Made by a program: the position numbers and the translations under genes. A stretch of DNA of 62,906 nt, the filler included, from Chrysochromulina tobinii (taxonomy: Eukaryota): NCBI GenBank assembly GCA_001275005.1. It is 5 parts of 5 records of this genome, joined end to end, with 100 filler letters (N's around TTAATTAATTAA, not from the genome) between each part and the next. Parts side by side here need not be neighbours in the genome. Positions count along the whole stretch, not along the records: positions 23,502 to 38,993 come from JWZX01001160.1; 4 more parts are not named here. One strand, written 5' to 3'. Shown piece after piece: positions 1-62,906 of the stretch (position 1 is the first letter of the stretch; each line of letters opens with the position of its first letter). Below the pieces are notes generated by a model. The model saw only the letters and a program-made list of their open reading frames with translations. It had not been told where the DNA came from and did no database searches.

Positions 1-2
1 CG

Positions 3-351
3 TACTGGCAGTGGAACGCGCTCGATGCGACAGGGCAGCGAGAGCACCTGTTGCGCGCGCTGCGGAATGCGACGGAGCCGAAGGATCCGAAGGCGGAGAC
101 GGACCCGCGCGTCACCAAGAAGGTCCGCTAGCTCCTCCACAAGTGGGGTCTCGACGAGAGCTCCCTCGATTGCCATTGTTAAGGTCATTAAGGTCATTAA
201 GGTCATTAAGGTCATTAAGGTCTCGACTTGTCTCGACGAGAGCTCCCTCGAGGGCTGCAAGCCGACCGCTTACAACGGCGCGAAGTTTGGGTTGGGCGAC
301 ATCGCGCAGCCTCGAGCCCCGGCAGGCTTCGAGGCGGGTGAAGACCAATAA
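3..351 (+). CDS. 3' end of a hypothetical protein (partial; exons 3-122 and 220-351)
   Basis: Open frame YWQWNALD...RVTKK ends at AAG|GT (123). It resumes after AAG| at 220 with VSTCLDESS...GEDQ-TAA. The intron holds a 9-mer AAGGTCATT array and a copy of downstream exon sequence. Confidence 0.55.
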   Translation, partial: TGSGTRSMRQGSESTCCARCGMRRSRRIRRRRRTRASPRRSASSSTSGVSTRAPSIAIVKVIKVIKVIKVIKVSTCLDESSLEGCKPTAYNGAKFGLGDIAQPRAPAGFEAGEDQ

Positions 352-1660
352 GACCAAGGCCCATGCCAAGGCCGCGCCGAAACCCGAATGCCGCGCTGAG
401 TACAATTAAAATTGATGAGACTAAAAACGAGTACAGCTCGGGACGGCACCTAATCTTGGCGCGCGCCTTGCGCGCCTTTTCGCTTGTCGGGTGTCCGCTT
501 CGGTCCGAGACGCGCCGCTCGACGCATTAAATGGCATTATCATATTTTTAATTATAAAGACTCTTAAAAAGACGGAGGGTCGTCGAACGTTTTACGGACT
601 GCGGCGGTTCGCCCCGGTGCGATCGCCCGACGGGACAACCGCGCGCGACATTTAGTCCGGACACGTCCGGCACGGTGACTGGTCACCGTTAAGACCGAAG
701 TGAAGTAACTGGTCACGCTCGGGAAAGTGCGGGAAACGGTACGTCGAAGTTGCGCGCACTGACCTCGCAGGATTTCGTCATCGGTCCGTATTGCCGGTTA
801 GGCATCCAGGGGTTTCGGTCACCTATTAGGGCTGACGGTGGTAAACCTCCGTACGATGTACTTTCTGACAATGGATCGGATGAGGTTATAGTGGCGACTG
901 GCAACTGGCAAGCACACGCGCGCCGCGCACCCGGTGGACCCGCGCACGCGCGCGGCGGCCACAGGGCGGGACGAGGGAGTAACGAGGGAGGGCCCGGCTT
1001 CCCGTCCACCGACCGGGGACGACACAGAGTGTACGAATAAAAAGCCTGCTACACAAGCCAAAAAGAGCTACACATAGCCTGTTCTATTCTGTTTACGCGG
1101 CTGGACACAGTCGGAGTACAAGCGACAACTGTTCACTCCCCCGACCCGTGAGCCGTGTAAGACCCGTGCGCCATGGCAGTGATCGGCATGACGGACTCGG
1201 CGTGCGTCACCGCCGACAGAAGGTGGGCGGCTCGGCGCCGCCTGCGGGGAGCACGCAGAGATGCGCCGAATAGGTTTCGTCAATGACATCGCGCAGCGGC
1301 ACCGCTAGATAGTGCTGCCGGTAGCTTGCGCTCGGGACGGCGCTCGGTGCGTGGCACGAGACGTTGGAGTGGGCCCAGAAGGCGAGGGGGGGTACCGGGC
1401 GAGGGGATCGAGGAGTCTGAAGTGCGCACACTAAGCCAACGTTAGAAAGCTCTACCGACTGTCTTTAGATGCCCGCTCCAGCTGTACATTCTTTGTATGG
1501 TTGTTGTAGATTAAAACCACACAGTATCTAAGCACGAGGTTGCTTGCTTGACGAAGGGTGTGTGTGTATGACCGAGTGGGCCCTGAAACGAACGACATGA
1601 ACTCGTTCGTGACAGAATACATGCGAACGGGGACCTAAAATAGGAAATTAATCCTTTATC

Positions 1661-4313
1661 GTGTATGAGTGCCAACGGCCAAAGATGGCGCCCCATGAAC
1701 AGGCGGCAATTGCGGGGTATGTTGTTGATCCCCTTGATCCTGAGCATCCAGACTTTGAGGACTTGATCGCCCAGTACAAGCAGGCGTTCGCCGTCTTCGA
1801 CGACGATTCCAGCGGCACCATCACGGCCAGCGAGGTGGGCCTCGTGATGCGGGCCCTCGGACGGAACCCAACAGAGGCAGAACTCGAGTCCATTATCAAG
1901 GAGATTGATTCCAGCAACGACGGCGTGCTCGACTTTGACGAGTTCTGCTTCTGCATGGCCAAGGCGAAGGAAGGGAAGGATGCGCCCCCGGCGGGCGCGT
2001 CGCAGGCGCCTGCGCTGGCGGCGATCGTGAAGGAGAATGGGCTGCTCGGCGACATCAAGAACTTCTTCGTCAAAGACAGAGGCATCAAGAACTTCTTTGC
2101 CAGTCTCCGCGGCCCTTCTGCTGAGGAGATTGCGGCGGCCAAAGCGGCGGCTGAGGCGGCTGCTGTGGCGAAGGCGGAGGCGGCCAAAGCGGCGGAGGCG
2201 GCGGACGCGGTGAGGCAAGCAGAGATGAAGGCGCTGGCGGACGAGGTGGCCACCCGCATCCTCGATGACGCCATGGCGATGGCGGCGAAGGATCAAAAGG
2301 AGGCGCAGGAAGCGGCGGCCGCAGCCGCGGCTGCCTCTCCCCTCGCATCCACCCCCAGGCCGCCGGGGCAGGTGGGGGGGGTGCTCGCCATTGCCAAGGG
2401 TGCGAGCTCGAGGCTCAGGTCACTCTCTTTCTCGCCGCGGGGCGCGAAGACGCCCTGGGGCCCGGTCGCTGAGGCGCCCGGCGCCGCGGCGCTTGTCGTC
2501 ACTGCGCCCGTCGCTGCGGCGCCCGTCGTCGCGGCGCCCGTTGCCGCGGCGCCCGTTCTGACGGCGCCACCCGTAGCCCCTTCTTCGATCTCATCCTCCG
2601 ATCCGCGTACCGTCGCGAGATCGCGCCAGATGACCTTCGACAAAGCCCCGGGGGCCAAGATGGGCGTGCGCTTCAAGGAGGGCAAGCGCGGCGCGATCTT
2701 GATCAACGAGATCGCGCCGGGCAGCCCCCTGGCACGCTTCGCGAGCAAGGGTGACCAACTCCTCTCCATCAACGGGGAGGCATGCAACCAAGGGTACGCA
2801 AAATTCGCCCAGACCTTCGACGCCGCGACAGGCCAAGTGCAGCTCGTCGTCCAGCCGAAAGTGCCTACATCACTGTGGAAACTCCTCTTCGGTAAGAAGA
2901 CGTCGAGCGGACGCCTTCGACCACTGGAGATCGAAGCCAGCGGCGTCGTCAGCGGCGTCGTCAGCGATGTCCCGCTGGAGCAGCAGCTCACGGCTAAGCT
3001 CACGGCGGCCGCCATATCCGATGCCAACGAGCTGCCCGGCGCGCCTGCCGTCGCTGCGACCGAGGTCATTAAGGTCATTCATGCTCCTCCTACCGAAGCT
3101 CCTACCGCGCCTACCGTCGCTGAGCCTGAGGCAGCCAATCGGATGGCGGCTCCACAGGCGCCTCCTGAGCCAGCTGCAATCTCGGCTGCAATCTCGGCTG
3201 CAGCGGCTCCACAGGCGCCTGAGCCAGCTGCAATCTCGGCTGCAATCTCGGCTGCAGCGGCTCCGGCGGCGCGTGAACTGCTCACTACGGCGCGCGAGTC
3301 GCTGAATGAGTTGCCTCCGCAGCGAAAGTCTGCTGCCGTCGGTCCGCCTCCTCCTCCTCCGCCTCCACCTCCGCCTCCACCGCGGCGCACGGCACCTACC
3401 GTGGCGCTTATGGAGCCGCCCCAACCATCGCCCCAACCATCAGTGGAAGCTTCCACTCCAATTGCCGAGGCGTTTCGTGGGGCGCTCGAGGCGGCGCCGG
3501 TGCTCTCTGGCCCCGGCCCTGCGCTATGGGCCGCTATGAAGGCAGAAGCTGACGAAGCCGCGGAAGCGGGCCTGAAAGTTGCCCGAGCTTCGGACACAGA
3601 TGCAATCTCAGATGCAATCTCAGATGCCCGAGCTTCGGACACAGATGCAATCTCAGATGCAATCTCAGATGCAATCTCAGATGCCCGAGCTTCGGACGCA
3701 GATGCCAAGATCATCTTCGCTGCTGCGATGCTTGCAGAGGTAGCAGAAGAAGAAGAGGCAGGGGCGCGGGAAGAGGACCAGCAAGAGGCGGCGCGGTATG
3801 AGCACGAGGGGCGTGCGCCCCAAACGCCCACCAAACGTGCGCACCAAACGGCCGGGCAGGCGCCGTCCCGGGCTCTCCAATTCCCGACGCCCCCCAGCCC
3901 CCCTTCCCCCCAGCCCCCCCTTCGCTGCAGCCGAGCACGGCAGCACGTCGTACGTCGGCGAGCGCAAGAGGGGCAAAAAGGACGGGTACGGTACGGAGCG
4001 CTTTGCCGACGGCTCCACGTACGAGGGCCAGTGGAGGGACGGGCTTGCCGAGGGACGTGGAACGTACCGGTTCGCCGACGGCGCCACCTACGAGGGCGAG
4101 TATAAGGCTGGGCAGAGGGAGGGGAGCGGCATGTACACGTTTGCCGACGGTGCCGTCTACGAGGGCAAATGGAAGGCCGGTAAGATGGAGGGGCGGCTCG
4201 CCTTGGCGCATGCGTTGGCGATGCCGTGCCTTGCGTTCCCATGCCTCGACGGGGAGCGTCGAGATGGGCGCGGCGTGGACCGGTTTGGCGACGGAGCAGT
4301 CTGGCAGTTGTGA
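1661..4313 (+). CDS. Multidomain protein: calmodulin-like EF-hand pair, PDZ domain, Ala/Pro-rich linker, C-terminal MORN repeats (one intron from ~3796 to 3913 or 3943)
   Basis: EF loops DDDSSGTITASE and DSSNDGVLDFDE. PDZ-like KMGVRF...INEIAPGSP...GDQLLSING. MORN repeats (YEGQW..G..EGRG.YRFADG) lie in the next frame and are joinable by a GT at 3796 and a frame-compatible AG. Confidence 0.75.
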
Positions 4314-4441
4314 CGTGGCGCGTCGAGACGGGCGCGGCGTGGACCGGTTTGGCGACGGAGCGGTCTGGCAGTTGTGACGTGGCGCGTGGAGATGGGCGCG
4401 GCGTGGACCGGTTTGGCGACGGAGCGGTCTGGCAGTTGTGA
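4261..4441 (+). repeat. 64-nt tandem triplication covering the last MORN-like unit and the stop codon
   Basis: GATGGGCGCGGCGTGGACCGGTTTGGCGACGGAGC.GTCTGGCAGTTGTGA occurs three times, with stops ending at 4313, 4377 and 4441. Confidence 0.9.
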
Positions 4442-4910
4442 ACTCATGTGCCAAGCGCGCGGAGATGTGCTGGGGCTGTGAGAGCCCAATAGCTTGTTAA
4501 GCTTGTGCTCTCTATGGGACGACGGGCGCACAGTGACTGCCGGTGTCCGGTGAGCGGTGACGGTTAGTTACCGTGTTCTGACCGTACCAGTGGTCGGGAC
4601 TCGGGTGACCATCAGTCGGGTTGGTTACTCGAGGGCTGGTCAAGATAAAGCTGCGGCCTCTAAAAGGAAGGCCGGTAAGATCAAACATGGCTCAAGCCAC
4701 GGTCAGTGCCCAGCCAGGGGGTCGGCGGGGATGTTTTTTGAGTGTGACGTTGAGTGGTGAGTGAATGTTTGTGTTATTTTCCGGCGGCGTTGGGATTCGG
4801 GAGAGCGGAGGTGAGAACATGGCGAAATAGCGGGAAACAATCGCCCTTTTTGGGACATGTACTGAGCTGACCTTTTCTCAGGATGGCGGTCGTGCTGACC
4901 TTTTCACTCG

Positions 4911-5732
4911 ATGGCTGTCCTCACGCTCCGAGTGGCCCTCGCCCTCGCGTTCTCGCGACCTCGACCTGCGATTCGCATGGCAGCAGCATCCGATTCATTT
5001 CCCAAGCTTGCTGATGAACTGCCTTTCTTGCAGAGCGCAGAGCTGTTGACCGACGACATCATCTATCGTGGTTTTGGGGCGCAGTACAAAGGTCGCCAGG
5101 CGTACGCAGCGGCCGCGGCGGCATGGAAGCGCGAGCTGCCGGCGCGGCTCCGCGACTTTGTGGTGAGTGATAAGGTGGCGCTCCCGGCCGATGGCCGAGG
5201 GTACATCACGAGCCGGTACAAGGTCTCCTTCCTCGCACCAGTGCCGTTGCAGGTGCTGCCAGCGCAGCGCGCGCGTATCGAGCAAGCCAACCTGACGCGC
5301 ACTGCGGACGGATTGGTCCCGGTCGAGGCGAAGATTGCGTGCACGCTGCGTCTCGATGCGATGGGCAGAGTCGCCGAGTGCAGCGAGTACTTGACGATCG
5401 ACCCCTTTGCCGTGACGGCGACGATTGCCCACTTTGAGCTGTGCTACCACCGAAGCCTCGCCGCCGACGGAGGCGGCACTTCTCCTCTGGACGCGGCGCG
5501 CGCTTACTGGGCAGCCTTGCGCGAGCTGACGCGTCGCGAGCTCGAGGAGGTCAAGCGGCTTGCGGACTCGGGCGATGACGAGCTGCGCGCGATCGCGGGG
5601 GGCGATCTGACTGATGACGAGTTTGAGCGGTGGTTCGCTCTGTTCGTGGCGCGCAACTTCCTCATCGGGGGCGCGATCGGGGCGGTGGCGGTGGCAGCAC
5701 TAAGGTTGGCAGTGGGCGTGGTGCAGCAGTAA
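4911..5732 (+). CDS. Hypothetical protein, probably plastid-targeted, with C-terminal membrane helix (SnoaL/DUF2358-like fold possible)
   Basis: 273-aa intronless ORF. Signal-like N-terminus MAVLTLRVALALA-FSRPRPAIRM resembles a bipartite leader. Hydrophobic C-terminus FLIGGAIGAVAVAALRLAVGVV. Confidence 0.65.
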   Translation: MAVLTLRVALALAFSRPRPAIRMAAASDSFPKLADELPFLQSAELLTDDIIYRGFGAQYKGRQAYAAAAAAWKRELPARLRDFVVSDKVALPADGRGYITSRYKVSFLAPVPLQVLPAQRARIEQANLTRTADGLVPVEAKIACTLRLDAMGRVAECSEYLTIDPFAVTATIAHFELCYHRSLAADGGGTSPLDAARAYWAALRELTRRELEEVKRLADSGDDELRAIAGGDLTDDEFERWFALFVARNFLIGGAIGAVAVAALRLAVGVVQQ

Positions 5733-6087
5733 CACAGCAAGAGTCTATGACCTCGGACAAAAAAAATTAATCAAACTTGAAAATGGATAAAGGTAACCGC
5801 CAAGCGCCAACGCCAGAGCCCACGAAGGGAACGCCAGAGCCCAAACGCAACGCTCCCCGACGCCACGGCCCAGCGCCGCCGAACGAAAGCGCCGAAAATG
5901 AAGGGTGCCAAAGACGCCAAGGCCCAAGCCGCAAGCGCATCACGCCACGCAAACCGTTAGAGTGCATGTATCTTGTCAGTTGAAAGCAGATGCACGGCCG
6001 CGGGCGGGTTTTCGGGCGGGGTCGTCCTTCGAGCTATAGAGCCCTTCCAGTAACGAATCCCAGATCGTCACGCGAGCTCACGCGAGC

Positions 6088-8724
6088 TCACGCGAGCTCG
6101 AGCTGCTGCTGCATCCACGCGATCGCCGCAGCCCATTCGGCGGGTGAGAAGGTCGAGGGGTCTTCATTATGGGCGTCGCGTGGCCGCCCACGCAGCTGGA
6201 TCACCTGTGCAATCAGGCGCAATCAGACGCAATCAAGAGGCAATCAGGAGGCCATCAGAGGGGCCATCAGAGGCCAATCAGAGGCCAATAGAGGCCACTC
6301 AGAGGCGATCACCTCCGTGCCCTCGAGATTGCCATCTCGCTCGAGAGCGTAGACCAGACCTGTGGGGAGAGGCGCCGTGGTGAGCGCTTGCGTGCAGAGG
6401 CTCCATCGAGAATGCCATCTCGCTCGAGAGCGTAGCCCAGACCTGCCCGCAATCAGTCGCAATCAGTCGCAATCAGTCGCAATCAGTCGCAATCGATCGC
6501 AATCAGCGTAGCCCAGACCTGCCCGCCCGATGATTCGATCGCAATCAGTCGCAATCAGTCGCAATCAGTCGCAATCAGTCGCAATCGATCGCAATCGGTC
6601 GCAATCAGTCGCAATCAGACCTGCCCGCCCGATGATTCGATCGCTCGGATGGAACACGATGCATTTACGACCGGATGCGAGAGTACGCCAATGACGCGCC
6701 GTCTCGAGCGGCGCGCGCCATGGCGGTGAGTTGAACGCGAGGCTGAGCGTCGCGCGCACCTGATGAGGGGCGCAATCAGACGTAATCAGAGGTCATCAGC
6801 TGCAATCAGAAGGTCATCGCACCTGAGGAGGGGCGCAATCAGACGTCATCAGAGGTCATCGGCTGTAATCAGAAAGTCATCGCACCTGAGGAGGGGCGCA
6901 ATCAGACGCCATCAGAGGTCATCGGCTGTAATCAGAAAGTCATCGCACCTGAGGAGGGGCGCAATCAGACGTCATCAGACATCCTCATAAGTAATCAGTT
7001 GCCATCCATTGCAATCAGCGTACCAGCCGGCGCACGAGCGGTCGGTCAGGCAGACCGAGCATGGCCCCCAAGACGCAGACAGACACGTCACTCAGAGAGC
7101 TAAACGAGCGCAAGTTGACGCACGGGTACTGTGGGAAATAGGTGGCCGCAACCTCGGCGGCCACTCCTCCACCCATCGACTGTGGGGAGAGGGACGCAAG
7201 CAGATGTGATCAGTGAATTCGCATTCATTCGAAATCAGCCGCAATCGATCGCAATCAGCATTGATCAATCGCAATCAGCCGCAATCAATCAGTCGCAATC
7301 AGTCGCAATCAGTCGCAATCGGTCGCAATCAGTCGCAATCAGTCGCAATCAGTCGCAATCGGTCGCAATCAGTCGCAATCAGCCGCAATCAGTCGCAATC
7401 AGTCGCAATCAGCCGCAATCAGCCGCAATCAGCCGCAATCAGTCGCAATCAGCCGCAATCAGCCGCAATCAGTCGCAATCAGCACGGTCACCTGACCCAG
7501 CAGCAATCAGTCGCAATCAGCCGCAATCAGCCGCAATCAGCCGCAATCAGCATGGTCACCTGACCCAGCAGCAGAATGCAACGGCTCGGCTCAGTCCCCG
7601 CCGCGAGCCTTCCCTCGCAGTAACGAACGCAACGTGCACCGTCCTCGACCATGCCACTCGCACCAAGCAGGAGTCCCCCCGATCGGCCCACGTCACGGTA
7701 GTCGTAGGCAATCACCGAGCAACCCACCTGATGAGGGAGGCAATCAGAGGGCCATCGGAGGCCATCAGGGAGGCACTCAGAGGTAACTCAGAGGCACTCA
7801 TCAGAAGCAATAATCAGAGGCAATCATCAGCACTCATCATCAGCACTCATCATCAGCACTCATCAGAGGCAATCAGTCGCAATCAGTCGCAATCAGAACC
7901 TCAAGCGCGAGCTGCAGCTTCGACCCAAAGCCGCACTCGAGGAACTCGCCGTTGCCACCAAACGTGACAATCCACTTGCCGCTCGCGCGAGGATGCTCGA
8001 TGGCGGCGGCGTCGATGTGACCCAATCGCAGCCGCGTCACCTGGAATTGCGTCCCTGATAAGGCCATGGCGCACGCCTCGCCGGGCGCCATGGCGGCGAG
8101 CGTCCGGTCGATGGTGACGCCACTCCTCGTCACTTTCGAGATGATGAGGGCGGGCATGAGCAAGCCCACGCGCACGATCGTCCACACGAGGCGCAGCGCG
8201 AGCAGCAGCACGGCGGTGTGGCACGCGTACGACGTGTGTGCCGACGCGTTGAGGGGGCCGAGCACCACAGCGCTCGAGGCGGCACTCAGGAGCACCGTGA
8301 TGGCGGTGGCCGGACTGATCGGGTGCAGCGTGGGAGGCCACCCGAGCTTTCCGACCAATGACACGCCCACAACGAGCGCGCCACACGGCGTCGAGACCGT
8401 GATGCCGGTCAGGATGAGGCCGGTGTAAGTGGAGCAGCAGCAGCCGAGGAGCGGCGCGGAGCACGCGACGCCAAACGCGAGCATGCGCACGTGCGTGGTG
8501 GAGGTGTAGCTGCCAACGAGCCGACTGGCGCTGCCAACGAGCCACGAGATGAAGCTGAGGGTCCCCTCGACGGCAAGGAACGCAACTAAAAGGGTGCTCA
8601 TGAAGTCTGCGGGTGCGTTCACGCCCTTGCTCTCTTCAGCCTTCGCACTGTGAATGGTATTGAAGGTCAAACTTGGGGAGCTCCTGCGTGCCAAGTCCAT
8701 GAAGGTCGCCCGAGAGTTAACCAT
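6088..8724 (-). CDS. Membrane-anchored alpha/beta hydrolase (ABHD/BEM46-like); introns 7728-7899, 7180-7559, 6760-7023, 6360-6620, 6205-6312
   Basis: Spliced product contains FGGNGE, AYDYRDVGRS, the nucleophile elbow GQ|SMGG across an intron, Asp in HPSDRII and His in DAHNE. N-terminal TM helices present. All introns are GT-AG and phase-compatible. Start codon uncertain. Confidence 0.8.
7232..7550 (-). repeat. Intronic decamer array (CTGATTGCG[A/G])n, about 30 copies
   Basis: Read directly as GCAATCAGTC/GCAATCAGCC repeats on the + strand. Confidence 0.95.
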
Positions 8725-9325
8725 ACCGTGGAGCTCACCAGCCCCGGCATGCCCCGGGTGGCTAAGCCGGGACTGGGGGACTGGGGAAGCCAGTGGGGTA
8801 GCGGGTTGCGCTAGCGCTATGAGCGCTACTGACAACTGACTACCTCTGCGTACCAGGGACCTGGCTACGTAGTACTTAGCGTAGCTCCGCGAAATATGTC
8901 CGCTGCACGCGGCGCAAAGCGTAAGCGATCCTGAGGCTGAGCGTTAGCTGAGCGCAATTGGCTGAGCGATCAGCGAACGAGGGACCGATATCGCGGGTTT
9001 CGTTTATTTGATTGAAGAGTCCATCTGTACTGACGATGTGTTGTGAGTTTTTTCGTGTCCGGACTGGTGTGGCGCGATGTGGCGTGTTATTTACTTACTT
9101 ACACGACCCGGTGGCGCGACTTAAAAACGGTAAAACGCAACCTCCTCTGAGGCGCGTCACGGTGCACACTCTAGATACGGCATGGGCCGAGAATCTCGCA
9201 GCCAGAGCCAGAGCGCTAAGTCAATCTATAGGAAAGTCGCCGCTCTCTGAGACTATCTCTGCAGTCGCGCATGCGTCGTAGGACGTTGCCCGGCTGTCGT
9301 GCTGATGACGTGGCACGTGCCATCA

Positions 9326-9829
9326 TCATGAACGGCTCAGGTAGGCTTCGCTCTCTCCCACGGTGATGAGCAGCTCGCGTTTTGTCGCCGCGATGAGCAG
9401 CATCCTCTGCTGCTGCAGCTCCACCTGCTGCGCGAGGCGCCGGCACTGCCCCTTGCTCTCGGAGAGCTCTTCCTGTAGACGCTGCAGCAGCTTGGCGTCC
9501 GACTTGGAGCGGCCGACGCGAGGGCCGGTGGTACTCGGGGCGGGCGGCGTACGCAGCACGAATCCCGCCTCCGCCACCGTCGCGCCGCTCGCGACGAGCT
9601 GCTCCCGCGCCGCAGCAAGCAGGCGGCCCATCAACTGCAGCTCGAGGCGGAGCTGCTCGACGGACTCCTGCAGACGCTCCTGGCGCTCGCGTTCCGTCTG
9701 CAGCTCCTTCTGCAGCCCACTCACCGTCATCGTGGGCCCCGTCGCGCGCTTGTTCGCGTCCGGCAGCAGCGTCGTCGCCGCGCGCTTCTGACCCGCAGCG
9801 AGCTGCGTCGAGGCCGACATCGATGCCAA
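9326..9829 (-). CDS. Small coiled-coil hypothetical protein
   Basis: 167-aa ORF with GC3-biased codons and two heptad-rich segments (LQKELQTERERQERL, LLQRLQEELSESK). Confidence 0.6.
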   Translation of the reverse strand: MASMSASTQLAAGQKRAATTLLPDANKRATGPTMTVSGLQKELQTERERQERLQESVEQLRLELQLMGRLLAAAREQLVASGATVAEAGFVLRTPPAPSTTGPRVGRSKSDAKLLQRLQEELSESKGQCRRLAQQVELQQQRMLLIAATKRELLITVGESEAYLSRS

Positions 9830-10011
9830 GTTCCTGAGCGCTGTTTCGAGCGACGCATTGAAAGCGCAAAAGAGAGAGTTAGTTAATTTGGTGACCGGGA
9901 GGGGGCTGTCATGGTTGGAAGGTGGGGTTGACGGCTGAGGACGTTACACAAAGATTCCTTGTAGTCCCGGAAAGTCACACGGAACAGGCGCAGCCGACGA
10001 ATCGCTCGTCC

Positions 10012-10522
10012 ATGTCCTCGCAGACGAAAGAGATCGTGACCGAGCGGACCGACGCAGCGCGGTCCGTCCACCGGCCCGGAGAGGAGAGCTCGAAGCTCAA
10101 GCCGGGCAGTTGCGAAGAGCTCGGCAAGGCGTCCGTCAAGGTGCGCCCACGCCTCGTGCGCTGCGTGCGCCGCTGCAGCCATGCATCCGATTCTGCGATG
10201 GGCTTCACACCGATTGTGAAGCCCACTGCACGAAGGATTTGGCGTCTCGGGCCACCAGCTGGCTGCAGCGGATGCTCCGTGGGCGGCAACCCTGCCTTCT
10301 GGATGGCGACTCCGTTGCCGTGCGGATGGCGTCTCCAATCCCGCGCCCCAATCCCGCGGCCGATCTGATCGGAAGCCGCGTGCGTGCCCGCAGTGCATCG
10401 AGAAACATGGCTACAATCGCTCCGCGCCCGAATGCCTGGTCCATTTCGATGCGTACAAGGAATGCCGCAAGAAGGAGACTGCGAGCAGGCAAGGGCTCAA
10501 GTCATTCTTCGGGTCGGGTTAG
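10012..10522 (+). CDS. COX23: Twin Cx9C mitochondrial intermembrane-space protein, COX23/CHCHD7-like (exons 10012-10140, 10394-10522; 85 aa)
   Basis: Splicing AAG|GT(10141)...CAG(10393)|TGC gives CEELGKASVK|CIEKHGYNRSAPECLVHFDAYKECRKKE. This has two Cx9C motifs and the FDAYxEC signature of Cox23. Not present in the ORF track. Confidence 0.8.
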
Positions 10523-11100
10523 AGCGCAGCCTAATTACGTTAACTTTGAGTTCCACCGGTAAGGAAGGCTGGTAATTTTATTCCTTCACATTGGTTAATG
10601 TTAACCACCGCCCGAGACAAAGACCTCGGGGGCGCCCGTCGCTCCAAGTCGCTCCGGTCAATGCCCCCCCGGGTCATCGGCACCAGCGTGAGCGAGCGGA
10701 GTACCCCCGGCGTGCTCGCGTCTTTCAGTCCAGTGCATGGTCCAGTGCAATGCAGTGCTGGCGGCTGCGGGTGGGCGCAGCGAGGTTTTCGGTCTCGCTG
10801 GCCGTTCTCAGCTGTGTTGAAACGCTCCCTACTTGTAGCGCGAAAACCAACTGTGAGAAGTGAGACGGTTACACGAGACGGCGCTTGTGAGACGTGATAG
10901 AAGAGAGCTGCAGAGAGCGCGCCCCCAAAATGTCGCGACTCACATGAGCCGGTGTCGTTTCGTTTCCGAAGACATGTTTGGATGTTTGGGACCTCTTGCA
11001 CGCTTTCGGCCACAGACGGTCCGAGGGCCCGGGGGCGCTTGGCCGGCGCGCGGCGAGCGACGCCCGAGCCGCGCAGCAGCTGCGTCAGTCCACGTCGAGT

Positions 11101-12609
11101 ATGGCCGATGCGGCCAAGCCAGCTGCGCCGCTGGTTCGAACCCCAAGCATGCTGGCGATCGTCAAATCGGTGACGGCGCTCGATCACGTCTTGCACAACG
11201 CCAGCTCGTCGCCCGCCTCGGCGGCGCAGCTTTCGATGCGGCTGCACGACATCTACCAGCGCGCGGCGGCGGCGCGCGAGATGATCCGGCTGACGCAGGA
11301 GCGTCGCAAGGAGGAGCAGCGCGACGAGTTCCGCGCGATGCTGCTTGGGATCAAGCCGCCCTCACCAGAAGTGCTTGAGCAGATTCGTCAGATGGGCTCG
11401 CCGCGCAAGGCGGGCATGCCAGACAGCAAGCAGCTGGACGAGGAGGACCTGCGGTACCGGCGCGAGTTCCGCGAGCGCAAGGCGCGCGAGAAGGCCGAGA
11501 AGGCGGCGAAGCTGAAGGCTGAGAACGCGGCGATGCGCGCTCGCATCAAGGGCACCAAGGCGGCAACGGACAATGACGCGAGCGACGACGCGACGGGCGC
11601 GGCGCGGCTCAAGGCGGCCAAGGAGGCGGCGCAGCGGCGCGCGCTCTCGATGCAGGCGATGGCGCAGAAGAATGCCGAGTTGAAGATGCGCATCGCCAGC
11701 ACCGGAGCCGCGACGGACAATGACGTGAGCGATGACGCGACGGGCGCGGCGCGGCGCGCGGCGGCGAAGGCATCGAAGCAACGGAAGGCGGAGGAGGCGG
11801 CGCAGCTGGCCGAGGAGAACTCGCAGCTGTTCTCCATGATCCGTTCGACTGGCGCCGCCACCGATAATGACGTGTCCGACGACGCGATCGGCGCGGCGCG
11901 GCGCAAGGCCGCCATGGACGCCAAGGACGCTCGGGATCGGGAGGCGGCGGCGATCAAGGCGCAGAATGCGGCGATGAAGGCGCGGATTGCGAGCACGGGC
12001 GCGGCGACGGACAATGACGTGCGCGACGACGCGACGGGCGTCGCGCGCCAAGCCGCTGCTCGTGCGGCCGCAGAGAACCGACTGGCTGCCGCCGAGGCGC
12101 TCACGAACGCCAATGTGGCGCTTGGGGCGAAGCTCGGGGCGATCGGGGCTCCATCCGCGATCATCCCGGTGGTCAAGGTGACCACGCCGAAGAAGAAGGA
12201 CTCGCCTAAGAGCTCCAAGTCGCCAAAGGCCGCCAAGGAGAAGGCCTACCTCGCGATGCCGCCCGGCGCGGCCCCCTCATCCGAGGAGGCGGTCCTGGCC
12301 GCGGTCACTGTTGTGCCTCCACCGCCCGCCGCGCTCGCCAAGGCGCGATCGCACAAGCCGCCGCCCGAGGACGAGGCGTCCAAACGGGGCAAGTCTGCGA
12401 GCAGCCGAGCGCCAAAGGGCGATGACGAAACCTCTAGACAACAAAGCTTGACCTTCCGGCCGGATCTTGAGTTCAAGCCGAAATCCGTCAATCTCGACAA
12501 GAGCGATCTCGAGCAGCAGATTCATTTGGATGAGTGGCTCGATCAGCTTGCGATCGAGGCCAAAGGCGTTTCGGGCGCCTCGGAGTACGACACGCCGCGT
12601 ATCTGGTGA
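11101..12609 (+). CDS. Alanine/charge-rich helical repeat protein with four 49-aa 'TGAATDNDVSDDATGAAR' repeats
   Basis: Long ORF. The repeat core recurs at 11560, 11707, 11854 and 12001 (period 147 nt) with synonymous divergence. Confidence 0.75.
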   Translation: MADAAKPAAPLVRTPSMLAIVKSVTALDHVLHNASSSPASAAQLSMRLHDIYQRAAAAREMIRLTQERRKEEQRDEFRAMLLGIKPPSPEVLEQIRQMGSPRKAGMPDSKQLDEEDLRYRREFRERKAREKAEKAAKLKAENAAMRARIKGTKAATDNDASDDATGAARLKAAKEAAQRRALSMQAMAQKNAELKMRIASTGAATDNDVSDDATGAARRAAAKASKQRKAEEAAQLAEENSQLFSMIRSTGAATDNDVSDDAIGAARRKAAMDAKDARDREAAAIKAQNAAMKARIASTGAATDNDVRDDATGVARQAAARAAAENRLAAAEALTNANVALGAKLGAIGAPSAIIPVVKVTTPKKKDSPKSSKSPKAAKEKAYLAMPPGAAPSSEEAVLAAVTVVPPPPAALAKARSHKPPPEDEASKRGKSASSRAPKGDDETSRQQSLTFRPDLEFKPKSVNLDKSDLEQQIHLDEWLDQLAIEAKGVSGASEYDTPRIW

Positions 12610-13220
12610 GAGAGAGGATAGGGCGCCGTGCCGAGCAGCGGCCCGCCGCCCTATCCCCCCTTCTCTCTCCTCCGGCGGCGGCGTGCTGCAAGAGAGGCGC
12701 TCTAGGAATCCTTTACGTACATTGGCAGTGGACTCGGCAACGGCATGCATCCCCTGGTGCTGCGAAGGCCCGATTCTTCGGGTGTCCGTGAGCGCCTGTC
12801 AGGTGTTTGGTCTTCTGTATTTTACATGGGAGCATGGAAGTAAAGGAGAAGAACCAGTATCCGTGATATGTGCTCGGCACGGTGTTCTCGATGACGGGCG
12901 GGCGCTCAAAAACGATTTCGAGACGGAGTTTCGGACGGGTTGCTTCGGAGCGACGGAGGTCGGAGCGTGTAGGTCCGGTCGATTTGGGGGCAAGGTGACT
13001 GCTCGACCGCCTTCAGCTCGATTGCAGACCTCATCATCGAGGTGCGTGTACAATGTTCTGCGTCCGTTGAGCGTTTGGCAGGCTGTCTCGATGGTTACGC
13101 GACGAAACTGACTTCCGCAGGCGCGGCGACCTCCTGTGTCGCCCGTCGTCGCGATCCAACGGTGTCCTAATCGGTGCCTGTGCCGACAGCCAGGTCTCCG
13201 GCGCAAACACGGGCGACACC

Positions 13221-14840
13221 ATGGCCGCGGAGGAGCCGAAGGTCGTGTGCATCGTGGGCGTGGCCGGCTTCATCGGCTCGCACCTGCTCGAGAAGATCCT
13301 CCGCGAGCGTCCGTGGCAGGTCATCGGCGTCGACATGGCTGAGCCGACTAAGATCGAGCAGCTCCTTGGCGGGGAGAAGAAGTGGGCCGCGCGCTTCGAG
13401 TTCCACCAGATGGACATCGTCAAGGCGGGGCCCGAGCTCAAGAAGCTCGTCGCGCGTTCCGACGTCGTCATCAACCTCGCCGCCATCTGCAACCCGTCGG
13501 AGTACATCAAGCAGCCCGTCAACACGATCAACTCGAACTTCACGGACGCACAGGACTGCATCAAGTTCTGCGTGGAGTACGACAAGCACCTGATCCATTT
13601 CTCCACGTGCGAGGTCTACGGCCGTACCCTCGCCTCGTACGGGCTGCCCGCCGAGGACCCGAAGAATTACATTCTCGACGAGGAGACGACGCCGATGATC
13701 ATGGGGCCCGTCTCGGCGCAGCGATGGTGCTATGCATGCGCGAAGCAGCTGGTGGAGCGGCTGATCTACGCGCACGGCACCGAGAACAACCTCAAGTTCA
13801 CCATCGTCCGCCCGTACGCATCAAGAATGATTGCCTCTGATTGCCTCTAATTGCCTGTAATTAACCTCAAGTTCACCATCGTCCGCCCGTACGCATCAAG
13901 AATGATTGCCTCTGAGGACCTGATTGCCTGTAATTGCCGCCTCAATTGCCTCTAATTGCCTCTACTTGCCGCCTCTAATTGCCGCCGCACAGGTACAACT
14001 GGATCGGCCCTCGAATGGATTACGTGCCTGGTGTGGATGGAAAGGATGACGGCCAGCCGCGCGTGCTTGCCTCATTCATGACGGCGTTGATGAAGGGCGA
14101 GCCGCTTGTGCTCGTCGACGGCGGAGAGGTCTACCGTACCTTCTGCTTCGTCGACGACGCTGTCGAGTCGGTCGTGCGCATGATCGATCGCCCCGAGAAG
14201 TCCATCGGGCATGCCTTCAACGTGGGCAACCCGATGAACAACATCCTCCACTGATGACCTCTGATGACCTCTGATGACCTCTGATGACCTCTGATTGCCT
14301 CCCTCATTGCATGCAGGTGGGCAACCCGATGAACAACATCCAGATTAAGGAGCTCGCCGCTCTCATGATTGAGTTGTACTCAGGCCTGACGGGCAAGCCG
14401 CTCGGGACGACGCGCGATGTGGCCGGCGTCGACTACTACGGCAAAGGGTACCCCCCTCTCTCGCATTCGACCTCCCCACATCTCCCCACATCTCCCCACA
14501 TCTCCCCACATCTCCCCTTCTCTCGCATTCTACCTCTCTCCATCTCCCCACATCTCCCCACATCTCCCATTCGAGGACTCCCGACCTTCCTCATCCCTGG
14601 CTCTGCATGCAAGTGCTCACCACGGCGCCATCACGTCCCCACAGGTACGAGGATTCCGACCTTCGGATCCCTTCGATGCGTCTCGTCAAGTCGCAGCTCG
14701 ACTGGGAGCCGGCGACGAGCTTGAGGCAAGCGATGGAGGCGACGATGAAGGTCTTCATCGAAAAGTACGCGGACAAGCTCGCGTCGAAACGTGCAGCACA
14801 GGAGGCGGACATGCCCGCTGCCAAGGCTCTCAAATTGTAG
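13221..14840 (+). CDS. AXS: UDP-D-apiose/UDP-D-xylose synthase-like extended SDR (introns 13814-13992, 14222-14316, 14448-14644)
   Basis: Motifs GVAGFIGSHL, INLAAICNP, HFSTCEVYG, QRWCYACAKQL, FTIVRP|YNWIGPRMD, PRVLASF, LVDGG and YGKG|YEDSDLRIP match plant AXS/UAS motifs. The three GT-AG introns restore the frame. Confidence 0.9.
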
Positions 14841-14852
14841 CCGTGCCCACGC

Positions 14853-14966
14853 AAGCAGCCGCCGCAGCCGCAGCCGCAGCGGGCAGCCGCAGCCGCAGCG
14901 CGCAGCCGCAGCGCGCAGCCGCAGCCGCAGCATCCGCCACAGCAGCCGCCGCCGCAGCAGCAGCCG
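14853..14966 (+). repeat. (GCAGCC)n-type microsatellite in the 3' region of AXS
   Basis: Direct reading of the sequence. Confidence 0.85.
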
Positions 14967-15551
14967 TATTCCCTCTCTTCGCGTCGTATTTTTGAGCACT
15001 GCTCTCTTTCGTAACCTGTACCTGGAAAGTACCTGGAAGATACTAGACGTGTGCTGTGCCTGTGGTATACATGTATGTGGCGTGGGCGGTGGCCGTGCTC
15101 AAGGGTGAACGGACTCCGGGCTCGGCGGCACCTACGCGTGGCTTAGGCGTGGCTTACTCGGTGGCAGCCGAGAGCCGTACTCGGTGGTACTCGCTCCAGT
15201 TGTACCACAGTACTCACCCGTAGTTGTACAGAAGCAAGTAGTATAACAAAGGTCGGTAGGTGACCTAGCTTGTGCTTGAATTTAAAGGTCGACCATAGTA
15301 GATAGTTACGCCTTTTTTTACGAGCGGTCGAGGAGACGGACGCGCCGAGAGCGGAGCCGGAGAGGCAAACTTCCTTTTTCCTTAATTTTTACCGCACTCG
15401 TATGGTAAAGAATAAACGAAGCAATTGAAACGAAGTATATAAGAAGTATAAATAGTATTTACGCCGCCTGTGTCGAGCGGTCTTAAGGACGAGTAAGGCG
15501 TATATTCGGACAGTGGCGAGCTTGCAGCTCGCAGGGTTTCTAAGGGTTTCG

Positions 15552-15755
15552 TCATAAATAACTACACCCAATCTCCCCCGATCTGTCCTCGGGCTGACAG
15601 GCTCGGCAAAGATGCTCCTCCGCCCCGCCCACCACGGCGCTCCTCAGGCTCAGCCCGACGCACCACCACTCACTCCCTCGGACGGGCGGTGCACACTCCC
15701 GTACTGGTAGACCCAAGACCGGCTCGCCCATCGGTTGGTTCGGGTTCGGGTACAT
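15552..15755 (-). pseudogene. Truncated, degenerate third copy of the Cys-rich gene (N-terminus only)
   Basis: MYPNPNQPMGEPV start matches the two neighbouring copies; the sequence then diverges, shifts frame and lacks the Cys-rich domain. Confidence 0.6.
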
Positions 15756-16067
15756 GTCTGTCTGGGGAGCGCGCCGCACGCTCCCGCGGCTGCGGACCGG
15801 TGTCCGGTGGACGCGTGGACCAGCGACCACGGGCCGCGCGACCGCGCGGGGCTCGACGTTTTTTCACTCAGGCACGAGGCAGCGGAATTCACACCGGTCT
15901 AACACCGGTCGTCACAGTGCAGATCACCCTACCCAGCCATGCAACACCACTGCATACCTGCCTAACATGGACGTCTTCAACCGAACCGCCGCTGACCACG
16001 TCAGCCCATGCACACCGCTTCCTGGTTCCTGCTAACGTCGTCTCGGCCATCTCCGCCCGACGCACCC

Positions 16068-16853
16068 TCAGCCCACCTGGTGAACCACGGTCTGCGTCTG
16101 AACGATCGTCTGGCGCGTCAGGTCGCCAATCGTCAAGCAGCACCCTAGCTGTGGGACACACACGAATCCGCAGCATGCAATTGTGAAGGGCACCTCATCG
16201 TCAGGGGGCAGTGCCGCGCTGTGAACGAGGCAGCAGCACTGATGCTGCGCTTTGATGCACGTGGTCTGCTCCTGGAGGCAGCGGATGGCCATGCACACGC
16301 ACGCGATCCCGTCCTGCGGCTGCTCGAGCGCTTGGGTACCTAACTTGAGGCAGCACTCCACCTCGAGGCAGCAGAGGACACCCTTAGCTACCACGCCGCA
16401 GCAGTGATCACTCGCATCCGTGCACGAGGTGTTGCAACAGAAGCAGCCGTGGATGAGCGTGAGCTTCGACTCGTCGATGCTGTCCGGGAGCATCCGGTGC
16501 TTCTGCGCAGCGGCAGAGGTATTCACGAAGACGTTCTGTTGCGTGACGACTGTCGTCGGTGGGGCCGCGACATGAATGATCTGCGGCTGCGGCGCTGCCA
16601 TGTGGGCGTTGACGTTCACTTGAGGCTGGGCGTACTGAGGCTGCTGGGCGTACTGAGGCTGGGCGTATTGAGGCTGCTGAGCGTACTGAGGCTGCTGAGC
16701 ATACTGAGGCTGCTGGGCGTACTGAGGTGCACCCCCGTAGACGGGCTGAGCCATCGGCGGTGCTCCTCCGTAGACGGGCTGTGCCATCGGCGGTGCCCCC
16801 CCGTACTGGTAGACCGGCACGCCCATCGCGGGTTGGTTCGGGTTCGGGTACAT
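16068..16853 (-). CDS. Pro/Gln/Tyr-rich N-terminus plus Cys-rich domain protein, copy B
   Basis: GGAPPMAQPVY and QQPQYA repeats, then HGCFCCNTSC...CCLEVECCLK...QCCCLVHSAALPPDDEVPFTIACCGFVC. Near-identical to 17107-17937. Confidence 0.8.
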   Translation of the reverse strand: MYPNPNQPAMGVPVYQYGGAPPMAQPVYGGAPPMAQPVYGGAPQYAQQPQYAQQPQYAQQPQYAQPQYAQQPQYAQPQVNVNAHMAAPQPQIIHVAAPPTTVVTQQNVFVNTSAAAQKHRMLPDSIDESKLTLIHGCFCCNTSCTDASDHCCGVVAKGVLCCLEVECCLKLGTQALEQPQDGIACVCMAIRCLQEQTTCIKAQHQCCCLVHSAALPPDDEVPFTIACCGFVCVPQLGCCLTIGDLTRQTIVQTQTVVHQVG

Positions 16854-17106
16854 GTCTGGTCTTGCTCCGCCAAACAGCCGCTTGCTTACAAGTAGAAGCG
16901 CGGGGCAGGCCCCGACTGGCTTTCGTTCTCCAGTTGAATTCACACCGGTCATCACAGTGCGGATCACCCTACCCAGCCCAAGCAACACCACTGCATACCT
17001 GCCACATGGACGTCTTCAACCGAACCGCCGCTGGCCACGTCAGCCCATGCACGCCGCTTCCTGGTTCCTGCTAACGTCGTCTCGGCCATCTCCGCCCGAC
17101 GCACCC

Positions 17107-17937
17107 TCAGCCCACCTGGTGAACCACGGTCTGCGTCTGAACGATCGTCTGGCGCGTCAGGTCGCCAATCGTCAAGCAGCACCCTAGCTGTGGAACACAC
17201 ACGAATCCGCAGCATGCAATTGTGAAGGGCACCTCATCGTCAGGGGGCAGTGCCGCGCTGTGAACGAGGCAGCAGCACTGGTGCTGCGCTTTGATGCACG
17301 TGGTCTGCTCCTGGAGGCAGCGGATGGCCATGCACACGCACACGATCCCGTCCTGCGGCTGCTCGAGCGCTGGGCTACCTAACTTGAGGCAGCACTCCAC
17401 CTCGAGGCAGCAGAGGACACCCTTGGCTACCACGCCGCAGCAGTCCTCCATGCACGCGCACGAGGTGTTGCAACAGAAGCAGCCGTGGATGAGCGTGAGC
17501 TTCGACTCGTCGATGCTGTCCGGGAGCATCCGGTGCTTCTGCGCAGCGGCAGAGGTATTCACGAAGACGTCCTGTTGCGTGACGAATGTCGTCGGTGGGG
17601 CCGCGACATGAATGATCTGCGGCTGCGGCGCTGCCATGTGGACGTTGACGTTCACTTGAGGCTGAGCGTACTGAGGCTGCTGGGCGTACTGAGGCTGCTG
17701 AGCGTACTGTGGCTGCTGAGCATACTGAGGCTGCTGAGCGTACTGAGGTGCACCCCCGTAGACGGGCTGAGCCATCGGCGGTGCACCCCCGTAGACGGGC
17801 TGAGCCATCGGCGGTGCACCCCCGTAGACGGGCTGAGCCATCGGCGGTGCTCCCCCGTAGACGGGCTGAGCCATCGGCGGTGCACCTTCGTACTGGTAGA
17901 CCGGCTCGCCCATCGGTGGGTTCGGGTTCGGGTACAT
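17107..17937 (-). CDS. Pro/Gln/Tyr-rich N-terminus plus Cys-rich domain protein, copy A
   Basis: 276-aa ORF and tandem paralogue of copy B, offset 1039 nt at the stop codons. The 3' flank is also duplicated. Confidence 0.8.
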   Translation of the reverse strand: MYPNPNPPMGEPVYQYEGAPPMAQPVYGGAPPMAQPVYGGAPPMAQPVYGGAPPMAQPVYGGAPQYAQQPQYAQQPQYAQQPQYAQQPQYAQPQVNVNVHMAAPQPQIIHVAAPPTTFVTQQDVFVNTSAAAQKHRMLPDSIDESKLTLIHGCFCCNTSCACMEDCCGVVAKGVLCCLEVECCLKLGSPALEQPQDGIVCVCMAIRCLQEQTTCIKAQHQCCCLVHSAALPPDDEVPFTIACCGFVCVPQLGCCLTIGDLTRQTIVQTQTVVHQVG

Positions 17938-18345
17938 GTCTGGTCTGTGTGGGCTCCGCTCGCTTCGGCTCGACCGAGGCTAAGGCAAGCAAGCAAGCAG
18001 GGCAAACAAGTTTTATTCACACCTATCAACACAGTGCAGAACAGTAACCTTCCCCCGACGCGGCGCCCGCACCGCGTGCACACGACCTTCCTTTGCGCTT
18101 TGGAAAATCCACCCGCCTTAAGCCTCCCGGCTCCCCCTCAGAACGCGACGCGAGCTTTACCGATGATAACTACGCGGTTACGCTAGTAAGTACTGGGCTG
18201 CGTGAAGCGCTGCTTAAGGGCGCTGATCGTAGTACTGTATGTTTTATGGCGCACTGCTGGTCCGCTGTCTCTCCCTCTGCCTCCCAGGCCCCGATAGCTC
18301 AATTTCGAGAGACTCTCCCTGCGCGACGGCGCCCTGTGCAACTTT

Positions 18346-19998
18346 CTACCCGTCCCAGCCGCAACATTCTCTATCAGTTATCTCATTCCAAATCCTCAGG
18401 CGTACCTCGCGCCAGAGATTAAATCTCGGCCGTTGCAAGCAGCACGCGCACTGGTCGGCGTCCCCACCGGGTGGCATCGTGCGCCCCAGCAGGACGCCGC
18501 TCATGAAGACGGCCAGGAACGCCAGCGCCCACACGAGCGAGGTGCGGAAGGGGGGAGATCCGTTGGCGGAGGGGGGAGATCCGTTGGCAGCAGCTTTCGC
18601 CCCTCGCCACCCGTTGACGGCTGTGGTAGCCGCCTGCCGCCCCCCCTGCCAACAGTCGACGGCGGTGGCCCTGGCCCCTTTTGCCCAGCTCTGGCCGAGG
18701 GCCTGTCGCACCGCTCGGCTTCTGACGAGTAGCGAGGCCAAGCTCGCGAGGATTCTGACGAGCAGTTGACGATGACGATCGTCCTCGAGTCCGCTGAGGG
18801 CGGCATTCAACTGCGCCAGACGCAGGCCATCGTCGGCATACGCAGCCTTGGATGATTGGCCAGGCTCACCACCATGCAGGGCAGGCGAGGACGAAACCTC
18901 TGGCGAGGACGGCATGGCGTTAGACGAAGACGAGTGCAGGATCGAAAACATGTACGATCGCTTCGAAAATGCCGTTGGGCTTGTTGCTTGGACGGGCAGC
19001 TGCGTCCTGACTTTCTTCCAAGCCTGGCCCGGAGACGAGGCACCATCTCCCGTCTTCGAGGCACCATCTCCCGTCTTCGAGGCACCATCTCCCGGCATAA
19101 AGGGCCTGGGCTCCAAGGGAGCGGCGAGCTCCGGAAGGGGGCGCGGATCACGGTCCGGACTGGGCGAGAACGGACTCAAGGATTGCGAGCCGGATCGCCG
19201 CTCCGCGGGCGCCGACTGCGGATGCGGCGCGGCGGGCGCTAGCACGTCGCCCGGACTCCGACGTTGGCGTTCGCCTGGACTCCGCTTCGTCGGCGAAGGA
19301 CTCCGCTTCGTCAGCGAAGGACTCCGCTTCGTCGGCGAAGGTGTTGATGGGCGCAGGATGTCTTTCAGCTCGCGGTAATCGAGGAAGCCCGAGTAGTCGC
19401 AGTCGAAGCGCCGAAATAGGGCATCCACAGCCTCTGACGTTGCCCGTAGACCCAGCACTGCAAGAGCCCTGCGGAAGTCGGTGGCGGAGATTTTGGTGGC
19501 GACCGCTTCTGGGCGAGGTCGGTCCTCGTCCCACGCATGGAAATGGTCGAGTACCCGGATGCGATTGGCGCGCAGCAGCTCTCTGAGCTGCTCGATGGCC
19601 GCGTCGGGCACTCTGCTATTGGGAGGGATGTGCAGCTTGGTACCTGCGCCTCTCGACCCACCGAGCGGGAGGAAGACGCGCTTCTTCCTCGGATCTCGGA
19701 CGTACGGGCGAAGCCTGTCGAAGATGTCATCTATGCTCAACACGCCGGCCGCGTCCTCGTCGAGTGCCGCGAAGCACCGGTCGATCGCCTCGTCGCTTTG
19801 TTCAGAGTGTCCGAGGCTGCGCACGGCGTTCCGGAAGTCCTCGGGGCAGACGGAGCGCGTCCCCGCTCGCTCGAGGATTTGACGAATTTGGGCCGACTGG
19901 CGGCTGAGCTTTTCGAAGAGGGACGCTCGGTCGTAGTGGGCGGATGCCGTGGAGGGTGGCGACCTGTTCGGCACGCCGGCATCGTGCGCCGTTGGCAT
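18346..19998 (-). CDS. EF-hand calcium-binding protein with C-terminal transmembrane helix
   Basis: EF loops DEDAAGVLSIDD and DCDYSGFLDYRE, degenerate FHAWDED, Ser/Pro-rich linker with 21-nt repeats, and TM segment LVWALAFLAVFMSGVLLG. Confidence 0.75.
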   Translation of the reverse strand: MPTAHDAGVPNRSPPSTASAHYDRASLFEKLSRQSAQIRQILERAGTRSVCPEDFRNAVRSLGHSEQSDEAIDRCFAALDEDAAGVLSIDDIFDRLRPYVRDPRKKRVFLPLGGSRGAGTKLHIPPNSRVPDAAIEQLRELLRANRIRVLDHFHAWDEDRPRPEAVATKISATDFRRALAVLGLRATSEAVDALFRRFDCDYSGFLDYRELKDILRPSTPSPTKRSPSLTKRSPSPTKRSPGERQRRSPGDVLAPAAPHPQSAPAERRSGSQSLSPFSPSPDRDPRPLPELAAPLEPRPFMPGDGASKTGDGASKTGDGASSPGQAWKKVRTQLPVQATSPTAFSKRSYMFSILHSSSSNAMPSSPEVSSSPALHGGEPGQSSKAAYADDGLRLAQLNAALSGLEDDRHRQLLVRILASLASLLVRSRAVRQALGQSWAKGARATAVDCWQGGRQAATTAVNGWRGAKAAANGSPPSANGSPPFRTSLVWALAFLAVFMSGVLLGRTMPPGGDADQCACCLQRPRFNLWREVRLRIWNEITDRECCGWDG

Positions 19999-20219
19999 CC
20001 TACTTTCCTACGGCGAGAGAGCGCTGAATCGCGACGGTGCCGATGCCGGTCGAGATGTGGCAAATTACCCGATGCGCGCTGCTCTTTCTTGGATTCCTCG
20101 GTTTGGAATCTTACCGGTACCTTTACTTCAAACACTCGTATTCGACCCCCGGTATAGTTCCGCGGCGCGTGTGAAACCACAAAAGAACCCGAGAGGATGC
20201 GGCAACAACGCTCACGACG

Positions 20220-23200
20220 TCATCGAAGCTCATCACCTAGCGGTGCGAGGAGCGCGGCCATAGCGCGCAGGAGGGGCAGCGCACGGCCGGCGGTCATAGC
20301 AGCGGCCGCGCTCACGGCGGGCCGGGGCGGCCGCTCGCGCCCCCCGCACTGGTCGTCACGCTCGCCCGAGCGCGAGCCGCGGACGCTGCCGTTCCCGCTG
20401 CTGCTGCCGCTGCCGCTGCCGCTGCTGCTGCCGTCGTCGGCGTCGCGCGCTTGGAAGGGCGCTTGGAACGGCTTCAGTCCTCGTGAGGGGAGGAGGTCCG
20501 CGAAGATGGAGGGCGGCTCGGTGTCAATCGAGAGCATCAGCTGACCTGTAATGATGTGCAATCATGTGCAATCAGTAGCCATCAGCAGCAATCAGTTGCA
20601 AGGGCTGCTCGGTGTCAATCGAGCGCATCCGTGCCCAAATATGGTTCGGCATCCCAAAGATGGCAATCGAGCGCATCAGAATCGAGCATCATCTCTCACT
20701 GATTGCCTTCCTAATGGTAAAGGTCATCAGTGATGCAATCAGAGAGGCAGTTAGGAAGGCAATTACCGTACGAATGGTAAAGGTCGATGGTGGCATTGCT
20801 CGGCCCGACTCGACCCCGACGTGCCTTGCTCATCTCATTATCGATGACCACGCCTACGTGGCCTATCCCTGGACGGCCGTCGGCTGTTGGGCGCGTGCTC
20901 ACGCTGTACGATCCGTCCGCCTGCCGCAATCAGAGGTCATCAGAGGTCATCAGAGGTCATCAGAGGTCATCAGAGGTCATCACGCTGTACGATCCGTCCG
21001 CCTGCCGCAATCAGAGGTCATCAGAGGTCATCAGAGGTCATCAGAGGTCATCGGAGGTCATCAGAGGCCATCAGAGGTCATCAGAGGCCATCAGAGGTCA
21101 TCAGAGACCATCAGAGGTCATCAGAGGTCATTAGAGGCCATTCACACCTGCCCTTTGGAGAAGCTCGCCTTCACACTTCCCGCCATCGAGCCCAGCTCAA
21201 CCGCGTAGTTCGCGCCCGCGACGGCGCCGCCGTAGCTCGTGGACGCGCCCTCCGAGATTAAGCCCGAGATCCCAATCGAGCCGTGGCGCGAGATTGCGAC
21301 GAGATTGGGAGCGCCGAGAGCGGGCACCGAGCCGTTGATGACCTCGGTCATCGGTAAGAGCACCTGCTCGATGAAGGGACTTCTGATGAGGGACGCAATC
21401 AGAGGCAATCAGAGGCAATCAGAGGCCATCAGAGGCAATCAGAGCACCTGCTCGATGAGGGACTTCTGATGAGGGACGCAATCAGAGGCAATCAGCAGAG
21501 GCAATCAGCGCACCGGGTCGGTGAGGGAGATTCCGCCAGATCCGGAGCTCGCAATCAGATGCTATCAGAGGCAATCAGAGGCAATCAGAGGCAATCAGCG
21601 CACCGGGTCGGTGAGGGAGATTCCGCCAGATCCGGAGCTCAGATTGAATACATGCGCCGTCGCGAGCGTGGCTGAGAGCGACGCCCACTCGCTCGAGAAG
21701 CGAAGGCCCTGTGGGGAGAAGGAGGGGCGCGCCGTGGTGAGCACTTGCATGCAAGCCGCGCCCACCCGCTCGAGAAGGGAAGGGCCTGTGGGGAACTGGA
21801 GGACGCCATCAGGTGCAATCAGGGACGCCAGCATATGCAATTAGTGACGTCATCAGGCGCCATCAGACGCAATCAGACGCAATCAAATGCAATTAGGGAC
21901 GCAATCAGACACCTGCGAGCCGTAGGTTGGGGCGGGGCAGGTGCAGAAGAGAAAGCCATCAAGTAATTGGGGCGCCGATGGTGTAGGCGAGACGAGCTCT
22001 TCCCAGCTCAGAGTGCCGACGAGCTCCGACTGCTTGCAGAAGGAGCAATCGAGGGTGACGGTGTTGCTGAGGGAGGCGGCCCCATCGCCGTGCTCGATGA
22101 TCACGTCGGCTCGCCCGAGGAAGTGCGTACCTGTGGGGAAGGGGGGGAGGATGGCGCCGTGGTGAGCACTTGCATGCTCGATGGTCACGTCGGCTCGCCC
22201 GAGGAAGTGCGTACCGCCCATGATGATAAAACCACTCGGACTGGCGGGGGGGGAGGGAGGGGAGGGGGGAGGGGGTCATCAGGGGTCATCAGAGGTCATC
22301 AGCGGTCATCAGGGGTCATAAGGGGTCATCGGCCGTCCTCAGCCGTCATCAGCCGTCCTCAGCCGTCCTCAGCGCACCTGTACAAACGCGAGCGCGCCGC
22401 GCCGAAGGTGCCATTGCCCAAGATGGCGCCCGACACGGCGCCCGTCGCCGTGAGGGAGATCTCGCCGAGGACGAGCGCGTACGGGCCGCTGATTGCCTTC
22501 GCAATCACGTGCGGCAGCGGCAGCGGCTCGCGAGGCGCCGGCTTCTTGCCACGTGGCGCGCCGAGTTGGGCGCACGCGGGGCCGCCGATCCAGCCGTTGA
22601 GGAAGCGCAAGCCGGGCGGCAGCTCGATGAACATGCACGGCTGATGAGGGAGGCAATCCGCATGCAATCAGGAAGCATGCACGGCTGGGCGACGAAGAAG
22701 ACGTAGGGTCATCAGAGGGTCATTAGAGGGTCATCATATGGTCATTAGAGGGTCATCATATGGTCATCAGAGGTTCATCAGGCGCAATCAGACGTCATCA
22801 GACGCAATCAAGGCTCCTCACCTGAGCGACGAAGACGTCATCATATGGTCATCAGAGGGTCATCAGGCGCAATCAGACGTCATCAGGGCTCCTCACCTGA
22901 GCGACGAAGACGTCGCCGACGGCGAGCGCCGCGCCTCGAGCGTCCACGCTCTGTGAGGCAAGTAGGGACGTGAGGCTGACCTGTGGGGAAAGGGGAGCGG
23001 GGCGCCGTGGTGAGCACTTGCATGCAAGCGACCACGCTCTGTGAGGCCTAATTAGGGACGTGAGGCTGACCTTTTGGCCGTTTAGTCCACGCTCAGGGAC
23101 GCAATCAGGGACGCAATCAGGGACGCAATCAGGGACGCAATCAGGGACGCAATCAGGGACGCAATTAGGGACGCAATCAGGGACGCAATCAGGGACGCAA

Positions 23201-23401
23201 TCAGGGACGCAATCAGGGACGCAATCAGGGACGCAATCAGGGACGCAATTAGGGACGCAATCAGGGACGTGAGGCTGACCTTGGCCGTTGAGTCTACGCT
23301 CAGGGCGCCGGCGACGATGATGTCTTGAATGGCGACCCCGCCCTTGCCGCGCACGGCGACGTGATGGAGCGTGTGACGCAGCAGCGCCCACGGGGATGAG
23401 G
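20220..23401 (-). CDS. Multi-exon hypothetical protein (5' end lost in the gap; about 8 repeat-rich introns)
   Basis: Successive open segments ([10 protein letters not shown]..., [10 protein letters not shown]..., [11 protein letters not shown]..., GLRFSSEW..., SPFIEQVLL..., [10 protein letters not shown]...) are separated by repeat-rich GT-AG introns such as 22981-23279. Function unrecognised and some junctions uncertain. Confidence 0.65.
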
Positions 23402-23501
23402 NNNNNNNNNNNNNNNNNNNNNNNNNNNNNNNNNNNNNNNNNNNNTTAATTAATTAANNNNNNNNNNNNNNNNNNNNNNNNNNNNNNNNNNNNNNNNNNN
23501 N
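23402..23501. other. Assembly spacer (N-run + TTAATTAATTAA + N-run)
   Basis: 100-nt spacer identical at four places. The 12-mer gives stops in all six frames. Confidence 0.97.
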
Positions 23502-23546
23502 TTCGGGGGGCGCGCCAACAGGCGCGTCTCGACACCTCCGACTTGC

Positions 23547-23831
23547 CCTCTGCGACGATCGCGGCCCGGCGCCAAAAACGCAGACTTCATCTACGGCTCA
23601 AACTGCGAGGACTGCGGCCCACCTGCGTGCCGGCCGCCGTCCCCGATGACGATCTGCATCAAGCACTGCATGATCGGAATGTCCTCGCACGCCTCGGACG
23701 GCGATTGCGACGGCGGCCCTGGCGCCCAGGAGTTCGCCAATGGCTGCGCCGAATTCGGCCCGCGCTTCCGCCTCATCCGCCCATCTGCGCCGAGACCCCG
23801 AGGACGACGCAAGGGGTTTCGCAGGTTCTGA
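23547..23831 (+). pseudogene. Degenerate Cys-rich extracellular-type repeats (DGDCD[D]GGPGAE...C..GS.C.DCGP)
   Basis: Fragments CDDRGP, YGSNCEDCGP and ASDGDCDGGPGAQEF..C..FGPR lie in shifted frames. Confidence 0.4.
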
Positions 23832-25044
23832 AACTGGGCTTCCGACGCCGATTGCGAGGACGGTGGCCACGGCTCGGAGTCCGCCCTGCCTCGGGGCATG
23901 TGGGGCTAACATGGGGCAACAGTGGACCGGACCAATTTAGTAACATGTAGTAAGGTGCGAAATGCCAGTAGAGTTTAGAGAACTACTCACGTGAGGCCTT
24001 CGAAACGGGAAATCGTCAAACTTCTAACTTGTCAATTCGGGATACGGGAATTCCGGAATTGAATTCGGGGGCTGTGCTCGACTGTGGCGCTGTGCCGGGG
24101 AGAGCCGGGCCCCGGGCTTCCCCGGGCGGGGCGGCAGCACTCAGAGGCGACCCACTCTAAACATTCCGGAGCGCCACAAGAAAAGATACGACTGTGGTAC
24201 GGGGGGTATTTTCGGTTCCGCCAGGACGACGCAAGTGCACTCGGCCTCGCGCCGCGGCGGGTACGCAAAGATACGCTCGACACTGTCGCGTCACGACGAT
24301 GTCGAGGGCACAGTTAGCTTCCGTCGCCGCTGCCGCCGCCACTGCCGCATTGCCGTACGTGCGCACCTTGTACGGCTGCTTCTTCTCGAGCGCGTCAGCG
24401 ACCTTCTGCTTCCCATGCTCGACCTCTGCATGCAGGCGCGCGCGCGAGCGCGGCGGAGCGCTTGCTCGCGCACCTCAGGACGCCGCCAGAGCTCTCGGCT
24501 TCATGGCCTCGAGCCTCACATCATCGCGCTATGGTAGCGCACGTCGCTGACCACCGCGTCCGGATACGCCGCCGCGATGCACGTGTGCATCACATCGAGC
24601 CTGCGATGGAGCTGCGGATTCTCATCGTCGTAGCGCCTGAGCATGAAGAGGTGCTCGGCGGGCGTAGCCCTGCGCTGGTACGTCGCTCGGTGCGGGGTAA
24701 ACCCTCGGCCGGCATGAGCGCAACGGCATCCACGACCACTTCTGCAGGCACCACTGCAGGTGATGTTGGGCAGGGGCGGAAAGGGGGCGCCTTCGACCCA
24801 GTCGTCGCGGTGTGCGCTGCTTGAGCGCGTCGGAGGCACGTCGTCGTCGCCCCACAGGCTTCGCGCTGCGCGCGCGCGCGCAGGCCGTGGTGAAAGGGCA
24901 AAGGACAAAGGACAAAGGACAAAGCCTGCGAAAAAGTCGGTTCCGAGACGACGCAAGATTTTCTGCAGGTTGAGTCCGGCCACCGCGGTGGGGCGTGTTC
25001 TCTCTCTCTTTAGTCAAACAGGGTGCTGCAGAGAAGGGCTCTTG

Positions 25045-26538
25045 ATGGACGATCAACAACTGAATCCGCTGACTGCGATCCGCGCGTACATCCGAACTCC
25101 AATGGATCCAATGGAATCGAATGGGTGGGTCCAAATACAAAGGAAGAACGCTGCGGCGGCAACGATTCAGGCCATGAAGCGTGGCGCTTCTGGTCGTCTT
25201 CAGGTGCAGGCGATAAAGGCGCACGTCGAGGCGCAGACTGAAACGGCGCAGCAGCTTCAGTCAGATGCGGCGAAGAAGCTTCAGGCGTTCGCACGAGGCA
25301 TCGCTGATCGCTCGTGGTTCAAGCGATCGTCCGAGAAGGCTCAGGCGATCGTGCGTGAGATCTCCTCTGATGGTGCCAAGGTGCAGCCGAGCAATGCGGA
25401 GACCTCGACGAGGAAATTAGCCGATGCTATCTTCAAATGTTTGGTTGGCGAAGCGCCCTGCGCGCGCGCGGAGCGTGACGAAACAGAGCTGGCACGTGTG
25501 GCCACAGAGTTCCGTCGTGTTCAGGGTGAGCTGCGCCGAGTGCAGAAGGACGCGGACTCGCTTCGTCAGGACCTCAAGTTGAAGGGCGCCGAAACAGACT
25601 CGCTCCGCCGCCAGCTGGAGTTCGTGAGTCACGAACTGCAGTCGAAGATCACAGAGAATCATGAGCTCGAGACGCATCTTCGAGCTGTGCGCCGCGCAGC
25701 TGAAGCCAAAGCCCATGAGCGTGCACACGGTCACCATCGGTCACCATCGTACGAACCAGCGAAGGGCAGCAGTGAAGGCAAGCAAAAGGCCGAGCTCGAG
25801 GTTGCAAAGGAGCGGCAGGCTGCCGCAGAGGCGACGGCGATGCGCTTACAGAGAGAGCTCGTCGAAGTGCATGCCGAGCTGACAAAGGCCAAGAGCGAGG
25901 AGATCACCAAAGCACCTGCCACAGTCGGGTCCTCGAAGCTGCCGGTCGTGTCCTTGAGGGACTCCGACACGGATGAGATGGCTGAGGAGCGCACGAAGGA
26001 GATGGCCGAGGAGCGCGCCAAGGACATGGCTGAGGAGCGCACGAAGGAGATGGCCGAGGAGCGCGCGAAGGACATGGCTGAGGAGCGCACGAAGGAGATG
26101 GCCGAGGAGCGCGCCAAGCTGCAGGTCGAGTGCTCGAAGCTGCAGCGCCAGATCCAGCGGATCGAGAGCGAGCGCGACCAAAAGGTGGAACGACTCGAGG
26201 CCGAGAAAGCGCAGGCGCAAGCCGCCGCCGCCAAAGCGCTCGAGGCGACGGAAATGTTCCGTGCGCAGCTCAAGGCCGGGAATCAGTTCAGTTGGAGGTC
26301 ACAGCTCGCAGAGCGCGATAAGGAGATTCAGAGTAGCCGGGCGACGATCGAGGGGCTGCGCTCGCAGCTGCAGGCGACGGAGAGGAAGGCGGAGCTGCGA
26401 AGGACGACGGTGAGTCAGCTCGAGGAGCAGCTACGCGCGGCGGAGGAGGTGGGGAGGTTTCACTCGCAGCTGGTGCACCAGCTCGAGAATCAGCTCGAGC
26501 AGCAGAAGAAGATTGTGAGCGAGAGGGGGACGTTATAA
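25045..26538 (+). CDS. Coiled-coil protein with two IQ-like calmodulin-binding motifs and six 8-aa repeats
   Basis: IQ-like AAATIQAMKRG and AAKKLQAFARG. Long heptads. 24-nt repeats (E/D)MAEER(T/A)K at 25975-26117. Confidence 0.75.
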   Translation: MDDQQLNPLTAIRAYIRTPMDPMESNGWVQIQRKNAAAATIQAMKRGASGRLQVQAIKAHVEAQTETAQQLQSDAAKKLQAFARGIADRSWFKRSSEKAQAIVREISSDGAKVQPSNAETSTRKLADAIFKCLVGEAPCARAERDETELARVATEFRRVQGELRRVQKDADSLRQDLKLKGAETDSLRRQLEFVSHELQSKITENHELETHLRAVRRAAEAKAHERAHGHHRSPSYEPAKGSSEGKQKAELEVAKERQAAAEATAMRLQRELVEVHAELTKAKSEEITKAPATVGSSKLPVVSLRDSDTDEMAEERTKEMAEERAKDMAEERTKEMAEERAKDMAEERTKEMAEERAKLQVECSKLQRQIQRIESERDQKVERLEAEKAQAQAAAAKALEATEMFRAQLKAGNQFSWRSQLAERDKEIQSSRATIEGLRSQLQATERKAELRRTTVSQLEEQLRAAEEVGRFHSQLVHQLENQLEQQKKIVSERGTL

Positions 26539-26714
26539 ACATGTTGAAGAAGTTAAATAATGGGGCGGGAGAGGCCCTTTTGGCGCGTGAAAATGTTCGA
26601 TCAACTTTTTCTGCCCCCGAAACCGCTGAGGGCTCACCGCATGTGTGTAGCTGTTTACGTGTTGGTGTGAATTCAAATGAATTCACATGAACAGTCCGCT
26701 TGACCAGGGGCACA

Positions 26715-29700
26715 ATGGCTGCCGCCCTCTCAATCTCGCCCGACGGGCGTCACGCCGCTGTTGCGGGTCGCGACCTGCTGCGCTGCGTGGACCTTACCGA
26801 CCCTAGCAGCTCAATCGAGACGGGCCACAACCTGCTCGCGCAAACGCGCAAGAACATGAATCTGAGCAGCAACGATGTGCAATGGCGACCGATGCATGAT
26901 GGGCAGCTGGCGACGGGCGCGCCCACCGGCGACGTGCTCCTCTGGGATTGCGAACGCCGCGGCAATGCGCTGCTTCGCACGATGCGTGGCAACAACTCCC
27001 GCGCGATCAACAGGCTGTGCTTCAGCCCGTCGCAGCCGTCGCAGCTGCTCGTCGCAGCCAACGAGCGCACTGTGCGCCTTTGGGATATTGGCCAGCACCT
27101 CTCGACGCAGCAGCTCGCCTTTGGAACCGCCGGCGAGGTGCGCGATGTGCAGTTCTGCCCACACGCGCCCACGCGCTTCGCGGCCGCGCTCGAAAACGGC
27201 GCGGTGCAATTCTTCGACGTGCGCTCGAACAAGCAACCTCTGCTGCAGCTGCAAGCGCACCAAGGCCCAGTCTACTGCCTCGAGTGGCACCCGGAGGAAC
27301 GCAACGTGCTCGCAACTGGTGGGCGCGATAAGGCCGTGCGCGTGTGGGATTTGAGTGCCGCGCTGCCCGCGCCGGCGCCGTCGCAGGCCAAGGGCGGCGG
27401 TGGCGGGTTGGGCATGCTCGCCGGCTTTGGTGGGTGGAGCGACCACGAGAAACCAACGCCGCCGCCGAGTGGACTCGGGAGCAGCGCCGCGACGCAGGTG
27501 CACGCGATCCTCACCCTTGCGGCGGTGGGTCGTATCAAGTGGCGGCCGACGTCCAGCGGCGGTAGTGCCGAGAGCCGTACGTCGGTGGAACAGCAGCGCT
27601 GGCACCTCGCGTCCAGTGCCGTCCAGTACGATTGCCAGCCGCACGTGTGGGACGCGCGTCGACCCTCGATTGCGCTGCACTCGCTCCCGGGACATAAGGA
27701 TGTGTGCACGGGGATCGGGTTCCTGGGCGCGCCAGTGGCGCCGGTGGGCGACGTGCTGCTCGCCCTTTCCAAAGATGGGATGCTGCAACGCCATGTGCTC
27801 TCGGAGCATCCGGCTCCTTACGCAGACGTTCCGCCTGTAGCGATCTGCTGGTCACCTTCAGGCCATCTCGTGGGGGCGTACAACCCGATGGTTGTGACAC
27901 TGCGGGAGGCTCACGCGCTTGCTCGGGTGCCCGGGGAGCCTCACTCGCCGATCTGGAAGCCTCACACTCCGCTGGGCTCTCCGACCATCAGTGCTTCGGT
28001 GCCGCCCACCTCTTCGACGCCAAGCTCGCCGCGCCTGGCACCCCAGCGGCATGCGGCGGCCATGGCACTATCTCCGATGAGCTCAGCTCGCACCAGCACG
28101 GCGAACCGCTCGGGGCGACTGCCCTCGGTGGCACGAGTCATTCACTCGCCCAGCGGTAGAGCGACTGATCCGCGTTCGATGGTCACTGAGGCGCCGGTAG
28201 TGGGGGGCGCGGCCGGCCAGGACGATGTCTCCTCAGAGGAGGCACGCATTACGTTTTACGAGGCACGCGCCATCACGCTCGCTACCGAACGTGCGATCCT
28301 CGAGCCCCTTTTGGTGGAGGCGCTTCTGGCGGGCGCGGGCGGACCGGGCGCCGCCGCCGTGGCGGCGGCAGCGGCGGCGGCGGTGTCTACTAGCCAAGAC
28401 GCTCTTTGGCAAGCGCGCGCGCTCGAAAGCTACCCGTCAACCACATTGTTATCGACCACCTCTACACGCGCGAGCGAGAGAGGCGACTCGCGACAGGTCT
28501 TCCCGCCATCGCTACAGGCGCTACCGCCGCCCATGTGCGCATTGCCCGCATCCCTCTCAGGCACTTTCGGAGCCGTTAGGACACGACATGATTCCAAGGC
28601 GGCTGACTCGAGGGTGGCTGTGCCGGGCCAAGAAGGTGGCGCAGCTCGCGGTGGCAGCGGCCGCGGCAGCGGTGGCGCGTCGGCACACTTGGCTGCCGAT
28701 GTCGCGCTGCTGCCGCCGCCGCTGCTGCCCTCGCTGCCGTTGCCGCCGCCCATCACCTCACCGCTGCTGCGTCCTGCAATTGTCGTTCCCACCTCACCGC
28801 TGCTGCTTCCCACTGACCAAACGCCGCCACGGGCGCTGCTGTCGGCTGAGCTGGAGGCGGAGATGGAGGCGGAGATGGAGGCTGCCCTGGCGGAGGTGCC
28901 AACTGAGACGGAGCGGTTAGTTCAGTTGGCGCGCGGCTATCGTACGTGTGGGGCATCCGTGTCTGAGCTCTGCGCGCACAATGCAAGAGTGGCAGCCGCG
29001 GCTGGCGCCGAGCAGCTCGCGCACACATGGCAGATGCTCCATTTCCTCCTCCTGTCAGCGGCCGAGACGGTCGCGGCCACGGCGACGGGGCCAACGGCGC
29101 CGGGACCGGGGCTCACGGCTGCGGCGGGGCCGACAGGTGGGGTGGGCCCGACGGGTGGGGCGGGGCCGACGGGAGGGGCGGCTCCTCCAGCAGCGGCGGC
29201 GTTGAAGTCGGTGGGAGCGCTCAGGGCGGGCACTGGGGCGGGTACAATGACGGGCACGGGGCCGTTGGTGATGGCTGGCGCTGTGCCCGCCGTCGCAGCC
29301 GAGGGAGCCTCGATGACGATGACTCTTGCCCTGCGGCCCGCGAGCGAAGCCCACGCGGACGCGGACACGGACGCGCAGCACGCGACGCTCGATCTCGTGA
29401 GCCGAGCTCAGGCGGCTCTTCTTGAGTCCGTCCTTCCGACGATCGCGTCCCTGATGCGCTATCACGCGGAACGGGGCGACGCCCAGACGTGCGCCGTGCT
29501 CGCGCGCACGCTGCTACCCGTCGCGCCCAATCTTTCGCCCAAGGCACGCGTGCTCCGGCATGAGATTGCATACGTGGAGCGGCTGCAGTCGCTGCAGCTC
29601 TTTGGCCTTGCCAATGAGGTGATCAAGCAGAGCCATGACGAAGGGGTACACTCCCTCAACCAGCGCTCGACAAGCGTGCACGTGGGCGGCGGCGGCGCTT

Positions 29701-29984
29701 CCGCCTCGCGCAACGTGCCGCCCCTTGCGATCTGCTCCATCTGCCAGTTGCCGGTTCGCGGCATGCACGCGTGGTGCCAGGGGTGCGGCCACGGTGGGCA
29801 CGCTCATCACATGCGCGAATGGTTTCAGACGTCGCTCGAATGCCCAACGGGATGCGGCCACCGTTGCCTACGGCGCACGGTCAGGAAAGCAGCCGCTCTG
29901 CCGCCCTCGGACGCAGTGCCTTCTCGTTTCGAGGCGCTGCCGCTCGCGACCGTCGCTGCGCTGTGCATGCCATGCCCAGACTAA
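26715..29984 (+). CDS. WDR24: GATOR2 complex subunit WDR24 (Sea2/Rtc1)
   Basis: N-terminal WD40 repeats (LATGGRDKAVRVWD, VGRIKWRP, VWDARRP). C-terminal RING CSICQLPV...WCQGCGHGGH..HM..WF....CPTGCGHRC is typical of WDR24. Confidence 0.88.
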   Translation: MAAALSISPDGRHAAVAGRDLLRCVDLTDPSSSIETGHNLLAQTRKNMNLSSNDVQWRPMHDGQLATGAPTGDVLLWDCERRGNALLRTMRGNNSRAINRLCFSPSQPSQLLVAANERTVRLWDIGQHLSTQQLAFGTAGEVRDVQFCPHAPTRFAAALENGAVQFFDVRSNKQPLLQLQAHQGPVYCLEWHPEERNVLATGGRDKAVRVWDLSAALPAPAPSQAKGGGGGLGMLAGFGGWSDHEKPTPPPSGLGSSAATQVHAILTLAAVGRIKWRPTSSGGSAESRTSVEQQRWHLASSAVQYDCQPHVWDARRPSIALHSLPGHKDVCTGIGFLGAPVAPVGDVLLALSKDGMLQRHVLSEHPAPYADVPPVAICWSPSGHLVGAYNPMVVTLREAHALARVPGEPHSPIWKPHTPLGSPTISASVPPTSSTPSSPRLAPQRHAAAMALSPMSSARTSTANRSGRLPSVARVIHSPSGRATDPRSMVTEAPVVGGAAGQDDVSSEEARITFYEARAITLATERAILEPLLVEALLAGAGGPGAAAVAAAAAAAVSTSQDALWQARALESYPSTTLLSTTSTRASERGDSRQVFPPSLQALPPPMCALPASLSGTFGAVRTRHDSKAADSRVAVPGQEGGAARGGSGRGSGGASAHLAADVALLPPPLLPSLPLPPPITSPLLRPAIVVPTSPLLLPTDQTPPRALLSAELEAEMEAEMEAALAEVPTETERLVQLARGYRTCGASVSELCAHNARVAAAAGAEQLAHTWQMLHFLLLSAAETVAATATGPTAPGPGLTAAAGPTGGVGPTGGAGPTGGAAPPAAAALKSVGALRAGTGAGTMTGTGPLVMAGAVPAVAAEGASMTMTLALRPASEAHADADTDAQHATLDLVSRAQAALLESVLPTIASLMRYHAERGDAQTCAVLARTLLPVAPNLSPKARVLRHEIAYVERLQSLQLFGLANEVIKQSHDEGVHSLNQRSTSVHVGGGGASASRNVPPLAICSICQLPVRGMHAWCQGCGHGGHAHHMREWFQTSLECPTGCGHRCLRRTVRKAAALPPSDAVPSRFEALPLATVAALCMPCPD

Positions 29985-30557
29985 AACGGCTTCCGAAGTG
30001 CCAGCCCGGTCTCCTGGGGCGCCGGCGCGGGCGTTTCCGTTTGTACGACGTTGTACCGCGCGGCTCCCGCGGGCGGCGGGGCGTTGCGCTGCCCCGGTGT
30101 GGTCGCGGTATACAAACGCGCGTAAAAGTTGTCGAATGTTGGGCCACGAAGTTCTCCGTACGGTATTTATGTCGTTCGAGGGATGTTGCATGTTCAGAAC
30201 ATGAGAGAGACACCATAACACAATCATCCCGCGCGCACGCGGACTCAGTGCGGGACTCACAGGCACAACGACACGTCACACACCCAGGTGGCCAGTACTC
30301 CACTCTGACGCCACTCGTACGCCCAGTACGAATTACCACCCGCGGCGCTTGCGGTGGGTACGCGTGCATGATGCCTTCGCACGAGATCGGCACGTCCAGC
30401 ATGCACCCAACAGAGCGAGCGGCGCCCCCGGTAGCTCATCGCCCAGCCACTCTCTCCCAGGGGCATCTTCGGGTATCTCGCCCCCACCACTGCGTGCCGC
30501 TCGACGTCTACACTGCTACACGGCGGCCGCGGCAGCGGCGCACGGCCAGGGGCCAGC

Positions 30558-31505
30558 TTAGCCGAAGAAGCGGCGGAGCGGTACCGTGTTCCACTTCTCG
30601 GCCTCGTCCTGCGCGGCGAACTGCGAGCGGTACTTGCGTTCGACAAAGTCGCGCTTCGCCTGCAACTGCTTCGCCTTCTCTTCAGCGACCGTGAAGTCGA
30701 TGGCGCGCTCTTTTTTGTCGCGCGTGACGGACCGCTTCTTCTCGCGGTACATCTCGTCCATGTTCTTGTTCTTGAGCTCGCGCGTCGTCTGCGCCGCCGA
30801 CTTGCCCACGTCGGCGCGGATGGCGTAGAGCCCGTTGATCTGATCGCGCTCCGCCTTCCACGCGATCGAATCCTGCCGCGTCACCTGACCCGCAAGCTTC
30901 TTTCGGATGGCCACCTGCTTGGCCGCATCGAGGACCGCCGCCTCGGTCTGCGCCTTGCTCAGCGCCGCCACATGCTGGTTCTCCATCAGCATCTGCTGCC
31001 GCACCTCCTCAACCTGGCGCTTCACCTCAATGCGCATCATCGTGCCCTGCTTGCGCTCCTCCTGGTCCACCGCTGCCTCCTGCGCGTCGAGGCGCGCGTC
31101 GAGTGCGTTCGCGATCAGCACGCGCTTGCGCGCCTCCTCGCGGAAGCCCTCGTGCGCCTGCTCGCGCTCAACCTGCCACTCGGCCTCGGTCGCGCGGATC
31201 GAGCGAACCAGGTTCTGGTTCTTCTCCCGCGTGAGGTCTTGGTGCAACTTGGCGCGCGCGTTGGTTGCGAGAATGGCATCGCGGTTGGCCTGGGCCTTGC
31301 TGAGCCGCTGCTGCTGCAATTCCTCCCGCTGGCGGAGGCGCTCCTCCCTCTCAATTCGGCCCTGAGTTGCCAGTCTGCTGTTCTCGTCGGCGACGGCAAA
31401 CTTGGCGATGCGGGTGAGCGGGAGGGCGGACTCGCGCGGCGGCGAGTTTGGCCGCGGCGGCGAGGCGAACATGGCCTTCAATTCATCCACCTCCGTGGCC
31501 GGCAT
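30558..31505 (-). CDS. Coiled-coil hypothetical protein
   Basis: Intronless E/K/R/Q-rich helical ORF with strong GC3 bias. Confidence 0.7.
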   Translation of the reverse strand: MPATEVDELKAMFASPPRPNSPPRESALPLTRIAKFAVADENSRLATQGRIEREERLRQREELQQQRLSKAQANRDAILATNARAKLHQDLTREKNQNLVRSIRATEAEWQVEREQAHEGFREEARKRVLIANALDARLDAQEAAVDQEERKQGTMMRIEVKRQVEEVRQQMLMENQHVAALSKAQTEAAVLDAAKQVAIRKKLAGQVTRQDSIAWKAERDQINGLYAIRADVGKSAAQTTRELKNKNMDEMYREKKRSVTRDKKERAIDFTVAEEKAKQLQAKRDFVERKYRSQFAAQDEAEKWNTVPLRRFFG

Positions 31506-32418
31506 GCAGACTGCGCGTGCCAGGAGCGAGCGTCGGTCCGAAAGGATACCGAATGCTGCGAAAGCAAACTTGCTGTCGCCAAAGTTTGTCGCGGTTTCGA
31601 GTCCGTCGACACGGCGCGCCGGAAACTGCGCCATCCGCGAAAATAGTATCTATTACTCACACCCGCTTCAGTTCTCAGCGTGTTTTGTTTTCCTCCTCTC
31701 TTCCAGTACATGTAAATGTTAGTATGAGGAACCCCTGTGGTATACATGTACATGTACCGCTTACCGGCGCCAAGCCATTGCGCCAAGCGGGAGACGCAGA
31801 CGGTACCGCGCTCTGACCTCTGTAAAATCCAATGGTTATGGTAAAAACCCTCAGCGCGCTGTAACCTGTAAGATCAATCGAAAGTGTCTACGAGTAGTCG
31901 AGTACATGTACTCGTAGCGTAGAGTGCGTGCAGTCTGCAGTGCTGCGCGAGTGTGCGACTCCGCGCTGAGACCTGAGTGGTGGAGACCTTACATGTACAC
32001 CTGAGACCTGTGTCCCTAGTTACCCTAGTGCCAAAGTCGAAAGGGCAACGAGTGCCCTACCCTGATCCAACCACCAACGTTTCCGTTGACCGTTCGAGAG
32101 CGTGACGACGGGACGTCGGGACGACCTCGCGAGTGCTCGAACGGAGACACGAGAGATGTGACGCTGACGGTGACGCGTGACGGGTCTAAAGCCTGAGAAA
32201 AAGAACCTCGTCCCACATGGTGGATGGCAGCGGTTTACTGGCGCTATACAAGACAGACACGCGGGGCTAATATTAATGATCAATGACACGATCGTACTTC
32301 GAGACCCGAGGTGTCTGAGCCTGCTCAGCTATGCAAGTGCTGGCTGCTCATGCCGAGCGTCCCCGAGTGGCTGGCACAATTCTTATGCGAATAGACCCCT
32401 CTCACTTGACGAGCTCGA

Positions 32419-32847
32419 TCATACAGAATGCTCTTCATCCTCCTCCTCGTCGTCATCGTCGAAGAAAAGCACCTCACTAAGCGAGGGTGGTGCGCCGACC
32501 AGCGATCTCAGGCTGGGCTCTTTGCGCAACGCTTGGCGGAGGAGGGACTGATCTGCCTTGAGGAGCGAGAGGGTGGCCTCCTGCTTGGCTGCCAGATCGA
32601 CAATGGTACCCGACGATGGTGTTGCGAACTCGCGTTTCACTGCGCACCGAGGTGGCAGGAAGAGCTCGGCCGGTGTCTCGCCAACCATTGCGGTGATTGA
32701 CGCGGGCGACGCAAGAGTGGGTGAGCTCTGGACAATGGCGCGCGCCATCTTCTCGGAGATGATCGCCGCACTCTCCTCCTGTTTCCTGCGCACGCGCTCC
32801 TCCATGAGCGCCATTGAGGTCTCTAGCAATCTGGCAACCGGCTCCAT
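32419..32847 (-). CDS. Hypothetical protein with acidic C-terminus
   Basis: ORF MEPVARLL...FFDDDDEEEDEEHSV, divergent from the 33051 gene. Confidence 0.45.
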   Translation of the reverse strand: MEPVARLLETSMALMEERVRRKQEESAAIISEKMARAIVQSSPTLASPASITAMVGETPAELFLPPRCAVKREFATPSSGTIVDLAAKQEATLSLLKADQSLLRQALRKEPSLRSLVGAPPSLSEVLFFDDDDEEEDEEHSV

Positions 32848-33050
32848 GATCAGATCAGTCCAGCCAAGAGCTCCAACTGTTCTCGGCGGGAGGATAGGCG
32901 AGTGCTCGAAAACCAGACGAAACTTGACGTCCGTGTACCTTTTGTCGTGATTTTGCAAGGTTGCAATCGTGATCCTGACCGACTGACTGCTCCTGGTCTT
33001 AGGGGACCGCTCGAGGTCGAAAGCGTCGCCTTGACCCGTTTTTTCGAATC

Positions 33051-33668
33051 ATGTCGGCCATTCCTGCCTCTCCGTCCTTGTACATTCCGTTCGGCGCGCG
33101 TCAACCCATCGATTCGAAAGCGTATGACTCCTACGACGAATTCGATGTGCCCTCCGAGAGTGAGCCACCTTTCGCTGGCAACGCGTCCGATAGTGCTTCC
33201 GAGAGTCCACCCACTCAGCAGCAAGGCGTCTTTGTCTCCGAAGCGGAGCTGCTTGCCCTCAAGCAGTGGGCCGCGCGCACCGAGGAGGAGCTGAAGCAGC
33301 AGGTAACTGCGCGTGACGAGGAGATGCGGGTGCTGCGAGATCGTCTCGCCGCAAGCGAGGCAGCACTCAGAGCGGCACAACGCAAGGACGGAGCCGGGCG
33401 GCGGGATTTGGAAGTCGCAGAGGAGGACGAAGACGTGCCTAGCGGAGCGTCCTCGCGCCACACGACGAGCGCAAGGCGATCATCTCGAGAGACTAATGCT
33501 CTCGCGCTCGAGCTCTCATCTCGCCGCCGAGCGGAGGGCTCCGCACGCCGTCGAGCTGAGTCTTCAAAGCTGCAATCAGAGTGGCGCGCTGCGCGCACCG
33601 CGTTGGCGAGCGCCAAGGCGCCAGACGAGAGCGCCAAAGCGGTCGCTGCTGACGCCGAGGGCTCATAG
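33051..33668 (+). CDS. Coiled-coil hypothetical protein
   Basis: 205-aa ORF with heptad segment LKQWAARTEEELKQQV...LRAAQR. Confidence 0.55.
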   Translation: MSAIPASPSLYIPFGARQPIDSKAYDSYDEFDVPSESEPPFAGNASDSASESPPTQQQGVFVSEAELLALKQWAARTEEELKQQVTARDEEMRVLRDRLAASEAALRAAQRKDGAGRRDLEVAEEDEDVPSGASSRHTTSARRSSRETNALALELSSRRRAEGSARRRAESSKLQSEWRAARTALASAKAPDESAKAVAADAEGS

Positions 33669-34475
33669 TACTGTGTGTATAAACAAAAACACATAACCAT
33701 TCGCTAGATCTTCTCAAGAGTCGACAGACGACACGCTGTGCCACAACACCAGAGCGCGCGACCGAGAGAGGCGCAGCACACCGCCAATCTCGCACAATGG
33801 TCGAACTGCCGTTGTGAAACTGCATCATCGCATCACTCACATTCATCAGTTGGCAACTACCAATCCAATCGGTAGCGACCTGAAAGTCAGCGCCCTCAGT
33901 CCATTTTCTGGCTGCAAAAGGTCCTTTGCGGAGCCACCATTGCTTGCACTGTGCAGAAGAAGATGGTGCCCACAAAGGCCGCAAGCGCAACCAACTCTGT
34001 CATTCCGAGTCCGCTGCCAAAACCAAGATCGAAGCCGCTCGACGAGGCGAAGTCACTCGCCTTGAAAATGGGAGGGCCGCGCTCTTCCATTCGCAGGTTC
34101 ACGGCCATGGGACAGGACTTTTGAGAAATGGTCAGCGCCTCAGTGAATCGACAAGCGTGTACGCACCGAACGGCCACTACCACACGAAACACTGCCATAG
34201 AGCTGCTTTTGCGAAAGGTCAGCTCGCGAGTTCGAATCACAGTTATAACCCAAAAGTGAGTGAATTGGTCGGGGGAACGACAAGTTTGGGGCGTTCTTCA
34301 GTCGAGTTGACACAACACTGGGACCTGTCACCAATGACTCGGGACGAGTTTTCATATCAAAAGAACAAAACCACCACCTTCATTCACAGTAAATATTCAC
34401 AGCCACGTCGTCTTGATTTCCTGCGTCCTGACTCAGAGATTTTCCCAGAATCAAGGCTCTATTGTCTACAGAGCT

Positions 34476-37400
34476 CTATGCCGACAACGATTTCCACGCC
34501 TGGCCGCGCTTGAACTTGGCCAACTCGAGCACCACGCGCTTAGTCTTGACGCGCACCTTCGCGACAGACTCCTTGGGCTCGATGCGATAGAGGGTCTCAG
34601 TTTGAGTCAGCACATGAGTCACGGAACCAATCTGGACCTCGAGCCGGAAGCCCAGGTCGGTGAAGCTCGCACGCATGACGCCCTCCTCGTTGAGGGTCTC
34701 GCCCGGCCGGCCGTCAAGTACCGCCTCGAGCGGCACTGTCACCTTGACCTTTGCTTCGTCCGCGTCCTCAAACCAGTAGCCACAGCGGGCGAGGCTCGCA
34801 GTCGTCGGCGCCACGGGCATGGGGGCGGGCGGCGCAGCGAGAGCAGCGGCTGCATGCACGCCCACAGCGAGCCCGAGGCGTGGCGCCTCGATCTTCTTGG
34901 GAGACAAGGGATTCGCGCGCGCCGCAGCCGCAGCCGCCTCGCGCGCGAGCTCGATCCCCATCGTCTTCGTAAGTACCTGCATGCAAGCAGAAGGAGATAC
35001 CCAAGGGATGGGATGCACTCAGGGATGCACTCAGGGATGCACTCAGGGATGCACTCAGGGACGCACTCAGGGATGCAATCAGAGATGCAACCAGAGATGC
35101 ACTCAGTGGCAATCTCCATCTGCATCGTACGTACCACGGTGCCGCCCGTCGCGAGGGCCATCGAAACGTCCTCCGGCCGGTCTGCCCCGAGCTGCTTCGC
35201 AAGCTTCAGGGCTTCCTCTCGGTTCCGAAGCGCTTGCTCCTTACGAATAGTAGACCGGAGGCGGTCCTCCTCCTCTTGCCTTTCCTTGGCTGCGAGCTCG
35301 GCACGCTCTTGCTGTTCAACGGCCATCCTCTTCGCGTACAGTCGTCGCGCCTCCACCTCCGCCTCCTGATCGCGTACCTGCTCGCACCACTCATCGCGCT
35401 CGGCCTGCTCACACGCTTCCCACCACTCGGCAGCCTCCTCGACCTCCCCCCCCTGTTCGCTGCGAACTACGAGGCTTGTCGCCTGGGCCACGTCGCACAC
35501 GGAGAGTGAGACGCCATTGGTGGCAATCAGAGGTCATCAGTGGAGCATTAGTGGCAATCAGAGGTCATCAGGGGAGCGAGAAGCCATCGGTGGCAATCAG
35601 TGATTCGATCCGTGCCCCTTAGGGACCCGCACGGGTACTTTGGGCCCATCAGCGGCACTCAGCGGCACTCCGCGCGGCAAGCACACCTTATGCATGCCGG
35701 TAGAGCCCAGCTCGTCCTGCCACGCGTCCGCAAACGGACTCTCGTGCAGCTCCTCCTTCGAGCCGCCATTCTGGCCAGCCAGCTTCTCCATCTGCTCCAC
35801 GAGCTCGAGCGCCTTCGGTCGAAGCTTCGATCGAGGCTTGAAGACAGCACCCGCGCGCAAGAACATCTCGGCCTCAACGAGATCGTACATGTGGAATGGG
35901 TCAGCGTCCTCGAGTAGCACCTTGCCCTTGTCCGACTGCAGCTGACGGCGCACCTCGCTCTCCTCGTTCTTGTTGGCGCCTTCTCGCCAGTCGGAGAGAA
36001 CGAACTGGACGCATTTGAAGCCGCGGGTCTCATCTCGAGTGATAAGCCAGGTGGAGCTACGCATGTCGATGTGCGTGCGGCTCTCGTGATGGTCCTCCCA
36101 CCTGAGGACGCAATCAGGTGCAATCAGGTGCAATCAGGTGCAATCAGGTGCAATCAGTCGCAATCAGTCGCAATCAGGCACAATCAGGCTCTCGTGATGG
36201 TCCTCCCACCGGACGACGCGCTGATTGAGCCGGCGCTCCCACACCATCCAGCCCGCCACCTTGAGCGACAGCTTCGTGCCGTCGAGTGTCGCACAAATAT
36301 GCCGACGCTCGGCTGCCTCGGGGATGGGCACGTTGACGGTGATCTCGTACCTGCGAGATTGCAATCAGCCGCCATCAGTCGCCATCAGCCAGGAGCAGCG
36401 GCAATCAGTCGCAATCAGCCACCTCTGGGATGGGCACGTGGACGGGATCCTCTTCGCGCACCACTCTGACTCTGTGTCCTTGCGCCCTGCCACGCGGTAG
36501 TGCGTCACCGGCTTGAACCCGTCCACCTGCTGCTCTTCGACGGTGTGAGGCGGAAGGTGCAGCGGCAGCTCACGGCACCCCTCCGAGTCGCCCTCGAAGA
36601 GGCAGCGCCACCTCTGGCCGGGTTGCGCCTTGAGCATCACGAACGTCATGCAGTGCATCGCGTCAAAGTTGAACGCCTCGCCCGCGCGCGATGTGTTGAT
36701 CGGGTACGCGAAGACGCGGTTCAGCAGCTCAGACGCGCCGTGTGGCGTCACACGGATGCGCTGCTTGCCCTCGTCGGTGACCGAGAACTCAATGTCCGCG
36801 TCGTTCGTCTCCGACGCGAGCCACATGGCCAGATGCACCGTGTATCGGGTCTGGCCCCATGCCCAGTAGTAGACCATGCTCGGGTCGTTTGCCTTGGATC
36901 GAGCCTTGTATACGTCGCGCTGGTGCCGGAACTCAAGGTCGTGCATGAGCCACTGGTTGGAGTTACCCTTGAGCAGCTTGTGCTCTCGCTCCTTCTCGAG
37001 CCCCTCCTTCTTGAGCTTCTCAGAGAAGGCCGTCGATGTCTTGAGAGGGTAGTGAGGCGTCATGCCACCGCGGCAGTGCATCTTGCGCACGCACAGCTGG
37101 CAGTAGGTCATGCCGCAGCCGGAGCAGACGCCATCGGCCGGGCACGGGCACGAATCGCACAGGATGCACACGGCGAACGGGTGGATCTCCTTGACGCCCC
37201 ACGAGCGCTTCTGCTGGTCGACGAGCCACGCCGCCTCTTTGGCCGAGAGCGGACGGCCGTCACGCTTGAACTCGCCCGTGTCGTGGAACGCGTCGTAGTT
37301 CTGACGCTTCGCCGGGTCGACGAGCACATCATACGCCGACTTGAGCCGAAGGAAGAGGTCGCTCTGCACGCCACCATTGCGATCAGGGTGATGCACGAGC

Positions 37401-37492
37401 GCCTTTTTCTTGTATGCCGCCTTGATTTCGACCTCTGTGGCCGCCTGCGTAACGCCGAGCTCCTCATAGAGATTGAAGTCGAACTCCTCCAT
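34476..37492 (-). CDS. DnaJ-domain protein with B-box-like zinc finger and multiple CS/p23-like domains (introns 36351-36461, 36102-36209, ~35483-35686, 34977-35134)
   Basis: J domain with HPD. Zinc motif CSGCGMTYCQLCVRKMH. CS-like starts WGQTRYTVHL, W|YEITVNVPIP and YWFEDADEAKVKVTVPL. Phase-compatible GT-AG introns, third donor uncertain. Confidence 0.8.
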
Positions 37493-37647
37493 ACGCCGGC
37501 CGTGCGTGCAGTGTGACCGATGGCTAGTGCAGGTGCCTCGGCGGTGCGCTCCTCAGGGGGCCGCGTTCGCCACTCGGTCGGTCCAGACGGCCACAGGTGC
37601 CTGCCTGTCCGACGAGTCCGCAAGTTTCTAAAATGAGACAGTTCGGA

Positions 37648-37776
37648 AGGGAGACGATTTGAACTTCTCTTCAAGTTGTGAGACGATGGAACTCACACTT
37701 TAGGCTGTGAGACGATAGATCGACACTTGTGTTTGTGAGACGATGTAGTTCGATGAACTTCAGTTTGTGAGACGAT
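37648..37776. repeat. Array of five (TGT)GAGACGAT direct repeats with unique 17-21-nt spacers
   Basis: TGTGAGACGAT at 37677, 37706, 37734 and 37766, plus GAGACGAT at 37651. Confidence 0.85.
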
Positions 37777-38993
37777 TTTGGGCCATTGGGCGCCGTACAT
37801 TGTACAGTCCATGTAAGCAAGTCGAGCAAGCAAGCAAAGCTTAGGTACTTGTGTTGTTTCGACTATTTAGCTTGCTTGCTATGGAGAGGTCCTTGTGAAT
37901 GCTAATTTGTGAATGCTTGCTATTGTGAATAGCTTGCTTGCTTGCTATGCCTATGGAGATAAAAGCAAAAAAGCTATGGTCAATGGTGTACATGTACTCC
38001 TTGATGGTAAAAATGAAGATGAGGAGGCCCGCAAGGCTCGCTCCAAGCGACTCGTAGTCGTCTCGAGCGGGCACGGCTTTTGGCTCCAGCCGGACCTGCA
38101 TTTTGCCGCCCTCCGGGCCGTGGCCTAGTTGCGGTCTTTGTGCCTTCTGCCTTGGAGCCTTCCGCCCTCATCCGCCGCCGCTGAGACCGCTGCCGTGGAG
38201 ATAGAGGAAGGAGACTATGTCGCCGTCAACATGGACGAGCACTCCACGGCCAACACGAAACTGCCCGTCGGGACGGAGGTGGAGGTGTTCTTCAACACTG
38301 AGGTGCTATGGGAGCGCAGGACCCTTTCGAGCGTCCGGATGCTTGGGAAGGTAAGGGGCTATGGGCTGGAGCCGGTTTGGCGTATGGCCTTACCAACTGT
38401 GGTGTGCGCTCTTCTGTCTGCACCGGGATGGGTAATCAGCCGCGAGTGCCGAGGATGTCCAACGTGCCACAAACGTGCCACATGCGAAGGCGCACTCGCG
38501 CACACAACGCCGACGCACCCGCCGCGCCAGCCTCGTCACCTCCGCGCTGGTACCTCGCTGGGGTTCAAACAACTACGTTCTTTGAACTACAAGCGGCCCT
38601 TTTTCAAAACTCGAACCCATAACGAGCCCCCGAATTTCAAGTGGAACTGCGATCCGTCGCCGCGGCAGCATTCCGCGGCGGCGGAGCGCCTCAACCCTGG
38701 TCCAGCGCTGGCCGTCGACGATGGTTCCAGCTTCTACTCCAATTTCAATCGAGCAATCATCAAGACCGCCGTGCTCGCGCTCAGCGGCAGTGTGAGGCAC
38801 GGCGGCATCCGCGTGCTCCTCATGGCCGCCGCCCTATCTACGGCGACGGCCATGCCTCTTCGACGAAAGAAAGTCATACCCGAGTCCATCAAGATGTCCA
38901 ACCTGGAGGATAGGATGGAGCCCATCCAGGAGCGCGCCCGCACAGTCCTCATGCTCACCTTTGATGAAGCCTCTCACCTCAAGCGAGAGGCAA

Positions 38994-39093
38994 NNNNNNN
39001 NNNNNNNNNNNNNNNNNNNNNNNNNNNNNNNNNNNNNTTAATTAATTAANNNNNNNNNNNNNNNNNNNNNNNNNNNNNNNNNNNNNNNNNNNN
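38994..39093. other. Assembly spacer
   Basis: N-run + TTAATTAATTAA + N-run. Confidence 0.97.
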
Positions 39094-40665
39094 TCCGGCG
39101 CCTCGGCGGAGATCGTGAGCCCATGCGCGAGGACGAGCGAGGGGGGGGGGTGCAGCAGCCCGAGCTCCCCCAGTGTGATCTCGGCGATGTGAGCTCGCGC
39201 TTGAGTAACGGCGCGACGCTCCACACCAGGTGGCGGTCCTGGTGCAGCACGGCGCGGTGGTGGGCACTTGCATGCAAGGCAGGTCCTCAGTGGCCATCAA
39301 CGCACCTGGTGCAGCGCGAGCTCGGCGAAGCACGCGAGCGTCGTCTCGAGCGTCGGCTCGCCTGCATGCGCTGCGACGCCCGCCGACGGCGCATGGCTCG
39401 GGATGAAGCGCACGCGGCTCAGCGAGGCGCAGAAGATCGAGATCGAGATCGAGATCGAGATCGAGATCGAGATCGAGGCTGAGGCTGAGGGTGAGCGGTC
39501 GGCGGCGCCCGTCGCGCGCGCGGCGTCGTCGTCGCCGCCGTCGTTGCCGTCGTCGTCGTCCTCGGCGGTGGAGGTGAGCGCGCCGAAGTGAGCGATCAAA
39601 TGAGAGGTAAGCAAAGCGGCGCGCGAGAGCACGTCGGGCGTTGGCGCAGCCATTCGGCGCGTGGCGTGCCAAATGGCTGCGCGCCGCCGAGCTGCTGCAC
39701 CTGTGAAAGGGGGGAAAGGGGGGAGGGGGAGGGGAGGACGCCGTGCTGAGCACTTGCATGCTGTAACGGGGGGCCGAGCTGCAGCGACGCCGTGCTGGGC
39801 ACTTGCATGCTGTGACTGGGGGCGCAGCTGCAGCGTACCTTGCGCGCGCACTCGAGGAAGGTGTTGCGGTCGATCGAGGTTCGCATGCCGAGGGCGGCGA
39901 GCATTGCGAGCCACTCGTCGGTGCAGCACTCGGCCTCGGGAAAGACGGACTCGCCTCCAAAGATGTACGAGAGCACATCGACGCGGGGGTCGAGCACCTC
40001 GGAAGGCCGAAGGAGGCGCTCGCCTACCGGAACGAATGGCGTCGTCCTGAGCGCCTCGCGCAGCCGGTCGTGCTGCCGGAAGGCGTGCCAGTGGCGCAGC
40101 AGGTGCTCGCGCACCGCGCGCTGCTTGGACGACGCCAGGGAGGAGAAGGTCGGCAGCACGAAGAGCTCGCACACGTCGTGGTCCTCGAGCCGACGCACGC
40201 CCATGTCATCGAGCAGGGCGAGCACTGGTGCGGGCGCGTCGTGGGCGAGAAAGTGGACCGCCTGCGCGGCCGAAACACCCTCGCGTGGCACCGGGCGGGC
40301 CGAGGCGCGAGGGTGCCACGCATGACCATCTCCGGCGCACACGTCTCAAAGATGGGCAGCTTGGCGAGCACGGCCTTGCGGCTCGGGCTGAGCAGCCACT
40401 GCCCTCCCCGCGCAGCACGGGTTTGCGCAATCGCCGCGACGAGCGCGCGCGTGCTCGCCGGGTTTGCATGCAAGGCTCCCCACTGCACCACCCCCGCCGA
40501 GTGCGCGCTCCCTTCAAAAACAAGTGCGCCCGCCACGTGGTGCTCGTCAGACGCATCGGCGGCGAAGTAGCCCTGCCCGAGGGCCGGCGCGATGCCGATG
40601 GCGGCGGCCGCCGCTGCGGCGGCGCCCTCGGAGACCACGCGAGGCGCCGTCCCGGGCGCGCGCAC
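39094..40665 (-). pseudogene. Sacsin-like repeat-region fragment, frameshifted, 3' end in the gap
   Basis: LAKLPIFET, LRTTPFVPV..LLRPSEVLDP....IF.....FP......WL..L..LG and a second LSRVRFIP segment resemble sacsin repeats. A frame change occurs near 40335. Introns carry the conserved acceptor cassette. Confidence 0.55.
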
Positions 40666-41370
40666 GAAAGTACATTACGCTTGAGCACTCAGGCACGTCA
40701 CAACGCGCACCCTTCCAGCCCGCATCGCACGCGCATCGGTTGGCGCCGATGCACTTGCCGTGAGCGCCACAAGGCTCGTCGCAGATGGCCTCGGAGCAAT
40801 CGGCGCCCGACCAGCCCGCAGCGCATCTGCACCGGTTGGGGCCCGCACACGTGCCATGGCCGCTCGCACCGGAGCAGTTGTGCAGGCAGCGTGGCTCGCG
40901 ACACGTAGAGCCGCCGTAGCCCTCGTCGCAGCTGCACACGTCGGGAACGAGGCACCGGCCGTGCCCCCCGCAGTCGATGCAGTGGGGAACCTCGCACGCA
41001 CCACCCGAGTACCCCGCGGCGCACGTGCATGTACGCCGATCGCCATCGCACACGCCATGGCCCGAGCAGTTGTGAAGGCAGCCCACCCCCACCGAGCAAT
41101 CGGTGCCGCTCCAGCCGGCAGGGCACAAGCACTCGCCAATTGTGGCAGTCGCCACGTCCGGAGCAGTTGTGCGCGCACACCCAGCCACCCGAGCATGCAC
41201 ACACGCCGGGCGCTGCGCACCGTGACGTGGCCAGAGCATCCACGATCACACTGTGGCTTGCAGGTGAGTCTGGCGTATCCCACATCGCAGGAACACGTGC
41301 CGTTGATGCACTGGCCGTGTGCGTGGCAGTGCGACGGGCACGGTAGTTCGCTCAGCGTGATGCCGTCGTG
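40666..41370 (-). pseudogene. Tenascin-type EGF-like repeat array with at least two frameshifts and no in-frame start
   Basis: C..NCSGHG.C....C.C..G(W/Y).G..C repeats are spread over three frames, with shifts near 41222 and 41140. An in-frame TGA lies just upstream. Confidence 0.7.
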
Positions 41371-41662
41371 TCAGGCCGCGCTTGGTGAAGCGGATGAGAG
41401 AGAACCGACGGTCGCTTCGGCCAAGCGGCGTGAACCACGGTGTGAAGGTGCAAGCTATTTGTACGGGAGGTGGAGTGAGCGTGGAGGGACCGCTAAGATT
41501 CTGAACTCATCGGATTTCCGCACAATCAACGTCATCAACAGTTTCGAGCTCCGCAGCTCGAGACCACCTCTCGTGTTTCTCCTCTTGCGAACACCCGCCG
41601 AGGCCGTGCGGAGGCCGTGCGGATCGTGCGCACGTGAACCGCACGAAAGGACCGCGCACGTG

Positions 41663-42661
41663 ATGAATCCCAATGTGCAGCATTTGCAGGCACAGCAGGC
41701 GGGCCAGCAGCAGGGCTTCTGCGGTGTGCCAGGTGCTGACCTCGCCCTGATGGCGCAGGCAGCGTGGGGGCAGATGGATGGAGGCGCAGGCGGATCTGTG
41801 GGCGGGGCTCATCTCGGCGCGGCCCATCTCGCCGCAGCGCAGCACCCATGCGCCATGGTCCCGCAGTGCGGCGGCATGTCCAGCGGCTCGTGCGCCGGGG
41901 ACGGGCTGCTCGGTCCAGGCGGCGGAATGCATCCAGGTGCAGGCATGCAAGGGGGCCCAGGCATGCACGCAGGCCTGGGGGCGGGGCAGATGCACGACCA
42001 GGCGTGCATGTCTATTTCGCTGAGCGCGCAGGCCGAGCTCGAGCTCGAGCTCTCTCTCCGCGGCAGCCTGCTCGTGCAGCAGCAGCGGCGCATCGTGCAG
42101 CTCGAGGATGAGCTGCAGCGCGCGTGGTCCGAGATCGACCGGCTGCGCGTCAAGATCCAGGCGGCCGAGCGCGACAGGCAACGGGTCGACGAGGACTCAT
42201 CGAAGCAGCCGCGCTACTGGACGCCCGATGAGCATCGCCTATTCATGGAAGCGGTGCAGCGCTTCGGCTGGAAGGACGTCAAGTCGATCGCTCAGCATGT
42301 GGGTACGCGCACGCCGACGCAGGTGCGCACGCACGCGCAGAAGCTCTTCTTGCGGCAGCAGAAGGAGTCGAACGGCCTGATGGCGCCCTCGAAGTCGGGG
42401 CGCTCCGATGGCATCCCTGGCGGCCTGGGGGGTCTCGACCCGTACTCGCTTGCGGGTGCGCCTGGGACCGCAGGCTCTTCGAGTATGGGGGCGGACCAGC
42501 TGCAGCAGCTGCAGGAGGCGGGCAGCCAGCTGGAGGAGCGCGGAGGGTCCCTCGACGGCGACGACGGCGGCAGCGGGTGCACCCTGCAGCTGCCCGACGG
42601 CACTATGGCATCTATTGCGAGCATGTCCAATCCGGACGCCGATCCGAACGCGCCGCAGTGA
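41663..42661 (+). CDS. SHAQKYF-class single-MYB transcription factor with upstream coiled coil
   Basis: RYWTPDEHRLFMEAVQRFGWKDVKSIAQHVGTRTPTQVRTHAQKLF. Confidence 0.9.
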   Translation: MNPNVQHLQAQQAGQQQGFCGVPGADLALMAQAAWGQMDGGAGGSVGGAHLGAAHLAAAQHPCAMVPQCGGMSSGSCAGDGLLGPGGGMHPGAGMQGGPGMHAGLGAGQMHDQACMSISLSAQAELELELSLRGSLLVQQQRRIVQLEDELQRAWSEIDRLRVKIQAAERDRQRVDEDSSKQPRYWTPDEHRLFMEAVQRFGWKDVKSIAQHVGTRTPTQVRTHAQKLFLRQQKESNGLMAPSKSGRSDGIPGGLGGLDPYSLAGAPGTAGSSSMGADQLQQLQEAGSQLEERGGSLDGDDGGSGCTLQLPDGTMASIASMSNPDADPNAPQ

Positions 42662-42808
42662 GCGACGCGGGAGAGAGCGCCGCGGGGAGCGCCGTTACGA
42701 GCATGTCCAATCCGGACGCCGATCCGAACGCGCCGCAGTGAGCGCCGCGGGGAGCGCCGTTACGAGCATGTCCAATCCGGACGCCGATCCGAACGCGCCG
42801 CAGTGAGC
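42619..42808 (+). repeat. Triplicated ~46-nt segment containing the MYB stop codon
   Basis: GAGCATGTCCAATCCGGACGCCGATCCGAACGCGCCGCAGTGAGCG at 42619, 42699 and 42764. Confidence 0.9.
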
Positions 42809-43508
42809 GCCGCGGGGAGCGCCGTTAGCCGCCCCCACGGTCACCACGTGGCGCCACGTGGACGGTCGGATGCGCGGCCGCCACCGCCACTACCCCGCTG
42901 CCGCCACCGCGCGCCAGGCCCAGACGAGCCAGGTGGCGCCTCGATCGAGAACGCGTACAACACGGGGCATTTACGTCGAGAGACGAGAGAGAAAGCAACG
43001 AGCAACGGTGCTGAGACGGGCGTAGGCGTCTCCCCCCTTCTGTGCCCTTGTCCGCGCGCGAGACGCGAGAGTGACTCCTGTGCCGGTGGTGAGCCGGTGA
43101 CGACCGGACGGTCGACGTCGAAAAAATATTCGAAACCGGGCGCGCATTGAAAGGCGGCAGTACCGGTCGAGTTACGGGTTCGAGTTTTCCGCACCGCGCA
43201 CCGCTGTCCGCTCGGTCCGCAAGTCGGATCCCATCCGGGCAGGGGGGGTGCCCGCCACAGCATGTTGTACACATAAGGGTACACCTACACGCGCCTCCGA
43301 GGCCCTGCACGCGGGCGGCGACGTGGCGCACGCGACTGTCCGGTTCCGTATGAATCGCTCAGCGGTATCGCTTCCCGCTTGGGTTTGGGTCCTGCTGCCT
43401 CGGCTCCAGCCGCGCGAAGGGGATGGTCATCGGTCTCTCGACGCGTGCGCGCCGTGCCGACCGACCTATCAGCAGCCGCGACATGACGGGCACCGTGCAC
43501 GCGCCGCC

Positions 43509-44531
43509 TCAGAAGATACCACGTCTGCGCGAGTGCTTATCGTACGCCACGTTGTACTTTTCAACGACGTCATTGACGAGACCGGTGCCCTTGGTGATAC
43601 ACCCGAGATAAGCCACGAGGAGAGTGTTGTGGAAGTCACGGAGCGATTCGTCATGAAAGCGCTTGGTGTCGAGTGCGGGCAGGCGCGAGCAGATCGCCTT
43701 AATCTGGCGCAGCAGCTGGTGATCGCCAGGTACGGTGCCCGCCTGCACCGCGGCCACATATTTTTGGAGCATTTCGACGCGCTCGGTGAGCATCGACATG
43801 GCAGTGTACTGCGTCCCAAGCGATTGGGCGAAGGCGGAGCCTGAGGTGCCCTCGCCCGTGGGCAGAATATGCGCCACGTGGTCGATCGCGATCCGCTCCG
43901 ACTCAATCGACTCAATCTTGTACGCGGCCGGCGCGAACGTCGTCGTCGGCTGCCCATCGACCACGTGCATCTGCGACTCGAAGATTGTGATCGGGAGCTC
44001 GCGCGCGCTACCCGAGAGGGCGAGGTACGGGTCGAGCGTGAGGTAGAGCAGGCTGTCTGAGATCTCGCACAGGCTCTGGTGGATCTCGAGGTCGCCCTCC
44101 TGCACGCCCTTGGCTGTCGAGTACCAACCTATCATCTCGTACTTGGGGAACGTCTTCAGGTACTGTTCGAGCCGCGTGCGAACGTACGCGAGCTCGGGCA
44201 CCGTGCGGCCACTCGCTGCGAGCCGCGTGAGCCGGAAGAGCGCGGCCGAGCGTGAGCGTTTCGCGCTTTTTTCCGCGCACGGCGGGCGAAGGAGGCGCGC
44301 GCGGCGTCGCGGATGGCAGTGCTCACCATTGGGCACGACCTTTGTCTCAAACGAGTTGGCGACCTCGACGCGGCGACCAGTTTGCTCGCCGATGAGGATG
44401 CCGAAGACACGTGGCAGCACCCCGGTGCCTCCCGTCTGACAGCGCGCGCGAGTGAAATGGTCGGAAATGTTGATCACCACTAGAGGATGCAGTGTGAGGC
44501 CAAGCGCCGCCATCTCATCGGTAGCGGCCAT
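43509..44531 (-). CDS. CSN6: COP9 signalosome subunit 6 (MPN-minus domain); in-frame 111-nt intron 44216-44326
   Basis: LHPLVVINISDHFTR, GILIGEQTGRRVEVANSFE, IGWYST and ESERIAIDHVA. The intron G|GTGAGC...CGCAG removes a non-homologous stretch. Confidence 0.9.
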   Translation of the reverse strand: MAATDEMAALGLTLHPLVVINISDHFTRARCQTGGTGVLPRVFGILIGEQTGRRVEVANSFETKVVPNGEHCHPRRRARLLRPPCAEKSAKRSRSAALFRLTRLAASGRTVPELAYVRTRLEQYLKTFPKYEMIGWYSTAKGVQEGDLEIHQSLCEISDSLLYLTLDPYLALSGSARELPITIFESQMHVVDGQPTTTFAPAAYKIESIESERIAIDHVAHILPTGEGTSGSAFAQSLGTQYTAMSMLTERVEMLQKYVAAVQAGTVPGDHQLLRQIKAICSRLPALDTKRFHDESLRDFHNTLLVAYLGCITKGTGLVNDVVEKYNVAYDKHSRRRGIF

Positions 44532-45188
44532 GGGTGCAAAGCCGCCGATCTGTGGTGTTGGCCGAGACACGGTGCGGTCCGTGAGCGGGTGCGAGGCACC
44601 AAGGATGGACGTCACGAGAGGTGCTGCGACGCACTGAAAGGACCTCGCCGCGCTCGCACTCGCGGCACTCGGAAGTATACTCGTGAACACACGAAATGCC
44701 TAGTGTGAATGTGAATGCAACGCCCGCGCAGAATACACTCACCTTACATGACCCCATGTACGCGGTGGGGCCCGGCCGCTCAGACGTCTGAGCTCCCTGA
44801 CCGCGTGCCCCACCCGCGCCCAGCCTAAGCCCAGCCCCGCCCCCGCGCCCCGGAGCGGCCCCCGGGCCCCACCGCCCACCGCGAGTGTTCCCCCGCCGCC
44901 AAATCAAATTTATCGGAGCGAACGATTTACCGGACCGCTCCCGCGCAGACGGTGACGGAGCGCGGCGGAGCGGAGACGCCGAACATACAGATACACGAGA
45001 CACCGGCGCGACAATGTTACTACCACGTATAGACGTGGCATGGTGAGCCATAAATTACGAACGCACGAACCCGCAGCCAGGCAAGCAAGAAGGAAAAGTG
45101 CCCGTCGAAAAGGAACGACCGGAGCACTTAACCCAGAGTCCCCAGCACGGATTCCGTGCGGCCAGCACAATGCGCTCTTAGGGAACGC

Positions 45189-46055
45189 CTACTGCGCCTT
45201 CTTGGCGCCGCTGCTCGCACCGGGCTGGCGCACGGTGATGAGGTGCTGCTCCATGGCCGGGCCGCCCATCTTCATCAGCCTCATGACCACCGAGCTCCAC
45301 ATCTTGTACCACGGGTTGCTGATGCCCGCGAGGTCGAGGTTCACTTCAGATTGCTCGCACGAGAGTAGGATCTCGTCCTCGTGTGGAGGCGAGCCGGGGG
45401 CGCCAGCGAGGACGAGCTCGTCCATCTCATGCTGCATCGTGAGGCGCCCAAAGTCGATGCCCAGGAAGAGCTTGATCGTCGGCTTGGCGAGTTTGCCAAC
45501 GAGCATTCCGACCATGCCAATCTTGGCCGGGTCGCCAAGGTTGTGGTAGAGGAAGGTGACGCCAGTCTTCGGCTTGAGGTAACGTTGGCATTTTCGAAAA
45601 ATGTCGAGGAAGAGAGGCTTAGACATGACCGGGAAGCTCTCCATGTAGAGGATCGCGTCGTATCGGCCAATCGCGTCTTCCAGTGTACGGGCGTCCTGGC
45701 ACTTCGCGGTGACGTGCGCCTCGAGCTTGTGCTTGCGAATGCGATCGTTGCAAATGGCTATGCTGGGCTCGGCAATGTCCACGCCATCCACCTTGATTTT
45801 GCGGCTGCGCAGAATCTCTTGCACCGGCGGGTGCTCCAAGTAGACGCCGCTCCCAATCCCAATGTCCAACACGTGGCTGCCTTCCGGCATACGTCCGAGG
45901 ATCTTGGCAAAGGCGTGAGGTGTGGCAACGGGAGAAGCTGAGGGTCGGAAGAAGGCCGTGTAAACCTCGTCGTCGTCGTGGTGGGACATGCGGTTGACCA
46001 GCCACCACCAAACATAAACGAACATAAGGAAAGCAGCACCCGATTCGAGCAGCAT
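45189..46055 (-). CDS. Class I SAM-dependent methyltransferase with N-terminal membrane anchor
   Basis: VLDIGIGSG motif I, DGVDIAE, CQDA, YDAILYMESF. Hydrophobic N-terminus AAFLMFVYVWWWLV. Confidence 0.82.
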   Translation of the reverse strand: MLLESGAAFLMFVYVWWWLVNRMSHHDDDEVYTAFFRPSASPVATPHAFAKILGRMPEGSHVLDIGIGSGVYLEHPPVQEILRSRKIKVDGVDIAEPSIAICNDRIRKHKLEAHVTAKCQDARTLEDAIGRYDAILYMESFPVMSKPLFLDIFRKCQRYLKPKTGVTFLYHNLGDPAKIGMVGMLVGKLAKPTIKLFLGIDFGRLTMQHEMDELVLAGAPGSPPHEDEILLSCEQSEVNLDLAGISNPWYKMWSSVVMRLMKMGGPAMEQHLITVRQPGASSGAKKAQ

Positions 46056-46233
46056 TTTTGTCTCAATGAGCTCAATGATCGATGTTTCGAGCTCATGGCG
46101 GCGCGCGCTCTCCGTGGAGGTTGCATGACTATGTCTGGACACTGACGTGTTTTCTCGAGCGATACATGTATCGAGATCGAGATCGTTTCCCCCCCACCCC
46201 ACGGGAATCGGGGAAGCTATTTCAGTGCTTTCA

Positions 46234-47805
46234 ATGCCGTCCTGCCCGAACGCAATCGCCGCCACGCTACTGCTGTCACTGCTGCCCTCGCACACGACGA
46301 GTGCCGCCTACCTGGGGCTGCGCAACCAGGGCAACACATGCTACATGAACAGCCTGCTGCAGTCGCTGCACCACCTGCCCGAGTTCCGGCGCGCCATTTA
46401 CAGCATCCCGACGTCGCTGCAGTCGAACGCGTCGTCGGCCACGGAAAACTTGTTCGCTCTCGCGCTGCAGCGCCTCTTTTTCCAACTCGAGTGCGGCGAG
46501 CTCGTCGGCGCCTCTGAGGTGGGCACGGAGCAGCTCACGCGCAGCTTTGGCTGGACACGTGCCGATGTCATGGTGCAGCAGGACGTGCAGGAGTTTGCGC
46601 GGATGCTGTGCGACGCGTTGCAGCAGAGCATGCGTGCGCACGGCATGCGTGACGCGGTCGCCGAGCTCTTCGAGGGGCGCACGAGCTCGGTCACGCGCTG
46701 CACGCGCGTCGACTTCAGCTCTGAGAAGGAGGAGCGCTTCTATGACCTGTCGCTGCCTGTACAAGGTTGCCGCTCGTTGCACGCGGCGCTGCGCCAGTTC
46801 GTGCACGCGGAGCAGCTGTGCGGCGCCAACCAGTACAACACGCGCGACCCGCGCTTCGGCAAGCAGGACGCGCGCCGCGCCACGCGCTTCAAGTCTCTAC
46901 CGCCGGTGCTCCAGGTGAATCTCGATGAATCTCGACGAATCTCGATGAATCTCGAGCGCGTCGGGCAGACTGAGGGCCTCTGACCACCTCTGACCACCTC
47001 TGACGACCTCTGATGGGTGCCTGTGCAGGTGCATCTGAAGCGCTTCGAGTATGACGTCGAGAGCGGCTCGATGCGCAAGCTGCAGCAGGCCTTCAGCTTC
47101 CCAACGCGGCTGAGCCTCGCGCGCTTCATGGCTGAGAGTGCCCGGAACGGCGCTGGCGCCCCGCCGCCCGAGTACGAGCTCCATGCAGTCCTCTCCCACG
47201 GGGGTGACGCGGGCAGCGGGCATTACATCGCGTACGTGCGCCCACGCGGCACGGCACAGTGGTGGGAGTTTGACGACACGCGCGTGCGGCAGGTGGAGGA
47301 ACACGTGGCGGTGAAGCAGCAGTTCGGAGGGCGGCACTCTCCCGTGAATACACGCAATGGCGGCGGCCTCTTCGGCTTCGGCGGCGGCCCGATGAATGCA
47401 TACATGCTCGTCTACGTACGCCGTGATCTGATCGTCGCCCGGGACGGCGCCGGTGCGCCCTCCTCCTCCGCCGCCACCGCCGCGTCACCGGCCGCCTCGG
47501 GAGATGTGACAGAGCCGAGATTGGGAGATGTGACGGAGCCGAGATCGGGAGATGTGACGGAGCCGAGATTGGGAGATGTGACGGAGCCGAGATCGGCGCT
47601 CGCGCCCGAGGTACGCGCCGCCTTTGAGCGCGAGCTCGGGCTGCGCTCGCGACGACGGCGCGCGGCGACGCCGGCAGTAGCCTCCGCCGCATCAGCCAGA
47701 GTGGCGGTGGGCGCCGTGATGGGCGCCCCTGGCGTGGCGATCAACAGCGTGGACTTCGAGGCGCCGGAAGGGGAGGCCCATGCGGCCGAGGTGGACGAGG
47801 AGTGA
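46234..47805 (+). CDS. Ubiquitin-specific protease (USP7-like catalytic domain only); intron 46915-47028
   Basis: Cys box GLRNQGNTCYMNSLLQ, QQDVQEF, LPPVLQ|VHLKRF, His box HGGDAGSGHYIAY, WEFDD and NAYMLVY. Confidence 0.9.
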
Positions 47806-48312
47806 AAAACTGTAGTTGATAAGACAAATCGACGCCACGGCCTCGGAGCGTCGCTCGGAGGTCCGTATTTTTTAACGGTCAATGGGGTTCTGATTCTGTT
47901 CTAAGCGTGCGGCGGGTGCCGCGCTTATAATGCTTAGTTGTGCCTTAGTTTCCTATAAAGCTCGCGCCAGACGCTACAGTCCATCGGAACAGCCCTCGCG
48001 CAGGCCCCCGATCGCTCCCATCGTCGGCTTGGATGAGTGGTGAGAAAAAGACTTGACTTTGCCTGGACGGAAAAACGGAGGCGGAAGCGAGGGAAATAGA
48101 GGCGATGACGGCGAGGGTGACGGCGTATGAGGCAAGCCAAGGGGGCCACCGCGCCACCCAAGCACAAGCGAACGATGCGGCACGAGACGCCACAACCAAA
48201 GATACGCCACGGACGGCGCCGTTGCAAGCAAGCCCCACGGACGGAGAACCGGCGGCCACAGCACCGACGCCACCGGCACCAGCAGGCAAGGAAGAACCCA
48301 CGAGCGACGAAG

Positions 48313-48412
48313 NNNNNNNNNNNNNNNNNNNNNNNNNNNNNNNNNNNNNNNNNNNNTTAATTAATTAANNNNNNNNNNNNNNNNNNNNNNNNNNNNNNNN
48401 NNNNNNNNNNNN
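48313..48412. other. Assembly spacer
   Basis: N-run + TTAATTAATTAA + N-run. Confidence 0.97.
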
Positions 48413-48579
48413 TAGGTTCGTGCGCGGAGCAAAGGGACTAGGGTCACATTCTGGCTCCGTCGAAGACATACGGACGCCCCTCCCTCTCCCAGCCCCTTGG
48501 GTCACACGCGATATTTGGGGAATTGACGAATCCGTTCGATGTTCACTGTGATACAGTTTCTCGAAATCCCTACAGTATA

Positions 48580-50967
48580 CTACATGCTTCCCAGCCCACG
48601 CCCGCCGCGCCCGCCGCGCCCGCCGCGCCCACCGCGCCTTCCAGCACCGCATGCGCGACCAGAGTCCAGACTGGGATGCGGGCATGCTGGTTGCGATGTC
48701 AACGGCGGCTGTTGCAAGGACAGCAAAGGCTCGGTTTCGGGAGGCAGCCATGCTGGCATTGTCCGTGGCTGCGGTGGTGCTGCCTTGATGGGCGCTGCTT
48801 GCGCCGAGGCTGGGCAAGATGCCATGGAAAGCAAATCTCGTTCTCGAATGAGTGCACGCAGTGCAATGTTTGGCGTCAGGTCCTTGTGGGCAAGGGCCTC
48901 ATTCGTGAGGGGGGACGTGTCGTGCGTTGCTAGCCACGTGGCAATCATGCTCCGCTCGTAAGTATGACCATCGGCTGTGAAGACTGGGTCAATCATCAAC
49001 ACATGCGAGATGGGGCACAGGAATTGCGCGGGCACGCCTTCGCCGCCGTCGTGTTCCAAGAAGCGCGGCGGAGGTGCGAACATGGCGCACGCCGCCGCCG
49101 AGCTAGATGCACTTGGCGTGGTCAAGTGCTCGAAGGGCACCGCCACCTGCTCCGGCGGCGTGGGGTGCTCTGTCCTCGATGTGGACACCAAGGCTCTCTC
49201 AGATGGCGCTCGATACGGCGCTTCGTGAGCCACGGCTACCTGTAACGCGGGTCGCTCAGACCATGGCAGCACAGGAGGCAACTCGGATGGTGGCAGCGGT
49301 AATAGGTCAGGCTGAGAGATGGGTGGCGGCATCTCCGTTGACGTATGCCATGAATGCGCTGGCGCTGGCTCCGCGGCCGCCTCCGCGTACTGCTCGGGTC
49401 GCACCCTGCCGGCGGCGGCCGACGCCCGAGTGACCTCATTGCGATTCAGCCGGAGCGCCCCCCTGGACGGAAAATTGACCTCCAGCTGCCGGCCCACCTT
49501 GGTGACCACCCCTACATGGCCGACGTAGGGCACGAGCCGCGAGAATCTCCCCTGCTCGAGCTCACCTGCATCTGCGCCGAGAACGCGTACTTGGACAGCA
49601 TCACCGACGTTCACCCCCAAGCTCAACGTTACGGGCGCACGGCGTGCCTCCTGCGCAGTGCCAGAGCGGGGCGGTGCTGTTGGCGGAGATGCTGCCGGTA
49701 GCCCCTCATTCACATTCACAGATGCTGCCGGTAGCCCCACAGCTAGAGGCGCTGCCGCAAATGATGGATGTGCCAAGGGACCGTTCGAGACGGCGCTCGC
49801 GACGTGCTGCACGCCTTGTGACGGCCCCGTTGGAGGTGCTTTGCTCGGTGGTAGCATGGCCTCGGGTGTGTGCCCGGTGGCGCGGATGACACTGCGCAGC
49901 GCGTCCGCACGCACATAATCCTTGCGTCGCTTCGCACTCCGCCATTCTAATGCCATCTGGTACAGCTCGGCATACCCAAGTCCTTGAGGACAAGCGTCCT
50001 CACCCTTGTCCTCGCCCTCGTCGTCTTCCTCGTCGCCGTCGCCCTCCACCACCTCCTCCTCCTCCACCTCCTCCTCCTCCTCACCCTCCTCACCCTCCTC
50101 GCCATCGTCGCCCTCGTCGCCCTCGTTGCCCTCGTCGCCCTCCTCGCCCTCGTTGCCCTCGTCGCCCTCCTCGCCCGTCGTGTTGGCCTCCTCCCCTGCC
50201 TGCGCGCTCCACACGATCGGCTGACGCAGCCGCTCTGCCAGCTCACGCTTCTCTTGCCGCCTTGCCGCCTTGCGTAAAACATCGCGCACCTCGCGCGCCT
50301 GACCAAGAAGCCCTGAGGAGTTTGCCGACGATACGCCAGCAGAAACGGCATCTTCGATAGCCACGCGCAGCGCTTCACGGTCGCCCACATCTATTGCTCG
50401 ACGCAGCGCCTCCTTGCATCCCTCGGCGTGCAGCCGCCGCCTCTCCTTGAGGACCTCCTCGCCCGCACGCTGTACTTCGCGTGCCGTGGCAGCCGCGGTG
50501 AGCGCATCAGCGCTGCCGGCCGGCGGCCGCCTCTGCAAGTCGGCCCATTTGCAACTGAATACGCGTCCGAGCGATGAAAAGTACACGTCGGCACCCTGAC
50601 CGGCGATCGTCTCATTACTCGCCGGCCCGCAAATCTCGCCCCGAGTCCCATTCTCAAGCTCAAGCTTTTTGAGCGACTTATTGGTATACCACACAGTTTC
50701 ATGGATGTCAAACTCAAGGGGCAGCTTAGGTGGCCGACGCGTGATCAAGTGAATGCGGAGGCACGAGAGGACACCACATTGGAAGCGCACGTCAACTGCC
50801 CCGTCTTCGCCCTTGTACGGCGAAACCGTTGCGGGCCCCAGCACGGTTCCAACGTCACCATATCCAACGAAGCCACCCGTGGGTACTATCGTCGCCGTAT
50901 GAGAGACGAAGTATGCCGTCGAGTTTGGCATGAACAAATCGGAGATGGCGGCGGCCATTCCTTGCAC
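48580..50967 (-). CDS. U-box E3 ligase-like multidomain protein
   Basis: U-box FLCPISHVLMIDPVFTADGHTYERSMIATWL...SPLTNEAL....LTPNIALRALI. Also an acidic tract, SH3/KOW-like beta repeats and an RGG tail. Confidence 0.82.
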   Translation of the reverse strand: MQGMAAAISDLFMPNSTAYFVSHTATIVPTGGFVGYGDVGTVLGPATVSPYKGEDGAVDVRFQCGVLSCLRIHLITRRPPKLPLEFDIHETVWYTNKSLKKLELENGTRGEICGPASNETIAGQGADVYFSSLGRVFSCKWADLQRRPPAGSADALTAAATAREVQRAGEEVLKERRRLHAEGCKEALRRAIDVGDREALRVAIEDAVSAGVSSANSSGLLGQAREVRDVLRKAARRQEKRELAERLRQPIVWSAQAGEEANTTGEEGDEGNEGEEGDEGNEGDEGDDGEEGEEGEEEEEVEEEEVVEGDGDEEDDEGEDKGEDACPQGLGYAELYQMALEWRSAKRRKDYVRADALRSVIRATGHTPEAMLPPSKAPPTGPSQGVQHVASAVSNGPLAHPSFAAAPLAVGLPAASVNVNEGLPAASPPTAPPRSGTAQEARRAPVTLSLGVNVGDAVQVRVLGADAGELEQGRFSRLVPYVGHVGVVTKVGRQLEVNFPSRGALRLNRNEVTRASAAAGRVRPEQYAEAAAEPAPAHSWHTSTEMPPPISQPDLLPLPPSELPPVLPWSERPALQVAVAHEAPYRAPSERALVSTSRTEHPTPPEQVAVPFEHLTTPSASSSAAACAMFAPPPRFLEHDGGEGVPAQFLCPISHVLMIDPVFTADGHTYERSMIATWLATHDTSPLTNEALAHKDLTPNIALRALIRERDLLSMASCPASAQAAPIKAAPPQPRTMPAWLPPETEPLLSLQQPPLTSQPACPHPSLDSGRACGAGRRGGRGGRGGRGGRGLGSM

Positions 50968-51433
50968 AGGGACCTCGTCAATCTCGCGAATTGTTTCAGG
51001 TCAGTTTCGTCCGATGGTCGCCCCGCACCGGATGTACGCCGCACCGGTGTTTTGGGTGTCGAATTATAACCATTGGCTGTGAAAGCACCAGAGTCGAGAG
51101 TGCTGATCACGCGGCTTCCCCACCCCCCGTGTAACGAATCTCGCACGTTTCAATTTTCGCTTTTTCGGTTAATATCTGCTGTAGAAGCTAGAACGATTGA
51201 TGATGTATCAGTAGCTGCAGTGCTCAAAGTGCTGAGGTAAGAGGTGCGGTGGCGTTGAGCCGACGGCAGGTCTTCTGCACTGCCAGGTGGTCTGCTCAAA
51301 GTGCTGAGGTACCGGTCTGCAGGTCTGCGCAGCAGTCTCCGGGGTGTGACGGTTAAGTGGCTCGGTGATGGGTCCGAGAGCGCATCCAAGCCCCCGGCCA
51401 CCCACTCGGTCGCTCAAAAACCGGGATGGCAGG

Positions 51434-53190
51434 TCAGCGCGCGGGTGCGTTCCACGCCTTGCCGTGGCCACACCGCTTGGCGACAGTGCAGACGGCCGCG
51501 AGAAGCTGTACGCCAGAGTACCATGGAGAGCTCACGAGCGCGCCGTGCGCGGCCGCCTGTCGCAGGCAGCCGCGCGCCTCTTGGCTGGCGATTTGGAGCA
51601 ACGCACTCTCGATGTGCTCGGCGCTCGTCAGGTTGAGAAGCTCGAGAGGGTAGCCCACGCGTCGCGCCGCGTCCAAGTAGGCCGCCATCGGGTAGCCGAT
51701 CACCGGGATTCCATGCGAGAACCACCAATGCATGCGTGTAGGCGGCCGGTTGTGGATGGCCATCGGCCCACCCTGCTGGTGCCCCGGCCTCCACACAAGT
51801 CCAACCTGATGAGGGATGCAATCAGAGGCCCTCAGAAGCCATCAGAGGCAATCAGATCGGACTCCGCAAAAGTCCCACCTGATGAGGGATGCAATCAGAT
51901 CGGACTCCGCACAAGCCGTACGTCGATCAAGCGCAGTAGGGCTTCGGACTCGTAGAAGCGGCGCTGGCGCGTGGGGTCGTCCGGATTGGCTACGCCGGCT
52001 GCAATGGTCGCCGCCGCCGTGGCGACGGCACGGGCGCTCGCGACGGCGCTGGAGCTCGGGACGGCGCTCGGTTTGGCTCGCAAGTGGCATGCAATTGGCA
52101 GCGCGAGCGGCTCCAACTCTGCGAGAGGGTGCGGCATTGGCGCATCGATAGCGCGCGGGCGCGCCGCTCGCGCGCCGCCGCGCCGGTGCAGCGCCGCTGC
52201 GCTCGCGCTCGCATTCTCCGAGAACCACTCCGTGTTCGAGCAGTTATGGTGGTACGGTTGGATTCGCATGCCGTCTGCTGCCGAGTTGATCACGTACAGC
52301 GTCGTGTTGGCGCGACAGCAGCCGCGCACGATACTTCGCATGTCGTCGCGCGTCGGCATGTTCTTGGCGTCCGACATGACGAACCCGACGCCACGCAGTC
52401 GCTCGCGCGTCGACGCCGCCACGCTCCAACCGCCCAGGTTGCCGTGAGCGTGCGGCAGCACGATCGCCGTGTGGCCCCACTTTGCAATCTCGGCAGCGTG
52501 AAATTCGGTCTGCACAATCATCGCGTCCATCGCCGAGTAGTGCTCGTTTGAAAACGTCGCCTGGCTGAACGCACGATGGTTGTCGATCGAATCGCCGATG
52601 ACCACGGCGCCACGGCGGCGGCACGCCGCTGCAAACCACGCTACCGGATACTTGAGAATGATGCACGCCGACGGCCCGCCGATTTGGTCAAAGTGCCATT
52701 CGAGGCGCCGCGAGTCGCGGGTCGTATTGACCGGCGAGGTGACCAAGATGTACGAGCACTGCGCGCCGTGCCGTGCCACGCTCTGATTGAGCACGCTCAC
52801 CATGAGCTGCCCGCGCATGACCATCGACGCGAGCCCGTTGGTGCCGATGATGACAATGCGTGCGCCAGCGGCGCAGCGCTCGAGACGTGTGACGTCGTCC
52901 TCGCCTTGGCTAATCACGCGACGTTCGAGTTGTGGCAGCCGGCAGGGACGGGGAGTGGCCACAGCCGATGCATGTATCAGCATTCGGCGAGGGCGCCGCC
53001 TCGAGCATGTTGAAGAATGAAACCCCACCACCCTACTCCCATCACCTGATCGCATCACCAACGGTACCACACCGGCCTCAAGCTCAACCACCTCGGCCTC
53101 TACGCTGAACGCTGCCTCGGTCACTTTTGTGCGCATGCCCGACTTGGCCGCTCTAGGTCTAGAGCCCGCACTACAGTACATTGAATACAT
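51434..53190 (-). CDS. Hypothetical protein, possibly glycosyltransferase-like (intron 51806-51921)
   Basis: Long exon ...LLRLID| splices to VGLVWRPG...RPPTRMHWWFSHGIPVIGYP, reminiscent of a GT-B C-terminal lobe. Function is inference and the start is uncertain. Confidence 0.6.
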
Positions 53191-53231
53191 GTGGAAACAT
53201 GATGTTAAACATGTCGCAAAGCGACTATACC

Positions 53232-53415
53232 CGCCTATTCATCAGTAAACCGATCGCCCTTCGCCTCCTATACCTATTGACCTATTTCACGCTACGCGCC
53301 TATTGCCTATTTTATAACCTATTTTGTATTTAACGCCTATTATCCTCCAATTCAACCTACTTCCGTTACTTTACCTCCCGATTCACCCGAACTATACACG
53401 TTATTCACCTATACG
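53232..53415. repeat. AT-rich, pyrimidine-skewed tract with nine dispersed CCTAT motifs
   Basis: Direct reading; G is very rare on the + strand. Confidence 0.75.
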
Positions 53416-53636
53416 CCGGTTGCCTCTCTCTACACGCCTCCTGTATCCTCGCGCGCGCGATCTTGTTGCCTTGCGCAATCCGGCGCGGCCATTCTCGGCG
53501 TAGCCAAGCTCTTGTTCCGATGGTGCTCCCCACATATGGAAATCTGGTCCAGATCTCGTTCACGGTCTGAAACCCCATCCTCTGATTATCCTCTGATAGA
53601 AATGGAGACCATGCGCTCGTAGCATCTGGCGCACCT

Positions 53637-54624
53637 CTAGCGCACCTCCATGTCTTTCTGGCGATCACATCTGCCATCGAGTTCTACAAGGAGAATCTCG
53701 ACGGGGATGCTCCAATCCACCCTTTGTTGGACGACAGCGACCTCGATGGTGGTCCTTGTCTTATTGTGCGTGTGGTGCGCAGTGGCGCCAGTGCACAGCT
53801 CAGTGGAGCTCTCAATGGAGAACATCAGTACACGTCTCAGTGGAGACTATAACGCAAAAACAGTATGTCATCTACATGTACTGGCTCTCCAACCCGGCGC
53901 TCGAGCTCGAGCTCGACGATCATTAGTTGCCTCTGGACTGACGCTCCGACTGCAGGTACGAGGTAACAACAAACTGCGGAGGACGCAGAGCTCACTTATG
54001 AGCTGGACTTCACCGACTCTATTTGCGAGAGAGAGCAAGAGTGTCTGCAGACGTGCAGAGCGTCGCTCGCCGTGACATAGGATTCCTACATGTACGATCG
54101 AGTCCATCTGTGTCAGTTTCCATGGAGTTGACATGAACAACTTTGGCGTGGGGTCGCGCAACGGAAATAACGTTATGCATGCGATGCAACTGCTTTGAAC
54201 GTTGTGTCGTGAGACCGAATACTAAATACTTGTCAAACTCGTGATTTTCGTACAGTGTCTCCTTGTACAGACGCGTCGCGCGCTGATCGATGTCGGTCAC
54301 CCGCGCCGTCATAGCGGCGGCGTGCCAGCCAGCGTGCTGCAAACCACGCACGAGAGTCGATTCGAAGGCACAAGATGCACTCAAGTTCTATCGAGTTCAA
54401 CCCGGTGCTGCCATCAATCTCAATCAATTCGAGGCCTTCAGAGAGGCTTATCACACCTGCACGTCATGGATCAGATGGGCGTCATGCATGATGTGGACAC
54501 GAAGCCATTCAGAGGCTGGCACGTCAGCCGTCCGAAGCGCCGCGTAGCCCGCAGGCAGCTCATGCACCGCCCTCTGGCGGTACAGCCGGCGCCACACCAC
54601 CTGCTCACCAAGGTCATCATACAT
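53637..54624 (-). pseudogene. Fragmented coding region, including a possible C-terminal piece of a second FkbM/Methyltransf_21 domain
   Basis: MYDDLGEQ...HDVQ|GT...CAG|HAGWHAA...SRK*, then the separate fragment VDWSIPVEILLVELDG....KD.EVR*. Confidence 0.35.
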
Positions 54625-55496
54625 TAACCAGCTCCACGAAATGGACGCCCAGACCCCAGAGCCAAGTGTGTGTCACGCCCTCTTTCAAACGTCTGTACGA
54701 TTGTGTACTTGTACTTTTCCATAAGTAGCTTTACTGCGGGCGTGCCTGGCCCGCCCTCGATGAAAATGTGCTGCGGCTTGCAGTGCCGTAGCACACGATC
54801 GGCGCCAAGGAACACTTCCTGCTCGTGTTGCTCCACGTCGATCTTGAGTGCAACAACGGGAGATGAACATAGCGTCGCGTCTGTGCCGCCGAACACAATG
54901 TCGTCAAGCTGCGCAGTGGGCACCTCGTCGCCATCACAGTAGCCACTTTCATTAACCGTGACCGACATGGTCCCCATATTCTGACTTTTGGCGAGCTTCA
55001 TGCACGCCGTGCCATTGCTCGTACTGCTCAGCGCCACAGGCGCCACAACTACAGCGTGTGAATGAGCAATAGGACCAAGCGCACAGATGCTCGCGCGCAG
55101 ACGCCAGGCGTTGCGCGGACTAGCCTCAACCAGCAGGCCGGAGTACCCAGCAGCAAGCAAAGGCAGAGAGAAGGTGCCGATGTTGGCTCCTATGTCCATG
55201 AAGATCGCTGCAGGCGTCGACTGCGTGAGAAGCTGTAGCATGAGCCCAACAACTGTGCGCCGCGTCTTCTCGTTGTTCCGATGACTCCAGGAGCCATGCT
55301 CGAGCAGCCCTTTAGAAATCAGACGGTCTTCCGCAGGTGGGTGCACGTACACTGACACAGATGGCACATATAGCGCTGGACTTCCGGCGGTTGATGCCAC
55401 ATGAAAGCCCGTCATGTTTGCAACGAGCACAGGCCTACCAGCTAAAACTCCCAACTTGTCGGGTTGTGCACATCCGAGGACACCTCTTTGCAGCAT
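54624..55496 (-). CDS. FkbM-family methyltransferase
   Basis: FMDIGANIGTFSL, VEASPRN, PVALS, LDDI, LKIDVEQHEQEVFLGA and IFIE. Start uncertain. Confidence 0.85.
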   Translation of the reverse strand: MLQRGVLGCAQPDKLGVLAGRPVLVANMTGFHVASTAGSPALYVPSVSVYVHPPAEDRLISKGLLEHGSWSHRNNEKTRRTVVGLMLQLLTQSTPAAIFMDIGANIGTFSLPLLAAGYSGLLVEASPRNAWRLRASICALGPIAHSHAVVVAPVALSSTSNGTACMKLAKSQNMGTMSVTVNESGYCDGDEVPTAQLDDIVFGGTDATLCSSPVVALKIDVEQHEQEVFLGADRVLRHCKPQHIFIEGGPGTPAVKLLMEKYKYTIVQTFERGRDTHLALGSGRPFRGAG

Positions 55497-56562
55497 CCAA
55501 CGCCTGGGTTCCTCGCGTCCAGTACGGGTCTGATGAGGGTGGGGCACGACAAACGCGGCGAATCTGTGCTGACCCACGACGGAAAACACAAGACGGGCGA
55601 CGCCATTGCTTGTCGAGAGGTGTGAACGTTAACACGACAGACGCGACAACCGGTGCTACGTCACTGTTACTGCCCGCGATGTGTGTTAGAAGTCACACAG
55701 ACACACATTCACATTCACACACACACACATTCACACCATGGCGGGTACCGCGCGGGGGCGGTTTAAGTCGATTACCCCCGCGGTTTAGAAGGGCGACATG
55801 CCCATGTTTAGCTTGAAGCTCATGCCTCATGGCGGGAGCGGCGAGGAGATGTGTGTGAGTCGCAACTGAAACAGAAAAGGATCGAAAACAAATCACGCGC
55901 CGCGCTCCGCGTCCGCGCGCCGTACCCCTCTCTGTGGCGTTCATACACAACACACACTTCGGTTCAGTCGGGTAGCTCACTGAGCTCTTCACCTCACACT
56001 AACTCACTAAGAGGGGATGACCTCTCCACACGGTTGTCACAACAGAACAGGTTCCCGGGAGTGGGCGGCTACCCACAGTGACCCCCTTCGCCGACTCCTG
56101 GCAACTCGTGGCACGGCTCTGATGCCGGATCCAACGTGACACACATGTACGCTCCGGATCCAACTGAAGCCGGTGCGACGGTGAGCGCCAGCGGCAGAGG
56201 CGGAAGCGGCGGCGGCGACGGGGGCGGCATCGGCGGCAGCGGCGGCGGCGGCGGCGGCGGCGGCAGCAAAGGCGGTGGCGGCGGCGGTGGCGGCGGCGGC
56301 GGCAGCGGCGGCGGCCTCAGGATGGGCTGGTGGGGCATCGCGACGGGAGAAACTGGCAGAAATGAGAGTCCACGAGGGCCTGAGAGTGCAGCCTGCGCTA
56401 CAGATCGAGGATGCAGAGAAAGGGGAGGGAGGACCAGGGGAGGGAGGACCTGGGACACCGAGGGTAAGCGGAGACCAGCGATTGCATCATTTGGAGCGAA
56501 GAATGATGCAGTCGCCGCTCCCGGCATCGGAAGCGTCACAGGCGCATGCCAAGAAGCAGACG

Positions 56563-59500
56563 TCACAGGCGCCTGCCAAGAAGCAGACCTTTGGCCGCAC
56601 CATCTGAGACCGATGCCTCTGCGCACGTGCTGCACCACCGCTTCGCACGTGCCACTGCAAGCGCCGCCTGCTCAGCCGATGAGTACACGCCGAGGTAATG
56701 AACCCCATGCTGACCATAATGCCGCCCTTCAAATCTGCGGTCTGAACGGGCGCACACCCAGTAGAAGCCACTGCTCGTCCCGGGTGAGCGCTCGAGCTCG
56801 AGGCCCTCGGCCTCGGCTAGGCTGGTAGCCTCCGCCGCGCTCTGGCCCACGTCACCCATTTTTCGATAGACTGACGACCTCCTCCGCACCCTGACGCCCG
56901 CAGCCCGGCTTGCAGCTTCCCGCTCGCACCGGGCACGGTCGTATGCGAGCGCGGCCTCTGCGCCGTTGTCAAAGACTCCGAGCACGGTTGGATGGGGTCG
57001 GCCGTCGATTCGCCACGTCGTAACCGCCTCATACCTATCCCTCACCGTGTGCCGGACGCCCACGTAGCCGCTCGCACTATTGGTCACAAGCCCCGCAGCG
57101 GCCGCCAGGCCCTCTGCCACTGCCAGGCGCGCAATCCTCACGCCTAGGGCCACGTCCGCTTGGTCGCTCGCCTCCAAATCAGCGCTTGGTTGGCCCGAAG
57201 CGCAAATGATGCACGCCCAGCTGTGGGTGTCTTTAGGGCAGAGGTGCCCGAGCTTCAGCTGGCCACACCGCCTGCAGCGTCGCGGAGGCTTTGCCGAAGT
57301 CGGCGCGTCCGACGGCTGCTCGGTCGACAGACGAAGCTGCTCCTTATGTCGGAGGAGGCGCTCAACGCGCCTCACTGCCTGGGCTTGGCTGCGACCGGGA
57401 AGGTGGCGCAGAATCCCCACCCAATCGATAGGTCCATCTCCCCCCGAGGAGGCGATCAGCTGCAGTAGATGAGCCGTCTCATGGGCTGGCCAGCAGTCGT
57501 GGGCCATGCCTGCGGCCGGGCCTGCAGCGGGTACCGCGTCACCGCCGCCATCCGCCTCGTCGTCTGTGCTCACCAGCACGGCCGTTACCTCGAGCGCCTC
57601 GCCGCTGAAGAGACCCTCCGCCTCGTCGGTTACGGCCGTTACCTCGAGCGCCTCGCCGCTGAAGAGACCCTCCGCCTTCGACTCCGCCTCGTCGGTGAAC
57701 GAGCTCCATAAGGGGACGAATGCAGAAGGGATCGGTGTTGACGAGCTCCTCGATGGGACGAAACCGGAGGGGGCGTACACGTGCTCGTGAGGCTCGGGCT
57801 CGGCCGATAGCACGAGAGTGGCTGGAGGATGGCGAAGGGTGGGGGGAGCGAGCGGCGCCCACCACGGCCGCTCCTCGTTGGCGAATTGGCGAAGCTGCTG
57901 ATCATCCGTGTGCGCGGCCGCACCATGGAAGCGTCTCTTTTGCTTCTTGTTTGGAGAGAAGGAGTTGTGCGCGTCGCTACCCCGCTTGGGCACGGCCAGC
58001 CTCTGCTCGACGCGGCTGACCAGCTGCTTGAGCCACGCGCTCACCTGCGCCAGCTGCTTCGCATCCGCCGCGGCCTGCTGCTCCACCGTACGGACGAGTC
58101 GCTCCACGCAGTGCACTACCGCCGCCTGTACCCTCCCATGGGCGGCGTTCTCCAACTCCGTCAAGCGCACTAGTCGATCGACGCAGGCCGCCACCGCCGG
58201 ATCGGGTCGCCACCCAGCATAAGCGCCCGCCGTTCGGCGCCGTGCACGCTCACCACTCGGCGGCAGGAGGCATTCGGGCCGAGCGAGCGCCGTGTCCGAG
58301 CCCGTGTCCGAGCGGACGGGCGATGCTCGAGTACCGGTAGCCGTCTTTCTCTGCGCAGACCTCGCCTCAAAGATCTCCCCCCGCGGTCCAGGGAGTTCCG
58401 CCGCGCACGGCCGCTGGCAAGCCTCCAGTTTGAACCGCTTGCGACCACCGCACTTGGCACATGGCCAGTTATGGTATTCGACCCAACCCACTGCCCTCGC
58501 ATAGCGAGCGCGAGCGAGCGCGGCGAGCTCGGGCGTCGAGAAGGTGCCGACACTGACCGCGCTATTCAGGCGCGCCTGAAACATGTGCGCGCGCGAGCTG
58601 CCGCGGAGGCCCAGGAGATCTTTGACGCCCTTGTAGCCCCCGCGCCGCTCTGCCGGCCGCTCGCCCCTCCACCGCGCAGGCGCGGCCACGAGGTCGAGGC
58701 CCTCCGCTCTCGCCTGGAGGAGAGCTTCTGCCGAAAGGCGCTCGAGCGTCTCGTCATCGAGGAGCTCCATCTCCGCAGAGCTCGTGAATCGACCTTTCCA
58801 GTCATGGACGTAGCCGGACGCGGTCGTGCGCCCGGCCTCCGCCACGCGCCTCGTGATCTCCTCATCGGAGAGCGTCTGACGTGGTGTGCTCATAAAGCTC
58901 CAGAAGCAGAAGCCGTCGATCCAGACCGCGTGCCGCTCCCCCTCTCCCGCACGCTCATCATGCCGAGCATACACAAGCCCGGAACGGAGCCCGACGCGCA
59001 TGCAGGCCGCGTGCCATCGGTCCTCCTCCGGGTTCACGGACGGATCTCCCTGTATCTCCTCGGCGCGCACGGGCGGATCAATTGGAGAGAAGTCGTCGTC
59101 ATGAGCTTCGTCCTGAGCGTCGTCAGGAGCGTCGTCCTGAGCGTCATCCTGAGCGTCATCTCGAGCGTCGTCAGGAGCGTCGTCCTGAGCATCGACCCCA
59201 ACGCGCTCGTCTTCGGCCCCGTCGGCCACGTCGCACGGCCATCCTTCGGGCACCACCACCACACGCTCGTCTTCGGCCACGTCGCACGGCCATCCTTCGG
59301 GCACGGGCACCACCACCACACGCTCGTCGAAGCGCACCCGTTTGGCGCCGCCGCTGCCACCGCCGCGGCTGCCGCCGCCTCCACCACCGCCGCAGTCGCC
59401 GCCGTCGTCGCCCCCGCCGCTGTGCGCGACACCATCGTCGAGGCGACCGTTGGCGACGCCAGGGAGCGCATCGGCGTCGCCGCCGCGCTGCTTCCGCTTG

Positions 59501-60159
59501 CGCTCGCCCGCGGCCCTCTTTTGATCCGCCTGACGATCGGCCTGCTGCCCTCGCGTCTTTGCGGACGAGGGCGGCAACGGCGCCGATGCGCGCCACGGCG
59601 CGAGGTCGTGCACCGGGACGTACGTGTTACGCACCTCGGGCAGCAGCAGTGGCATGGTGCGTCCGTCGACGTCGGCGACGTATTTCACCAAGAACTCGGG
59701 CTTGATGGTCCGGAGGCCCATGAAGAGCGCCTTGAACTGGCGCCGCTGGCCCGCGTGCAGGCCCATCGCGAGGCACGGCTCACCCACGACCAGGCCCTCA
59801 GGGATGGACGGCATGTCCGCAGCTGATGAGGCACCTTTGCCAGACGCTGCTGATGATGCGGGAGCATGACAGTCCTTCAGGTGTGCCCGCAACGCGCGCA
59901 CAGCGCGCAAGACGCTGTGCGCGTCGCTCGACTCCGTGCTCATCCAACCGACCACGTTGAAGTCGGACTCAAAGTGGTTGGGCTTGATGTGCTGCATCAG
60001 CTCCACGGCAAGCCTCCAAACCTCGTCAGCATCGTTGGATGCCTGCAGCCGCTGCGACCAGCGGTTAGCAGTCTGCCTCCAAGCCGCCTTGACATGCTTC
60101 CAGTCCAGTGAGTCTTGCAGGTCGTCGAGCTCAAGGAGCGCCTGTCGCAATGGGTCCAT
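56563..60159 (-). CDS. Large putative DNA-binding protein: three AP2-like domains, SANT/Myb-like domain, CxxC..H.C knuckle, N-terminal helical (WHIM3-like) domain
   Basis: AP2-like GYKGV...VGTFSTPELAALARAR, SGYVGV...LGVFDNGAEAALAYDRA and SGFYWV...LGVYSSAEQAALAVAR. SANT-like WPAHET..LL...DW..I..HLPGRS. Knuckle CRRCGQLKLGHLC. Confidence 0.75.
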   Translation of the reverse strand: MDPLRQALLELDDLQDSLDWKHVKAAWRQTANRWSQRLQASNDADEVWRLAVELMQHIKPNHFESDFNVVGWMSTESSDAHSVLRAVRALRAHLKDCHAPASSAASGKGASSAADMPSIPEGLVVGEPCLAMGLHAGQRRQFKALFMGLRTIKPEFLVKYVADVDGRTMPLLLPEVRNTYVPVHDLAPWRASAPLPPSSAKTRGQQADRQADQKRAAGERKRKQRGGDADALPGVANGRLDDGVAHSGGGDDGGDCGGGGGGGSRGGGSGGAKRVRFDERVVVVPVPEGWPCDVAEDERVVVVPEGWPCDVADGAEDERVGVDAQDDAPDDARDDAQDDAQDDAPDDAQDEAHDDDFSPIDPPVRAEEIQGDPSVNPEEDRWHAACMRVGLRSGLVYARHDERAGEGERHAVWIDGFCFWSFMSTPRQTLSDEEITRRVAEAGRTTASGYVHDWKGRFTSSAEMELLDDETLERLSAEALLQARAEGLDLVAAPARWRGERPAERRGGYKGVKDLLGLRGSSRAHMFQARLNSAVSVGTFSTPELAALARARYARAVGWVEYHNWPCAKCGGRKRFKLEACQRPCAAELPGPRGEIFEARSAQRKTATGTRASPVRSDTGSDTALARPECLLPPSGERARRRTAGAYAGWRPDPAVAACVDRLVRLTELENAAHGRVQAAVVHCVERLVRTVEQQAAADAKQLAQVSAWLKQLVSRVEQRLAVPKRGSDAHNSFSPNKKQKRRFHGAAAHTDDQQLRQFANEERPWWAPLAPPTLRHPPATLVLSAEPEPHEHVYAPSGFVPSRSSSTPIPSAFVPLWSSFTDEAESKAEGLFSGEALEVTAVTDEAEGLFSGEALEVTAVLVSTDDEADGGGDAVPAAGPAAGMAHDCWPAHETAHLLQLIASSGGDGPIDWVGILRHLPGRSQAQAVRRVERLLRHKEQLRLSTEQPSDAPTSAKPPRRCRRCGQLKLGHLCPKDTHSWACIICASGQPSADLEASDQADVALGVRIARLAVAEGLAAAAGLVTNSASGYVGVRHTVRDRYEAVTTWRIDGRPHPTVLGVFDNGAEAALAYDRARCEREAASRAAGVRVRRRSSVYRKMGDVGQSAAEATSLAEAEGLELERSPGTSSGFYWVCARSDRRFEGRHYGQHGVHYLGVYSSAEQAALAVARAKRWCSTCAEASVSDGAAKGLLLGRRL

Positions 60160-60344
60160 TGTGAGCGAGTGCGAGCACACGAGCGAGGCCGCCGCCTGTG
60201 AGAGCTGATTGGTTCGTGCACCGCTGACGCGAACGAGTACCCGTACCGGGCTTGTTGCGTAAACTTGGTCGCGTAGGTTGGTGATTGCAGGTTCATCAAA
60301 CTACACAAAGGCAGCCTGGTGAGCGCGACATCCCGGTCCCTGCT

Positions 60345-60444
60345 NNNNNNNNNNNNNNNNNNNNNNNNNNNNNNNNNNNNNNNNNNNNTTAATTAATTAA
60401 NNNNNNNNNNNNNNNNNNNNNNNNNNNNNNNNNNNNNNNNNNNN
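60345..60444. other. Assembly spacer
   Basis: N-run + TTAATTAATTAA + N-run. Confidence 0.97.
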
Positions 60445-60934
60445 GGTCCCTTGGGAGGGAAGGGTGGGTTTCTTGGTGGCCATGTCTCAGCATCACGTAG
60501 ATGCTTCATGTTGGCTGCCGGATTGAGATACTTTCTGTCTGTTTCTGCGACGAAACGGTGACGGTGTCACCTAGAAGGGGATTAGGATGGCAAGATTGAG
60601 CTGGACGTCTGCGGCCGTCCAGCCGTGTCCGTTGTGCTCGAGGCACGGGTATGTGGGCCAGCACACGGCTGGCACGCGGACGCGTCGGCCCATCGCGTTT
60701 GCGGAGGTGAGCGGGGAGCTGTCAGGCGGCGGCGGCGTCTCTGCGGCGTCTTCTGTACGTCTTCTGCGGTCACGTCCATGTTGTCCAACACGTGACGTGC
60801 GCGCGCGGGAATGGTGCCACCGTAGGCGTGCATGAGGGCTATGTTCCCTTCGCTGTTGCAAATTGGGCTGGCACGTGGACACGTCGTCGCGTCCGTCCAT
60901 TGCGTTTGCGTAGATGGAGGCGGGCAGAGAGCTG

Positions 60935-62690
60935 TCCCGACAGGGCGATCAGCGGCGATCGCTGAAGCAGCTAGCGGCCTTTGCCACTCAAGCTTCCAAG
61001 AGCGGCCGCGAGCATCACACCCGGCAGGGCAATCAGCTGCCTGTGCCACTCAAGCTTCCGAGAGAGCGGAGACCGGAGAGCGACAGCTTAGATCGAGAGT
61101 GTTGAGAGTGTTGCCGACGCAGCCGCGGCGGCGAGCGTAACACCCGACAGGGCTATCAGCGGTGCCAGCGAAGGGCTTGCGCCGCTCAAGCCTAGAGCAA
61201 GAGCAACTGCTTTGATCATCTTTGATCGAAAGCCTAGCCGACGCAGCTGTGGCAGCGAGCGTCACACCCGACAGGGCGATCAGCGGTGCGCGCGCCGAGC
61301 AGCGAGCGACCTGTGCCCCTCAAGCTTCGGAGAGAGCGAGAGCAGCAGCTTTGATCGAGAGCGTATAGCCGACGCAGCTGCGGCGGCGAGCGTCACACCC
61401 GACGAACAGGGCGATCAGCGGTGCCAGCGAAGGTACAGCGAAGGGCCTGCGCCGCTCAAGCCTCTTAGAGCGAGAGCAGCTGCTTTGATCGAGAGCGTAT
61501 AGCCGACGCAGCTGCGGCGGCGAGCGTCACACCCGACAGGGCGGTCAGCGGTGCCTGTGCCGAGCAGCAAGCGGCCTATGCCACTCAAGCTTCCCAAGGC
61601 GATCAGCGGTGTCACACAACTGACAGGGCGGTCAGCGGTGCCCGCGCCGAGCAGCAAGCGGCCTATGCCACTCAAGCTTCCGAGAGAGCGAGAGCACAGC
61701 AGCTTTGACCGAGAGCGCATAGCCGTCGCAGCCGCAAGCGTCACACCCGGCAGGGCGATCAGCGGCCAGCGAGCGGCCTGTGCCACTCAAGCTTCCGAGA
61801 GAGCGAGAGCAGCAGCTTTGACCGAGAGCACATATAGCCGTCGCAGCCGCAAGCGTCACACCCGGCAGGGCGATCAGCGGCCAGCGAGCGGCCTGTGCCA
61901 CTCAAGCTTCCGAGAGAGCGAGAGCAACAGCTTTGACCGAGAGCACATAGCCGTCGCAGCTGCAAGCGTCACAGCCGGCAGGGCGGTCGGCGGTGCCTGC
62001 GCCGAGCAGCAAGCGGCCTATGCCACTCAAGCTTCCGAGAGAGCGAGGGCAGCACGCGCCGAGCAGTGAGCGGCCTGTGCCACTCAAGCTTCCGAGAGAG
62101 CGAGAGCAGCAGCTTGGACCGAGAGCACATAGCCGTCGCGGCCGCAAGCATCACACCCGGCAGAGCGATCAGCGGCCAGTGCCACTCAAGCTTCCGAAAG
62201 AGCAAGAGCAGCTTTGATCGAGAGTGTTGCCGACGCAAGTGTGCGGCGAGCGTCACACCCGATAGGGCGATCAGCGGTGCCCGCGCCGAGCAGCAAGCGG
62301 CCTGTGCCACTCGAGAAGCCTGTGCCGAGCAGCAAGCGGCCTGTGCCACTCACGAAGCCTGTACCCGGCGGCGAGCGTCACACCCTATCACACCTGACCG
62401 ACAGGGCTATCAGCGGTAACAGCGAAGGGCCTGCGCCGCTCAAGCCTCTTAGAGCGAGAGCAGCCGCTTTGATCATCTTTGATCGAAAGCCTAGCAGACG
62501 CAGCTGTGCGGCGAGTGTCACACCCGACAGGGCGATCAGCGGTGCGCGCGCCGAGCAGCGAGCGACCTGTGCCCCTCAAGCTTCGGAGAGAGCGAGAGCA
62601 GCAGCTGTGTCACTCAAACCTCGGACTCAAACCTCGGAGAGCGAGAGCAGCGGCTTTGATCGAGGGCGTATAGCGAGCGTTTAGCCGACG
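60935..62690. repeat. Complex mosaic satellite, about 14 degenerate units of ~60-140 nt
   Basis: Recurrent modules GCGTCACACCCG(A/G)CAGGGCGATCAGCGG, CCTGTGCCACTCAAGCTTCCGAGAGAGCGAGAGCAGCAGCTTTGA and TAGCCG(A/T)CGCAGC. Confidence 0.9.
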
Positions 62691-62906
62691 CTGACCACGA
62701 TTGGCAAGCTCCGTCTCCTGGCGCTGCAATACGTGGCTGTGCGGACCTCCGGTGCGGCCGACACCCTGCATACCGCGTCGATCACACCGGCGAGCGGCCG
62801 CACCCAGATGGCACGCGTTTTTTGCGCAAGGTTTTGCACGATGTCGAGCCGGCCTCCAGGGGGGCATCAGGCGAGTCACAGTCAGGTTAGTCACAATCAG
62901 CGGGAC

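Follow-up and report, generated by a model that had tools for sequence, protein, structure and literature searches.

How does an intron come to begin with a copy of the exon that follows it, and what does such a copy tell about the way the intron arose? Intron birth outside introner bursts has long been an open question because recent gains rarely show their source. Chrysochromulina tobinii, a freshwater haptophyte alga, is in culture and has many wild variants; in two of its genes, several introns each let one read the target footprint together with the probable source of the filler. The window analyzed here is a stretch of 62,906 nucleotides (63 kb) made of five contig pieces, the joints being N runs around a 12-nt linker (23402-23501, 38994-39093, 48313-48412 and 60345-60444). 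The first piece has 23,401 bases, as does the contig with the public annotated C. tobinii proteins P0190 and P0211. All footprint counts refer to the window and to a 1.4-kb extension in L009, one of the 11 haptophyte-like loci (L002-L011 and L013) among the 80 metagenome loci used for comparison. The question is raised by a DnaJ-domain gene with the following features.

34476-37492, minus strand: DnaJ-domain gene, 5 exons, 811 aa, colinear with haptophyte orthologues of about 800 aa
36351-36461, minus strand: DnaJ intron 1; a 12-nt ordinary-looking donor, a decayed copy of exon +6..+35, an array and AG
36102-36209, minus strand: DnaJ headline intron, 108 nt; exon copy at 36187-36209 (23 nt), decamer array and acceptor at 36102-36186
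36079-36101, minus strand: first 23 nt of the next exon, where the repeat has its second copy
35483-35686, minus strand: DnaJ intron 3; no exon copy, an internal negative
34977-35134, minus strand: DnaJ intron 4; decayed copy (15/20) and 12-mer array, the junction being placed by homology and by the point, 35131, where RNA record 6 stops

The original prediction held that three introns of the window open with 23, 25 and 17 nt of their next exon: 36102-36209, an intron of the UDP-apiose/xylose synthase (AXS) gene at 14222-14316, and 22981-23279. When the window was scanned for GT...AG pairs with the same sequence after the AG, all three copies proved exact, and two further cases came to light that the original prediction does not list, 22131-22214 and 6443-6518. 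Record 6 of RNA contig X12 bridges 36078 to 36460 with 162 letters (the junction of 36102-36209 is not listed singly), and since 162 equals 381 - 108 - 111, the introns 36102-36209 and 36351-36461 are both removed, in sum. As had been proposed, the donor GT is the start of the duplicated exon segment and splicing restores the orthologous protein: the spliced DnaJ protein tiles its orthologues with no indel at the perfect-copy junction. In DNA run X8 both junctions of 36102-36209 are present at depths of 39.5 and 48.4, about the single-copy level. The intron and its copy were found in 15/15 clustered close variants, exon 2 reading into the copy in each; no empty allele occurs among these 15. 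The intron is absent in five DNA-like orthologues, P0129 (on a 35.8-kb contig), P0140, P0142, P0145 and P0147. Three observations concern the rest of the gene. At 34977-35137 (minus strand), P0228 has one valine fewer than the window model; either its allele is empty or another donor, 3 nt upstream, is used. Unspliced forms of 34977-35134 are common in RNA contigs, where retention and DNA carry-over are not separated. Near 35790 (LVEQ|MEK), the window lacks an intron with an ordinary donor that is present in a near-identical lineage (P0183, 65 contigs; P0171, 64).

The AXS gene carries the second exact copy, in the middle one of its three introns.

13221-14840, plus strand: UDP-apiose/xylose synthase (AXS) gene, 4 exons, 382 aa
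13814-13992, plus strand: AXS intron 1; 4-nt match to the next exon and a polymorphic 75-bp duplication of exon end and donor
14222-14316, plus strand: AXS intron 2; exact 25-nt exon copy (left extension 0), decamer array and AG
14448-14644, plus strand: AXS intron 3; 4-nt match, a different array, a decayed internal exon copy from 14572 and an acceptor cassette at 14604-14644

All three AXS joints are read in RNA contigs. The joint 14221>14317 is exact, with GT..AG borders and 95 nt skipped, and 25 letters fit on either side of it; the spliced protein has no indel relative to orthologues at this junction. Both copies of AXS intron 2 are held by each of L009 and L010, two independent assemblies, and the intron is absent in all three DNA loci that cover the site (L007, L008 and L011). 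This tally leaves aside L002-L006, which may be transcripts, and L013, which stops short of the AXS intron sites; coverage of AXS in runs X18, X20 and X21 is too thin for scoring. The intron is also absent in eight read-through proteins that have introns elsewhere, including the nearest one, P0186 (90%). P0208, P0214, P0228 and P0237 read across introns and, as they may be partly spliced RNA, were kept out of the empty-allele tally. Unspliced forms are present in RNA contigs alongside spliced ones; for AXS intron 1 they reach a depth near that of the spliced form, retention and DNA carry-over not being separated. A contig of X20 at depth 2.2 lacks the 75-bp duplication of AXS intron 1, which is a hint only. 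In the AXS gene of another haptophyte (L011, 263-484), an intron that would need a GA donor starts with a copy (11/12) of the exon after it and contains a 15-mer array; use of a GT donor instead would leave a 3-aa duplication.

Short-read contigs break in arrays and array lengths differ among assemblies, as would be expected if the copies came from faulty assembly, or else from chance similarity. Yet both junctions stand in independent DNA contigs (X8, L009 and L010 hold both copies or junctions), 15 variants of several origins read through the copy, and mismatched intron/exon pairs never reached the footprint threshold (0/132). We give hardly any credence to artefact or chance, and the possibility of assembly artefacts that the original prediction had raised against itself largely falls away. 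The footprint was scored by aligning positions +3..+20 from the donor with +3..+20 of the next exon at a threshold of at least 11/18 identities, with mismatched pairs (n=132) as control. Six of the 12 curated introns, eight of them taken from the original prediction, passed, against none of the mismatched pairs (control maximum 9); the proposed comparison of intron 5' ends with their next exons was thus carried out at the scale of the window. In the set defined solely by RNA and homology (n=7, all AXS and DnaJ introns), the footprint was present in 3/7 and an internal copy in 2 more. The observation of exon-copy introns holds and is confirmed as more than chance. The series of decayed copies that had been read alongside the perfect ones survived in part: 34977-35134 and 51806-51921 match at 15/20 each, but 46915-47028 and 6205-6312 reach just 7/18, within the control range. 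Intron 36351-36461 does hold a decayed copy, of exon +6..+35, but behind a 12-nt ordinary-looking donor. The remaining introns and arrays of the window are as follows.

22981-23279, minus strand: stacked-event intron; 17-nt exact copy, 12-mer array, exon-junction copy, 42-nt copy and acceptor cassette
22131-22214, minus strand: predicted intron, in frame, the cleanest case; 40-nt exon copy (39/40) and 44-nt acceptor cassette
21709-21912, minus strand: exon copy and cassette stacked behind an older acceptor; the copy does not start with GT
21364-21603, minus strand: array intron with stacked duplications; the donor matches the next exon at 6/7
6360-6620, minus strand: predicted intron; three stacked exon copies, two arrays and a cassette, including 6443-6518 (14-nt copy)
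6205-6312, minus strand: predicted intron; 6-nt match only
51806-51921, minus strand: predicted intron; two stacked decayed copies
46915-47028, plus strand: predicted intron of a gene that is presumably ubiquitin-protease-like, judging by its motif
39701-39838, minus strand: predicted intron; decayed exon copy and two diverged cassettes, judged by eye
39239-39305, minus strand: predicted intron of opposite polarity; acceptor supplied by a 10-nt copy of the upstream exon end
3146-3264, plus strand: in-frame antisense array with duplicated flank inside an ORF, as DNA sequence
3580-3705, plus strand: second in-frame antisense array with duplicated flank, 7-nt junction overlap, as DNA sequence

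The order of parts within a unit is exon copy, filler, AG and exon. Copies are 4, 6, 14, 17, 23, 25, 40 and about 42 nt long, so that there is no fixed duplication length. The fillers are arrays of 10-12-mers, which we take to be rich in branch-site-like motifs, or a cassette of 36-54 nt. All six cassettes found by motif lie directly after an exon copy (6/6, scores 25-75; a score of 24 is reached by 3.7% of 1122 control pairs). For 36102, 14222 and 22131, the left extension of the repeat is 1, 0 and 1 nt with 44-85 nt of filler, which shows that the acceptor did not come from the duplicated exon. In this respect the window departs from the duplication of a proto-splice AG|GT as described in the available text: there too the donor comes from duplicated exon sequence, but both splice sites go back to the duplicated AG|GT and the duplication itself forms the intron, whereas the headline cases have an imported acceptor (PMC2891723, PMC3296678). 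G stands at +5 in 4/4 near-perfect copies of at least 17 nt, against a coding background of 175/535. The junction between copy and filler overlaps by at least 3 nt in 8/12 events, with a sum of 37 against about 10 expected; for the two headline introns (36102-36209 and 14222-14316) the strict test gives just 0 nt of overlap in one and 1 nt in the other. The first array unit at the DnaJ headline site differs from that of the window in most other variants, which may hide an overlap of 2-3 nt.

The fillers resemble the ends of other introns of the genome. Acceptors defined by motif are followed by GT in 24/37 cases, against 75/1608 and 101/1421 for all YAG (5-7%), and in three runs the loose-end consensus behind an array acceptor reads as a donor-like GT, with 20, 24 and 31 contigs and an agreement of about 0.5. 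The cassette and array patterns were not found in viral contigs; a single match in a bacterial genome was taken as chance. TPRT is marked by a target duplication of variable length, by a precise end and by microhomology on the 5' side. The variable length of the duplications and the precise AG end would fit an origin of this kind, in which a non-LTR reverse transcriptase, primed at a nick, would reverse-transcribe the 3' end of an excised intron RNA or of a short SINE-like RNA, the cassette being a non-autonomous introner; the six cassettes, 63-91% alike over 36-54 nt and with similar 5' starts, point the same way. However, the array fillers (n=3) are just 56-71% alike, the cassette start lies upstream of the likely branch motif, and fillers without an AG end, as well as the case of opposite polarity, would be left unexplained. 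We regard such retroposition as quite unlikely.

The absence of terminal inverted repeats, which the original prediction had noticed, was seen in 9/9 inserts tested (best 4-5/10). With respect to introners, splicing is precise and orthologues lack the introns; a fixed short target duplication and inverted repeats were not found, and by the features tested the exon-copy introns are not members of classical introner families. In a published screen of thousands of genomes, C. tobinii scored 0 introner families in the part of that report available (PMC12130899). The introner-like elements of Symbiodinium and Polarella (classes 1, 4, 5, 6, 8 and 10) resemble the present case, according to the available text, in that the donor comes from the 5' end of the target duplication, the acceptor lies in the insert and the next exon opens with a donor-like motif; they differ in their fixed duplications of 3-8 nt and their defined families, whereas in C. 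tobinii the duplications are long and vary in length, the fillers are heterogeneous and terminal inverted repeats are absent (10.1101/2020.10.14.339549). Introners of a marine Chrysochromulina MAG, from the same genus, share a target duplication without inverted repeats, and 39239-39305 has their polarity; as far as they are described in the sources at hand, they have a 4-bp duplication, carry a donor and co-opt an acceptor, unlike the C. tobinii copies (10.1101/2022.06.06.494994; PMC9860276).

The closest likeness is to the neointrons of Daphnia pulex, attributed to staggered double-strand breaks, with repeats of 4-12 bp in 33 cases (PMC4202315, available text). There, as here, a direct repeat is common to the new intron and one adjacent exon, and inserts are stacked in young introns; parallel gains at one site and variation within populations are also reported (PMC4202315). 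In the window, both a repeat common to the intron end and the adjacent exon and secondary inserts or internal repeats in young introns were found. The C. tobinii repeats differ in reaching 17-42 nt and supplying the donor, and their filler can be recognised as the 3' end of introns found elsewhere in this genome, unlike what the text on Daphnia describes (PMC4202315). Direct repeats of this general kind, common to a new intron and the exon next to it, were known before from Daphnia and from the introner-like elements of dinoflagellates. The C. tobinii case resembles a Daphnia-type gain with donor recruitment as in introner-like elements, and differs in duplication length and in its traceable filler. 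Direct repeats of 4-30 bp near splice sites have been reported broadly (PMC11782384, as far as its available text goes), and the C. tobinii genome paper, in its available part, mentions introns once and does not mention this pattern (PMC4580454). No description of an exon-copy footprint in haptophytes was found in the literature searched, and supplements outside that search may bear on the point.

With a probability of roughly 0.55, we propose that these introns arise when a staggered exon break is repaired with the copied 3' part of another intron, followed by selection for splicing. A broken end in an exon would pair over a few bases with an array or cassette at another place; repair would copy through the acceptor of that other intron and rejoin upstream, duplicating 4-42 nt. 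Survival in exons would be limited to products whose first letters are an exonic GT, in most cases followed by G at +5, and whose last are AG, because splicing of these would restore the message exactly. After birth, local re-duplication and decay of the copy would follow, and the direct repeats could also allow clean loss. The footprint also takes other forms: one without an AG end lies inside 22981-23279, 39239-39305 has opposite polarity, and the arrays at 3146-3264 and 3580-3705 are antisense, in frame and inside an ORF. These cases fit a mutation that is independent of splicing, and it is somewhat probable that one mutational process covers all footprint classes. Both antisense arrays sit within an EF-hand/PDZ reading frame at 1652-4105.

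Is an existing intron perhaps only refurbished? The 5' part of an old intron might be replaced through repair templated by spliced mRNA and running into the next exon, or through duplication of an acceptor and exon start followed by deletion of the first unit. Units stacked at existing acceptors are many, some of them before exons that do not start with GT; by rough, uncomputed reasoning, their number suggests an excess over random placement. Stacking of this kind at 51806, 6360, 21709, 22981 and in the L009 extension would agree with renewal of this kind, as would the local re-duplications that segregate at three introns (P0168, P0189 and AXS intron 1). The position of 36351-36461, an intron found with its copy in P0229 and P0230 (98% identical), is moreover common to the 71%-identical orthologue P0142, whose intron has the same donor type and no copy. 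A position shared with a distant orthologue is what the original prediction had itself named as refuting a gain, and this counts against its reading for this intron. Neither perfect-copy position, however, occurs in any DNA-like orthologue, the antisense in-frame arrays have no intron to renew, and in P0168 stacking is a later step on an intron that already carries a copy. A shared position also weighs less where parallel gain at one site is common, as in Daphnia with 43/90 (PMC4202315, available text). Renewal of old introns is unlikely in our view. Tandem units across an existing exon-intron boundary (stacked units at 13788-13935 and 6755-6979, and inside 21364-21603, the first copy not being among them) recall the amphioxus 'mirages', tandem duplications across such boundaries; mirages as described in the available text need an existing intron and do not give an exon copy right behind the upstream exon with imported filler (PMC3087553).

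Another way to reach an exon copy is by displacement of the splice sites, the first copy being the original exon end, a copy of it being placed behind the old acceptor and the donor being shifted to a GT further upstream. In three other lineages (P0012/P0076, P0023 and P0026) the AXS gene has an intron at NNIQ, a position 2 nt beyond the end of the 25-nt AXS copy, and the copy in L011 ends 3 nt past an intron position seen in P0023, as such sliding would predict. It needs two steps, though, the perfect cases have no old donor after the copy, and P0186, which is the nearest of the DNA-like AXS relatives, has no intron at NNIQ; we consider sliding very unlikely.

Intron presence differs between close relatives for 21364-21603 and possibly for 22131-22214. 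Intron 21364-21603 is absent in four variants on 11 contigs, 102-103/107 aa identical (96%), in which both flanking introns are unspliced; its 6/7 donor match resembles the common donor, and gain versus loss is not polarised. A 7-nt exact copy inside this intron was rejected as a donor copy, being part of a stacked re-duplication. Intron 22131-22214 is absent in P0233, which has one copy and no insert, and in distant homologues; the single copy in P0233 could reflect partly spliced RNA or assembly collapse of the 40-nt repeat. P0189 has an extra unit at this intron. Its 84 nt are coding in annotation P0190 but absent in distant homologues, so that P0190 is probably mis-annotated there; 22981-23279 is removed in the same protein. 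The three FastTree trees have weak support near the window (14 near-duplicate or long-branch rows were omitted from one and 3 from another, and the third is of 31 chosen rows).

The claim of ongoing intron gain is partly supported. The two headline introns, 36102-36209 and 14222-14316, are absent in the DNA-like orthologues that cover them and presence varies between close relatives, but the position of 36351-36461 is shared, many footprints are re-duplications, and the direction of gain or loss in close relatives is not fixed. New introns are likely still being made by repair of a broken exon with the tail of another intron. Most introns of this class precede an exon starting with GT, so that each would match any exonic GT and the class would seed itself. 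It is a tentative reading, to which we give somewhat less than even odds, that intron birth here is self-seeding and transposon-free: the genome's own intron 3' ends would be copied into exonic GT sites, the long duplication serving as donor and each intron templating the next, with births, re-duplications and clean losses segregating in lake populations. Should the gain be confirmed, a productive route escapes screens that rely on whole-intron similarity, and there is a direct mechanistic cause for the donor-like GT with which exons start. If the self-seeding reading is true, the origin of introns could be watched allele by allele in a genome scored empty by introner screens.

Other duplications were also seen in the window. 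The segments 15902-16805 and 16942-17826 form a direct duplication of about 900 bp with 95% identity, containing 18- and 33-nt tandem repeats, and the last contig piece has large dispersed repeats at 61092-62400, each unit being about 320-355 bp long.
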